From NCBI GenBank assembly GCA_964188305.1, contig OZ076886.1: a DNA stretch of 64,000 bases; one strand, written 5' to 3'. This document shows, in pieces, positions 1-64,000 of this stretch (the first letter of the stretch is position 1; every line of letters starts with the position of its first letter). The stretch is from Podarcis bocagei (taxonomy: Eukaryota). Below the pieces are notes generated by a model that was not told the DNA's origin, made no database searches, and was given only the letters and a program-made list of their open reading frames with translations. The position numbers and the translations under genes are program-made.

Positions 1-135
1 GCCCCACACCCCAAGGTCATGCGTGCAGGCAGCTGAGACTGCCTGCGGGCGGGGAGTGTGCTCCGCACCCAGAGATCATCCCTACAAAATCTATCCCCAT
101 GTCTATTCTGGCTGCACTGTTACTGGATCAAATAA

Positions 136-366
136 TGTCTGGAGGTTCTAACAGGGGAGTGCAGCTACCATATACCCTTGACCGAAGAATGGTACACTCC
201 TTCTACCTGGGATGGTTGTCCTCTTCCTCCAAGCACGCAGCTTCGGGAGAGATGCACATGGAGTGGTGAAGGAGGAAAGGGACACCCTCCTAGCCAGCCA
301 GATCAGCCGAATGAACCCTGGCGATCAATGGGTGACAGATGTCGCAGCCAGATCTCCCTCACATCC
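136..366 (-). pseudogene. RN7SK: 3'-truncated 7SK snRNA retrocopy (about nt 1-230 of 7SK)
   Basis: Reverse complement reads GGATGTGAGGGAGATCTGGCTGCGACATCTGTCACCCATTGATCGCCAGGGTT...GGTCAAGGGTATATGGTAGCTGCACTCCCCTGTTAGAACCTCCAGACA, i.e. vertebrate 7SK from its exact 5' end. It lacks the 3' hairpin and U-tail, shows CpG decay, and is flanked by a 16-bp direct repeat (124-139 / 367-382, 2 mismatches). Confidence 0.93.
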
Positions 367-699
367 TGGACCTAATAATGTCATCAACAACATGAGGCAT
401 TCATTCACCTGCACATTTCCCCATGCAATGTGCAATGTCACAAGTGGCATTTTCCAAAGCAAAGCAAAAATTAACATTAAAATGCAGATCTCTGTCCCAA
501 GAAGCTTAAATTTTAACATTATGGGAAACTGTAAATAAAAGAAGGGAAGGGCCAGGATAACAAGAGATGATGGGATCAGCAGTGTCAGGGGGTTTCTCAG
601 AATGTTTCCTGGTCAGTATGTGTATGTACATCACACATACACACTCATACTGCCTATGTGCCTCTTGGCAGGAGCTAATCTTCATGTTAGCATCTGCTG

Positions 700-900
700 G
701 CAGCTCCATGTGAAGCTGACACCTGTCACAGAGCTATCAGTGGCAGCTTCCTAAACAGGCCTCTCCTTAAACCCTTTCAGCTTTATGGCAAATGAAATGA
801 GGCCTCCCTCGCTTATCTCCCAGCTCTGGTGAAGGGGGGAGGGGAATTTGAGGTGTGGGAAGGTGGCCTTATCATATGGAGTGACAAACAGCATTGACTA
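700..900. promoter_or_regulatory. Candidate cardiac enhancer (MEIS/TBX/GATA motif cluster)
   Basis: TGACACCTGTCA 717-728, CTTATCT 812-818, AGGTGTG 851-857, CTTATCA 868-874; motif evidence only. Confidence 0.3.
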
Positions 901-1934
901 AACAAGCTACTGGGATGAGGACGAGGGGTGGGGGATTGAGCTGGGGACTAAATAGGGAAATCCCTCCCCAGCAAGTCTGAGTCCATGCCAGACCTCCACC
1001 TTGCAATCTACAAAATCATTTCCTCTCAAATGCTGGGCAGGTTCTTCTTCACCTGCTGGTTCACATTCCAACTTAAGCCGTCATATATTTCCCTTTCCGT
1101 TTCCTCAGCACAGAATAGCCTCTGCTTCTCCTCCTTGTCCCATTGTTCCCCATTCTTCTCTCATATGCTCAATTTTTGGTTGCAGGACACCTTTTCTATC
1201 TTGTTCCTGTGTTGATAAACCTTTCCAGCCTACGCTAGGTGGTGTCGGGCCATTAGCACTGTTAATTGCACACCAGTGGTTTTGTCCTGTTCCCTGAATT
1301 ACTTACTAGGCCATTTCAAATTAAAGCTAGTTCTCATCACAAAATGAGCTGTAGAATCCTCCCATTCCAGCACCTAGCAAAATGTGACCCAGTCCTAGTT
1401 GGAATCTTCTTCATGCTCCTGAAATGCTCTAAATGTTTGAGGAGCAACACTTTGATTTTTCTTCTGTTCAATATGCTTTACCTTCTGTCACTCCACAGCA
1501 TTGTTCTCCATTCAGTTTCTATAAATCCCTCATCCCCTTCAGTGTGCTCTAGTAAGTGCAATGCCAGCTAAAAGGAGCAGAATATGTAGCTACGATTACT
1601 CTTTAAGGGTTGCCCCACACAGAATTTGTGTGTAGCTGAAGGGTAGATGTTATCATTCATCATTACATCTCCTAAGGAGATACTGTGCTCCATCGAACAG
1701 CCAAGAGGAAAAGCTGGTTTAGGAAATGTGCAAAAGTTTGGAAGGATTTGGTGTACATGTAGACCAGAGATGCTGGTGAAGATCTCCAAGCTTTTTTTAA
1801 AAAAAAGATGCCAAGGGTTTCCCATTTCCCTTTGAGAATGGCACATATGCACAAGCTGCTTTTTGTGAGCCCAGGTACAGTGAGCTTAAGACAGTTGTGG
1901 GTTAGATATGAGAGATGCAATAAAGACAGCACGA

Positions 1935-2560
1935 TATCTTGGGACTGAAATGGCCACAACTTTATTGATTGCAGATTTCAGCAGGTTTTGGTGTAGGCAC
2001 TGGGTGTGTATCCTAAAACAACCAGTCTGTCTATTGACAGACCCAGACGCAGCACCCACTTCCCTGAGAGCCAAGCTACTAAGGGTGAAATGAAGGGACA
2101 CAACAACATTTTGGGATTAAAAATGGCCACAGCTTTATCGACTTCAGGAGTAGGCAAACCTTGGCATAGGCATTGGGCATGTATCCCTCTCAGCCCCCTG
2201 CTGGGGGTCTGAGGTATGACAGGGTCAGATGGAGGGGAAATGGGGCCATCGCAAAACACAGGTTTACACAGATTGTCCCCTCCCCAGGCGCTGGGGGAAG
2301 CTCTGTGGCCCTCTGCCACACGCACATGTCTTTATGGATAGAGACTTCCTTCAGGACTTATAGGGTACCCTGTTATCACCGCTGCAAGAAGCGGGCGAGT
2401 CACCCCTTCAGCAGATGTAAGACTAAAGGATTCTGCCCAAGGCCTAAACCGCCAAAGTTGTGACTATTGCTATGGGGAAGGCAAAACCTGGTACTCAGGG
2501 AAAATTCCTTCCCGGCTCAGAAAACAGCAGCCATTATAAAACCATAGCAATCCCCACAGA
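1935..2560 (-). mobile_element. Degraded transposon remnant, possibly DIRS/Ngaro-like
   Basis: Duplicated ~32-bp motif (1939-1970 and 2111-2143; on - strand (A/G)ATAAAG(T/C)TGTGGCCATTT...CCCAA) in a GC-richer block; family assignment tentative. Confidence 0.3.
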
Positions 2561-3129
2561 CCTGGAAAGGAAAAGTTAGACTGCAAAAAGATTAGAGGGT
2601 GGGCTGGGTGGGTGGTGTTCTGGGCCGACCACACTGTGGAGAGCAGGGCTTAAGAGCACAGGTAGTGAACCGGCCATTTTCTTCAGGATGCCATTTTGGG
2701 GAGTTCTGAAGCCAGTTAGCTCCCATCTGAACATTCAGACAGACTTCACATCTGGCTGCAAGTGCAGTTAATTTAAATTAAACAGAGGCAGACCCAATTA
2801 AAGTCACTCAGGATAGGCTCTACTCAGGTTCGCCATGTGAGTCCTGTCCCTTCCAACTCGCCTGCAGTAGGTCGACTTGAATTCAACATTGCGGACAAGC
2901 CCGTCAACCCACGTAGCCACCAGAGGAGTTTCCTTGTATGCTGGCCACACAGGAACAGGCAGCTCCACCACCACCCACACTTGCCTGCAGCTGCAATGGG
3001 CCACAACAGCCACCTCCACAGAAACAGTAAGCGGGCTTTCTCAGTATAGGAAAAACTTGCCCCCTGCCCTCCTGTGGATTGCTGCCCATGTTGTCTTTCA
3101 AGGTGGACTGCTCCTTCACAACTACATTT

Positions 3130-3171
3130 GGAAGGAAGGAAGGAAGGAAGTTGGTTGGTTGGTTGGTTGGT
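3130..3171. repeat. Compound microsatellite (GGAA)n(GTTG)n
   Basis: Directly visible. Confidence 0.9.
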
Positions 3172-3479
3172 TTAGGCAATTCAGTGTTATGTGTAGTTTG
3201 GCCCTTGTCTCTCAAAACTGCTCCTATCACTACAGGAAGTAGCCTTTTGGAAGCATCTTAAATAGACACACACTTCTGTTATCCTGTCTTTTTGGGAAAG
3301 CTATGAATGGGGTGGGTGAGGGACTGGAATGAGTGTTTGACTAGTGGGTGGATGGGGGATGTCAGTCAGTCCTTAATGAGTTCATGCTAAACCAACAATG
3401 AAACAAGTGTCATGTATCTTTCTTTTCTTTTTTAAGTTTCCAAATGTCACTTCCAGTTCAGCCGATCTAGGCTTTTAAA

Positions 3480-3800
3480 AGAATTCCCACCAAATTTTAC
3501 GTCAGCTATTTTAAGGAATGGTTTAAAATTAAAATCCTTTTACTAAGTTTAGACTTGAGTTTCCCGAGAGACTTGCTGTGTTTAAAAAAACTCTTTTGCC
3601 ATTTCAAAAAGTTCAAAAAAACATTCCAGAAGGGATCTTTAAAAAGACATCCTTGTAACAAGCCTGGTCTCTGGGCTTCTGTAAGGCTGTCTTGCATTTT
3701 AATACCCGACATTTGTTTCTCATTTAGTTGCAAAACAGGCGCTAAAATGTAATTCTCATAATTAAATGTAATTAAGTGACACTACTGAGTAATTTACGGA
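3480..3800. promoter_or_regulatory. Candidate upstream MYOCD muscle enhancer (CRE-MEF2-TEAD, TEAD, NKX2-5 motifs)
   Basis: TTACGTCA 3497-3504, CTATTTTAAG 3506-3515 (near-consensus MEF2), GGAATG 3515-3520, ACATTCCA 3621-3628, TTAAGTG 3772-3778. Confidence 0.45.
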
Positions 3801-4600
3801 GTGCAGTGAAGGAATAACTTTCAGTTATGTAACTCAAAGACCATAACTCAGGCTTTTGGACTAGAGACACTCTTTTGTATAGCTTGTTTTTCTAATGATT
3901 GCTTCATACATGACATTTTCCTCCTGTATAAAAAGAACCTCTGCATTTAAAAAATGTGTACAATGGAATCTGAAGCTGCATTATTTTCAGTCAGTGCTGA
4001 TGACTCTGACTGGCAGAAGCTTTCTATGGTTCCTACATTGACCTGGGGTACATCCCCAATTATGTTTATTTTGCCCTAAGTACATAGATTAATGAGGTAC
4101 AACAAAAACAACAACAACAACCCTGACTGCCTTTTTGAAAAACGGACAGGAAGAGGGTGAAAAAGATTATTCCTCCCCCACATGATCACTGCTTCTCTAC
4201 TTCCTTTGTATGCTCCTGGGGCCTATCTGAACTAAAAATGTAGTAGTATTATACCAGTTTAAATGTCAAGGCCACCTGGGAATTGTAGTTTGAGGAGTGT
4301 GTGAGAAATCTTTGTTAGAGTTCTTACAGAACTACAGTTTCCAGGGTTCCCTGTGGAGAGGGAATTAATTAAATGTATTTAAGGTTGAAATACTAAACAC
4401 ACTTACGGATAAAACAGGACTTAATTTTGAATGAACATGGATAGTATCATCATCTCTCTTAGTGATCTAGAAAAATTTAGCCATTTCAGGGATAGAGACA
4501 ATAAGGCATTCTTCTGCCTTCATGACATTTGCAGACACCGCCACTGTGTGTGTGAGTAGCTGAAAGATTAATTGTCTCTAATCACATTTATATTTATATT

Positions 4601-4682
4601 TTATATTATATTATATTATATTATATTATATTATATTATATTATATTATATTATATTATATTATATTATATTATTATATTAT
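4601..4682. repeat. (ATATT)n microsatellite
   Basis: Directly visible. Confidence 0.95.
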
Positions 4683-4894
4683 GTATTTATATCCCATCTT
4701 TCTTCCAAGCTGGGATTCAAGGCAACTTACATTTTAAAAACAAAGTAGTTAAAGGAAACTAGTTAAAAACAATAGTTGAAATGCAATAAAACATATTGAG
4801 AATCATCATTAAAGTACTAATTGCTCTTGACATCAGCCAGTGGTCAGCACTGTCTTCACCTAGTTTCCATGGTGGGACTCTACCTTGATTTAAA

Positions 4895-5300
4895 GAGAGC
4901 AGATCTTCCACGGTTGCACATGTCCTGGTAACATCTAGACTGGATAATGTACTCTGTGTGCATGTAAAATGTCAGCTTGTTCATAATGCAGCTGCTTGGA
5001 TGCTTGTTGGGGCTAAGCAGTTGTAATACACAACCTCTATAGTATGCCAGTTGTGATGGCTATGATTTCATCTCCAGGTCCAATTTAAGGTGTTGGTATT
5101 GACATCTAAAGCTATAAATAGTTAGTGACCAGGCTATTTGAAGGATTGCCTGCAGCCATATGAACTTGCCTAGTCTTTAAGATCAGCTCCAGATTGTTGA
5201 GAGTCCAGATTGAGAGTCCACCATCAGTGCTCATCATATTGGCAGTGACAGGACCTTTTTGGTGGTGGCTCCCTGTCTGTGGGACATCCTCTCAAAGAGT
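4895..5300 (+). mobile_element. L2-type LINE ORF2 3' fragment
   Basis: Degenerate codons for LVTSRLD...NAAA..L...QFKVLVLT.KA...PGYLKDCL.PY; ends with the typical CAGGACCTTTTTGGTGGTGGCTCCC. Confidence 0.75.
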
Positions 5301-5436
5301 TCACATATGACTGCATTTTAATTAGGTATTTTTCTCCTTCATTTTTATTAGTTTTTAAACAGACTTTGAAACTTTTAAATCTTAATCTTTTTATTAAGAG
5401 TACTGTGACTCTTTGCTGCTGCTGTTAGTTTAGTAT

Positions 5437-5467
<31 letters not shown>

Positions 5468-7078
5468 TATGTATATGCCCTGAAAAGTGGCATGTAAATA
5501 CTGCAAATGAACAAGGATATGCACTATCACCAACCATTATTTAAGTATTCATGCCTCCCACCAGTGCACACATGCTGATATCTCACACAAGTACATTGAC
5601 TTGGTGGCTAATGTGTAAATTTATCTGGGTTTTTTTAAACTCTTACAACAGAAAGCAAAGGAGTGGAAGTCTGTCCCAGATTGGAACAGCAACAGGGGAC
5701 GGTTTTAGAAACCCCTTTCTCTCGTCACGCTATTGTCCTGTCAAAAATCTACCCCTGATTTAAAAAACAAAAGGGCTTGCCCCTGCCTCCCCCCTATTTT
5801 CCTCCATTGTACAACAATTGCTTTGATGCTCCATGGCTTGACACACTTCTGGGCAAGGAAAAAGCAGTAGCCATCAATGTTTCTCTAAGACTCTGTATAC
5901 ATTACTGGCTTAAAATGCTTCTGGGTTGTTCTTTTCCCCAATTCAGATCAAAGAAATGCACTGGATGCAGAATAAACAATAGTATGTACACAGCCTTCTT
6001 TGCTGTTGGGGTGGGGGATAGATCTCAATGTGTGTGTGTGTGTGTGTGTGCATGTGCGTGCGTGCGTGCACACACATGCACCGGCATAGCATTTTCCATG
6101 CTGCTTTCTATGCCAGCCTCTGGCTACTGCCCCTCCTGTGAACCTAATCTTCTGTAGTCTTGTTTGGCTTTCTACTCTTTCTTCAGCTCTAAGCCAGGTT
6201 CTTGACAATTCAGCACCAGAATTGTGCCCAATGGACCACTTCCAAAAACTAAACATTTCCTCTCTTTTCTACCTCTGTATGTCTTCATGCGGGGGGGGGG
6301 GGACACTTCATGGTTGTTGTTTTTAAAGAAACAAAGTGTACAATAGCATATAGTTTTGTTAAGAGACTTGCAGGAAGCTTTCAAATAACTCTATAGTTTA
6401 GGATAATGAAATTACATGCACTGCATGGAAAGCCATCCAATAGTTTCTCCAGTCCTCTCTCTCTCCTCCCTCTCAAAACTCACTCTTTGTTCTTTGTTTT
6501 TGTTTTTATTTAATATTTTATTTTCTGTTATCTACTTCCTCAGTTGTGGAACAAAACAAAAAAGTTGCCTTCAGGAATCGCCTATTCAGCACATTCTACA
6601 ACTTTGAAAATCATTAGTATTCACTGTCAAATTTTCTGTTGGAGCTAACTAAAATTATTTAGCTGTTCAGATATGGTACAATTGCTTATTGAAACAGAGG
6701 TTGATTCCAAAGGCTAATTCTTTGAATAGTCATCATATAAATAAAATGTATGGTCACTTAAGTTGCACAAAATTTCTCAGTTCCACAAACACCTCTTGTT
6801 TACTGTATCGACTTCTCTCGCTGTGAAAGTCCTCCCAAGAGGCCTCGTCAAGAATTATCCTCTTGCTAATGGTTTGCTGTATGAAAGCTTGAAAGTATGA
6901 TGTCATCTAAGTTTTCATGATGTCATCGAAGTTTTGGAATCCACTTGTTGGCAAGGGAGCTTAGCAGGTAGTGCAAATTGAATAGTTCCTTTATGTAATA
7001 CAATTAACTCCCTTGCTGGATTAGTCCAAGGGCTGTCTTCTCTAGTATTGTGTTTCTAGCAATGGCCAGCCAGATGGT

Positions 7079-7117
7079 GATGGATGGATGGATGGATGGA
7101 TGGATGGATGGATGGAT
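7079..7117. repeat. (GGAT)n microsatellite next to a LINE 3' tail
   Basis: Directly visible; followed by tttatataccgccctata. Confidence 0.85.
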
Positions 7118-8099
7118 TTGTTTGTTTGTTTATTGAATTTATATACCGCCCTATACCCGCAGGTCTCTATTAAATTTGTATGGGGGTGGTGGAAATTCCT
7201 TGCTATGTACAACTAGGCACATAGGTGTGATCCAAGGAGTTATATGTGCCTGCTGCCTAGGTATGTTCACCTCTATTTCTTTAACCCTTCCTGCTGTCCC
7301 ACAAGCTGGTTTTGAAACTCCCTTCAGTTTCAGAAGCAATTTGCCACACAATGTGGTGAGCTGCAGTTGAACAAACACAAATCCCAATCACCCTACACTT
7401 CTTTGGATCCAGGCCATGAGCATATTCAAGACATGGGAATGCACTCCTAAGAAAACTAGGGAAAAGCGATATGTGCAGGGAATATTTCACAGTATAAAAG
7501 TCTTATACAATAATACGTGATTAGAAGCCTTACCTTTTAAAAATTAGATTTAAAACAAAACAGCCTCATTAATGCCACCTTCACCTCTTTGGAGGAAAGG
7601 TGGGATATAAATGTAATAAATATATAACACCTATTGGACTATCTGGGTAACTGGGAACTTCGTTTTCCTGGGTAGGAATACATACATACAAACATATCAT
7701 TCTTACATAAATTGTAACATACATACATTGTTACATACATGCATATCATGGTTACAAATGTAGAATCTATGCCCATGTTAAGCTGAATGTGTTGAGGTCA
7801 GGAAAAAAGAAGACATGGATGCTCATGCTCCCCAACCTTCCTCACATTCAGTGGGTCGTATCCAGTTGTGTCCCTCATGTTGATGGAACACTTGCATTTT
7901 GGCAATTTCTGCTCCACATGTAGCCCCTTGCACACTCCATAATCTGCTCTGGAGAACTGAGTAGTCACCAACAACTCAGGCATGGTAAAACTTAACTCAA
8001 GCCCTTATTCTAAGAGGTTTCATCAAGCACCTTACACTGTCAATTCAAGAGACACCATTGGAGATACAACCCCACAGAACATGAAAATTGTCCTGGAAA

Positions 8100-8220
8100 G
8101 GGCCAAGCCAACATGGTGCCCTCCAGATATTGTGGACTACAATTCCCATCAGTCCAAGGCAGCATGACCAATGGTTAGGGAAGTTGTCTGGAAAGCATGA
8201 CATTGGCCATCCCTGCCTTG
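8100..8220. mobile_element. Short palindromic squamate MITE (GGACTACAATTCCCATC family); related copies ~9950-10075, 38085-38185, 42845-42960, 44470-44560, 52730-52840
   Basis: Shared core ccctccagat..ggactacaa(t/c)tcccatc...gggagttgtagtc recurs in several copies. Confidence 0.7.
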
Positions 8221-11200
8221 CAGGGATATAGGGACATATACTTGCTGCAGAGTACATTCTAGCTAACAGGAGCAGTATTCAAACGAAATCTTGAGATGAA
8301 TTTGCCAATTGTGGAAGCAGAATCTTTTGGAGAATGTTGAATTTGAGCCATTGGACATTAGCATTTTCAACAGTTGAAATTTAGCAGAAGTATGGGATTT
8401 TGACTTCCTGTTTGCCTTCATACCTGCCTCCACATGGTTACATTGTGTGTGCATAGAGGTAAGAGCTCCTAATGAAGAAAGAACAAAGCTGAAAGTGTCT
8501 GTAGAAGCTTAGCCTGGAATAATTTTTCCTTCTCTAAATGCAGAGTCAGGACAGAAAGATAAACCCAAGTAAAGCTCCCGTTGATTTCAAACCTGAATGG
8601 CCAAGAATGCGGTGAATGACTTCCCCTGGGTTATCTCAGGTTTCTGGTGTTGACAGTAGCCGTAGTTTCTTGCTATCGCTAGAAATGGTGCCCGGAATCT
8701 CTTGGCAGTAGGAAGGTGCAAAGATCAATGCTGGTAACCTTTCTAATTTTGATGGGAATGCTAGATACTTGATCCCATTTTACTGCTGAAAGAGCAAGCG
8801 GTTCACCAACTTTGCTCTGTAAATTGGGATAGAGAAAGTGTGGGAGGGGCGCTGGACAAGCAGCCACCATGTACTCTGCTGGGAAAACGAGAGCCTTGGA
8901 AGCCTTATCTTTTAAACAATAAACATCAAAAATCTGTGCAGTAGATGAGAAGCAGATATGGGTGTGGGAAAAGAATTCCCCCAGAGACCTAATTTATTGG
9001 GCAATCTCCATTGAAGTGAGGAGCAAAGATTCTGAGAGGAACAGGAGGCTGAGATGCTTTTTGAGCAAGCAAAGCTGCAAGGTTATAAAACATGTTTTCA
9101 ACTTGACTTTTATGGAGATCCATGATATCCCAGGGAACTAGTGACTTCAGCATTTGTCCATGGGGAGCATGGGAAAGATGCATACAGATTAGCTTTGCAA
9201 TCAGTGTGTCAATTTGCCTGATAATTCTGCTTCCATCATCCGTTGCTCTTGCATGCAGAATTTGCCTTAACCGAGCCTTCCGATATTAATTTTGAGTGGT
9301 GCTTGAATTTTGATGGGCAAATTGCGGACTCTTTCCCCTGCCCACTGTACTTTGCTCCTGTGTGAAAAAAAACAGAAGGGGGTCTCCTCTTACAGGTTTT
9401 GTCTCATTTTGCACAGTCATCAAATGCATTTCAGCATTGTAACAGAAGCACAGGATTCCTCCAGCTATAAGAATAAATATACCCTGTCTAGTGGACAGAT
9501 TGGAAGGAGTGTTGAATGTCCCAAGATTTAAAGCTATTATAAGAGAAGCAAAACACTCAAAAAACAAAGAAAAAACACTTTCATTGAAGTGAAGCAGAGG
9601 AGCTTTTTCAACACAGCAGGAGAATCCTGCTAGGTAGACTAACTTGGTGACTCAGGGTTCTGACAGATAAAGAAAACAAGTTTGAGATGGCAAGCATCCT
9701 CTTTAAAAAGTATGGCTTTGTCTGTCTCATGCAGGCAGAATACCCCTTTTAAGCAAATAGCCACCACAGCACATGTGTGCATCATCATAAAACAAAGAAA
9801 GTATGCTTCTTGCCTCAGAACTGTTATTTTTGCCCACGTGCACATTTATGGATTAAATATGAATGAATTTAATTTATCATCTGAAAATTCTATGATTTAA
9901 TGTTATTCAATTAGGTAACAGTTCTACTCTGTATATTTATGACAAACTGTTTAGGGCAGCCATTATGGTGTTGTTGGATGGCAACTCCCACCATCCCTGA
10001 CCATTGGCCATGCTGGCTGAGGCTGATAGAAATTGTAGTTCACCCACATCAGGAGGCCATTATGTTTGTTAGCCTTGGTTTTAAGGGCTCAAGGGTTGGT
10101 AATCAGAGCAGCATTTTGACCTAAATATCCTTGAAAAAGCTTCTTCTGTCCAAACAGAAACATAGTAGTGGAAAAGTCAGCTTTAGTGTTTGCTCTAGGG
10201 AAGAAGAGAAATTTATGATGTGGGACAAAATTGTATCAAGAAAACTGGACAATAAAAGGTCACGATACTGTATATATCCCCAGAAAGCTCCTGCTGATTA
10301 CCGTCTCAATACCCACAAAAACATGTATCTCCCACTTTGGCTAGCAGTGAGAGAAATCATTTGCCGGCTAGATTTGGGCATTGAATCCCAGAGAGTGTGA
10401 GATCCTTAATCTATGCCCCCTTCTTCAGGAAACATGCCAGACTATTATGACCACAAAGCCGCAGTGAGATAATGCATCTTATCTGCCTGAGCAAATTTTA
10501 ATGTGGTCCTCTTGATTAGTGTTTAGAAACCAAGCAAACAATTGATTTAAAATAATTGGTAAATTATGATTAAATAAAAATGTTTATACCAAGGAGTTTG
10601 TCATTGATATGATAAAATAAATATTTGCAGAAGGAACTTTTCCTTGGCCCAGAGCCTGGTCCATGAGCTTTGTGAGATTGACCGTGGTCTCATTTTAATA
10701 AAGACCAGAAGGCTTTCCAAGAAAATATAGTGCCTCCTTCCATTTAGCCAACCAACGTATATCAAGACCTTTGTCCATTTCCCTAATATACAATGGCACG
10801 GGTCATCCTTTGGGTCATTCTGGTAATGCCTGTCATTTATCCTTCAAAATTCGCTGAAACTATATTACAAGTTAATAAAAGAAGACAGTTTAGTGTTTGG
10901 GTCTGGTATAAACACAAACTGAAACACTGAATACCACTCAAGCATTACTTCCAGAAGGCAGACATGGGATATGAGAGGGACTTGTGAGCTCACCATAAAC
11001 ATATATAAGTTTTACACCTGTTTCACTATTAGGGTAGCTACCTCCACCCCCAAAATAAAGCTTAGTTCTTATAGTTGTTCTGAGAATTTTCTTAAGATAA
11101 TGATTCATAGCTACACTTCCCAGGGTTCCCTGGGGGAAAGGAATGACTATAAACCAGTTTAAGTCTGTGGTGTAGACATGCCCCACGTTTAGGTTTCATT

Positions 11201-11360
11201 TACTCTGGGCCTGCCTTTCAGTTGCGTATCCACATGCAGAACCATCTAGCTGCTCACTGTGGCTTGTTTTGGCTGACCATCTCTGTAGCAACCTCCTCTC
11301 TCTTTCTGTTAGGCGTATTGCTCCCCCAGCACCCTTCCCATGCTTCTACCACATGTAAAG

Positions 11361-11540
11361 CAGTGGCGTAGCGTGGGGGGTGCAGGGGGGGCCGGCCGCA
11401 CCGGGCACAACATCTGGGGGTTAGGGAAATCCACGGGTTAGGGGGCGTAAATCCATGGGTTAGGGGGCACAAATCCATGGGTTAGGGGGCGCAAATTACT
11501 TGCCTTGCCCCGGGTGCTGATAATCCACGCTACGCCACTG
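11361..11540. mobile_element. 180-bp hAT-type MITE with internal GGGTTAGGG tandem repeats
   Basis: Perfect 16-bp TIR CAGTGGCGTAGCGTGG; perfect 8-bp TSD ATGTAAAG (11353-11360 / 11541-11548). Confidence 0.92.
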
Positions 11541-11559
11541 ATGTAAAGTACAGTACATA

Positions 11560-11770
11560 TGAGGAGGTTTAACCAGCTGTGGACCCTTTTGCATAGAGAT
11601 GACTTGGCCTCTTTGCTCCACGTTTTGGTAACCTCCACATCAAACTATTGCAGTGCATCCTATGTAGGACTGCTGTTGAAAACACTTTAGAAGCCTCAAC
11701 GGTACAGAATGCAGCAGCCAGGTAATGACTGCAAGAACACACATAACACCTGTTCTGAAGCAGCTGCACA
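11560..11770 (+). mobile_element. L2-type LINE fragment
   Basis: Degenerate LVTS..NYC.A.YVGL.LKT..K.Q.VQNAAAR coding remnant. Confidence 0.7.
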
Positions 11771-11784
11771 TCTTTGTTTAACTA

Positions 11785-12010
11785 CAGTGGTACCTCGGGT
11801 TACATACGCTTCAGGTTACAGACTCTGCTAACCCAGAAATAGCACCTCAGGTTAAGAACTTTGCTTCAGGATGAGAACAGAAATCGTGCTCCGGCGGTGT
11901 GGCAGCAGCAGGAGGCCCCATTAGCTAAAGTGGTGCTTCAGGTTAAGAACAGTTTCAGGTTAAGAACAGACCTTCGGAACGAATTAAGTACTTAACCCAA
12001 GGTACCACTG
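11785..12010. mobile_element. Tc1/mariner (Tigger-like) MITE
   Basis: TIR CAGTGGTACCT(C/T)GGGTTA, TA TSD on both sides. Confidence 0.9.
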
Positions 12011-12124
12011 TATTTTGATTGGGAGGTTGCTTTGCTCTTGCACAATGCATAATACTGTGGACCAAACTGAAGCTGGATATTTTACTCCTGCTGGTTCTCC
12101 AAGGAGCTCAGCATGACACATACT

Positions 12125-12280
12125 TTGTTATCATTTTTATCCTCACAATAACCCTGTCTGGTGGGTTAGGTTGAGAGACAGTGACTGGCCCTTGATTGCC
12201 TAGTAAGCTTCATACCTCAGTGAAGATTTGAAACCAGGTCTCCCTTATCTGAGTCAAACATTCTATCTACTACACACTTT
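12125..12280 (-). mobile_element. MIR/CORE-like SINE fragment
   Basis: tcctcacaataaccctgt...gttaggttgagagacagtgactggccc...gatttgaaaccaggtctccc. Confidence 0.6.
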
Positions 12281-14329
12281 GCTGGCTTGTAAACTGAGTC
12301 ATAACATTCACCAGGTTGTGTGTGGTTTGTTTTTTAATAGACTGAATGTATCCCCATGCCAATTTTTGCCAGTTCAGCATTTCAGCAGCAAAATGACCAC
12401 CCCATATGGGAATTAGATTTGATCAATTCATCAACCCATCTTCTTCTTTTTTTCAGATACGTTTCATAGTCGTTAATGAGATTTTGCTGCCTTGAAAATC
12501 GTTAGCTTACATTCTCTTGGGTTGCTGTGCCTGTTTCACAGATTACTTCATTACTTGATTGCACAATGCTTTTAAGCAACAGAAGATCATTGTTTGTGTT
12601 GTGTGTTTAGACTCACTGCTGTCCAGTCAATAAAATGTTGGGTATCCTTCATTTTAAATGTTACCTGAGCTGTGGACTTGCTGGACGTTTGTGGGCAAGG
12701 CATTGTGTCTCAGGCTGTATTTCTTGTCTGTAAAATGGGGGTAATGGTAACTGACCTTTACAGGATTGCTCTGAATATGATTGAGATAAGGAAGCAAATT
12801 TGCCACAGTAATTCTCTGCTGCTCTGCTCAGTTTAACACTTTCATACTTGACAGTAACTTATACAGAAGAGGTGTGTGTCTCAGTTTACAGAAATCTAGG
12901 ACTGTCATTTATATAGTGGCTTCTGAATATGCGGGTGCTCTTGACTGAGACTACTGACAGATCTACACATAACACTCGTGCTGTTCTTATAAACCTCCCC
13001 TTTGTCTGCTGTGTGATGCTCAGGAAGTGCAGGTATGCTTAAGATCAGGGTAGGAAAATGCAGTAGTGTCAGGATGACAGCATGCTTCAGTGTGTCAATT
13101 CTGGTGCCCCCAAATCCAGCACCATAGGCAGAATCCCAGACCTTCTCCACCAACGCCCACCATGGAAGTACAGTAATTATTGCAAGAGTTGTATAACCAC
13201 TGCTACACAGAGGGGACTAGAGAAAGGAGGCACACTCAGGCCGGCATTTGAACTATCCTCCTGCCTGCCTGCTAGCTTCTCTTGTATCATCAGTGTGTGT
13301 CCCAGGGAGTTCTCATGAGGACATTTCAGATGAGCCCACCAGCGTTACATTGGCCTGGAGATTAGAGAGAACACACAGTGATCTTCAAGAGGGATGGAAT
13401 CTATAGTAGCAAAGCCAGCCGGCCCCACCCTGCACTCAGTGCACATTTTGCATCCCTCCCTCAATAAACACAACAGATTGCCATATTTTCTCTCTTTTTT
13501 ACAATTAAATATTTACGCTAGGCAGAAAACATTTTGCATGGACTTTTTAAACAGCCATGTCATCTTGCTCTTTTCATTCTCTAATCTTTCAGTTCTGAAT
13601 CAGAAGTGAAGATTTTTAGCCTATTTACTAAGAAGTAAATATTATGATGAAAACATCAGACAGCTTAGCAGTGACTTTAGGAAAGTGGAGAAAGCATTTT
13701 CTGGTAGTGCTGTCAATTGCAAAACATTCCATAGGCTACCAATGGAGGGAGTGATCTTGTTCTGGAATTCCTAATTTTCTTAGACTCTTAAGAGTTGGAA
13801 TAAATACAAATCATTTCATCCGAGGGTCAGGTCTGACATTACCTTAGCGGTGGGAGTGATGCTGCATCGTATAGCTATTACACAGGATCTAGTAGCATTA
13901 GAGGATCCAGATCATAGGGGCAGCACCCATAGACTTGAAACTTCTCCCAGTATTGCCAGGCTTTTCCACTGCCCCATCTCCTGATACTGAGGCCACTGCG
14001 CATGTGCAGGCCTAAATCTTTTAGCAAAGCAGCACAGGAATAGCAGACATAGCTGCAGTTTGCCTTCCACACTTCTTAAGGTAGCATAAGAAGGACACTG
14101 TTGCTGCCTTAAGACAGGATCATTTTCAATCAGTCATAAAGTGCAGGACGCTGAGTTTGATCTCACAAAATGTTGTTGCATGGAACGTATTTCAGCTGTG
14201 CTGTGCTCCACAACACAAGGTTTTCCATCCCTCCATAATGGTTAGTAAGTGTTATTGGCCACTTTGCATGCTCAGTCCTCATTCAGCTATTTTGCACCAC
14301 CACCCTCCAGGTTTCCCAACACACTGCTC

Positions 14330-14332
<3 letters not shown>

Positions 14333-14374
<42 letters not shown>

Positions 14375-14400
14375 CTCTCCTTCCTTCCTTCCTTCCTTCA
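14333..14400. repeat. (CT)n plus (CCTT)n microsatellite
   Basis: Directly visible. Confidence 0.9.
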
Positions 14401-14677
14401 TACCACTGCAGATTTTGGGAATTCGCCGAGTCTGCTGACAAATGACTAGTGTGTGGATAATGCTGTTTTGGCTACATAAGCTCAGATGCTTGCCTCTGAA
14501 AACCAAAGACAGGGAATTGGTAGCCTTGAACCCATTGGTGCTTAAGAAGTATGAGAAACTTGTTGATGGAGTACTGAAATTAGTGGTGCCATTTTGGCTC
14601 AGTCTTACATGAATGAATGAAGCAAGCTTATTCAGTTGACTGCCTGTAGTAATTGTGGGCATCTTCATAGAGGAATA

Positions 14678-14890
14678 CAGTGGTACCTCGGGTTAAGAAC
14701 TTAATTCGTTCTGGAGATCCATTCTAAACCAGAAACTGTTCTTAACTTGAGGTACCACTTTAGCTGATGGGGCCTGCCGCGCCGCCACGGTGCAATTTCT
14801 GTTCTCATCCTGAAGCAAAGTTCTTAACCCGAGGTACTATTTCTCGGTTAGCGGAGAAACCTGAAGCGTCTGTAACCTGAGGTACCACTG
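14678..14890. mobile_element. Tc1/mariner (Tigger-like) MITE, same family as 11785-12010, opposite orientation
   Basis: CAGTGGTACCTC...GAGGTACCACTG with TA TSD. Confidence 0.9.
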
Positions 14891-15087
14891 TACAAAATTC
14901 ATTTGGGAGAAGCAGTTACTATACCAGCCACTGCATGTGTCATTGCTGCAAGTGTGCTTCTTGGCACTGTGCTTGAATCCATTGTGGAAGGTTGGTGTAG
15001 AAGTCCTTCTGCATAAAGGGCCTGCGACACACTGCCTTCTGAAACATTATGGAATACCACTATCTGTTAGAAACAGAACTGAAGTTT

Positions 15088-15221
15088 TTCAGCCTCACTC
15101 ACCTTACAGAGTGTTTGTTGTGGGGGAGGAAGGGAAAGGAGAATGTTAGCCACTTTGAGACTCCTTCAGGTAGTGATAAAGTGGGATATCAAATCCAAAC
15201 TCTTCCTCTTCTTCTTCTTCT
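15088..15221 (+). mobile_element. 3' part of a squamate SINE (Squam3-like) with (CTT)n tail
   Basis: cagcctcactcaccttacagagtgtttgttgtggggg...gccactttgagactccttcaggtagtg...ctcttcttcttc. Confidence 0.6.
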
Positions 15222-17199
15222 GAGCACATCTGCAAGAATTCAGCCCAAGATGCATATTGTGAGGTAATAAATTATGGGGAGTCAGAGAAACCAGCTTAAA
15301 AAGTTTTTAAAACAGAAATGTGTTAAAACAACAACAAACTCCTTATAAAGCCTGGTGAAAGTCTTTCTGAGTACATGAAACATAAAAGAGAGTGTTTCTT
15401 GTTGAATTCTAGTGCCTGGTGTCCAGCTACTTTCATAGACAGATTTATTGTACTCAAACATTAAAGTATTTTTGTTAATGTCCTAATACATTAATACTTT
15501 AACTATGCCAATAGTTGGTGAAACAAACCAAATATGTTTTGACCCAACAATTTTAGCTTAAAATGGGATCAGTCTGTTGAGTCATGGAAAGCTCAAATCA
15601 AAATGCTGGGTATGTTTGTTTGTTTGTTTGTTTGTCTTTAAACATTTAATACTAATAAAGAGTCACTGTATGGTTTTACCCTCTTGATCAAGATGTTACT
15701 CCTTATGAGGACTTTTGGGGGGCCAGACATGGCTTTGTAATGGTTTTGATTGTACTTTTAAACTAGTTTTGTATTAATAGCTTTGTTTTAAGTTTATTTC
15801 TGAACTACTTTGGATCCCCCCCTTTAAAGCAGAATGTAAGTTTTAAATGAAAAATAATGACTATCCGAAAAGACACTTGCTATACTGTTATCCACTATCC
15901 TATATTTTTATTTTCTTCTTTTCTTTACATCTGATACTTTGTCTTTCTTCAATCTCATTTTAATGAGATCAAGCAGCTACTGAGAAAAGAACTTTTGTTC
16001 TGAAGAGTCTGATACTTAAGGTAAATGTTAATTGACATCACCAGGGGAAAATCCAAGTCAGACAATTCATTACTGGAGGAAGTCTTCATTACTACAGAGA
16101 AAAGCCTCATTGCAAAGGAATATGTGGCTTTGTGGTCTCTTTTGAGTTCTGTGAATCCATATTTAAACCTTAGAGATACATGAACTGCTAAGCCAAACTG
16201 CCACCCTTTGAGAGTCAATACATGTGTATATGTCATTTATTCATAAATCTCTTGATTATTCCACACTTGATGGCTCACAGCCAGAGCCCTTTTCAAATGT
16301 TTTATAGTGTGTTAAATGAAATTGAATCAGAGGGGCAACTCTGTGGTGAAAGTCCCCACCCCAAATCCGTGTGCATCCGGTGTAAGATCTGAACATATTC
16401 TCATCTGTACAGTTTCCTTGGGCATCTTAGTGTGGAAAGACAGGGTGTACACTAACTTTGTTGTTGTTGTTGTTGTTAAAAACTGCAAATGCAAAGACCT
16501 CTCACTATGTGTTCAACAAGGCTGCTTTTCCAGGGTTCCCAACCATGCAGAGAGAGTTCTCTGAGCACAACATTATATAATCAGGACCATTTTTAGACAT
16601 TACAAATATTGTGATGATACACATCCCACCATGTGCATTAATTACACCTGAAAAGGGCTCAAATATCTGAATAGACTTTACTGAAAAGCATGAATAAGAA
16701 TAATTAACTAAAATGATGCTTGTGCTGTTTTTAAATCAGCCCCTGAGTGATGTGGAATATTGTTTTGAAGGTATTTTTTAAAAGGACAGTTATTTGAGCT
16801 TGGGAACTTTGATGGAGATTTGTCAGCAGAATATAGGTGACGGTGCTTGGGATATAATGCATGGTGAGAATTTTGTCAGTTACATACTTTATGCGCTTAC
16901 AAGGACCTCTGTTCTTGTTGTTTGTACTGCTAAGGTTGTGCAGCAAAGTTGTGTCCACATAGGGTGTCTGAGTTTTGTGAGTTTTTGATGATTAGTTTGT
17001 GTTTGTGTGACATATCAATGGGTTTATTAATAGGTGATGCCTGTATCACTAGATTCACTTTAAAGCAAAAACTAGCCTAACACACAGCCACTATGCCATC
17101 CAAAAACCTCCACTGAAGTCAAGAAATCCCATCCTTGGGATGTGAGCTATTAAAATCCACTGCAGGAACCATGCAGCCGAGCCCTTCCTCTTGAATTCC

Positions 17200-17730
17200 T
17201 GGTAGCAACAGGCTCTGTATGCTGGAAAGAGTTAAGCAGGAGTCTGTTGATATTTCAGAGCTGCTCCGAACCCCTGCAGTCAGAGGGAGGGAAGCTCTTG
17301 ATTGGCCAAGTTCCTGTTGGTAGTAATAGCGGATCAGATATCAAACTTCTGTCTTTCCTAAAGACCCTTTAGGGATAGTCTGCTCCCCGCTAGACTATGA
17401 CATCAGTCAGGACACCCGGTGATGTTGCTGATAGTAAACTCTGAGAAAGGAGGGGAGGGTGGGATAGAAAGGAGGGGTCTGCTAGCTAAAAGTTAATTAG
17501 CCCAACACAGTGCAAGGGCATACAGTAGGCTTTCGCGGAGGGTCAGTGCTGGATGGGACCAAACCTTTCCTGAGTTACACTTCTGCTGCTTTCTGCAATC
17601 ACCTAGACTCCAAGGGAGGGCTAGATGAATTGTGATTCATTGGTCGTGATCAGCTTCTCTTCTTGGAGCCAGTTAATGGTTTGAGCATTGAGTGGCTTTC
17701 TGGCACTGGGAATAATCACAAGGCATCACC
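17200..17730 (+). promoter_or_regulatory. MYOCD: MYOCD proximal promoter and 5' UTR
   Basis: Directly upstream of ATG 17731 (Kozak CACCATG); inverted CCAAT (ATTGG 17301-17305); GCTAAAAGTTAATTAGCCC resembles my recollection of the mammalian MYOCD leader; TSS not determinable. Confidence 0.6.
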
Positions 17731-17785
17731 ATGACACTTCTGGGGTCTGAGCATTCTATGCTGATTCGGAGCAAATTCAGATCAG
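17731..17785 (+). CDS. MYOCD: MYOCD exon 1 (MTLLGSEHSMLIRSKFRS; MEF2-binding N-terminus)
   Basis: ATG 17731, donor CAG|gtaggg. Confidence 0.96.
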
Positions 17786-20700
17786 GTAGGGCTAACTCGG
17801 CAAGAATTTCTCCTAAAACTTTTCTCTACTACAAGCCTCAGCTGGAGGCTGTTTCTTATTAAGCAGCATGCAAGTAAAATAACCAGGGAGTCGTAAAGCT
17901 GTCATGGGCTCGCTCTCACAGAGGCTACTCTGCAAATGAAGAAATGCGTTTTCCTTTCTGTCTGCTCCCTCTCTTTCTGCTCTTTCCCTACTTACAATTT
18001 ATGTCTGTGGCGTAGCTTACTAAAAAACAAACAAACCCAAACGCTCTACAATTCTGAGTTCTCCACATATTTGAATGAGAACTGGACCAAAAATCCATAA
18101 GGGCTGTTATGACAAGCAGTAGATCTCCTCCCATCCATACAAGTCAGATGCTGTCCTGTATATCCTAGCCTTGATGCTTTACTCCATAATCCAGGCAGCC
18201 AGCCTTAGGGTTCTGTGACTAATTGGACAAACATGAATTTGCAGAAAGGCATCAATTTTTTTTTTAGAAGTACAAAAAATAAATGGAACATGCAAAGTAT
18301 TTAAAATGACATCACCAGAGAAATATAGCTAGAGCCAAATGACTGATTGCCATTTTCTAAAGCTTTGCAACAAAAAACCATGTACCAGATCTCCAGAGTG
18401 TGTTGAAGCCCCATTAGGGGCGTCTTCTTTGAGGACATCCAACGTGAATAAAGGTGAGTAATGGTGAATAAAGGCAGGAGACAGTCACATAGAAATCAGT
18501 CCTATTGCAAGCTTAGGGTCACAGCAACTTTAGATAAATTCAGCATTGTATAGTGTGTGTTCTTGTGTGCATGCTTGTGTTTATACGTTATTCTTATTGG
18601 GTTTGGCTATACCAATTATTATTTTAAATAGCACTCTTTTCTTGTCATCCGAGTTGTTGCTGTGTGCGTCCAGTGAATGTACTGATAATCACGTTCTCCT
18701 GTATGTTTCACCCATTCCAGAATGTCACCCACTCAGCTTGGGGAAGGGTGGTGGTTTTTGATCTCTAGTACACCAGAGATAACGAGAAGATCAGAAACTT
18801 ATCGTACTGTTGCTAATCCACTGGGGTTTTATGAAGACGTTTGAGGCAGCTGGGTGGTCATTTGCAGTGTTTGCTTAGAAAATATAAAATTGGCAGCTAG
18901 TTGAAAACTCCAGAGTTGTATGTACAAATGAAGAGACACTGGCTGGCTGGGGTTCTGCACAGTTTGGGTCCAGTACTTTGCTGTGGTTTCTCTATCACTG
19001 TAATCACATTTCATGAGAATAAGTCATTCCTCAGAATCCATTGGTGTATTATGGTAATGGTACAGTGCCATTCACTGGAAAGAAGAGGGCTTGCTCTCTA
19101 ACCCAGTAATCCCAAAGCAATACTGCCACCTTCCTGAAGTGAGGAGGACACAAGGGGGATGGTTCTCCAGGCCATTGCATTCTTTTACAGTGAGCCAGTA
19201 TTGTTTTTAAGACTCATTTCGGTGTTATTTTTAAAGACGGGGTGTTGGGGGTTGAGAGATTACAGAGTTGATGGTAGGATCGCATATTTTTCAAATGATT
19301 CTAGGCTAAAAGTAAACTTTATGACTCTTTTAGTCCCATAAATTTTGTTTCTTTTAGAGTTTCTAACAGAGTCGCTTTGTAGGGGCACTCTTCCAATCTC
19401 TTTCCCACATTTTAATTACCACCTCTTTGTCTTGGGGTGAAGACATACGGGGTGCTGTTGTGACTGTTACCCATCTTATTTTGGTGCTACTTTTATGAAA
19501 AAACGTTTTCTTGTAAGTAGAAACCTGTCCACATTGATCCTTACAGTTAGCATTTTAGAATATTAGTATAGCACTAAAAATGGGGCCACAGCAGCAGCAG
19601 GAAATGGTTAGAATCCCAAGGATATTCCCATAGACTCCCAAGCTACAGGGCAGATGTGTTTGAGGGTCACTTGCATATTGAGTGCGATAAACTGAAAAGT
19701 GTTAATTTAAATAAAGGGTTTAAACATAAGAGCATCTTTGCTCTGGTGTCTCTTGCATGATACACATGGTGATCAAACACTAACCTTGATGTTTAAAGAG
19801 GATAGACCTTAGCTGCAGCGTGGAAATAGAGCACAGGTCCTTCATGTCGATTTGTACTTCATCCCAAATTTTCCAAAATGGAATTGTAGCACTACATAAG
19901 CAGAATGCTTGTTGCGTATAGTACTTTGTATAAAAAATATAGTCAGTATATGAATTTCTTACCACTGTGTTTGATGGGGATTACTCCCCAAAAAGTGTAC
20001 GTAGGAGAGCAGCCTTTGTTTGAGGTACAGGTGGGAAGTTGTCGCTAGCGTTAACCATTGTAGGTGACAAAAATTATGGTTTCTGTATGTACCGTTACCG
20101 TACATAAAATGTATGATACAGTATCATAGACTTACTATCATGGACTATTTCTACTGCCAATATAAATGATACATAAACGTCCTACATGAGAATATCGGCA
20201 ATGAATGTATACAGACTGAAATAAGCCATTAGCCATGGTTCTTTCATCAGTTCAGGCGTGTACATTGCAATCCTACCTCCGGTGACCTATTTAGAGCACG
20301 TACTGAGGACCTCCTTTGAATTATAGTTTGGAGACCTGCGAATATTACCATGATCTTCATCCAAGGACGTAACCATTTTCTTGTAAGCTTTGGTAACCTT
20401 TCAGCTCAAACTACTGTATTGCGCTATGTAGGCGTCTGCCTTAGGACTTCTGTTGCTTTAAAATGTAGCAGCTCACCTAGTCTGGGGCTGATCACAGAGC
20501 TGCCATGCCACTAATTCTAGGTGAGCTCTGCATGTTACCTACATGTTTCCTGGCCAAATTCAAAGTGTTGATTGTGACATTTAGAAACCTACACGGTCCT
20601 GGCATTTTTAAGGGAATGTTTCCCCCCATATTTGCCTGTCCCTGGAATTAGGCTAAAGTGGAAAAATGCTGCTTCAGTTGCCACCATCTTCTGGGGTAAG

Positions 20701-23700
20701 GTTGTCCCCTACCAAGCATAAGGCTTTATCTAGCCTCGTTCACACATCACAGTGAGCCGAACCATAGCTTACTAGGATCACAGAAACACATAGGCACTTG
20801 TAAAGGAGCTCACTTGCACTTTTCTCCTCACCAATATTTTTTTTTTTACTCCCATAACACACTGAAATAAGCCACGGTTTGGCTTAGCATGTAACCCGAT
20901 TTCAGGCCCTTGGTTACGCTCTCTCCTTGCTAACCAGATGTTGCAGCCAAGGTTTGCTCTTGTGCTTTCAAAATGATGGCTGTATAGTTTTAATGAATGT
21001 TGCAAGCTGTTTTGCATGCCTGTGACTGAAAAAGTGTGTTGTTCTAACAGCAAGTAAATAAAACAAAGTATAAGGTAAAGGTAAAGGGACCCCTGACCAT
21101 TAGGTCCAGTCGTGGCTGACTCTGGGGTTGCAGCGCTCATCTCGCTTTTTGGCTGAGGGAGCCGGCGTACAGCTTCTGGGTCATGCGGCCAGCACAACTA
21201 AGCCACTTCTGGCAAACAAGAGCAGTGCACGGAAACGCCATTTACCTTCCCACCAGAGCGGTACCTATTTATCTACTTGCACTTTGACGTGCTTTCGAAC
21301 TGCTAGGTTGGCAGGAGCAGGAACCGAGCAACGGGAGCTCACCCCGTTGCGGGGATTCAAACCGCCGACCTTCTGATCAGCAAGCCCAAGGCTCTGTGGT
21401 TTAACCCACAGCGCCATAGTTTTTCATATAATCACAGGTTGCATACATACCATACATTTAAAGCACCCCCACCCCCCAAAAAATAGAATCCTGGGAACTG
21501 TTGTTTACGCCTAACAGAAATTCCCAGCACTCTTAACTATAGTTACCTTTGGGAGGAAATGTGCTTTACAGAGTTGGAAGGTAAACTAGTCCAACTCTAT
21601 TACTAATCATTCCCACTAGATGGTCATCCAGCCTGTTCTTTTGCATAGCGTTCTGCCCGGGGGGGGGGGGGGAGATAAGACTTGTTTGCATTGAAAACCT
21701 GCGCCTTCAAGTTTGGTAAAACAAGCCACTGCTCTGAGTGGAGTATAAATCTAATATGTCAAAAATCTTCAGCGATGTTGCAGGCATGTTCTCCCCTCCC
21801 ACTTCCTTCTGAGTTAAGAGACTAGGATTTGTGTGGATGTTTATTTTGTCTATTTTACCAAAGATAAATACACAAACCTGAGGTCATCCTGACAAATTCC
21901 ACAGAAACAATGATTCTTTTTGCCTGCCTTCCAAATATCAATGGAATTGCCTTAAATCAAATAGGACAAAGCACAAGGGGTTGGCCCAAGAATTCTCTTG
22001 CTAAGTGTTTAACTCTTCCCAGGAAACACTATCCATGGCATTGTGTCTCCAAAAAATACAAATCCATATGTTATTGGAGTGCTGTAAATGGAAGTCATTA
22101 AACTCCTTTAGAGGTCATCTCTCACTTGCTTGGCCAGTGAGGGGACAGGTTGGGTAAGTTGCCACAGTCTGATTGGCTGCATAAGGAAATGTCACTTCCC
22201 AGGCCCACTGCCTCAGCCTTACTGGGTAACTTCAGAGATGGGGCTCCAGAGTCTAGCATAAAATAGCTGGAGAATCTTAAAAGTTCTACTGAAAAATGAT
22301 TGTTTGTTGGAAGTGATACTTGATGGTTTGTAGGTAACAGATCTCTGACTTCCAGTGGAGCCATAATGGGAAAAGTGGGTGAGTTGGGCCACTGGTATAT
22401 CAATAACTTAGTGTTGATGGCTCAAGAGCATCAAGATAGTGAAATGTTGAAATGAAATGAGTCTGGGTGTTACTGGTGTCTTATGCTATGAATCCCATTT
22501 TGCACAATGCAGACTAGGAGTCCAGGGCTGGCTGAGAGTGTTTTGTGCCCTAGAACTTGTAATTGCAAAAGATACGAGGTGCAATTTGTTTTCGTATGGA
22601 GAGCTGCTCTGCTCAAAGCAGCACAAGAGTCCATATTTACTGCTTCTGCCTGGTTTGAGTGACCCTTAAATTGCAAAATCCCAGGTGTCTACCTGTATGA
22701 TAGAGTTGCTCTCCCATGCTCATCTTCAAGTGCAACAGATGTGTAAATTATTAAAAAATACTGGTACATCTGTACTCCATCTCCTTTAGCCTGAGTATCT
22801 ATGAGGCAGTGGGGAGAGACGTAAGAACTGGAGGTGCTGATTTCATAGTCTAGCAATTCAGATTTGGGTAAAATGTTAGAGCAAGTGTCTTCTTAAACGC
22901 CTAGGGTTAATGTAGAGTTTTTGTTTTAAAATTACGAACCTGGTAGGGGGTCTTTTAGCAATAAGACATTGTAGTTGGAGTAAAGATCCCTCTAATGTTA
23001 CGGAGAGGAATAATCAATTAAATACAGTATTTGAAGGTTAGAGACATCTGATGAAAAGAATGAGCAACATGTGAAGTTAAGAGTAAATGCTGTTCTTTCA
23101 ATTATCACTTTTGGGGTTCTAAAAATCAGAGTTGATGGTTTTATTTTACACTCTGAATTTCAATAATTATATTTTTTTACTGGAATTCTTACTGTAGATT
23201 CCCCCCACCCCCAGTACATTCTGCCCACTCCTCAAAGTACATTGAGGTCCTCAAGGTAGGCTAAGACTTGTCTGATTTTCTTTTTTATCCCCACTTATCT
23301 TGTCCATGATTATGTCAGGGTTGTTTCAGATGCTCAAGGAGAAAGACAACCGATTTATAAGGTGCGGAGGGTATTGTAGATAATGTAGAAAAGTAGCAGC
23401 CATCCCTACATTGCCAAAACTGTAATCTAAGTGGACGTGCAGCTATTTTTTGGTGGTGGTGAGATGTTGCATACATTACAGGGAGGACTGAAATACACAT
23501 ACTGTAAAGAAGGCAACTGGAATACTGTTCAGGATTTACATACAGATTCTTAAAGATTTCTATTGCTCACCCCACAAGAACACACTTACCTCCACCTTCT
23601 GACCAATTAAGAAATAACCTCTTGAAGTATTGATAATTCATTCTCTCTTTCAACTGCTGATCTAATAATAGAAGAATGCATAATTTTGAGTGAACGGACA

Positions 23701-26518
23701 AGGTGAAATTTTTTTGGCCTGTTTGTTTTGTGTACCTCTGGAGCTTATATCAAAGAATTATTGGTCTGCAAGGCGGTAGATGATTTTCAAACCCAGCCTC
23801 TTGCCTCAAAGCAGAAACCTTCGTGCCTGAAATATATACATTACTGTAATGGCTATTAGATATCCTGGGTTTGTTCATATTAGATTAACAATATACACAA
23901 GCATCTTATCTAGGTTCATCCTTAATTATGAGGTGGAGTGTCCAAATTAGTCGCACTTCTGTGACCTAGGAGCACCACAAGATCTCTGAGGGATGAAATT
24001 AACTGAGCAAAAAGAGTTAATTTGTGCCTTGTTAGCAAACTCCAAATAGCTGTGGATTAAATGTCAGCTGGGCTTGACCAGCTGTACTGCAGCTTTGTTG
24101 CTTAGGAGCAAACTTCAAATGTGAGTGACCCATACATTTTACTCCCTACCCAAACACACTGGTAAGTTGCCTTAGCCAACAGATCTGTGGGGTCAGGCTA
24201 ACTTCTTTGAACAGATTATGAGTTGATAGTTTAGTGATGCCAGTGTAGCCTGTATTTTTTTCATACTAGAAGCAATGAAACAATGATTGCATGTCCTGCC
24301 TACTATTTCTGTAACAGCCAGTTTATGTTTGTGAAATAAGCACAGGCCTTGTTTTAAAAACCCATCAGGAAAAAGAAGCCAGATCTATAAAGTATTTTCC
24401 AGTGGGCATCTTCACAACATGTCCATTCAGTAGTAATTGCCAGTGGGTCATTTGTGGATATAAACAAGGATTCCATCTTATTGCTGAAGTGTTATCCACA
24501 GTAAGTTTCTACGAAACATCCCTATATGCACTTTATTTAAAAAACAATCAATCGTCTATCATATCGTTGCACTTACCTCTTTACTAAATACATACAATAT
24601 GGAAAAGGCTTTATTCTGGACCTGTGCTTAAATGTTTTTGGTGTTAATTTTCATTGTATCGAAGTACTTGCTAGTTCTGTTACTAGTTCTGTTGGCTGAT
24701 AGCACACCTGCTAGTTGAGAGCAGATGAAAGAAATCAGTTCAATGTCTTCCAGTGATTGCTATTTATCCCTATTTGTCCATTCTTCTTCAGTTGGGTAAC
24801 TTCTGTATCTTTTTATTGTGGGCCACATTCCCTCAGGAACATTTTCCAAGGGGCTGCATACCAGCAGTGGGTGGGGCTGGAGTCAGCACTGGGCAGGGTC
24901 AGAGCCAAAAATCGATCCCCCTTTCTCTCTTTTTGCCACCCCACTTTCTCTCTTGGTTTTTCCTCTTTTTTATGACTTTTGCTGTTCTTTAGAACACAAA
25001 CACTGCAAGCAAAATCCCAATCATGAAATTAGGCATTAAATATCACCTTTATTTTTAAAAAATAAAATCAGTAGTACCTGTAGGGTTGCCATATTTTGAA
25101 GAGCAAAAAAAGAGGACACATTTGCAGACTTCTACTTTTAACTATGGATCGCTAGGACGACTTTACCCATGAAAAAGAAGGCGTGTCCTGGAAAAAAGGA
25201 CATATGGCAACCCTAACATTGGAGCAACTCATCCGTAAAAAGAAATGCTTTACAACAGGGGCCAGCAAACTTTTTTGTCCCTCAGACCTTGTGGAGGGTC
25301 AGACTATATTTTGGGGGGGCAGGAATGAATGAATTCCTGTGCCCCACAAATAACCCAGAGATGCATTTTAGATAAAAGCACACATTTTGCTCATGTAAAA
25401 ACACCAGGCAAGCCCCACAAACAATCCAGAGATGCATTTTAAATAAAAGGACACAGTCTACTCATGTAACAACATGCTGATTCCCGGACCGTCCACAGGC
25501 TGGATTTAGAAGGCGACTGGGCCGGATCCGGCCCCTGGGCCTTAGTTTGCCTACCCATGCTTTACAACTTTGCATTTCAGGCATTTTAAACACCTGGGAT
25601 TCCAATACTCTGGTGTGTTTTCTTGGGAAGCAAATTCCGTTGAAATTCCTGGGGCCTATTATTTCCAGGGAAATGTGTTTAAGGTGCAGATCTGACATTC
25701 TTAACCACTGAAATTAAAGGATGTAATTGGATTATGTGGTGGCAGCCATTCATCCAAGCCTGCCTTCCAGACTGTGGATACTGGGCTTTGCAGCGAACGG
25801 GGAGTATTTTGATGCATTTGCAGTTAAGTTTTAGTGGCGTCAAAGCTTTGCATCTGGTTCCTGAGACCACATGAAACAGGCCATGCTTTCCAAAAAGCCC
25901 AGACCTTTGGGAGCTGCCTCTCCCGCCTCTCTATCTCTTTCCTCCCATGTTCTCCTGCCGAAGTGACATCTCTTAAGTGTGCAAGTTCCTTGACTAGCCC
26001 TGATTAAAGCAGCACGCAAACAGATGCTTTAATCCCTCTATAGTGCTAAGTCTGTGCAAGCATAAACAAATCATGAGAGCTTTTCAAGAGGGTGCTGGTG
26101 CCCCAAGGAAGCCATTTGTCTCCAGTGCTCATTTCTTAGAGATTGTTTGTGGAAATTGGAGGGTTTCCCCACCCAGTTCCTCAGAGCTTGTTCTGATGAA
26201 AAAGACAAGCTTCGTGTTCTTCACAACCCAGTATTGCTGATTTAAAGGCTGACACCCTCTAACATATCCGAAAGGTTAAATCTTTGATCCATTAGCTAAT
26301 TTGTTAAAGGGCTGAATGGTGTCTTTTAAATTATCTGATAAGTCACTGGTACAGGACCTAATTCCAGCAAAGATGAGGACATTGCCAACACGAATGAAGC
26401 ATCAGATGCATTTGAATGGTTATGAAAATCTGACACTATTGTAGATTTCTTTTAAAATACATTTCACATAGAAGAGAAATGAAATACTCTCTCTCTTTCT
26501 TTCTCTCTCTCTCTCACT

Positions 26519-26549
<31 letters not shown>

Positions 26550-29500
26550 TGTTTTGTATATCCTATTGAGATAATATGTATTTTTGTACACACACACACA
26601 CACATATATATATAGCATTCCATTCTTTATATATATATTTCAATGGAAATTTAAAAGGGGAGATTTATATATTAAGTTAAGGGTTTGTTTATATATTAAG
26701 CTCACCGTGTGGAGGCCAGTTTAATCACTCATTGTGGAAATTATGTGGTTAGCCATAATGTGCAGTAGCTCTTTGCTTAAGTTGAGATGGGTTTTGGGTT
26801 TTTTTTGGGGGGGGCGGGTTGTTGCTGATTAAAAGTTCAGTTTTATAGAGATGAAGGGCATTTCCAGATGGGATGTTAATATGCAGAAAAAAATGGTTAT
26901 TATTCCACACTTTCTAGTGCAATTATGCTGTTAGTTTTATAACCACTAAAAGTCTGATAAGGAGAAAGTGATAAGAAAAGTGGTGGGAAATTGCACTGGG
27001 AAGTGTTGCATAACAGTCACTGGGGGTATTGGGTTACCTGCACGTGAATGAATGCCAAGTAAGCAGGTGAAGTCATATAACTGCCACATATGTTTTGTGC
27101 ACACATATGCATGCTAAATAAACAACCACTCTGGAAGCTCCCGATCTAAAATTTGGTAATGACACGGTGAAAACCATCCTGTTGCCGTGCAATCCTATGC
27201 ATGTTTACTCCAAGTTCCACCATAATGAATTATTCTCTAGGAATTATGACTAAGGTTGCAGCTTTAGAATAGTAAGTCTACATGTACAATATGTGGAGCA
27301 ATTTGGATTGGCCTCCTATGAATAAATTGTGACGAATAAATTGACCCTCACCTGCTAAATGCCTCATATATCTACAAAGCAGACAAAAGTTTCTTTAGTT
27401 TCCGTCTTCCCTCATCACATTTTTTTTTTTAATCAAATGTTCAGAATACTGTTAGGTTTGATTTGAAATTTGCAGAGATTGGTTGTTGTTTTTATTTGCA
27501 CCCCTGATAGATATGTCAGTTCTAGAGACACAAGGCAAGTGTTTGTTCTCCAGGGCAAGCTAATGATCTGCCAAACACAAGTGGCTCTCCATTGTGCAAT
27601 GAGGTGCAAAGAAGGAAGGGCATTCACTGCCCCTACAGCTAGCCTGGCTCCTAGGAACTGAAGGGGGGGAGCAGGCTGGACTTCATATATGTCAGAGGTG
27701 TCAAGATTAAGTTGGATTATTTATAGCTGCAGGCAGACCTGTTATGTACATTAGGCCATAGTTTCCTAGACAGTTTTTCATTTTGAGCCACATCCACTCA
27801 TCACTTTCATTAAAATGGGCCAAATCTCAAGAGGATCGGTTTCATCCCTACACAAGATGGTGTGCTGGTTTGCTTTTCATTTCAAACTAAATTTTTAAGA
27901 ATTTGTTTAAGCTAGAATTTCAGTCCAGTGGATCATCTCCTGGCTGCGCCTGGCAGAGCAAGCATATCTATTGCATATAAAACAAATCCTGTCTACCTTT
28001 TCATGTAAATGTGGTCATAGATAATTCATTTTCTTTAACTCCCTTTCCTTCTTTAAGCTAATGGAGCAGCACATATCCGTGTGGGCCATGTTTTCCAGAT
28101 CTGCATCAATTTTTTTTGTAACTCTGAGTTGTTTCCTGTGAACTCTAGAATGGAAACTATTGCAAAAGGCTCCTCTTCTTTCAACCCTAAATAACATGTG
28201 TAGCAGAGAAGCGTTTACTCGAAAATCTTAATAAGCAGCACAGTTAGAATAGCTTGATAAATTTTCATCTTTTTTGTAATGTAGTAACATTAGCAACTGT
28301 GTCTGCTGCGTTATGAAGTTGTTAACGTGTGTGTGTGTGTGTGTGTGTGTAGAGGATGGAGAAGGGGAAATGGTCATTTGACCAAACTCCAGGTTAATTG
28401 GCTTAGTTTTAGTAAGATAATAAGAAAGCTGCATTCCAGTAATAGGTCAGATCTACACTGCTGTTGTAACAAGGATGACTCCTTTTTTTGGCATGTGATA
28501 GAGATCTGAACCTTCCCTCTTTAGCAGCAGAGCGGAAGGTATCTCAGCAAATGAAAAGTTTGGAGTTATTTGTGGCAGAAGTTCGAGGTCCCTTTCTGAA
28601 AGATGCACTCTCTCCCAGTTTTACAGTTGCGGCTGCAGCAGCGAAGAAGCCGAGAGCAGCTCGCCAACCAGGGAATCATGCCACGTGAGTACTTTGCTTT
28701 CTCGCTTTTATCTTTTATGCACTAGCAGGCCCATGCAGCCTCAGCTGAGGGTCCACCACCAAATAAATATAATACAACTTTGCATCATTAGGAACTGTTT
28801 CTGATTCTAAGAAGGGCAAAGCAGGCTTGTACACGTGCACCACTTTAGCACACACAGATCTGGTGCTATGTACCTCTGCAAGAATCAACTCTTATGCAGG
28901 AAGGAAATATTTGTGGCAGAGAGTTACCTTCTTACATAGTGCCCACCCTGAGAAGTCTGTACTGCTGCAAAAATTATTTATTTCTGGTACAATCATAAGC
29001 AAGAGATTGAGTTGAGCAACTGGTCCGGCACTACAGATTGCATGGAATTTTTGCCATCACATACTCAGCTTGTTACTGCAATTACTGTTAAACTCGGGAC
29101 TAGAAGATTACTTACACATGCATCCCAAAATCTAGGATTCTAATGAGCCTCACAGGAAAGGGAGTTTGGGCTTGATTATTCCTGAAGTAGACTATACTGT
29201 ATCATTTTCATAACTCATTTAGGATGTAGGGCACCTTGCAAAACCCTATGAGGCAGGTCATTGTTATTCCAATTTTTTGCAGATGGGGAAACTGAGACTG
29301 AGAGAGATAACACCTTGCCCAAGGCCACCCAGTGAGTCCATGGTCAAACTAGGATCTGAATCCAGGTCTCCCACCCCAAGCACCCACCCTCTCTCTCTCT
29401 CTCTGCTGGATCACACTGATTCTGAGCCACACACAGTGACTGCCTAAGCCTTTGGGTGCCGCATGTTGTAGTTGGCCTCTGCTATTGCTTTCCTCTTAAG

Positions 29501-32500
29501 CCACCTCCTGCAAAACATTCTACATTGTTGGCATGGAATGTCTGTCGCTTCCATACAAATGGTGCATGCAGCAGTTTGGCATTTTCATGAGGCATTTCAG
29601 TGTATGTAGTGCAGGTACAGCATGTTATGTGTGACAGAGTGGATCCACATAGACTTGTTTATTTAATACATTGCCCAAAGTTCTTGGCAGGTTTAATCCT
29701 ATCCCACTATCAGAATTAACTGTCATGTTCTGCAAAAATGAGGTGTCATTGGTGTTTGCCAACTGTCAGGGGATTTTCTGACACCCCATAAAGGCTGCTA
29801 GTTTACCCCCTAAAAGGCATTTTACTCCTCAAAGAGAGGGAGAAAGAAAGTGGCAAGGGGTATGGAGGCAAGAATAGCAGCATTTGTTTAGGCGTCCGAG
29901 GCAAATGGGTTACCACCATGACTCCAGACTTTTCACCTTATTTCATCTCCCCCTCTTCCACAGTCCCAAACATCTTTCTTTCTAGGACACAGTGCTTGAC
30001 CATGGGCTTCAACTAGTATGTGCTTAGGGCTATTTCAGATATGACATTTCCCTAGATGCATTTTGAAGGATATAAAAAATGCCCAAGGACCCATGATAAA
30101 TACATGCATCTCATACCTGTCTGGTGAGTTTGACAAAAAGTGCACATCTTTGCCCATTTCTCGACTGCCTTCCTAATCGGTTTATGCAAAACTTAGAAAG
30201 GGCAAGGTAATTGCCCTTAATATAATCATGCTTCCTATGTTGTAGGAAGAGATCCCATTGATTACTTTTGTTCCTGGGCACTCACATATTCATCAGTGGT
30301 AGGTAGTTAGAGAATTACACCCAACTACATCCCGTTTGCAGTCACTGCCCAGCAAATCCCTTGGGAATACATGATGTAACTTGATTGATACTAAGTGAGT
30401 GTGGACTTGGATAGGAGACCACTGAGAACCTCACAAAAAATGATGAGCAGCATATATAAATATAGCAAATAAATCACATTTTCTGCACATGTCCATAGTA
30501 TTAGGTCTTCCAGCCCTCCTAATTTAAGGGTGGGTTTTTGTTTTGCCTTCTCCTTTGATGCCTTTTCTCACATTGACAAGGCTCATAAACCTATATAGAA
30601 GCCTCATTGCCCAGTTCACAATTAATACAAACCACAGTTAATGGTTTGTTGTGAATGTGGAGATCACACCTGCTTTGCTGCTCCCCTATTACAAGCATGA
30701 GCACAATCCCTGGCTTAACATTACATCTGGGGATGCTGCAGAATTCCAAGAAAAATGGAAACAGGAGTGGAAATTGCCAATGTTCACTTATTCATCCCAT
30801 GTCCAAAATGGAAATCCACCTGTTGTTGCTGCTGCTTTCAGTCCACAGAAGATACATGAATTATTACTTTTCCCCACCCCTACTTGCATTGTGTTTTCTT
30901 TGCGTTGAAATGAATAGGGGGGAATAACATCACGGCAACATAATTTGCATGTAAATTACATAAGGTACATAATTTGACACAGTGGATGGAAATACAGATA
31001 GAGTGGTTTTTTGTGGAAGGCAAAGCGCAGTGGAACATAAACAGTGCTGCATGCAACAAATAGAGGTCAGAACAGAAAATGATGTTGTCTTGCATCCCTA
31101 ATAATATCTGAGCCAAGGATTGTGATTTGTTTCACTCAAACTAAGTTTGATTGAACAAACTTTGTTTGGAGTGAAACAAACTGCTATCTCCAATCCAGAT
31201 GTAACACTAGGGATTATGTTTTGTTCTTCCTGCTAGGGAATGATCAAAACAGGAAGCCCTTGTGTGTTTATGTTTAAACCATTACCTGTGTTTATGGCAA
31301 AAGCATTTACTGTGGTGTGTAAATGCAGTCAGTTAGTTAGTGGTGTTAGTAGGGGTTCAGGATTTAGTCAGTTAATTGGTTAGGTTAATAAGTTTAATTT
31401 GATCAGCTGACAAGCTGCCCCCAAATTGGTATATCTACATTATCAGTTTTTAACATAAGTACTTAAAGAAGTTTCAGATGTCAAGCAGCGTCATGTCCTT
31501 CTGTGTGTGATAGAACAGGGGACAGCTCTTCAAAGATGAGGCCTACTGTGCCACTTGTGGGCATAATTTTAAAACAAAGTACGTTTTTCTTTAGAACAAT
31601 TTTTATCTCATATGCAAATGTATGCAAGTTTAATCAATAAATTAATCAATGTACCCAAACTCAAATGAACAAAGATTCATATGATTGGGTGATAGACACA
31701 GGTTTTACTCATTATTGATTTGCCACTATTTATCATCGGCAAGCAAGTCACACAGCTGACAAGCCTCTCTTAACGCCATGGTGGCACTCTCACTGGGACC
31801 CTTCCTCTCAAACCAGAGCATTCAAACTTCATGTCACTCTTTTAAAATCAAAATGGCTATAAACTATAAGATTTCAAATCTATTATTTGCCTTTTAAAAT
31901 TATAGCAATTTCCTGATTTCTTTTCTCTGTGAAAACAAAACACTTCCCACCCCTATGGCCAAAAGCAGTAGCCTTTCCTGGCAGGCACAACGAGAAAGTT
32001 AATTATGTTTAATTGCAATACTTATTATTCAATGCACATGCTCTTAAAAATTGTGATAACTGAAGGCTCAGGACAGGTCTGTGTTGTGGGACAGTATCCA
32101 ACTCACGTGGTCCATCAGCACAAGTATTTCCGCTTGCACATTTTTCCTCCTTTTTCCTCCTTTGTGTCCAACTCACTCCCCAAATCTACTCTGCTGGAGA
32201 GTTTGGAGAGCCCCTAAAACAGATTTAGGAAGCACACAAGAGGGGAGAGGAGGTAAGTCCAGCTGTGCAAGTGGAAATCCTTGTTCTGTCAGAAAATATT
32301 ACTCAATGCTACTTTGGATACAATCCTATGTGTGTAATTCTCCTTTCATCATTGTACTCTCACTCCAGACTTTAACTTCTAAACTTCCACTACTGCCACG
32401 ACTTCCCTCATGGAAGAACCAACACATTCAACCCCATATTGACATAGATTTTTTTCTCAGACAACCATATGCTGTTGGTTTGTCTGCAGAATTCACATCA

Positions 32501-34871
32501 ATCCTCTTGGCAAAGGTCCCTTTGTTTTGCGTCCATCCTTTGTCATGGATCCTACATAACTTTAGCGTTCTGTAATGTGCATTAATTGAGCTGTGCAGAA
32601 GAGCAACACTGGTTTCCTGCCTTGCAGATTACTTTTATCGGATGCTCTCTCAAAGCTCTTCCCACCATCCCACTAGCTGTGAACCAGGCCTCTGCACTGG
32701 TGCACCAGCTTCTCAGATTGCTCTTGCAATATCTGAAAGTAGGATGGTTTTCACCCTATGAAGTTTACCAGAATCTGTTTTACAACCGTCTTTTACCACT
32801 GAGGTGTCTCCTCTAACTTTGCCTTTGGTGCTCTGTGACACTTTTTTATTTACTCACTCACTTTAAAAGTTTTTTCTTCTTTTTGTTTGGCCTTTTAGTT
32901 GCGCAGGGTTTGAGTCTTCAATAAAACAAAATATCTATCGTGCTTTAGGATCTAGTTAACTACAGGAGGCAAATAATAAATTAGCTCATCCAATTGCGTC
33001 AATGCAAAATGACTCATAACTCTGACAATAAATCCGTTTGGTGACGGGAGGTAACAACTGGCATGTGGGGACTAGAGAAGCCATTTGTTAAAAGCAGTTT
33101 GGGTTGTTTTGTTTATTTTATTGAAAAAAAGAGAGTTTTTAAATAATAAAAAAATCACACAATATATAATTCTCTTGGCTTTTGACTTTCCTATCCCACA
33201 GTTTGACTGTGCTCCCAAGTCACATTTTGTGCAAAGAAAACAAACAAACAATAATTTGACACTTATTAAAATGGAGATGAGAATTGTTTCCGCAATCTTT
33301 ATTTTTGGATTCTGGACAACTTTCACTGTATAAATAACTAGGCTACAATTCAGCCATGAGATAAAGAGCTTTTGCGCAGCTTTGGGAAGAGTGATGCTTT
33401 CCTCTCATGCCCTTAACCCATGACACAGAAGAAATAGCAAGACCCAGAAATGGTTCAGAGAGTGAGACCCAAATGAGCTGGGAACTGTGTGCCAAGTCAT
33501 CTTCACGAAGCCTGTGAACACACTGGGACAGCCTCCCCCTTGGTGATAGAGTATAACAAAGTACAAATTTCCTAGTCAGTGAGAACTAGCCAACACTGAT
33601 GGTAGGGAGAGGGGGAAAAGGCTCCATGATGAGACTATGCAGATAGGAAAAGGCTGGACTGCCAGTTGGGGAGTGGAGTTCAAGGAGCAGGTTTTGCCCC
33701 TACCTTTTCCTTGCTGCCATTTATTCCTGTAGGACAAATACAGAGTTGTGATTCAATCCTAACAGCATGTTTATCACTGGAGGGCGTTAAGATATGGTGG
33801 AGGAGGCGACCCTCTTTTTTTTATCTCGATGGAACTGCAATCTGAAGAAACAAATATGTCCTCCAAACAAATATCCGGAATGTGGTTCAGAACACAGAGC
33901 AGGCACTGGTGGAGAGCATCAGAATTTACTGGAGCATTCTGCTTACTCTCTTATATCGAGAAGGAGATTTTGCCAATGGATGAAGGAAGGAGAGCTCATT
34001 GTTGAAAAGAATGTGTGACAGAATGGAGCAATTTATCCTTCTTGCTGATTTTGTATGTGCTGCTGACACCCATGTGATACAATGAGACTCAGACTCTCAA
34101 TTTTATTAGCAGGTCTCCTCTGGACATTAATCTCACTGGTGGTCCTCTCTATAACTAGATCCTTCCTCCCCGACTGATCACTTTAGCTGGAAGTCAACTC
34201 CACTGAAACCAAGCTCCCCAAATGCGTCTAGGATTAACGTGCAAGGCTCTGTCTCTTGAGCTTCTCACCCAATGTGTTTGGGTACTGGACAGGCTGCACT
34301 TTACCGCCAGGCCACTCACCTCCCTCTAAGATGCCTTAAAAAAAGATGGCTGTCTCCAAACAGCTCTCAGCTCTCTCCCTGCTTTAGTTACCATCTGTGT
34401 CTTTGCTCCTCTCTGCCTCGTTTCCACTGCCACAGCCTGGCCTGGGAATGTCTGTGGTTATTCCTCATCCATTTTCATTTGATGCAATAAAGGGGCTGGC
34501 TGATTTGTGTGGCTAATTTTGTTGAACTTTGTTACAATGGCACAATGCTGAAAATGTACTTGTTGCTCGCTGTGCTCATTGTGCTTTTGTCTGTTTCTGA
34601 TTGCAGCGCTGAAAAACCCCTCTCCCTTCCATGAGCAAAAGAAGAGTTTGGAGAGAGCCAAGGTAACCCTGGGTAGGCATCAGAGGGGGTGGCTGGAGAT
34701 GGCATCATGCAGGTTAACTAGCTGCTGAGAAAGTTGTGGCCATGTGCAGGAATGTGAGTGGAATGTTGGAAAATCACTGGATTCATTTCTGCAGATACTA
34801 CTATACCTTTAGCACACCTTTACAGGGCTCTAAACTTAATTGGCACATGTCCCATGAGAAAGTGGCTTTGT

Positions 34872-34925
<54 letters not shown>

Positions 34926-37900
34926 CAGTAGGAAACCTTGTGCCTGATGTCTGCAGTACACCATATTGCCCTTCTCTTCTTGTGACACTGCAGAGTGCTT
35001 TTGGGCTGTTCTTAACCTGTACTCTTGTCTCTTGCTGGCACCAGTTATCAAGCAGAGTTTAGGCGCTGTTAATTAAAGCTAATGAGAAAGATAAGATTAA
35101 GAGGCAGTTCCCCCCCACCTACCCCACTAGTGGAAGAGCTGGTGATCTGGTCTTATTTAGAGAAACTACAAGATATTCTCAAGCTTTCCCTGCTGCAAGT
35201 CTCCAGCCAAGGCTCTTACTAGAGGTGCAGCGGGGGGGGGGGGGGGCAGAAATTTGATTCCGTTTACATTTAAAGGCGAACCTACCTAATTTGCAATTTC
35301 AGAAATAATACGCAAACTTAAACAAGGCCATCCTTCAAAATTTGTGTTTCTCTGAATTTTGCAGTTTGGCAAAGGGGGAAATTGGGGAACTGTCTGCTTA
35401 GAGAAGCTTTTTCCAAGACTGATAGCAGTTCTCTTATATAAAGAATACAATCCATATATAGAGAGGCCTATAGCTCATTCATAAAGCTGGTATTTTGCAC
35501 GGATGACGACCCGGGTCCAATGACACCAGCAGCAAGATTGGTAAAGAGATATGGAGATATGCTGCTAGTTACAATAGACAATGCTAGGCTAGATGGACAA
35601 TAGTATATGGTAACTTTGTAATGTCCTAGAAACTATGACTTGATTTGCTCAGAATTTGTATTAGTAGTAGTAGTTGCCGTCTGTTAACTTGTCCCATTTA
35701 ATGACAACTTGTGGTGCACCTTATCCTTTATTTCCTCTGTTTATGATAGGAGTTAATATGTAGAGGAAATTTAGGTCAGGAAGCCAAACAAGTGAATCCT
35801 TTTATAGTCTCTACAATTCTGTGTACATATATATTAACTTACTTTCAAAACTCTTGATGAAATTTATGTATAGGCATGTATCAAAAACCTGCACACATGT
35901 AGAAGATGCCTATGTTACATTGTTGTATATGAGTGTCCTGCAAAAATTCAAGACCAACGTAAGGAAGGATGTATAGCCCCCTGTGAAAAATAAATGTGCT
36001 TAGAACACTTCAAGAAGTCTGAAGTATCTTAGAAGTACCCTATATTTCAATGTTCAGGCATAGGTTAATATCTCACAGTCTCCCTTCAAAGGCTTCTACT
36101 GGCCGATTGCCTGGAAGAAAAAAGGATTATATGAGTCAAAAGCCCTAAACTACATTCGTTTAGGGAGAAGTAGAACCAAAAATATATTCTAAGCCTTTAT
36201 TCAGCAGGGGAGGGGCCTGGGGGCTGGCAGGGGGAACCAATATCAGAACACTTCACAGCTAGTTTGGTTGAGAGGGACTGATGGGAAACCTACTTGAAAA
36301 TCTTTGTTCACACATAACATGAAACTACACCAATTTAATTGCGGTGGATTTTAAATACCTATTAGCTAAAACACAACAGAGCTGCTGTTAGATGAGTTCT
36401 AGTGAAGTAAATAAATTTACTTTGATACAGCTGGGTACTTAGGGCTGAATTTTACACTTGTTTAAGATCTGTGCCGTGAGCTAAACTGAAATTGTGCTGA
36501 ATATAGTGCATATTAAAAGTTGGTGTAGTATTATGATTCCTTTGTGCCAATTATAAGTTACTTGCATTCTGGGAAACCTGCCAAAAGTTCGGGTTTGCAC
36601 AAATGGAGCTCTTAAAAGATCCAAGTCCTAGCCTACAGACATTCAGTATCCAGACAAAAAGTTGTGGGATAATTATAGAATTGGAAGGGACCCTGAGGGT
36701 CATCTAGTCCAGGGGTCTGCAACCCGCGGCTCTGGAGCCGCATGTGGCTCTTTTACACCTTTGCCGCGGCTCCGGGGCGGATACTAGCGAGAGGAGGAGG
36801 CGCATTGTGCGCCCCGACACTCCCCACTGTGGCGGGCACTGTACTGGCTGTGATGTCACATGGGGGCGGTGCGTGCGTTAGTCACGCACCGTCCCGACGT
36901 CACCTTCCCGCCCGCCCGCTACACTGTAAGGGGCATGTACGCTGGTCACTGCATTGAAAGGGGGCATGTATGCTGGTCACTGCATTGAAAGGGGGCATGT
37001 ACGCTGGTCACTGTTTTGAAGGGGAGTGAAGAACACACACACACAAAAAGGTAACTTGTTAATTTAATGTTTATTTCTATGAGGAGGAGTAATTCTGAGG
37101 GGTCAAACAAAGAAATAATAAAAAGTGACAAAAAAGTTATTTTTATAATGACGAGTTTTGTGGCTCCCAGGTTTTTTTTCTTCGGAAACGGGTCCAAGTG
37201 GCTCTTTTTGTCTTAAAGGTTGCAGACCCCTGATCTAGTCCAACCCCTGCAATCTCAACTAAAGCATGCAGATGGCTTCTGCTTAGTCGGTTCCACTGTC
37301 AAACAGCTCTTGCCATCAGAAAATTATTCTCGATGTTGAGCTGAAATCTCTTTTCCTGTAACTTGAATCTTTTGGTGTGGGTCCTACCAGAGAAGAACAA
37401 ATGTTAACTAAAATGAACGTCAGTTAGACCAAATCTGACTGAATCCTTTTAAAGAAGCATTGCCTAATGCACTTTAAATCAAGCTAGTGAGGTAATGATC
37501 TCTGTTCTTATGTTCTGTAGACTGAAGATTATTTAAAGCACAAGACCCGAAACAGACCTGAGCGCTCAGAACTGGTTGATATGCACATTTTACAGGGTAA
37601 GATTGAATGAATACGTTTAAGATCTTGCTATTAGCATACAAAGTCCTTAATAACCAGATTATCTTTGGGACCACCTAATCTTGTATATCGCTACCCAGTC
37701 ACTTCAATCCCTGGGTGAGACACTCTTAAAGGTGCTGCTTACTCCTGACGTTCATCTTATGTCTGCAAAAACCCAGGGCTTTCAGTATTACATCACATGC
37801 CCTTTGGAATGAGCTCCTGGTAAGGCAGGCACCTATAGTGTTGCTATTTCCGGTACCTACTTAAAACACATTTGTTTACTCAAGGGTGATCCAGTTTAGT

Positions 37901-40375
37901 AGTGTATATTTCTGATTTACTAATTTGTTGGTGTAATTTTGTTGTTAGCAGTGTATTTTATTGATGATTTTATGGGGATCACGACCTTGAGGTTTCTTTT
38001 TACGTTTGGAAGTATAGAAATACACCACCGAATTGCAAATGAGCTGTTCTATGTTAATAGATAGTCTAGACTTCCGCAAGGGTTTTGGACAACTCCCATC
38101 ATCCCTGACCATTGACGATGTGGTCTGGGGCTGATGGGAATTGTAGTCCAAATCCTCTAGAGAGCACCAGGTGGTGGGAGACTGCCTTAGATGTTTTGGA
38201 CGTCTTGTAGTTGTGGCAAGCCAACAGCAGAAGACACTTCTGCCATGTTCTGAGTAAGCCTCAGTGTCTTTTGATCCCTCTTCAGGAAAGGTGTAAAAGC
38301 ACCTTTTATTGCCCTAATCTAGGCCTTCTTGGTAGCAATCTCCTGCTTATGGAATGCTTATGAATTATTTTAGGTTTTAAAACTTTTCTAAAATGTTTGT
38401 AATCTTTGTTAGCTTGCCACCTTGGGTTCCTTCAGGGTGGGGACAAGAATAAACATCGAACTGATTTATGATGATGTTTGCATGATGTTATTCTATAAAC
38501 AAATCTGGGGTGGGTTTTATTTGAGCCTGGCTGGGGCAATTGCTGCTCCAGCATGTATGGCACACAATATACAACTGGGGGAAAATGCACATCTCATGAA
38601 GCAAGTTATTCCCTCTTTTAGATACTGCTTCTTGCAATTCTCATTTAGCTCTTGAAACCAAGTTTTTACTGGGCTTGCAGAAATGACTTTCCTGCATAGG
38701 ATTCCATGCCCAGCATTGCATTTGAAGGATTGTTTGCTTGTGTGCTACCCACTCCCCAGCAAACTGTGGCTCAGCCATGCTGGTATGCAGACGCACATAA
38801 AGGGTGTGGTGCATTGGGTGAGAACCTTGGAATTAATTTGTTTGGCTATAGGGAACTATGTACAGGTAATACTTTCTGTGTATCTTGAGCATTGTTAAAA
38901 TTGACTGCATATCAGATCAGCAGTGAGAAAAGCTTATCTACAAGCACACCTGTCATCATTGCACTCTGTGGTTAAAGGTAAAGGTAAAGGACCCCTGACA
39001 GTTAAGTCCAGTTGCAGGCGACTGTGGGGTTGTGGCGCTCATCTCGCTTTACAGGCCAAGGGAGCCGGCGTTCGTCTGCAGACAGTTTTTTCTGGGTCAT
39101 GTGGCCAGCATGACTAAGCCGCTTCTGGGGCAACAGAACACCGAAACCAGAGCAGCGCACAGAAACACTGTTTACTTTCCCACTGAAGCGGTACCTATTT
39201 ATCTACTTGCACTGGCGTGCTTTCGAACCGCTAGGTTGGCAGAGCTGGGACAGAGCAACAGGAGCTCGCCCCATTGCGGGGATTCAAACTGCCGACCTTC
39301 TGATTGGCAAGCCACAGTTGTTTTATGGTTCAAGAGAAATGCTTTGTGTTACAGCTACACTCAGGTTCTAATTACTGGGAAAGAACTGACATAGAATTTA
39401 TCCTGTGTTTCTTAGAAGTGATAAAAGGAAAGGAGCTGTGGCACAGGCTGGTTATTTTGTGGAATAATTTATATTTTTACCATTTGGCTTTACAGATTCA
39501 GCCACAGAAGGGTCTGTCCAGGCTACTCAGATGAAACTGAAAAGAGCCCGTCTTGCAGACAATCTAAATGAGAAAATTGCTCTTAGGCCAGGTCCTCTGG
39601 AGCTGGTGGAGAAGAATATCATTCCTGTTGACTCAGCTGTGAAAGAAGCCATCAAAGGTAATACCAGGAAAGGCACCTCTGGTGCTATAGCAACATCCAT
39701 GCACAGTAGGCTATACAAAAGACTCACTGTGGAGAGGGTCCCTTGCAATGTGATGTAGGGTTCTTGATGTTTTCTCCATGGGAATGCCTTTGGAATAATT
39801 CCCATAAGAGAGTACAGATCCATGTTGAAGAGCTAGCAGGATTCTAGCACCCTAGAATGGTTCCTTCATTCCTGCCCTCTTCAAATCCCTCTTCACTAGC
39901 AGAGTAGGAAGAAACTTGATCAAAGCCAGACATGTCCCTGGAAAGATTACAGCGTGTAGCAGGAATCTTCCTTCCTTCCACTGCCTACTCTCGTGTCTTC
40001 CAGCCTTGCAGGGGCTTTTGTGATAGAGCCTGTCTTTCCCAGCACTTTACTTATCAGCAAAAGCCAAGGGTCAAGCGCTTTTGCCTGCTAGTTTGTTGGA
40101 TATTGCACAGGAACACTTTCCAGAACCCACTGAGTATGCTGAGTGGCAGAGAAGCATCATCTGGCATAAGCCACATGGATTCGCGGAGAAGCAAAATGGG
40201 TCGCATCTTTGCAGCATTTCTCAAAGGAGGTTGTAGGATGAAAAAACCATGCAAGCTATTGATTTGGTGAATTGTTTGGGGGCACATTCTTGATGAGTTT
40301 CTTGGAGTATTCTCACCATGGTGCACAAGCAGCATTTGACACCCCCCCCCCAATATTTTTTTTGTGGGCTTCCAA

Positions 40376-40410
<35 letters not shown>

Positions 40411-43400
40411 CAATTGTCTTTTTAAAAAATTGACTGCTCCTATTTCCCCACTCCCACAAATTCCCAGCTGTGACTCCAGAATGTCAAAAGGGTTTTTTGT
40501 AACCCCAACCTCCAAGACTCTTAAAATGTGCCCTATATTTTTTTAAAATAGAATGACCTTGCCCAATTTTACACTTTGGCCACATCCACTTTGAAATGTG
40601 CATTTAAAAACAAATGTGCATTTTTAAACGAATAATCTGAACTAATACAGAGACGATGCAATTTGAAATGGGATAATAATTGCATTCTGCAGAGTTGTGA
40701 AATTTTGGGATAAAAACAAGAGCCTTCTAATGATGCTATCCTTGAAGGTTCTGGATTTATTAAAGATCTGTTATCTTGCAGGGGGGAGGGTCTGAAGACT
40801 GATGGGTGCAAGCTGTGGCACATATAATATAGTGCCTCAAACAAAATCATGAACATCTTCAAAAACAGTTGAAAAGAAAGAAGATCCTCATTTTTTAAAA
40901 AACAAAACCCAGTAAAATAGTAACAATCCTGAAAATGTGTGTTCCACGGAGAATCAGAATCTCATGGGAAATCAGATAGTTCCAGTAACCAATGTTTGAG
41001 AATTATTTATTTATTTAAAGCATTTGTAATCCCATTCTGCAGCTGAAAATGATTCCAGAGCAGCTTATAGAGCAATTAAGAAACATGGGAACCCTCAGGC
41101 TTCTGATCTAAAATGCAGAACTCAAAAGGAGGAAAGGATGGAGTGAGGAGGGGGAAAGCAAGCTGAAGCAGTTCTTAAACTTACAAAATGTTCACAAGGG
41201 CCAGCTGGTGTGGAAACAGTTCAGGGAGAGGAGTCAAGAAGCTAGTCCCTCTCAATAGTCATGCTTCCCATCTCTCCGTCTGATGCACTCGGGTGGGATG
41301 ACTGCTCCCAGGATGATGGAGAAAGGCCTGGTGGAGCTGGACCTTCAACAGAGCCAGTGGAACCAATTGCTGAATTCAGATTTTATTAGCACACCATTTA
41401 CATGGTATCGAACCACTGCTTCATTAGTGGTTTTCTATAATAGTTCTCAGTTGAATGTTTGTCAACCATACTGAATTTGCTGCTTTGGTACTTGCCTTTG
41501 AGCACAAATAAATCACAGCTTTACCTACCTGACAGGAACAAGAAAGTGTACATCTGTGAATACTGTAGTGTGTTAAGATCACTTGTTTGCTTTGCTACAT
41601 GTACACTTGTTAAAAACTTACTGCCATTCAGAATCATCTATCACGGAGTCTTTTTCTTCCTTCCTGCCACAGGTAACCAAGCAAACTTCTCTAAATCCTC
41701 AGATGCTTTTGCTTTTGAAGAAGATAGTAGCAATGATGGGCTGTCCCCAGAGCAGATCAGAAGCGAGGATTCCCAGGGATCCACAGAATCAGCAGCCGGA
41801 ATCAAAATTCCAGAAGCAACGTTACCCACAATGTCAGGGACAACTCAGGTAAAACGGTATTTCTTACTTTTGGACAGATGAGACGTCCTGATACTTTGGA
41901 TTAAATTTGCAGAACCAAGCCACACCCACCTCCCACAAGCTCAATCCAGGTCAGAAAACATGCGCTTGGATTCAGCACAGTGAGTGTGCTTCCAAATCAG
42001 TCCCTCTGCTATAAACTTTTTACGTTTGTCTTCACCCCTCGTCAGCATCCAGTACTGGACAATGCGTACAAGAGCTTCTATTAGGAAAAAATGTCTGATG
42101 CCAGAGGAAGCATATTCCTCTCCTCGGGGCTGGAATAGGAACTCGTTGTGGGTAAAAAGATGCAATGCATGCCAAGATCTCTCTGAGGGCACTGTAGCCT
42201 ATGGAGGAAGCCAGCTGTAAGGTCAGCCTCTGGTGGTTACATAAAACATGGGGGTGTCCTGCAAAGGATCCTGAGCCACTGTTAACCTGAACACGACATA
42301 TTCTTGGCTTGGAGTGCCCTCCTCCATTCCGGCAGTTTTGTTACACAGTGTACTTGGCATGGGGCACCTCCATTTTCCAAGCACTTATGGCACAGAGCCC
42401 AACGATTCGTCCATTTGGTTTCCCTAATAACACTAGCCTGATAAATGCGATTGGTCTCAGCTGTGGAGAAATGCCATGGCAGGGAGTCCCGAGTCACCAG
42501 CAAAATATGCTGATTGATTATGATGGAGACTGAGAAATTGGGGGCCTCCAAGGTAGATTTTGTTGATTTCTTTTTTAAAAAAACAACATTTATTTATAGA
42601 ATGTCCGTTACAGAAGAACTTTGCATTTATCAGTTGGTGGATTGGATTTAGCTAGCTAGCCGTTTTAAGATCAAGTGATTTTAGGAGTGTAGTTCACTGC
42701 TCTCACAGCTTGTCATCCATTTCTTTTACCTACTTCAGTGTCAAGCCCATTTTATATGGAACCTTATCCCTATGGAAGACTGCCTTCTGTCGGCAATCCA
42801 TGCTATTGCTTTAACATCTACCATAGATCCTCTTGATTGCATAGAGCAGCCTTGCCCAGCCTAATACACTAAAGCTTGCTTTGAACTACAATCCCCATTG
42901 GATGTTGTGAGTTGTAGTCCAGTAACATCAGGTGGTCACTAGGTTGTTGAAGGCTGGTGCACATAGTTTCCAGGAGCATCTGATGCTGGCAAGGAAACTT
43001 CCATGTTACGCTGCTCTAAATACAGATCATGGAGAGATGCCAGTTGAAAAAAGTGATAACATGTAGTCCAGTCCTAGTGAAGGCTCCAAACAAGGTCAAG
43101 ATAACTGGTCCTGAGCAAGACTAGCATGGACCATTTCTGTAATAGTCTGTAAGCTGCCTGCATGTGGACAGGCTTCTTGAAAATGTGCATATTGATGTTT
43201 ATTAATTTCCATGTATTTATTTTGATTCTAGGATCATTCCGTTGGCTCTGAAAATGATACGGCTGATATGACATCTCTGAGGAATGGCCAGCCAGAAAGT
43301 CCTAAACAACAGAATGGGCAACAAACACCTCCTGGCACTGTTACCACATCTGCAAAGGTATGAGCCTAACCTCCCACTACGTAGGAAGAAAAATTGTTAA

Positions 43401-46400
43401 CATGGCTTATTGGCTAGACAACAGCTAGCACTCATCTGCAGTAAGGGGGGGGGCTGGTTTTAGGTGTTTGGGGAGGTGAGTTACAGTGTTGGCTTTGCTT
43501 GGAGATGGGAGTCGCTAGGAACTACCCAGACAGTACCTCCTTGTGTCACAAAACTGGGTCCATTAGAATTCTGGGGTGAAAGTACCTGCAAAAGGAGCAA
43601 GCTGAGACTTTGATGATCTGTTGAAGCCAAGCTGTTTCCAACAATAGCGCCAACAGGACCTTGTGTTAGATGGCTCATTCATCTGTCTCAGGAATTGTGG
43701 AATTCTATGAAGCTGTCATGGGCACTACAAAATACCCATTTCAGAGAGGGAAAATGGCAATACAGTGGTGCCCCGCAAGACGAATGCCTCGCAAGACGAA
43801 AGGGTTTTCCGTTTTTGCGTTGCTTCGCTAGACGAATTTCCCTATGGGCTTGCTTCGCAAGACGAAAACGTCTTGCGCTTTTTTTTTAAAGCCGCTTGAA
43901 GAGGCGCAGTTGCGACGGACCGTGCTTCGCAAGACGAAAAACATCGCAAAGACTCGCAAAACAAATTCTTTTCGTCTTGCGAGGCACCACTGTATTCAGA
44001 AATATTGCCCCAGACAACAGAAATAATATCCATGCATACTCCAAACCAAACACTGGTATATTTTAAACTACTAATTTCCATTTATATTTTGATTTTTTTT
44101 TTAAAAAAAAAGTTGCTTAACTTTTATGGATAATTTTAATGTATATTTAATATTCCATGTAAACCACTAAGTAACAGACAAACCACTTATGCACGTATCT
44201 CTTCCCAAAACATCTAGGGAAACTCTGCCCTTCAAAACAGACAAAATACTCCCTTGTCCCTCTAGGGCAACAAGAGGGCCCTCCGTCCCTTTTCTTATGA
44301 TATTTAGAGAGAAGTTGGAAGGCAAAGCACTGCCCTATAGCTTTCCTTCTTTACTCCTTTCCTATGGAGGTGGACCCAGAGGCATTCTGGGGGAAAGGGG
44401 AGTAGCTGGATGCTGCCCAAGTTAAAAATGAAAGAAATATTTAAAAGCCGTAAAGCAACGATTGGCAACATGGTGTCCTGCCCATGTTACAGACTACAAT
44501 CACCCTTGAGCACTGGTCATGCTAGCTATGGATAACGGGAGTTGTAATTCCAAACACACCTAATGTTTAAAAATGGTCACCGGGGAGGTGACCTGAGGAC
44601 TGCCCCATGATGTTGGGGGCAGCAGGCCTATCTTAAGGCTGCGTTACATGTTGAGATTTTATATTTGGGTCAGAGTATCCAAGTACAAAATACACCAGTA
44701 CTGTGACGATTGTAAAACATGCATTAGTATATTATTAGATACATATCATTTAAAAATTCTTGGAAGTGTCATCTGGGTAAGGACCAGATTGCTGCTTCAG
44801 ACTGTTTTAAAAGGAATGTGTGGCTAATAAATATATAAACATGCCCTTTACAAATGATGTGGTGCCTGTATATTTTGTTCCTTGTACTAAACTACAGAAG
44901 GTCAGATGGGAAGAAGGGATGTACAAACACGTCTCAATTGCAATATTCATTTGCACTTTCTTCTGATGTTTTCCATTCCTATGCAATTGGTTTATTTTGC
45001 AAAAGTTTGTGTGCTGTTTCATTGCCTGCTGATGTGGAAATACTTGTAATTTCAAACATATTTTTTTATGTAGCACACATTAGACACATATATCTCAGCC
45101 ATCAACAGATAACTTACAAATGAGTTACATTCCTTGTGTTTTCTGGGGGCGGGTGGGGGGGACGGACCATGTTAGTATTTTGCAGCAAAAAAACTAGTCT
45201 TCTACTTCTCGCTACCTTGATTTCACAGTTCAATATAAACTTGTCATAGAATCAGGGTTGGAAGGGACCCTGAGGGTCATCTAGTCCAACCCCCTGCAGT
45301 GCCGGAATATGCAGTGACCTTGGCATTATCAGCACCATGCTCTAACCAGCTACGCTACATGATCATCCTATCTTGCTTTCTTCACTCTGGCGTCAGGGAG
45401 GAACAGTTTAGTTGTAAGTCAAGGTAACCCCAGGAAGTGTGGTTTTCCATGTGAAAAGAATAAGGAGCAATGCATTCCGCTGGCTTTAAAATACACAAGA
45501 GGATACAGATTAAGTCTGAAATTGTAACCGTACTTGGAAGTCAGTGAGATTTACTTCTGAGTAGACATTGTTGGGATTGCAACATGTTAGTGCATATAGG
45601 TGGCCTTAGGGTGCGAACAACACTTTAGAAACAAGGACAGTAAAGAGGCACCTGTATACATGATGATGTAAATAATATATATAGCAAAGCAATTTACATA
45701 ACATGTTCATGTGGTGTGGGTTTTTTTTAAAGTTCGTTGTAGATAACTAAGGTAAATAGTTTCCACAGCGAGTGTCTCTGCCAGTGGGGATAAAATGGGC
45801 AGATTAAAGGAAATTTGCTTGATATTCTGTTTTCGGTGGATTCCTTCGACAACTCTAGTGAGAAGGGACATCTATTATGACCTCCCACAGTCTTGATACT
45901 ATCTCCACTGACTTGCAGGCTTAGAGGCCCTGGGCACGGGAGCTCGCTAAACTTTCTAACTAACTTCAGTTACTCCATGTTGCAGATAATCTTATTGAAA
46001 TTTTTATTTGTGCCCCATTTAGTCAAAACCATCTAGCGATAGCAAGAATCGCCACAAAAAGCCCAAGGAGATGAAGCCAAAAGTGAAGAAGCTTAAGTAC
46101 CACCAGTACATTCCCCCAGACCAGAAGGCGGAAAAGTCCCCTCCGCCCATGGACTCGGCCTATGCAAGGCTCCTGCAGCAGCAGCAGCTCTTCCTGCAGC
46201 TCCAGATCCTCAGCCAGCAGCAGCAGCACCGGCACCAGCAGCACTTCAACTATCCGGGGCCCCATTCCATGCAGCTGAAGTGAGTTGGTAACGGAAAGGT
46301 TTCCTAGAGTAACCTTTCCACCTTACCCAGGTTTGATTTCTTGCCGCAATCAATTTGGGGCACATTCCAGCCCATTAGTCACTTTTAAGCTCTGTTAATT

Positions 46401-49400
46401 TAAATAGGAAATTAAAGTGTGTGCTTAAGAGAGAAAGCCTCTCTCTTTTAAGTGTGGTCAACTCTTCCAAACTTCAGCAGGATTGTACCCTTCAGGACAA
46501 CAGTGGTGATGCAGTAAATTTTATTGCAGAGCAACTCAGGTTGGTCAACCCATCGCACAAGTGCTATAAAACAGGCAAAGTGTAACTCCTCAGCAATAGC
46601 TCACTTTTATTTTCAGAAAGGTGACCAAATTATACCAGCTGCTATTCAGATTTTTCAAGCTAAAGTGTCATCCCAGCTACTTTTTGGGATCCCAATATGG
46701 ACAGAAACATATAATAGTGATTTAGATAAGATACACTCCAGTTTCTTGAGATGTATCCTGGGGCTCCTAAGTTCAATCAAGTATGAGACGATGTATGCAG
46801 AACTAAGTGTACACATGATGGAATATTGGATGAAGGCTAGCACTATAAAATACTGGCTGCGTTGCCATTTTTGCTGCCAACCTTTGAGTCTGCTCTCTGA
46901 CTTGCTTAAGAACTCTTATACATCCAGATCATTCCAGCTCTTACATAGCAAAATTAGCTCTATTGGTATTGACTTGGAATCCTGGTATAATTCAAGTGAG
47001 CAATATATTTATTGCAATATTCAAACTAGATTAAGGGACATTCATTGAATCAGTTGTAAATAAAATTTGCTCCCCCAAGCTCTATGGTTTAAATACACCA
47101 GATAACAGGGTCACTTAAATCTCAAAATTAATAATTCCAGCCCAACGCAGGGCCTTTATGTGAGCCCAGCTGAACATTTCCCCCTCAGCTCTTGTCAAAG
47201 GCAGATATTTAAACATCCCCAGAAATGATAGACATTGCAGATGTTATTTGAACGTGCCAGACACTGTAGAACATATCCTTTTCTACTGTCCATTGTACAA
47301 CCAGCTATGTAAACACGTGCTATCCCCTTTTTTGGGAAGTCTAACATCATAGCACAATGAAAATATCAGATTCTATCTGTCTGACACTTACTCAGAAGTA
47401 ACTGCAAAGGTGGCTGAGATTTTCTCAATAGTATCTCTTAGAGCGGTGACTGGCACTATTTAGCAGGAAGAAATCCCAATGATAATTCTTGTAATTATAT
47501 CTTTTACATGGCTTTTATTTGTATATATGGATGTTTTATGATGGCCAGTACTTGTAATGCCTAATAAAGGTTTGGTGAAGTAAGTAAGAATACTGATATT
47601 TAAAAAGAAGAAGAAAACAAAAGGGGGGAAATGTTCTGCACTTTTATTTTTTACAGGCAACCCAATGAGCAAATGGCCAAAACCTCAAACTCTTCCCCAT
47701 CGGCAGTTGCCAACAGCCCTCTTTCCCCTGGGAAGGGAAGCTTTTCAGGGCAATCCTGCATTTCGTCTCTCAAGCCAGGTCCTCTCCCATCCAACCTGGA
47801 TGATTTAAAAGTGAGTACTGAATGCAAAAGTTGATGAAAAGTGTAAAACCTTCTGTGTGGTATATGAAACTGCATGTGTAGGCAGTGTGTTCCTCCAGCA
47901 AACACATGGTTAACTCCTGCACTTCGGTCAATATCCCAAATTAATCAAAATTCAAATATCACATAAATTGAAGCAGTCAAACACCACCATAAGATCAACA
48001 GACCAACTAGGGTCAGTGGACTGTAGAGAAGAGACCAAATTATTATTGGCCAAAGCTGACTTAGAACTAATAAAATCGGACATCGTAGCTTGTTTAAAAA
48101 CAGATGGCAGAGCCAGTTCTATTTCAATAATATTCGTTGTTTAAGAATGCAAACCATTATTTTACTAACACACTAAATTAAAACAAAATTAACACAAAGG
48201 CAACCCTGGAACAAGAAAAAACCTCAAGCATTAAAAATATCATACGTTAAGAAATCAATTGAAACCAAGTTCCCTAAGCGAACACAGGCACGTGCCAGAG
48301 GCACAAGCTCAGGCAGCTGTTGCTGAAAATATAGGCCATCCACAGGAAGCAAAGTAATGGGAAGTTCAACAAGCTCTGATGTTCTGCCTAGTCTTCACCT
48401 GGAGGACTTGCCTGTGCCCAAAGGGCTGCAGCTCCTAAGCAGGGACAGGAGAGTATCCTCAGGAGTAATGACGGTGGACTGGAAAGCTTGCCTTCTCTCT
48501 CCCCCAAGTTTCTCAAGAAACACTGCTCTGTCTATATCTAAAATGTAAGAAGGGCAGCCCAGGTTAAAACCAGCCACAAATTCATTAGGTGTAGGCAGTG
48601 CTATTTTTCTAGAAAAAGAGGTGCCAGAACTCACAATGAATGTCTCCCTTGTTCTCTTAGAGTGGCAACGGAGCTCACCTGAGAGGTGCTGAACTGAATT
48701 CCGGCTGAAAAATAAGCCCTGGGTGCAGACGTTCAGTCCCACTCCAGGCTTATTACAACTTGCATAATTTTAATTTGGACAGCATAGCACCTAAGGCAAT
48801 AGAAATAATTAGAGATGTCCAAGTAATGTTGTGCTAAGCAGCACAGGGACAAACTGACGTATCCAGTCCAATTAATAGCAGCCATTTTGGAGCCCAAACT
48901 TTACCCAGCCCAACTCTTTGTCCGTGCAAATAATCTCTGGTTTAGATTTGGGTCAGGGTCCACTGTAAGTTGAACTGCCACAAAGTTGAACTGAAAAGCA
49001 GCCTTGCCACTGACTAAACGGCTTTCATTCCAGGTGTCGGAGCTGAGGCAGCAGCTCCGAATAAGGGGCCTCCCTGTATCAGGTACAAAAACGGCCTTGA
49101 TGGAACGCCTGCGGCCCTTCCAGGAGTGCAACGGGGGTTCTGTGCCCAGCTTCAATGAGATAACCACCGTCACCTTCCCAGTGACACCAACCAACTCTCT
49201 CTCCAGCTACCAGTCGCAGTCTTCGGCCAGCCTGCTGTCCAATGGCTTTTACCACTTTGGCAGCACCAGCTCTACTCCCCCCATCTCCCCAGCTTCCTCA
49301 GACCTATCGGTGAATGGCTCCTTGCCAGACAGTTTCAACGAAGGACCAATGTCTTCCCCCCATTTTGTCCTGCACCCTTCCCCTGTGCAAGGCGGGTGTG

Positions 49401-52400
49401 AAGAAAGCCTGATGGGAAGCATGAACGGCGCTGGCATCCAGCTCGACGTGGAAAGGGTTGACACAGAGAAAGACAAGATGCTGGTGGAAAAGCAGAAGGT
49501 CATCAATGAGCTGACCTGGAAACTGCAGCAAGAGCAGAGGCAAGTGGAAGAGCTGAGGATGCAGCTGCAGAAGCGCAAAAGGAGCCACGGCTTGGACGAG
49601 AAGCAGCCCTCTCCACACTTCTTCGGCTTTCCGATCAAGCAAGAAAACCCAGCGTCCAGTTGTCCCTTTGCCTCTAAGCAAGCTCCCTTGAAAGGCCAGG
49701 CTAGCAACTCGGACACACTGAGAAACTGTGGGACACCTCAGCTGCCCCATCTTGTAAATAGCCATTGCATGGAACCGTCAGGACAGAGCGGCATACTGTC
49801 CTCCACATTCCTAAGCCCACAGTGCTCTCCCCAGCATTCTCCACTAGAGGCAGCAAAGAGTCCCCAACACATCAGCCTTCCACCCTCACCAAACAGCCAT
49901 TACCTCCTCTCTGTGTCCCCCAGCACTCAGGGAGAAGGACGCAGCAGCTCTCCACAGCCCAGCAGCCATCTTCGCACAGCTCCAGTAAGAAAGCTACTTG
50001 TTATTATTATTATTAATTTTATTATTATTATTGGGGGGTGCAGAGTTAGGGGAGGGTGTTAAAGCAGCTCCCATTCTATCCAGATTCCAAACTGCTCAGA
50101 GCTTCAAAGGCACTTTGAACTGTGCCCAGAATCAGACTGGGGGGCAGTGCAATGTTTCAAAACTGGCAGGCTGTGTTCCATGTGTCCAGGCCCAGTTTAC
50201 CTACTGTAGCTATTATTGCTTCTCAGTTGATGAAATACCAAACAGGAAAGGAGGAGTTTAATTGCCCATCTTCCAGTGATTAAAATATACATCTGTTGGT
50301 TTGCATTCAAGTTGCAGAACGGCATTTCAAGGATGGTGGCATACACATAAGCAGAGTAGGTTCAACTTTTTCAGTCATTAAGAAACTGGACACTACCCAC
50401 TCTTCCACATATACAGCTTAATTACCACCCTTGGTGTCCCTGTAACTCTCTCCTGCCCATTCAAAAGAAAGTATATCACCTAAGCCATGGGTAGGCAAAC
50501 TAAGGCCCGGGGGCCACATCCGGCCCAATCGCTTTCTAAATCTGGCCCGCGGATGATCCAGGAAACAGTGTGTTTTTACATGAGTAGAATGTGTGCTTTT
50601 ATTTAAAATGTACCTCTGGGTTATTTGTGGGGCATGGAAATTCATTCATTTTCCTCCAAAAAATATAGTCCGGCTCCCCACAAGGTCTGAGGGACAGTGG
50701 ACCGTCCCCCTGCTGAAAAAGTTGGCTCACCCCTGCCCTAAACCAGGCAGCCTTTACTGCAGTTTTCTGCTAGTGGGTGGTGGAATTCAATATTATTTCA
50801 AAATTCCTTTGCAGAACTTTGTAAGTGCCATTATCAATGGCAAAACTGTTATTACAGCAAGGGAGATGGGCTTCCGGAGCCTTGACTTTTTCTCATGCTT
50901 CCACTGGATTTGCAATGAGATCACCTCATTGACTGTTGATTTGTTCCCATATGCAAGAGGTAAATTTATGGAGGCAACTGCTGAATAGCAGTCTTGGCCC
51001 AAGTTTGGCTTGATCCCTGTGATTGATTTTGGTTCCACACAGGTGCCAGCACAAGGTAGTCAGAAGTATTCCATTCTGTCTCCTGGCTTTTGCAAGTCAA
51101 ATGCTGCCCTCCCAGATGGAAAGCAGCCACCACCCTACGCTGATGCTGTGAAACAGGTAACAGTCTGGTACTTGGTAGGCTATGCTTGGCTGCAGATAGC
51201 TTGCTTTGGTTGTTATGTACATCAAAGCCACTCGCAGATTTGAGAGTGTTGTGTGACCTATGAGTGAAAGCAGATGACTACCGACAGCCTTAAAAACTGA
51301 ATTTATTGTTGTAGAAAGAGTTATATACAGTCAATTGGATTAAAAGCAAATGCAAATTCATTCAACCTCTTATTTGTTCAGACACTGAATAAGCAGCTGA
51401 AGTGATTCAGGTGACTTCTGTTGGAAGGGCCATCTGAATTTTTAGAAGAAACAGAATGATCTCTGAATGAACTAAGTTTGCAAGCTACAGCTGAACACTT
51501 GGTTCAAAAAAGTACACACAAGAGCACTGCAGGATGGCCCCTAAAGAGGTAATTGCAGTGGGTCACACAAAGTTTGTGTGGGTTAACAGGAGCAAACATA
51601 AGCATACTTACTAGGAAGTAAGTACCAATGAATGTGGTGGGATTTTATTCTAAGTAACATTAGTTACAGGTTGAACATCTGAGTGAAGGAGGGAGTTTTC
51701 ATTCCACTTTGGGAGGGCTATTGATCTTGCTTCTCTGAGGCTTTTATGAACTAGAACGGTATTAATTGTAATACATAACAGCCTACTATACGCACAAAAA
51801 ACTGCTCAAGTATTGTAGGAGACCTGTTTCAACTAGTTACTAGGAATCATTGTTTATTTAGCATGCCTGTCAAGGAGATTCTATCATTCTTATATGTCTG
51901 AGGCTTCAGCTTTCTTTTGAAAGCATCTCTCTCTATCCATCAAAGCTGATTTTTCTAGTATAGTAGTGTGTGGCTCCAGTACCAACTTCCTAACATCCCT
52001 TGCTTTTTTCTTGTTGCAGCAGATGACCCGAAGCCAGCAAATGGATGAACTGTTGGATGTGCTTATTGAAACTGGAGGTAGGTGATATCCCTAAGGCAAG
52101 ACTGTTGGTTCTGGTCAAAGCAAGTATGAGAGAAGTCTCTGGCTGCCCAAAGAGGGTGCACTGTGATCGCTGTGTCTGCACTAACCCCTAGCCCCAATGC
52201 TTTTCATTGACTGAAGGGTGGTACCCAAAATGGCAATTTCAGAGAATTTCCCCTAGTCATAAGGTAAAGGTAAATGGACCCCTGACCATTTGGTCCAGTC
52301 ATGGCCGACTCTGGGGTTGCGGCGCTCACCTCGCTTTATTGGCCGAGGGAGCCGGCGTACAGCTTCCGGGTCATGTGGCCAGTATGACTAAGCCGCTTCT

Positions 52401-54206
52401 GGAGAACCAGAGCAGCGCACGGAAACGCCGTTTACCTTCCAGCTGGAACGGTACCTATTTATTTACTTGCACTTTGACGTGCTTTCGAACTGCTAGGTTG
52501 GCAAGAGCAGGGACCGAGCAACAGGAGCTCACCCTGTCAAGGGGATTCGAACTGCAGACCTGATTGGCAAGTCCTAGGCTCTGTGGTTTAACCCACAGCA
52601 CCACCTGCATCCTTACCCCCTAGTCATAGTAAGCCATAATTTGAGCCCAATGCCTACTGCTAAATGTAGCCATGGTCATAGCCCATGAAAGAAAGTGCCG
52701 CTCCCAAAGTGCATTTTCTTGATGGGCTTATTTTAAGCAACCAGATGTGGCCCTCAGACTGTCACTGGACCCCAACTCACATCAACCCCAGTCAGTGATG
52801 ATGGGAGATGAAGCCCAAAATCTGGAGGGCCACCCTTGCACTAAAATAGATTGTGTGGTCTTAACAATCAGAATCTGATATAAGCATACAGGAATCTATC
52901 TGTCTGACATTAACCTGGAAGTAACTGCAAGGGTGGCTGAGTTTTGGTCAACAGTATCTCTTAGAGTGGTGAATGGCACTATTTAGTGGGAAGAAATCCC
53001 AATGAAAGAAATCCCATTTTTATATAGTTTATATGTCTATTTATTTGTATATATTTTAAATTTTATATATCGATGTTTTATACTTGTAATGCCTAATAAT
53101 GGTTTCGTGAAGTATTAAGATTCTAGTTGCTGTAGGACGTCCCATACTCATCCACTCATCTTTTTCCCTCTTAACAAGTCCTTGCCAACACACATATACT
53201 TAGTAATAATTTCTTCTACTGATTTCCTTCCTGCGGTCCTTGGATGGAGCACCTACTGTGTTCCCTGACCACAATCTGCTGTTGGCTCTTCTGCGATCTT
53301 TCTGTTCTTCTCACCCAGGCATTCCTAGTTACACCTCACAGGCTCACAGAACCACAAAGTAGATTCCTGGTATGCCAAGTTACTCTAGCATAGCATCACA
53401 TAAAGCTATATCCAACCAAAAGAAAAGTAGGACACACTTCTCTGACAGCAACAGCGAATTACGATGTGCTCCCTTGGGTATCTCATACTGTAGACAAAGG
53501 AGTCTGCCGTCTTGACAGGCAGTAATCACTGATGTGCAAGATGTTTTATAACATTTCAAGTTGTAGGGTGGCTTGGGGTGCACGGCATAGTAAAGTTGTA
53601 GATCCGCTCTTGATGAGCCTTTTTTGTTTGCAAACAGAAATGCCTGCAAATGCCAAAGAGGACCGCCCTTGCCTTCAGAAGGTGCCTCAGATAACAGTGT
53701 CTTCGGGGACCTCCGGCACTTCCTCGCTACTGAAGACATCTGCTTCATTTGAGCAAGGCCCCTCAGGTCAGCTGTCCTTTGAACACTGCCCTAGCAGCAA
53801 CGACAGTCATCTGGAAATCTTGTTAAATTCCCACAGCCCTCTGGGGCGGTCGAGTGAAATCACCCTACTGAAAGTGGGTGAAGAACCACACTTTGAAGGG
53901 GTGATGGAAGGATTTTCCAACAAAGCTGCCGATGAACTGCTGACACCCCACGAGATCCTGCCCACTCCCCTGTCGCCCATGGAGACCCAGCTGTCTCCCT
54001 CTTCTGGAGAAGGAACTGGTTTGCACATGAGCTTCACAGAGTCTCCTTGGGAAACAATGGAATGGCTGGACCTCACTCCGCCTAGCTCAGCCAACGGTTT
54101 CGGTTCCCTCACCACCACTGGGCCCAGCATCTTCAACATTGATTTCTTAGATGTTAGTGATCTCAACTTGAACAGTACCATGGACCTGCATTTGCAACAG
54201 TGGTGA
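17731..54206 (+). CDS. MYOCD: Myocardin, 13 coding exons, 939 aa: join(17731-17785,28619-28684,34607-34662,37521-37596,39496-39657,41673-41848,43232-43357,46023-46279,47657-47810,49034-49984,51043-51156,52020-52077,53638-54206)
   Basis: Spliced translation starts MTLLGSEHSMLIRSKFRSVLQLRLQQRR (myocardin-specific N-terminus) and ends DLNLNSTMDLHLQQW*. All junctions are GT-AG and in phase; total 2820 nt. Confidence 0.97.
20385..20740 (+). mobile_element. L2-type LINE fragment
   Basis: Degenerate LVT...YC.ALYVG...AKFKVLIVTF remnant. Confidence 0.65.
21072..21416 (-). mobile_element. Sauria SINE (tRNA-derived head, BovB-like (ACCTTT)n tail)
   Basis: aaggtaaaggtaaagggacccctgacc...ggggattcaaaccgccgaccttc...cccacagcgcca; highly similar to copies at 38974 and 52261. 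Confidence 0.9.
25081..25215. mobile_element. Short hAT (Blackjack-like) MITE
   Basis: 14-bp TIR TAGGGTTGCCATAT / ATATGGCAACCCTA; TSD not evident. Confidence 0.7.
25256..25559. mobile_element. hAT (Charlie-like) MITE
   Basis: Termini CAGGGGCCAGCAAACT / AGTTTGCCTACCCATG; perfect 8-bp TSD CTTTACAA. Confidence 0.9.
28619..28684 (+). CDS. MYOCD: MYOCD exon 2 (VLQLRLQQRRSREQLANQGIMP; RPEL1)
   Basis: tctcccag| ... CAC|gtgagt, 66 nt. Confidence 0.96.
29230..29420 (-). mobile_element. MIR/CORE SINE
   Basis: aaccctatgaggcaggt..ttattcc..ttttgcagatggggaaactgagactgagagag..cttgcccaaggccacccag. Confidence 0.75.
32094..32321. mobile_element. Imperfect palindromic MITE-like element
   Basis: GTATCCAA/TTGGATAC termini; ATTTCCGCTTGCACA / TGTGCAAGTGGAAAT inverted arms; possible related copy ~59640-59830. 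Confidence 0.65.
34607..34662 (+). CDS. MYOCD: MYOCD exon 3 (PLKNPSPFHEQKKSLERAK)
   Basis: ttgcag| ... AAG|gtaacc, 56 nt. Confidence 0.95.
34874..34922. repeat. (TA)n microsatellite
   Basis: Directly visible. Confidence 0.95.
36676..37390 (-). mobile_element. CR1 LINE 3' fragment interrupted by a hAT MITE
   Basis: tagaattggaagggaccctgagggtcatctagtc[insert]caacccctg...aaattattctcgatgttgagctgaaatctc...gtcctacc. Confidence 0.75.
36710..37232. mobile_element. Young hAT MITE with an internal 31-bp tandem repeat
   Basis: TIR CAGGGGTCTGCAACC / GGTTGCAGACCCCTG, perfect TSD ATCTAGTC, CpG-rich. Confidence 0.92.
37521..37596 (+). CDS. MYOCD: MYOCD exon 4 (TEDYLKHKTRNRPERSELVDMHILQ; RPEL2)
   Basis: ctgtag| ... 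AGG|gtaaga, 76 nt; internal ATG 37581 (MHIL) corresponds to the short-isoform start. Confidence 0.96.
37605..37890 (+). mobile_element. L2-type LINE 3' fragment
   Basis: FKILLLAYKVLN..DYL remnant, then cagggctttcagt...ctttggaatgagctcc...ttaaaacacatttgttt. Confidence 0.6.
38974..39315 (-). mobile_element. Sauria SINE
   Basis: Same family as 21072-21416. Confidence 0.88.
39496..39657 (+). CDS. MYOCD: MYOCD exon 5 (basic KLKRAR, RPEL3 RPGPLELVEKNII)
   Basis: ttacag| ... AAG|gtaata, 162 nt. Confidence 0.97.
40378..40409. repeat. (CA)n microsatellite
   Basis: Directly visible. Confidence 0.95.
41673..41848 (+). CDS. MYOCD: MYOCD exon 6 (GNQANFSKSSDAFAFEEDSS...)
   Basis: ccacag| ... CAG|gtaaaa, 176 nt. 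Confidence 0.96.
43232..43357 (+). CDS. MYOCD: MYOCD exon 7 (DHSVGSENDT...TSAK)
   Basis: ttctag| ... AAG|gtatga, 126 nt, open frame, GSEND motif. Confidence 0.92.
43763..43992. mobile_element. Tc1/mariner (Tigger-like) MITE with repeated TCGCAAGACGAA motifs
   Basis: TIR CAGTGGTGCC(C/T)CGCAAGACGAA, TA TSD. Confidence 0.9.
45244..45352 (-). mobile_element. tRNA-derived SINE with CR1-like 3' tail (internally deleted)
   Basis: - strand: AGCTGGTTAGAGCATGGTGCTGATAATGCCAAGGTC...GGTTGGACTAGATGACCCTCAGGGTCCCTTCCAACCCTGATTCTATGA. Confidence 0.7.
46023..46279 (+). CDS. MYOCD: MYOCD exon 8 (SRF-binding basic region KPKVKKLKYHQYIPP and Q-rich region)
   Basis: atttag| ... GAA|gtgagt, 257 nt. Confidence 0.97.
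46524..47590 (+). mobile_element. 5'-truncated non-LTR retrotransposon (RTE-X/L2-like) ORF2 C-terminus and 3' tail
   Basis: ORF remnant IFQAKVSSQLLFGIPIW...FLRCILGL...YAEL...IKYWLR, then GRYLNIPRNDRHCRC...EHILFYCPLY zinc-knuckle-like motif with stops; AATAAA and (AAGT)n tail. Confidence 0.8.
47657..47810 (+). CDS. MYOCD: MYOCD exon 9 (QPNEQM...LPSNLDDLK)
   Basis: ttacag| ... AAA|gtgagt, 154 nt. Confidence 0.96.
49034..49984 (+). CDS. MYOCD: MYOCD exon 10 (SAP domain, Ser-rich region, leucine zipper, IKQE SUMO consensus)
   Basis: ttccag| ... CCA|gtaaga, 951 nt; [60 protein letters not shown]. Confidence 0.97.
50486..50735. mobile_element. hAT MITE, same family as 25256-25559, opposite orientation
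   Basis: CATGGGTAGGCAAACT...AGTTGGCTCACCCCTG; TSD ACCTAAGC/CCCTAAAC (6/8). Confidence 0.85.
51043..51156 (+). CDS. MYOCD: MYOCD exon 11 (...QPPPYADAVKQ)
   Basis: acacag| ... CAG|gtaaca, 114 nt. Confidence 0.92.
52020..52077 (+). CDS. MYOCD: MYOCD exon 12 (QMTRSQQMDELLDVLIETG)
   Basis: ttgcag|CAG ... GAG|gtaggt, 58 nt. Confidence 0.96.
52261..52616 (-). mobile_element. Full-length Sauria SINE with TSD
   Basis: 12-bp direct repeat CCCCTAGTCATA at 52250-52261 and 52617-52628. Confidence 0.92.
52890..53120 (+). mobile_element. Short 3' end copy of the LINE family at 46524-47590
   Basis: Aligns by eye with 47372-47590 (tctatctgtctgacac..gaagtaactgcaa.ggtggctgag...gaagaaatcccaatga...cttgtaatgcctaataa). 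Confidence 0.8.
53638..54206 (+). CDS. MYOCD: MYOCD exon 13 coding part (transactivation domain to stop)
   Basis: aaacag|AAATGCCT ... SPWETMEWLDLTPP ... DLHLQQW TGA. Confidence 0.97.
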
Positions 54207-57200
54207 ACAGAATAAGCCTTATGTGTGGGGATGCAGCTAAACACAAACAGATTTCCATTAAAGAGACTCAGATACTTTATCAGAGAGCTCTGGTGACAGC
54301 CAGGGAGAAGAAACTGGAGTCAGTTTTCCCAGGACATTCCCCTCCCCTATTACAAATGAAATTGCCAGATAATCTCCCACACACCACAAAGCAAATCTCT
54401 GGCGCAGGAGTCTCCTCCTCAGCAAGCACAGCTAACTTTAGTAGCTTCCAGACCTCTTCCAAGAAAGACTCACTCTGCAGCAGAATTATGATTGGTATGC
54501 ACATTCATTTCATCCCTAACATATCTATCATCCGGATCAGGTTCTGCTATATTGTCTCTTATTGCCTACTGTGGAAAAAAATTTGGTTCACTTACAGCGT
54601 CCATCACACTGCATGGCAGCCACTGCCTTTCCTCCTGATTATATACATGAAGACTTAAAAAAAAAGTCAGCTCACGAAGAAGCCATTGTCAGACCAGTAA
54701 CCTCCAAGCCATCCTTTCACTAAACACTTCTCTCTCTCTGCCCTGTCTTACCAATTTTAAAGGCACTTGAAATAGAAGTAAAGCAATCTGACTTGTTTAT
54801 GTGGTGGGCACTCAGCTTGGAAAGAACATGGAGTAATATAAAAAGCAAGTACATAAATGAAGGATTTTTAATTGACTAGAAGTTTGGGGTGACTTCTATC
54901 AATTTTCTGTTTCAGGGTACATTCCTCCTTTCATAAGTACTTTGCTCATTTCTTAATTAAATTAAAAATATAAACACATCTATAATTTGATATATAGATA
55001 AATCTATAGCATTTCAACACCCACTATTAAAACCAACCATATTCTTATATATAAATATCTGTGAGTGTATCAGATTGTCATGAATAAATTTACAAAAAGC
55101 AATAAAGTAATCGTAACTTACAAAAATGGAAAGGATTACCAGTTTAAATTCTGTTTCAAATTCCAAAAACACTTTGAAGGACTCACATGCCTTCTCATAT
55201 ACCAAATAATTTATTCAGTTTAATAAACAGGCAGTCTTGAATAAATTGATAATATTGAATAATATGTTGCCCAGAGCTGATCTGAAAAAGTGACAAAGTT
55301 TAACAAGTGAAGGTTGCAAATCTACGACTAAGTCTACCATGGTGGAGGAAAACTGGGCAACTTACCCCTTGTAGCCTGAACCTATGGCCTTTGTCTGTCT
55401 TTAAATTAAGATATTGCCAGATCTAAGTCCATCAGTGATGGTACAGAAACAGTCTGGGTTTTCTCTACATGTCACAACAGATCTGTATGCAGTATCATAC
55501 ATGACCATCAAGCTGCTGCTAGAATGCTCACACCTGTTACTGCACAGGGCAGACCCCAAAAAGGAGGCTGCCAGGTTTTCATCTAGGGCAAGGTCAGGCT
55601 AGCTGGTACAAGGCAGGACCACAGCAGGCCCAGCTACGCAGCAACCATTTCCCAGCCCAGAGGCTTCATACCAAGCACCAGATACTCATTATGTTCCTAA
55701 CCAACGCTTTCCTGAGGGCAGACCAGAATATTGCAATGTATCACTCAAATATGTTGCCTCATTAAAAAAAGATGCAAATGCTGCCTGCCTGGTAGGGTAC
55801 CTTTGTTCACATGTGGGTAGGCTTCACCCAGGTGATGACTCCACAGCTATATATACAAAACAAAGTCTGGGTTATGAGCAAAGCACTATGTTGTGACATA
55901 TCTACCCTTCATTCGTTTTAACCGTAGTTCTCCCTTTATACCACAAAGTGAGGGCCCAGCCCTCAGCCACAATTCCAAACTATACTCAGATCCACTTGAG
56001 CAACAGATCCTCACTACACCGCTGAATGTCCACAGTAACAACTGAATGTTATAATTTACCTATACAGTGGTACCTCTAGATACGAACGGGATCCGTTCCG
56101 GAGGTTTGCATCTAGAAGCAAACATAACTAGCGACGGCATGTCGCACACACGCGTCACTTTTCGCCGCTTCTGCACATGCGTGTGACATTATTTTGAGCG
56201 TTTGCACATTCACAAGCGGCGAAACCCAGAAGTAACGCGCTCCGTTACTTCTGGGTTGCCACAGAGCGCAACTCGAACGCACTCAACCCGAAGCGCATTC
56301 AACCCAAGGTATGACTGTAAATGATTATTAGTAATTTCGTTAATGCCCAGTGAGCTTACTGTTTGTTTCCTTGCACATGCCTTCTTATCTTTCATTCTAG
56401 CAAGTTCAAAACCCTTTACATTCCCCTCAGTTTTACTTTTGCCAGTAGACCAAATGCTGAGTGGTTGGGCATAGGAAGCAGATAGTTGACTTTGGTGAGA
56501 GGGGCTGGGGGCCAGATCTTGAGTCTAGTTATGAGACTGACAAAAGAAATGTAGAAGCAAAAGTCCAAACGGCACTTAAAATGTATCCTACTTGGCTCAA
56601 AGCTAGGTGGTAGTTTAAAACAAATTACACTACTGTATCTACAGTGATGGAAAGTGTATTTTAACTAAACCGGTCCCTATATGTCAGGATTTATTATTAT
56701 TTTTAAAAAACAAAATAACTTCTGCTTCCTGTTGCAACCAAATCTGAAAATGGCAGCTGTAGTGCATCATGCTGCAAAATACTAGCTAAGCAGGTGAATA
56801 AGCCTTTAAAACAATAGTCTGCTATGATGTTTATGGCCCTTGAGTGAAACTTTGCTTGAACTATACCGGTGCTATAAATTAATACAGCTTAAGCAGGTGG
56901 TGAGACATATGTTGAAAGGGGAGGGCAGGTACTTATATAGGTACTTCCAAATTGGCAACTCTTAGTTGTGCACAATCATTACTCTCCAGAAAGTCTTTTC
57001 CACACAGAAAAACTTTCCGCACTCAGAGTTGAGGATATAGTACTTGTTTTATGTGTAATCCGCACCACTAGACATGACATAGGCATGAAAGTGGGAAAGG
57101 GACCATTCTGAACGAGCCAAATTAATTCTTTAATTTACAACAAACCACTTTTTAAAAGTTCTATTATATGGTTTACTTTTATGGCTTCTTTAAAAAAAAA

Positions 57201-58910
57201 AGACAGCACTTTTTAAATTAAGATAATGGTAAGAAAACAATTTTTAAAGCAATTTCAATTCTTAAAATTTGAGTTAAATTGTTTTTCATGTAAGTACAAT
57301 TGTGTGATTATTTCAATTCTAATAAATAGGCAAAAGTGTTCTAGCACAAATAAAAAGATGCTTTGAAAAGCCATACTTACAAAATTGTGCAAATGGAAAA
57401 ACTAATAGGGATGGTGTGCTGAAGTAGATGACTAGCAACAGGTTCACCTGCCCAGTATGTCAGAGTGTACATAAAATCCACACAAAAAGGACAGAATAGT
57501 ACTATGGTGATCTACAGCTATGGGGATTGTGCTGTTGTTGTCTTTTAAAAATGGTCTGAAGAGAAAGAAGGAAAAACAGGATAATTTGATGACATCATGC
57601 TGATGTCCCACAAAAAGCGTGAAGCATTCAGCCATAAACACCTAGCATGGAAGCCTGCAGCATCACAAAGCACATTCTACTACAGCAGAATGGCGCCTCA
57701 GAACAGCAAGACAATAGCACTCAACTGAACCAAACAGATACCTTGCAATGCACACAATACCAATGTGAAGAATCGCCTTACAAAATAAACCTCTACTGCC
57801 TCCTTCACATGGTGCTGCACCTCTTTCAAGACATCCTTTCCTTCAACACACCTGTCTGTGATCTACGCTACACAAGCAGCAATCTCATTGACATCATATT
57901 CAACCTTTTAATTGCCTAAGGCTTGTGAAAAGAAGCTCCCATTTACAGTATTGTGACACAGAACTAACCGCACAGGATGCTCAAGTCCACAATATCTTCG
58001 TGCCTTAGCCATTGCTTTTTTCTGGATTTCCTGCCCAGCCTCACCTGTAGTGCAGGGAGCAGAGTGAAAATCCCATGCAAGGTCTTCCAGAGAACGGCTA
58101 TGAATCCACATCCAAAGAGGAGGAGCTTGTTCTCCTTGGCTAGCTGGGTACTTTGCAGTATTGGCCAATTCATCAGTGTTTTTATTCTGTAAACCTCTGT
58201 GCACTGCAATTCAGAAAGGTCGCACAGTATGGAAGGGCATGTGTAAGAAACAGTTTGTGGCTGCTTTGGACGGATCTGGCCATTTCCTGAAACTGTGTAA
58301 AAATATTGCAAACCAAAGCTAATTACAAAACTATTTACCAAATGAGTGTATTTAATATTGTGTTACTGGAAGGAGTTGTTGGAAATCAAGACAGTACAAA
58401 AAGGACCACCTGCCCTCGTGTGTCTTCTTGGCTGAAGAACAGCCTGGACCAGGAGAGCTGTCTCTGCAGACCTCAATATGGGTGACTAAACGTCTGAGGT
58501 CAAGTAGGGGAAGAACGAACAACTGGTTTTAATATTGCTGCATGTTGTATAAAAAAATGTTAAGTTTTTTTATAAGGTCACTATTTAAAGCATGAATTTT
58601 CTATTGTACAAATGTTCACACAGTGCACTGGTAGGATAGAACAATCCTTCACATGCTTGTTTTCTTTTACTTAATTTTAATATGCAAAAAGTTAGAAGTC
58701 ATTCCATTGAGGCTTTTTAATAGCACTTGAATACAGACTAGTTTTAGGTGCTACACTGCCATGCGGTACAGGGCTTTTTATCCTTATTTAAAGGGATGCT
58801 GTCAACTATATATATATATTAAAAAAAACCACACTGTAAATAAACACAATGCCTTACCTCTGTGATCAGCACTGCCGTACTTAATTAAAAGACTCCCTGT
58901 GATGTCACAC
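54207..58910 (+). other. MYOCD: Probable MYOCD 3' UTR; proximal PAS cluster 55083-55245, distal PAS AATAAA 58839-58844 / ATTAAA 58884-58889
   Basis: PAS hexamers; distal site followed by a GT/T-rich tract; true end not determinable. Confidence 0.5.
56065..56317. mobile_element. Tc1/mariner (Tigger-like) MITE in the probable 3' UTR
   Basis: CAGTGGTACCTC...AGGTATGACTG with TA TSD. Confidence 0.8.
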
Positions 58911-60094
58911 TGAGTGCTTGTTTTGCAGTTATTTTGTCATGTGCAAGCTTTAACAATAGTAGATATTCCAAGATTTCTTCCATAAAACCTGGCCAGCCTG
59001 GACTAGTTTATCTCTCATTTCACCTTTGCAAGCCACTATGTGCAGAAAGTTAGGCAGAAAGTCAGTAATTTGTTCAGTGAACTTCAAAGACAGGTCAAAT
59101 CGCAGCTTCTTGTCATTTAACTGCTAAAGGAGAAGTGAAAAATGCAATCTCCCCCTCTGGTCTACAAAATAAAATCTTTTTTTTAAAAAAACAAATGCCT
59201 CCCCCCACCCACCCCAAATGATAGAAATGGAAGAGGCTGGTAATGGTCTGGAGAATGTATGAGAATTTAGTTTAAAATGATTTCAATGAATTTATTGAAA
59301 CCAGTAACACAAAAATACAAAACAGATGGAACAAGAAACAAAAGTCCCAAATGGCAGCTACCTTGTTGGGCAGGGCTACTGATGAGAAAGATCTTTTGTG
59401 TTAAATTGCAAATATAACATAAATCAGCAACGTGATGCTGTTGCCCAAAAGGCAAATTCAAATCTAGGGTGCACAAGTGTTATACGCCATGCATGACCCA
59501 AGTAACTGGGTCATTCATGTGGTAATGTCAGACCTCAAATACAGTAGTAGCTAAAGATGAAAAATATTATCCAATGATTTCTCCCATACGCTGATAGAAA
59601 GCTCTTTGATCCAGCAAAGGCTTCCAGGGGCAGAACGGGATGAGAGGCAATTTTTGGCAATTACTCATTCCAACCTGAAGTCCCCTAAAACATACTCCAT
59701 AGGGTTGGGGGAACCCTTCAGAAGAGTGCGTGAGATGGCGTAGGAGACTGTGGGGGAATAACAAAAAGCACACCCCTCCCCATTCTACTGATGGAAGCTC
59801 TGCTAGATTAAAAAGCTTGCAGTCAGCATGGGGGTACCACTGTGTAAAATGCATAGACAGCAAACAAAGTAATTGGTTCAGGGGAGTAAAAAAATTGTTT
59901 CAAGGTCAAACAATGGTCAGGATCAGCTGAGCCTCTTGTATTTCAGGGGCTCTTCCTCAAAGTCCCACCATCCCTTTTGGTCCTTCTTGCAAACATCAAT
60001 AAATAGGAAAACTTGGCCAGAGAAAGGTGGCGTTTTTAAATTTCATTTTGCATTTATTCATTTCCCCATCATCATGTCTGAGCTTATAGCAAGA

Positions 60095-62519
60095 TCATAT
60101 TCGGATCCTTGATTTATTACAACTGACCTGCAGGTGGGGGGTGGGGGAGAACCTATTACATTAACACTTTGATTCCATGTAGAGTACTTTAAATAGAAGA
60201 GGAATTCAAACCAGGAGAGGATAAAATAGTTGGAAGCTCTTAGAAGCTATCATGTTGTCAAACTCCATTTTACTTACAGACAATAAGGCAATATCCCCTG
60301 CACATCAGCTTCTCAATAAACTTTACATTTTTTTCTATGGTACAAGAAAAAAATTAAACCAGAGCTCACAATGTACAGTTCTTACACTATTTTCACAGCT
60401 TCTGAACACTATACATCTTTATAAACATATACTGTAATATAAATGCTGCACCCTTAATATATCAATCTATGATTAATATGCTAGAACAGTCAGTTTCTCT
60501 CAGACATCCACTGAGCCTGAATAGGAGCTACCTCCATTTGCGGTTGACTGAATGGAAATGCGCTGCTAACATACATGAGGATAGAATGCAAGATGAAAGT
60601 GGCTCTAATTACTGTTCAATTTTCGGCAGGCACAAAGAGGAAAAGCCAGGAGATAGGCATATAGAGGTTGGGAACATCTGGATGAGGTTGAAAATCTTCC
60701 ACCTGAGTGGATTACAATGAATAATTACTACATTAAAACAGTCCCAACCAGGGACTTTGCCTACCATTGGGCAAGTGAAACAGTCGCTCAGGTGGTGGGT
60801 GCTTACCTGGCAGTTTGGTCAGCTTCTGCACTTGTCATTTGCCTCAGGCAGCAAAATGTCTTGGAGTGGCCCTGGTCCCAACTGGTTCCCATTTCAATAC
60901 ATTATCTCTTATGGTGTTGACCAAGTTTTTGCCCCCAAATCCTATTAATCAGCTGGTATACTAGAGAAAATTAAGTTAACTGGTTATAGTAACAGAGTCT
61001 TGTTATCGCTGACCCACTCAATGGTAAAGCTTAATTCCCTTACAATTCTAGTATTACATGTTAAATAGTGACAGTTACTGAGATTACAAATAACTTTGGA
61101 TTTTAAAAAGCACCACTTCCTCCCCCTTGTGACTTAGAAGACAAGATCAAACTGGATGCAGTTGAGATGACAATAAAATTGTTTAAAGGGCTCCCCCCCT
61201 ACCCCCTGTCTGGCAATATAACCTCTGGGTTTCCTTTTTTCTGCCACATGCTTTTAAGAACTTCACATTCCAGTTCTCTTAGTTACCATTGTGTTAGGAA
61301 ATTCTTCTAATAAACGAATTCATCCAAAAAATGAAAGCAAACATATTTAGCATCCTCTTTGTAATGATTTTGGAAGCCCAACTATCCAACTGATGGGGAC
61401 GTGGGGAGCTTATTTGATCTGATGGTTAATATCAGAAATCCAAGTCATACCTGGAGCTCTGTGGGAAGTTTCTATGCAACTGGAAAACATGAGAAGTTTG
61501 ATGGAGATAAATTACAAATAATTATTAACAATGTAAAATAGCTCTTCACAACTGCAAACTGTCCCGTACCCTTTCAATGGTGAAAGTTTAGCCATGAGTT
61601 GGAAATCAGGGGTCACAAGCCAGTTAAATTCAACTGAGTAGTTTAATAATTCCTCAGGTAAAAGTCTTATCTCACCAGGTAACAATTTACAGGACACCTA
61701 GTTCTACTGAAGAGTGGCTTGCTTGGAAAATGAAACAATACATTATTCTCCATGAGTTCAAACTCATACTCTCATGAGTTTAATTGTTAGCTCCTTTCAA
61801 AGCAATGCAATGCATTTTTATTTTTATTTTTTGGTAAAGACATAGTCCATTTTACATGATCACTTCTTTCTCCCTCCGAAAAATGAAGTTCTGCTGAGCC
61901 ACAATTGTCTTCAAAACATATACTGTGACTGAAAAGCAACAGAATTTCAAATCAATTAATCTATTGCACTTTGTGAAGAAATATATTTATATATATATTT
62001 ATATATTATCCCCTCTTTGCCTTTGTTGGCTTCAGAAGGTAAAAGTAGCTCATTTGGCTGCATAAAAGTTTCTTTCTCCCCAAGCAGTTTATGTTCAGAA
62101 TCAGATAGGCCAATGCCTAACTTCCTTTCTTTTATATTATCTGTAACAATTGGAAGAGTTTGAGAGAATAAAATCATTCCAGTAGCTGCTGAGAAGTCTC
62201 TGAGTCTAGAAATTAACTTTAGGTGCTATCCAATCATGGTCAACAAATAAAATGTTACTTATTTCCACGTTTTATGAATATGTCCACAAAAAGAGCAAAA
62301 TGAGGTCTCTCTTTGACTGACACTAACACTGTGATCAGGTATTATTACATGGATGCACTTTATAAGTGACAATAATATACAGACAGAATGGAAGAAAAAC
62401 ACCAACATTATTGCACATGGTGTCTGGGCGAGCGTTAAAACACTGCAATACGGGGTGAAGATTCTGTACATCTTGCTTTTTCTCAGCATTTGCACTAGAG
62501 TTTTGATGTAGCAGCAGTA
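60095..62519 (-). other. MAP2K4: MAP2K4 3' UTR; main PAS AATAAA at 60113-60118 (- strand)
   Basis: Follows the MAP2K4 stop; - strand CTGCAGGTCAGTTGTAATAAATC and GTGAAAATAGTGTAAGAACTGTACATTGTGAGCTCTGG match my recollection of the mammalian MAP2K4 mRNA end. Confidence 0.7.
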
Positions 62520-62633
62520 TCAATCGACATACATTGGAGAGCTCGGAGTCGTTGGCATTTGATCCAGGATTTTACAAACATAGCACGCAACGTCCACTGT
62601 TCGCTCCTCATACATTAGGATGAAGGGATGTTT
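62520..62633 (-). CDS. MAP2K4: MAP2K4 (MKK4) last coding exon KHPFILMYEERTVDVACYVCKILDQMPTTPSSPMYVD*
   Basis: Acceptor ttctaccag| on the - strand; peptide matches the MKK4 C-terminus (DVD docking region). Confidence 0.96.
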   Translation of the reverse strand, partial: KHPFILMYEERTVDVACYVCKILDQMPTTPSSPMYVD

Positions 62634-63139
62634 CTGGTAGAAGAGAAGGGAACAAAATATAGTCTCACTTTTGGAGCACAGAAGGTGCCTCCAGAAGACG
62701 TGTGTGCTCCCAAAGGTACTTCCATGCAACTTAACACTTCAGGTGTTATGAGTTGCTGCGCTGAGGTACCAGCTCACTAGATTCAGTAGAAGGGGTCCAA
62801 GCATCAACATGGGCATATACACACAGAGAAGGCAGGTGGGGTACAGTATATCCCTTGGCCTTACATTTAGGAGGAAATGGATAACTGGTGAAGCAGACAA
62901 ATCCCAAAATCAAATTTTAATTATACCAATTAAATATGCCGTGCAATTGCCAAAAAACTTTAATTCTCTAGATACACAACACAACCCCTGAACAAACTAA
63001 ATGTGGGCTTGCTTCATTGCTCACCACAGCAAAAGACAAAGTAGCAAGCCCGGCCTCACTGTTTGCACTAAACAAGTAGAATGTAGCTCATATCTCACAA
63101 AATGGGAATAGCAATGGTGCTGCTACAGAATGCCTAATA

Positions 63140-63191
63140 ATCTGTGGGAAGCTGCCCAGAGTGCCTGGGGCAACCCAGTCAGATGGATGGG

Positions 63192-63236
<45 letters not shown>
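63140..63236 (+). mobile_element. LINE 3' end with (AAT)n tail
   Basis: gggaagctgcccagagtgcctggggcaacccagtcagatggatgggg followed by (AAT)n. Confidence 0.7.
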
Positions 63237-63238
<2 letters not shown>

Positions 63239-63329
63239 TACCAAGCTTCAAAGGAGTTAAAAGTCTTTAAAGTCCTTAAAGTCTTAGCCAGTTCTAGTCT
63301 CATGCATTCACATATCCCATCATACTCAC

Positions 63330-63375
63330 CAGAAGCTCCTTATACTTTGGCCTTTTGGACTCGTCCTTTGTAAGG
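63330..63375 (-). CDS. MAP2K4: MAP2K4 penultimate coding exon (LTKDESKRPKYKELL)
   Basis: - strand ctttttag|CCTTACAAAGGACGAGTCC...CTTCTG|gtgagt, 46 nt, in phase with the last exon. Confidence 0.95.
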
Positions 63376-64000
63376 CTAAAAAGATCAGTAAGAGGATTAG
63401 GGTGACAGAACATTAGCAGAAAAAACATCTGAAATTAAGTGTTGGGCAGTTAAGACATTGCACACTGTCAGAGTCTGCAATTCTATCGCATGAATGCACC
63501 TATATGTATGATGATGATGATCATTAATGGTCATTTAAGTCACCTATCTGTCCAAAGGCTGTGGCTATCAAACCAACTCATACAGTGATAGTGACCTGCC
63601 TTCTCTTTCACCCAGGGCAACCAGTTAAAGAAATAAATTTTAAAAAGAGGACAGGGCTTCTGTAAGCTGTATAGCAGTGGGAATTTCAGCAGATGAGCCA
63701 TGCAAGACAAGATGCACTATTGAAATTCCTCTTTCTACCAAACTATGCAGGAGCCCTAGACACCGTATTTTCACCTCTGTATTGCCTATTAGGCTCACAG
63801 TATATTGAATGTATTGAGAATCCCAGGACTGTTCTTGGTCTGCAGGTAACCAAGAAAATGCTGCAATATAAGCAGAAGCACTAAGTCTGCAACCTATCAG
63901 TACGTCTCTCACTCCATTGTTTTAAAATTCTGAATGCAGGAAGTACACAGCCTTTCAACAACTTCCTGGCATCAGGGAAGTTTCCTTTTCCTTCTTTCTC

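Follow-up and report, generated by a model that had tools for sequence, protein, structure and literature searches.

The 64-kb stretch of DNA analysed here (hereafter, the window) comes from a Podarcis-like lacertid lizard and carries its MYOCD orthologue in full. The second RPEL motif (RPEL2) of the protein has a canonical form that is ancestral, the degenerate motif of mouse and human being derived, and on balance we favour a modulation of the cardiac isoform of this protein by actin. Cardiac and smooth muscle have myocardin as their master SRF coactivator. What its RPEL motifs do has been called largely unknown, mouse myocardin being a poor binder of G-actin (PMC3941051), and among the papers searched we found none on RPEL function, actin binding or localisation of non-mammalian myocardin. 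Joining 13 coding exons of the + strand gives one open frame of 939 aa with AG/GT at every exon junction, to which Podarcis lilfordi myocardin (P0214) is matched collinearly and over the full length in tblastn:

17731..17785, + strand: MYOCD coding exon 1 (Met1-Ser18), cardiac/MEF2-binding N-terminus, donor GT; tblastn against P0214 and exon join
28619..28684, + strand: coding exon 2, RPEL1 (RRSREQL core); Pfam RPEL 20.3 bits on 28621-28683
29283..29331, + strand: alternative exon 2a, 49 nt, AG/GT; matches annotated isoform N-termini of lacertids, Pogona and geckos
34607..34662, + strand: coding exon 3, spacer 1 (LKNPSPFHEQKKSLERAK); splice to exon 4 present in run X1 and run X5 contigs
37521..37596, + strand: coding exon 4, RPEL2, residues 60-84; Pfam 26.2 bits, spliced contigs with 0 mismatches
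37581..37583, + strand: ATG of Met80, predicted start of a short smooth-muscle-type isoform (860 aa); annotated relatives
39496..39657, + strand: coding exon 5, spacer 2, B2 element KLKRAR (39534-39551) and RPEL3 (about 39561-39629); 31.1 bits, spliced contigs
41673..41848, + strand: coding exon 6; tblastn and exon join
43232..43357, + strand: coding exon 7; tblastn and exon join
46023..46279, + strand: coding exon 8, basic and Q-rich region; tblastn and exon join
47657..47810, + strand: coding exon 9; tblastn and exon join
49034..49984, + strand: coding exon 10, SAP domain and coiled coil/leucine zipper; Pfam SAP 35.4 bits
51043..51156, + strand: coding exon 11, PPxY motif; tblastn and exon join
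52020..52077, + strand: coding exon 12; tblastn and exon join
53638..54206, + strand: last coding exon, transactivation domain, ends DLHLQQW; stop at 54204-54206

Three RPEL positions (20.3, 26.2 and 31.1 bits; PF02755, cut-off 23 bits) are followed in the protein by basic, Q-rich, SAP (35.4 bits) and coiled-coil regions. Identity reaches 99.0-99.5% with three Podarcis myocardins (99.4% with P. lilfordi), from each of which the protein differs by 5-9 residues and thus stems from another species or individual; with Zootoca vivipara added to P. muralis, P. raffonei and P. lilfordi the range is 98.4-99.5%, the isoform repertoire is the same, and the first 140 residues are those of P. muralis isoform X4. 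These NCBI/UniProt predictions for Podarcis and Zootoca vivipara hold no functional statement on the RPEL domain, and as a genome feature the locus is an ordinary orthologue that is annotated already. With mouse and human cardiac MYOCD it shares the exon plan, domain order, DLHLQQW end, near-identical RPEL3 and B2 and the predicted exon-2a/Met80 short isoform. The linkage to MAP2K4, invoked in the original prediction and belonging to the mammalian gene order MAP2K4-MYOCD-ARHGAP44, is not visible within the 64-kb window, where MYOCD occupies 17.7-54.2 kb and its flanks give only 7SK-like and SCARNA16-like matches.

The MRTF-like look of RPEL2 is the sole point in favour of regarding the locus as an MRTF-A/B paralogue miscalled as myocardin, or its RPEL2 exon as an unused chance open frame, and either idea has virtually no probability left, being refuted by identity, phylogeny and spliced contigs. 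Identity is 64% with macaque MYOCD and 35% with snake MRTF-A; IQ-TREE places the protein in the MYOCD clade (96/94) among squamates (100/100), apart from MRTF-A/B (100/100) and also outside MAMSTR-like proteins. Both termini are of MYOCD type: the N-terminus with the MEF2-binding motif MTLLGSEHS is identical to that of Podarcis myocardin at 18/18 residues, and DLHLQQW follows the MYOCD pattern DLHL[QE]QW, whereas the MRTF-A/B proteins sampled end mostly in LQLHWD-type tails. The tree, together with 99.4% against P. lilfordi and 35% against snake MRTF-A, thus bears out the earlier assignment to MYOCD and not MRTF. The joins 34662/37521 and 37596/39496 are present, with exons 4 and 5 free of mismatches, in contigs that two runs yielded for a very close relative; exons 3, 4 and 5 being joined there as predicted, spliced mRNA includes the RPEL2 exon.

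All peptides on which the original prediction was built were found on the + strand, namely RRSREQLANQGIMP at 28642-28683, LKNPSPFHEQKKSLERAK at 34609-34662, TEDYLKHK...DMHILQ at 37521-37595 (ATG 37581 being the Met of DMHILQ) and KLKRARLADNLNEKIALRPGPLELVEKNII at 39534-39623, and the interval it gave, 28619-39657, runs exactly from the start of coding exon 2 to the end of coding exon 5. The sequences it used for comparison proved accurate, the human one (HLDSDKAKNSLKRKARNRCNSADLVNMHIL) being residues 54-83 of human MYOCD (P0323) and that of MRTF-A agreeing with snake MRTF-A (P0038). An intact lizard RPEL2 is confirmed by the position of these peptides, a score above the cut-off and the splicing of the exon, and the RP core and LERAK-TEDYL spacer are retained as claimed. 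When exon 2a is included, the frame opened at ATG1 is shifted and meets a TGA within exon 3 (computed), and the exon also supplies an ATG that is in frame with exon 3; exon-2a transcripts translated from Met80 would be devoid of the RPEL1-RPEL2 module. The expectation that a short isoform from ATG 37581 would drop RPEL1 and RPEL2 agrees with annotation, the same start (MHILQ/MHILK) being recorded in Podarcis raffonei, Hemicordylus and Pogona with products of 859-866 aa in close relatives, and a mammalian smooth-muscle isoform without RPEL1 and RPEL2 is described (PMC3941051).

The layout RPEL1-spacer1-RPEL2-spacer2-RPEL3, the R-P-E-R-S-E-L core, the spacer SLERA[KR]TEDYL and the places where basic elements are embedded are common to the lizard protein and MRTF-A (MAL/MKL1). 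Lizard RPEL2 reads RNRPERSEL with the core R71-P72-E-R-S-E76-L77 (R125, P126, E130 and L131 of MAL) and keeps most G-actin contacts of MRTF-A, i.e., Leu64, Lys67, Arg71, Pro72, Arg74, Leu77 and Ile82; roles in actin binding are described for MAL L118, I122, R125, P126, R128 and L131 (PMC2583105). Hydrophobic residues of helix alpha2 and the C-cap, which touch the ledge of actin subdomain 3 (MAL L131, I136), are represented by L77, V78, I82 and L83. Of the two helix-alpha1 hydrophobics that enter the actin cleft, Leu64 is kept at the position of MAL L118, but lacertids have Thr68 in place of Ile122, and Asp79 stands where MAL has Arg133. Alanine replacement of both alpha1 residues virtually abolishes actin binding by MAL, and the weak binding of mouse myocardin was blamed on two substitutions, one of them at the Ile122 position (PMC2583105). 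The description of lizard RPEL2 as MRTF-like holds for the RP core and overlooked Thr68 at this cleft contact. RPEL1, with a core that fits non-canonical RRxxxEL, reaches only 20.3 bits and is of myocardin-type REQL, not the REEL of MRTF-A. The basic element within RPEL2 (KHKTRNR, 37536-37556) resembles B3 of MRTF-A (KRKIRSR) with His in place of Arg, and B2 before RPEL3 is identical to that of MRTF-A. Lizard MYOCD has no N-terminal extension as long as the one that bears NES1 and ERK docking in full-length MRTF-A; only 18 residues precede RPEL1 as compared with 47 in snake MRTF-A, so this region has no obvious counterpart.

Among distinct N-termini of the MYOCD sample, in which all mammals are placentals, Pro72 is kept in 13/13 from birds, turtles and crocodilians, 7/7 from squamates and three of four from amphibians; of two cyprinids, Pimephales keeps it. 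Birds, turtles and crocodilians share canonical RPEL2 and RPEL1 (RRTREQL or RRSREQL) with the lizard and differ in having Ile where MAL has Ile122 (12/13) and in scoring 29-33 bits; birds and turtles are more MRTF-like at RPEL2 than this lizard, the bird score being level with that of MRTF-A (owl 33.3, turtle 29.0, caecilian 25.7, snake MRTF-A 33.1 bits). Relative to the remainder of the protein, residues 41-84 (spacer 1 and RPEL2) have an evolutionary rate of 0.56x in birds, turtles and crocodilians, 1.38x in squamates and 1.76x in placentals, and the per-column entropy of RPEL2 is 0.15 in the first group versus 0.85 in placentals. The R-P-x-x-x-E-L core together with L64, K67, L77 and I82 is invariant in 7/7 squamates, while contacts vary at positions 68 (I/T), 74 (R/P/Q/H) and 78 (V/A/S/T), and because of this variation and the fast rate selection for actin binding may be weak already in lizards. 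Judged from these alignments, canonical RPEL2 is the ancestral vertebrate state, which every sauropsid in the sample retains, as do most amphibians and one cyprinid of two. What had been regarded as a feature of reptiles is thus really kept there without being peculiar to them.

In human MYOCD the RPEL2 segment gives no Pfam RPEL match, and placental scores range over 16.7 bits in elephant, 19.1 in armadillo and 19.2 in squirrel, with seal (26.0) and horseshoe bat (29.0) exceeding the cut-off. At the positions of MAL Ile122 and Pro126 the lizard has Thr and Pro, whereas human has Ala and Cys and mouse has Gly and Ser, mouse RPEL2 making no contribution to actin binding (PMC2583105; PMC3941051); the human Cys and the rodent Gly plus Ser are lineage-specific. 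The RP core is kept in 18/60 distinct placental N-termini, including carnivores, pangolin, several bat families, armadillo, shrew and mouse lemur, and was lost at least about eight separate times. As keepers are spread over several orders, the loss is recurrent and late. The changes common to every placental lie outside the core: Arg30 of RPEL1, kept in the window, is replaced by Gln and Tyr63 is lost (60/60 each), none has Ile at position 68, and the spacer LERAK, intact like Arg30 and Tyr63 in the lizard, became LDSDK; the placental stem branch has a length of 0.28. In mouse and human, then, degenerate RPEL2 is a derived state, with proline lost repeatedly among placentals, and a mammalian innovation by one loss of the core, as first supposed, is too simple a picture.

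On these grounds it is plausible that myocardin may be controlled by actin outside mammals. By its residues lizard RPEL2 would seem a better G-actin binder than that of mouse myocardin, a comparison on which we lean to the positive side, and probably a weaker one than either MRTF-A or the bird protein, given its Thr at the site of the cleft-contact Ile. The long isoform of cardiac type, which begins with exon 1, carries RPEL1-spacer 1-RPEL2-spacer 2-RPEL3; in MRTF-A a trimeric actin core assembles on RPEL1-spacer1-RPEL2 (PMC4963197) and RPEL2-bound actin masks B3 (PMC2964165), and by analogy actin on lizard RPEL2 would mask the B3-like element in competition with importin alpha/beta. The analogy points most likely to modulated import or activity of the cardiac isoform and not to a full cytoplasm-to-nucleus switch of MRTF type, which is rather unlikely in the lizard. 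Conservation of RPEL motifs could instead serve ARP5, MEF2 or importin binding (PMC3941051, PMC9900090).

A serious contender, credited with a chance somewhat short of even, is that lizard myocardin, like that of mouse, resides in the nucleus constitutively and independently of actin, the appearance of RPEL2 being kept for the import element, ARP5, co-operation with the MEF2-binding N-terminus, or by phylogenetic inertia. The squamate rate and variable contacts, Thr68 and the myocardin-type N-terminus with its 18 residues are consistent with this, as are the binding of ARP5 by mouse RPEL motifs (PMC3941051, PMC9900090) and the dependence of MRTF-A cytoplasmic retention on several NES elements plus actin (PMC4963197). 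However, the core and its four accompanying residues are invariant in squamates, nearly all RPEL conservation reflects actin binding according to Mouilleron et al. (PMC2583105), and the slow rate with MRTF-grade score in birds, turtles and crocodilians argues for a sequence-specific RPEL-type ligand. At the other extreme, reptile myocardin may be a true Rho/actin-regulated shuttling coactivator like MRTF-A, with constitutive activity arising on the mammalian stem through loss of the RPEL2 core. Retention of the RP core, SLERAK-TEDYL spacer and B2, the all-placental changes and the long placental stem fit such a history, which we nevertheless hold unlikely: RP persists in placentals of Xenarthra, Carnivora, Pholidota, Chiroptera, Eulipotyphla and one lemur, seal and horseshoe bat score above the Pfam cut-off, and lacertids have Thr at the Ile122 position. 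A bolder reading would make myocardin originally a G-actin-sensing coactivator, its cardiac isoform still gated or tuned by G-actin through a functional RPEL1-spacer1-RPEL2 unit in birds, turtles, crocodilians and amphibians, with a weaker effect in lizards. The constitutively nuclear, actin-blind state would then have been reached in mammals by progressive lineage-by-lineage decay, complete in rodents and anthropoid primates but perhaps only partial in carnivores and certain bats; taken as a whole this scenario is tentative and rather doubtful.

An RPEL2 that is ancestral, has stayed under constraint in birds, turtles and crocodilians for hundreds of millions of years and has repeatedly decayed in placentals offers a route to the function of the motif, for which these three groups are better test cases than the lizard. 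Were non-mammalian myocardin not actin-sensing, the conserved motif would indicate another RPEL ligand, e.g., ARP5. If it does sense actin, heart and smooth-muscle gene programmes of most vertebrates would be tied to cytoskeletal state via myocardin, and mouse would be an unrepresentative model as regards actin control.

The gene in the window is the MYOCD (myocardin) orthologue of a Podarcis-like lacertid. Alignment of Podarcis lilfordi myocardin (P0214), after which splice sites were fixed, placed the complete coding region within the window (13 exons, 17731-54206, + strand), with AG/GT borders at all junctions and an open frame of 939 residues; the span proposed in the original prediction, 28619-39657, runs exactly from the start of coding exon 2 to the end of coding exon 5, and the four peptides quoted there were recovered on the + strand at 28642-28683, 34609-34662, 37521-37595 and 39534-39623. 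The protein is 99.5% identical to that of Podarcis muralis, 99.4% to P. lilfordi, 99.0% to P. raffonei and 98.4% to Zootoca, and shares 64% identity with macaque MYOCD versus 35% with snake MRTF-A. The maximum-likelihood tree pairs it with P. lilfordi as sister, within squamates (100/100) and within the MYOCD clade (96/94), MRTF-A and MRTF-B forming a separate 100/100 clade and MAMSTR-like proteins falling outside. These identities and this placement suffice for naming and rule out that the locus is an MRTF paralogue. The naming does not require MAP2K4 linkage, which is not visible within the window. The gene is already annotated in Podarcis congeners. Pfam RPEL matches are present at all three expected sites (20.3, 26.2 and 31.1 bits for RPEL1, RPEL2 and RPEL3; cut-off 23) together with a SAP domain (35.4 bits), and the RPEL3 exon resembles solved RPEL domain chains of MAL (2yje, E = 5e-23). 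The cardiac-type isoform carries an RPEL array with canonical RPEL2. An alternative exon and two flanking RNA matches were located as follows.

Features in and around MYOCD
29283-29331, + strand: exon 2a, 49 nt, AG/GT borders
17-366, - strand: 7SK RNA (RF00100) matched over its full length (model 1-331 of 331; 196 bits), ~17 kb 5' of MYOCD exon 1
55481-55660, - strand: SCARNA16 (RF00424) matched over its full length (146.6 bits), antisense to MYOCD and ~1.3 kb beyond its stop codon

Contigs from two sequencing runs of a very close relative, which shares ~0.9 of sampled words, cross the joints 34662/37521 and 37596/39496 with 0 mismatches in exons 4 and 5. Such splice joints show RNA to be present in both runs and confirm the predicted splicing of exons 3, 4 and 5, which rules out the reading of the RPEL2 exon as unused. 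Raw reads of bulk RNA-seq from this relative (runs X23 and X24) gave zero depth on MYOCD exons, with coverage in intronic repeats only, and are therefore uninformative on how strongly the gene is expressed or in what isoform proportions. The MYOCD introns contain SINE-like interspersed repeats at 21146-21371, 52336-52561, 39032-39394 and 36612-37315, one direct pair being 87% identical and similar open frames occurring at three places; very high read or contig depth was observed over 36612-37315 and 38900-39427 in all four runs and none in the flanking intron. These look like expressed repeat families.

When bound to G-actin, RPEL2 of MAL (MRTF-A) places Leu118, Ile122 and the aliphatic part of Lys121 in the hydrophobic cleft (Mouilleron et al. 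2008, PMC2583105), while Arg125 and Pro126 form the R-loop, Arg128 and Leu131 surround actin Tyr169 and the C-cap includes Ile136 (PMC2583105). The P126A substitution weakens binding 16-fold, replacement of both alpha1 hydrophobic residues by Ala virtually abolishes it, and Gly and Ser at the Ile122 and Pro126 positions of mouse myocardin are the authors' explanation for its weak affinity (PMC2583105), which is already well known. Lizard RPEL2 has Leu64, Lys67, Arg71, Pro72, Arg74, Glu76, Leu77, Val78 and Ile82, and differs from MAL in Thr68 for Ile122 and Asp79 for Arg133. The proposal of an intact MRTF-like RPEL2 thus holds for the Pro126 position, kept as Pro72, and fails at the Ile122 position, where Thr68 had been overlooked, so that of the two residues held responsible in mouse only one is intact. 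Pfam scores of RPEL2 grade species in the same way as the contact residues do.

Pfam RPEL scores of the 25-residue RPEL2 exon (cut-off 23 bits)
owl: 33.3 bits
snake MRTF-A: 33.1 bits
turtle: 29.0 bits
horseshoe bat: 29.0 bits
window (lizard): 26.2 bits
seal: 26.0 bits
caecilian: 25.7 bits
squirrel: 19.2 bits
armadillo: 19.1 bits
elephant: 16.7 bits
human: no match

Alignment of RPEL domains across vertebrates (~300 MYOCD proteins, counted by distinct N-termini) demonstrated that the R-P core is general among sampled sauropsids and most amphibians. It is present in 13/13 bird, turtle and crocodilian N-termini, 12 of them with Ile at the Ile122 position, and the commonest form in these groups differs from MRTF-A RPEL2 at few positions; R-P-x-x-x-E-L is kept in all seven squamate N-termini and the proline in three of four amphibian ones. 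Among cyprinids, Pimephales promelas (P0014) keeps KHKIRSRPEKSEL and Danio aesculapii (P0019/P0270) has RSRSEKSEL, with Ser for Pro; this looks like an independent loss in the Danio lineage, which matters where zebrafish serves as a model. Since the R-P core is also present in RPEL2 of MRTF-A and MRTF-B, the comparison indicates that myocardin ancestrally had a canonical RPEL2 and that the lizard is not special. Thr68 is limited to lacertids (the window, Podarcis, Zootoca) plus an independent occurrence in the softshell turtle, and lizards vary at contact positions (Ile/Thr at 68, Arg/Pro/Gln/His at 74, Val/Ala/Ser/Thr at 78). Geckos (P0208, P0430, P0432) read R-P-A-P-[SL]-E-L, with Pro at the MAL Arg128 position; Pro at the equivalent position of MAL RPEL3 lowers actin affinity (PMC2583105).

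In placentals (60 distinct N-termini), changes common to all or nearly all of them fall outside the RP core: Arg30 of RPEL1 is Gln and Tyr63 is lost in 60/60, position 68 is never Ile (Val 29, Ala 24, Gly 6, Thr 1), and LERAK has become LDSDK. The RPEL2 proline is retained in 18/60, namely in armadillo, carnivores, pangolin, shrew, mouse lemur and rhinolophid, hipposiderid, molossid and vespertilionid bats (R-P core keepers include P0218, P0248, P0306, P0308, P0313, P0314, P0319, P0362 and others), and RPEL2 of seal and horseshoe bat exceeds the Pfam cut-off.

Residues replacing the RPEL2 proline in placentals
sloth: Cys
afrotheres: Ser
horse: Ser
cetartiodactyls: Ser
phyllostomid bats: Ser
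an emballonurid bat: Phe
mole: Ser
tree shrew: Ser
most primates: Ser; Cys in anthropoids
Glires: Ser

On the accepted placental tree this distribution implies about eight or more separate losses. The rodent Gly+Ser and anthropoid Ala+Cys forms, the basis of the textbook view, are end states specific to their lineages. Neither monotreme or marsupial nor murid MYOCD was among the best 120 matches listed for each of three queries (caecilian, elephant, and residues 19-99 alone of seal).

Column entropy of RPEL2 is 0.85 bits in placentals, versus 0.05 for placental RPEL3, and 0.15 in birds, turtles and crocodilians, 0.31 in squamates and 0.56 in amphibians (n=4); these values and the relative rates below are descriptive, protein-level and uncorrected for phylogeny.

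Relative rate of residues 41-84 (mean pairwise distance over that of residues 132-939, same proteins)
placentals: 1.76x
squamates: 1.38x
amphibians: 0.86x
birds, turtles, crocodilians: 0.56x

The figures show that constraint is clearly lost in placentals and clearly present in birds, turtles and crocodilians; in squamates residues 41-84 are not strongly constrained.

The short isoform predicted to start at ATG 37581 (Met80) finds its counterpart in annotated proteins beginning MHILQ in P. raffonei (860 aa), Hemicordylus (866 aa) and Pogona (859 aa), and agrees with the mammalian smooth-muscle isoform, in which inclusion of exon 2a leaves out 79 residues with RPEL1 and RPEL2 (PMC3941051). Computed inclusion of lizard exon 2a shifts the frame from ATG1 to a TGA in exon 3. 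Unlike mammalian exon 2a as described, it contains an ATG that reads in frame into exon 3. This ATG starts 914-915-aa isoforms annotated in lacertids, Pogona and geckos, which would lack RPEL1 and keep spacer 1 and RPEL2; annotations of the exon itself exist for lacertids, an agamid and geckos. Exon 2a with ~150 bp around it (29150-29450), single-copy within the window, appears to resemble the MIR (core-SINE) consensus closely, its acceptor lying at the classic ...TTTT.CAG/ATG.GGAAACTGAG site. Exon 2a may be an anciently exonised MIR that governs the switch between cardiac and smooth-muscle isoforms.

In MRTF-A, actin bound to RPEL2 physically masks the basic element embedded in this motif, and importin alpha/beta binding requires that element as well as B2 (PMC2964165), and a stable trimeric actin core forms on the RPEL1-spacer1-RPEL2 unit (PMC4963197). 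By analogy, G-actin on lizard RPEL2 would cover the embedded basic element KHKTRNR. We consider it somewhat probable that lizard RPEL2 has a measurably higher affinity for G-actin than mouse myocardin RPEL2 has; that such binding would lead to MRTF-like Rho/actin-dependent shuttling seems rather unlikely. Caution is dictated by Thr68 at a cleft-contact position, by weak constraint in squamates, by RPEL1 of the myocardin-type REQL, by the short N-terminus, in which the NES1 and ERK-docking region of MRTF-A has no evident equivalent, and by ARP5 and MEF2, which bind the same region in mouse myocardin (PMC3941051; PMC9900090). The MRTF-A S98 ERK site was rejected as a discriminator, the Ser-Pro of LKSP being kept in sauropsids and placentals alike; lacertids have LKNPSP there.

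A non-exhaustive search found nothing relevant on RPEL or actin regulation of non-mammalian myocardin. General canonical RPEL2 in non-mammals, its constraint in birds, turtles and crocodilians and its piecemeal loss in placentals were likewise not found in the literature searched; a key 2008 paper outside that literature may hold a cross-species alignment. The overall finding is a reasonable testable hypothesis, for which chicken or turtle is a better test species than the Podarcis lizard, and the "actin-blind" RPEL2 of mouse and human may not be valid for all mammals.
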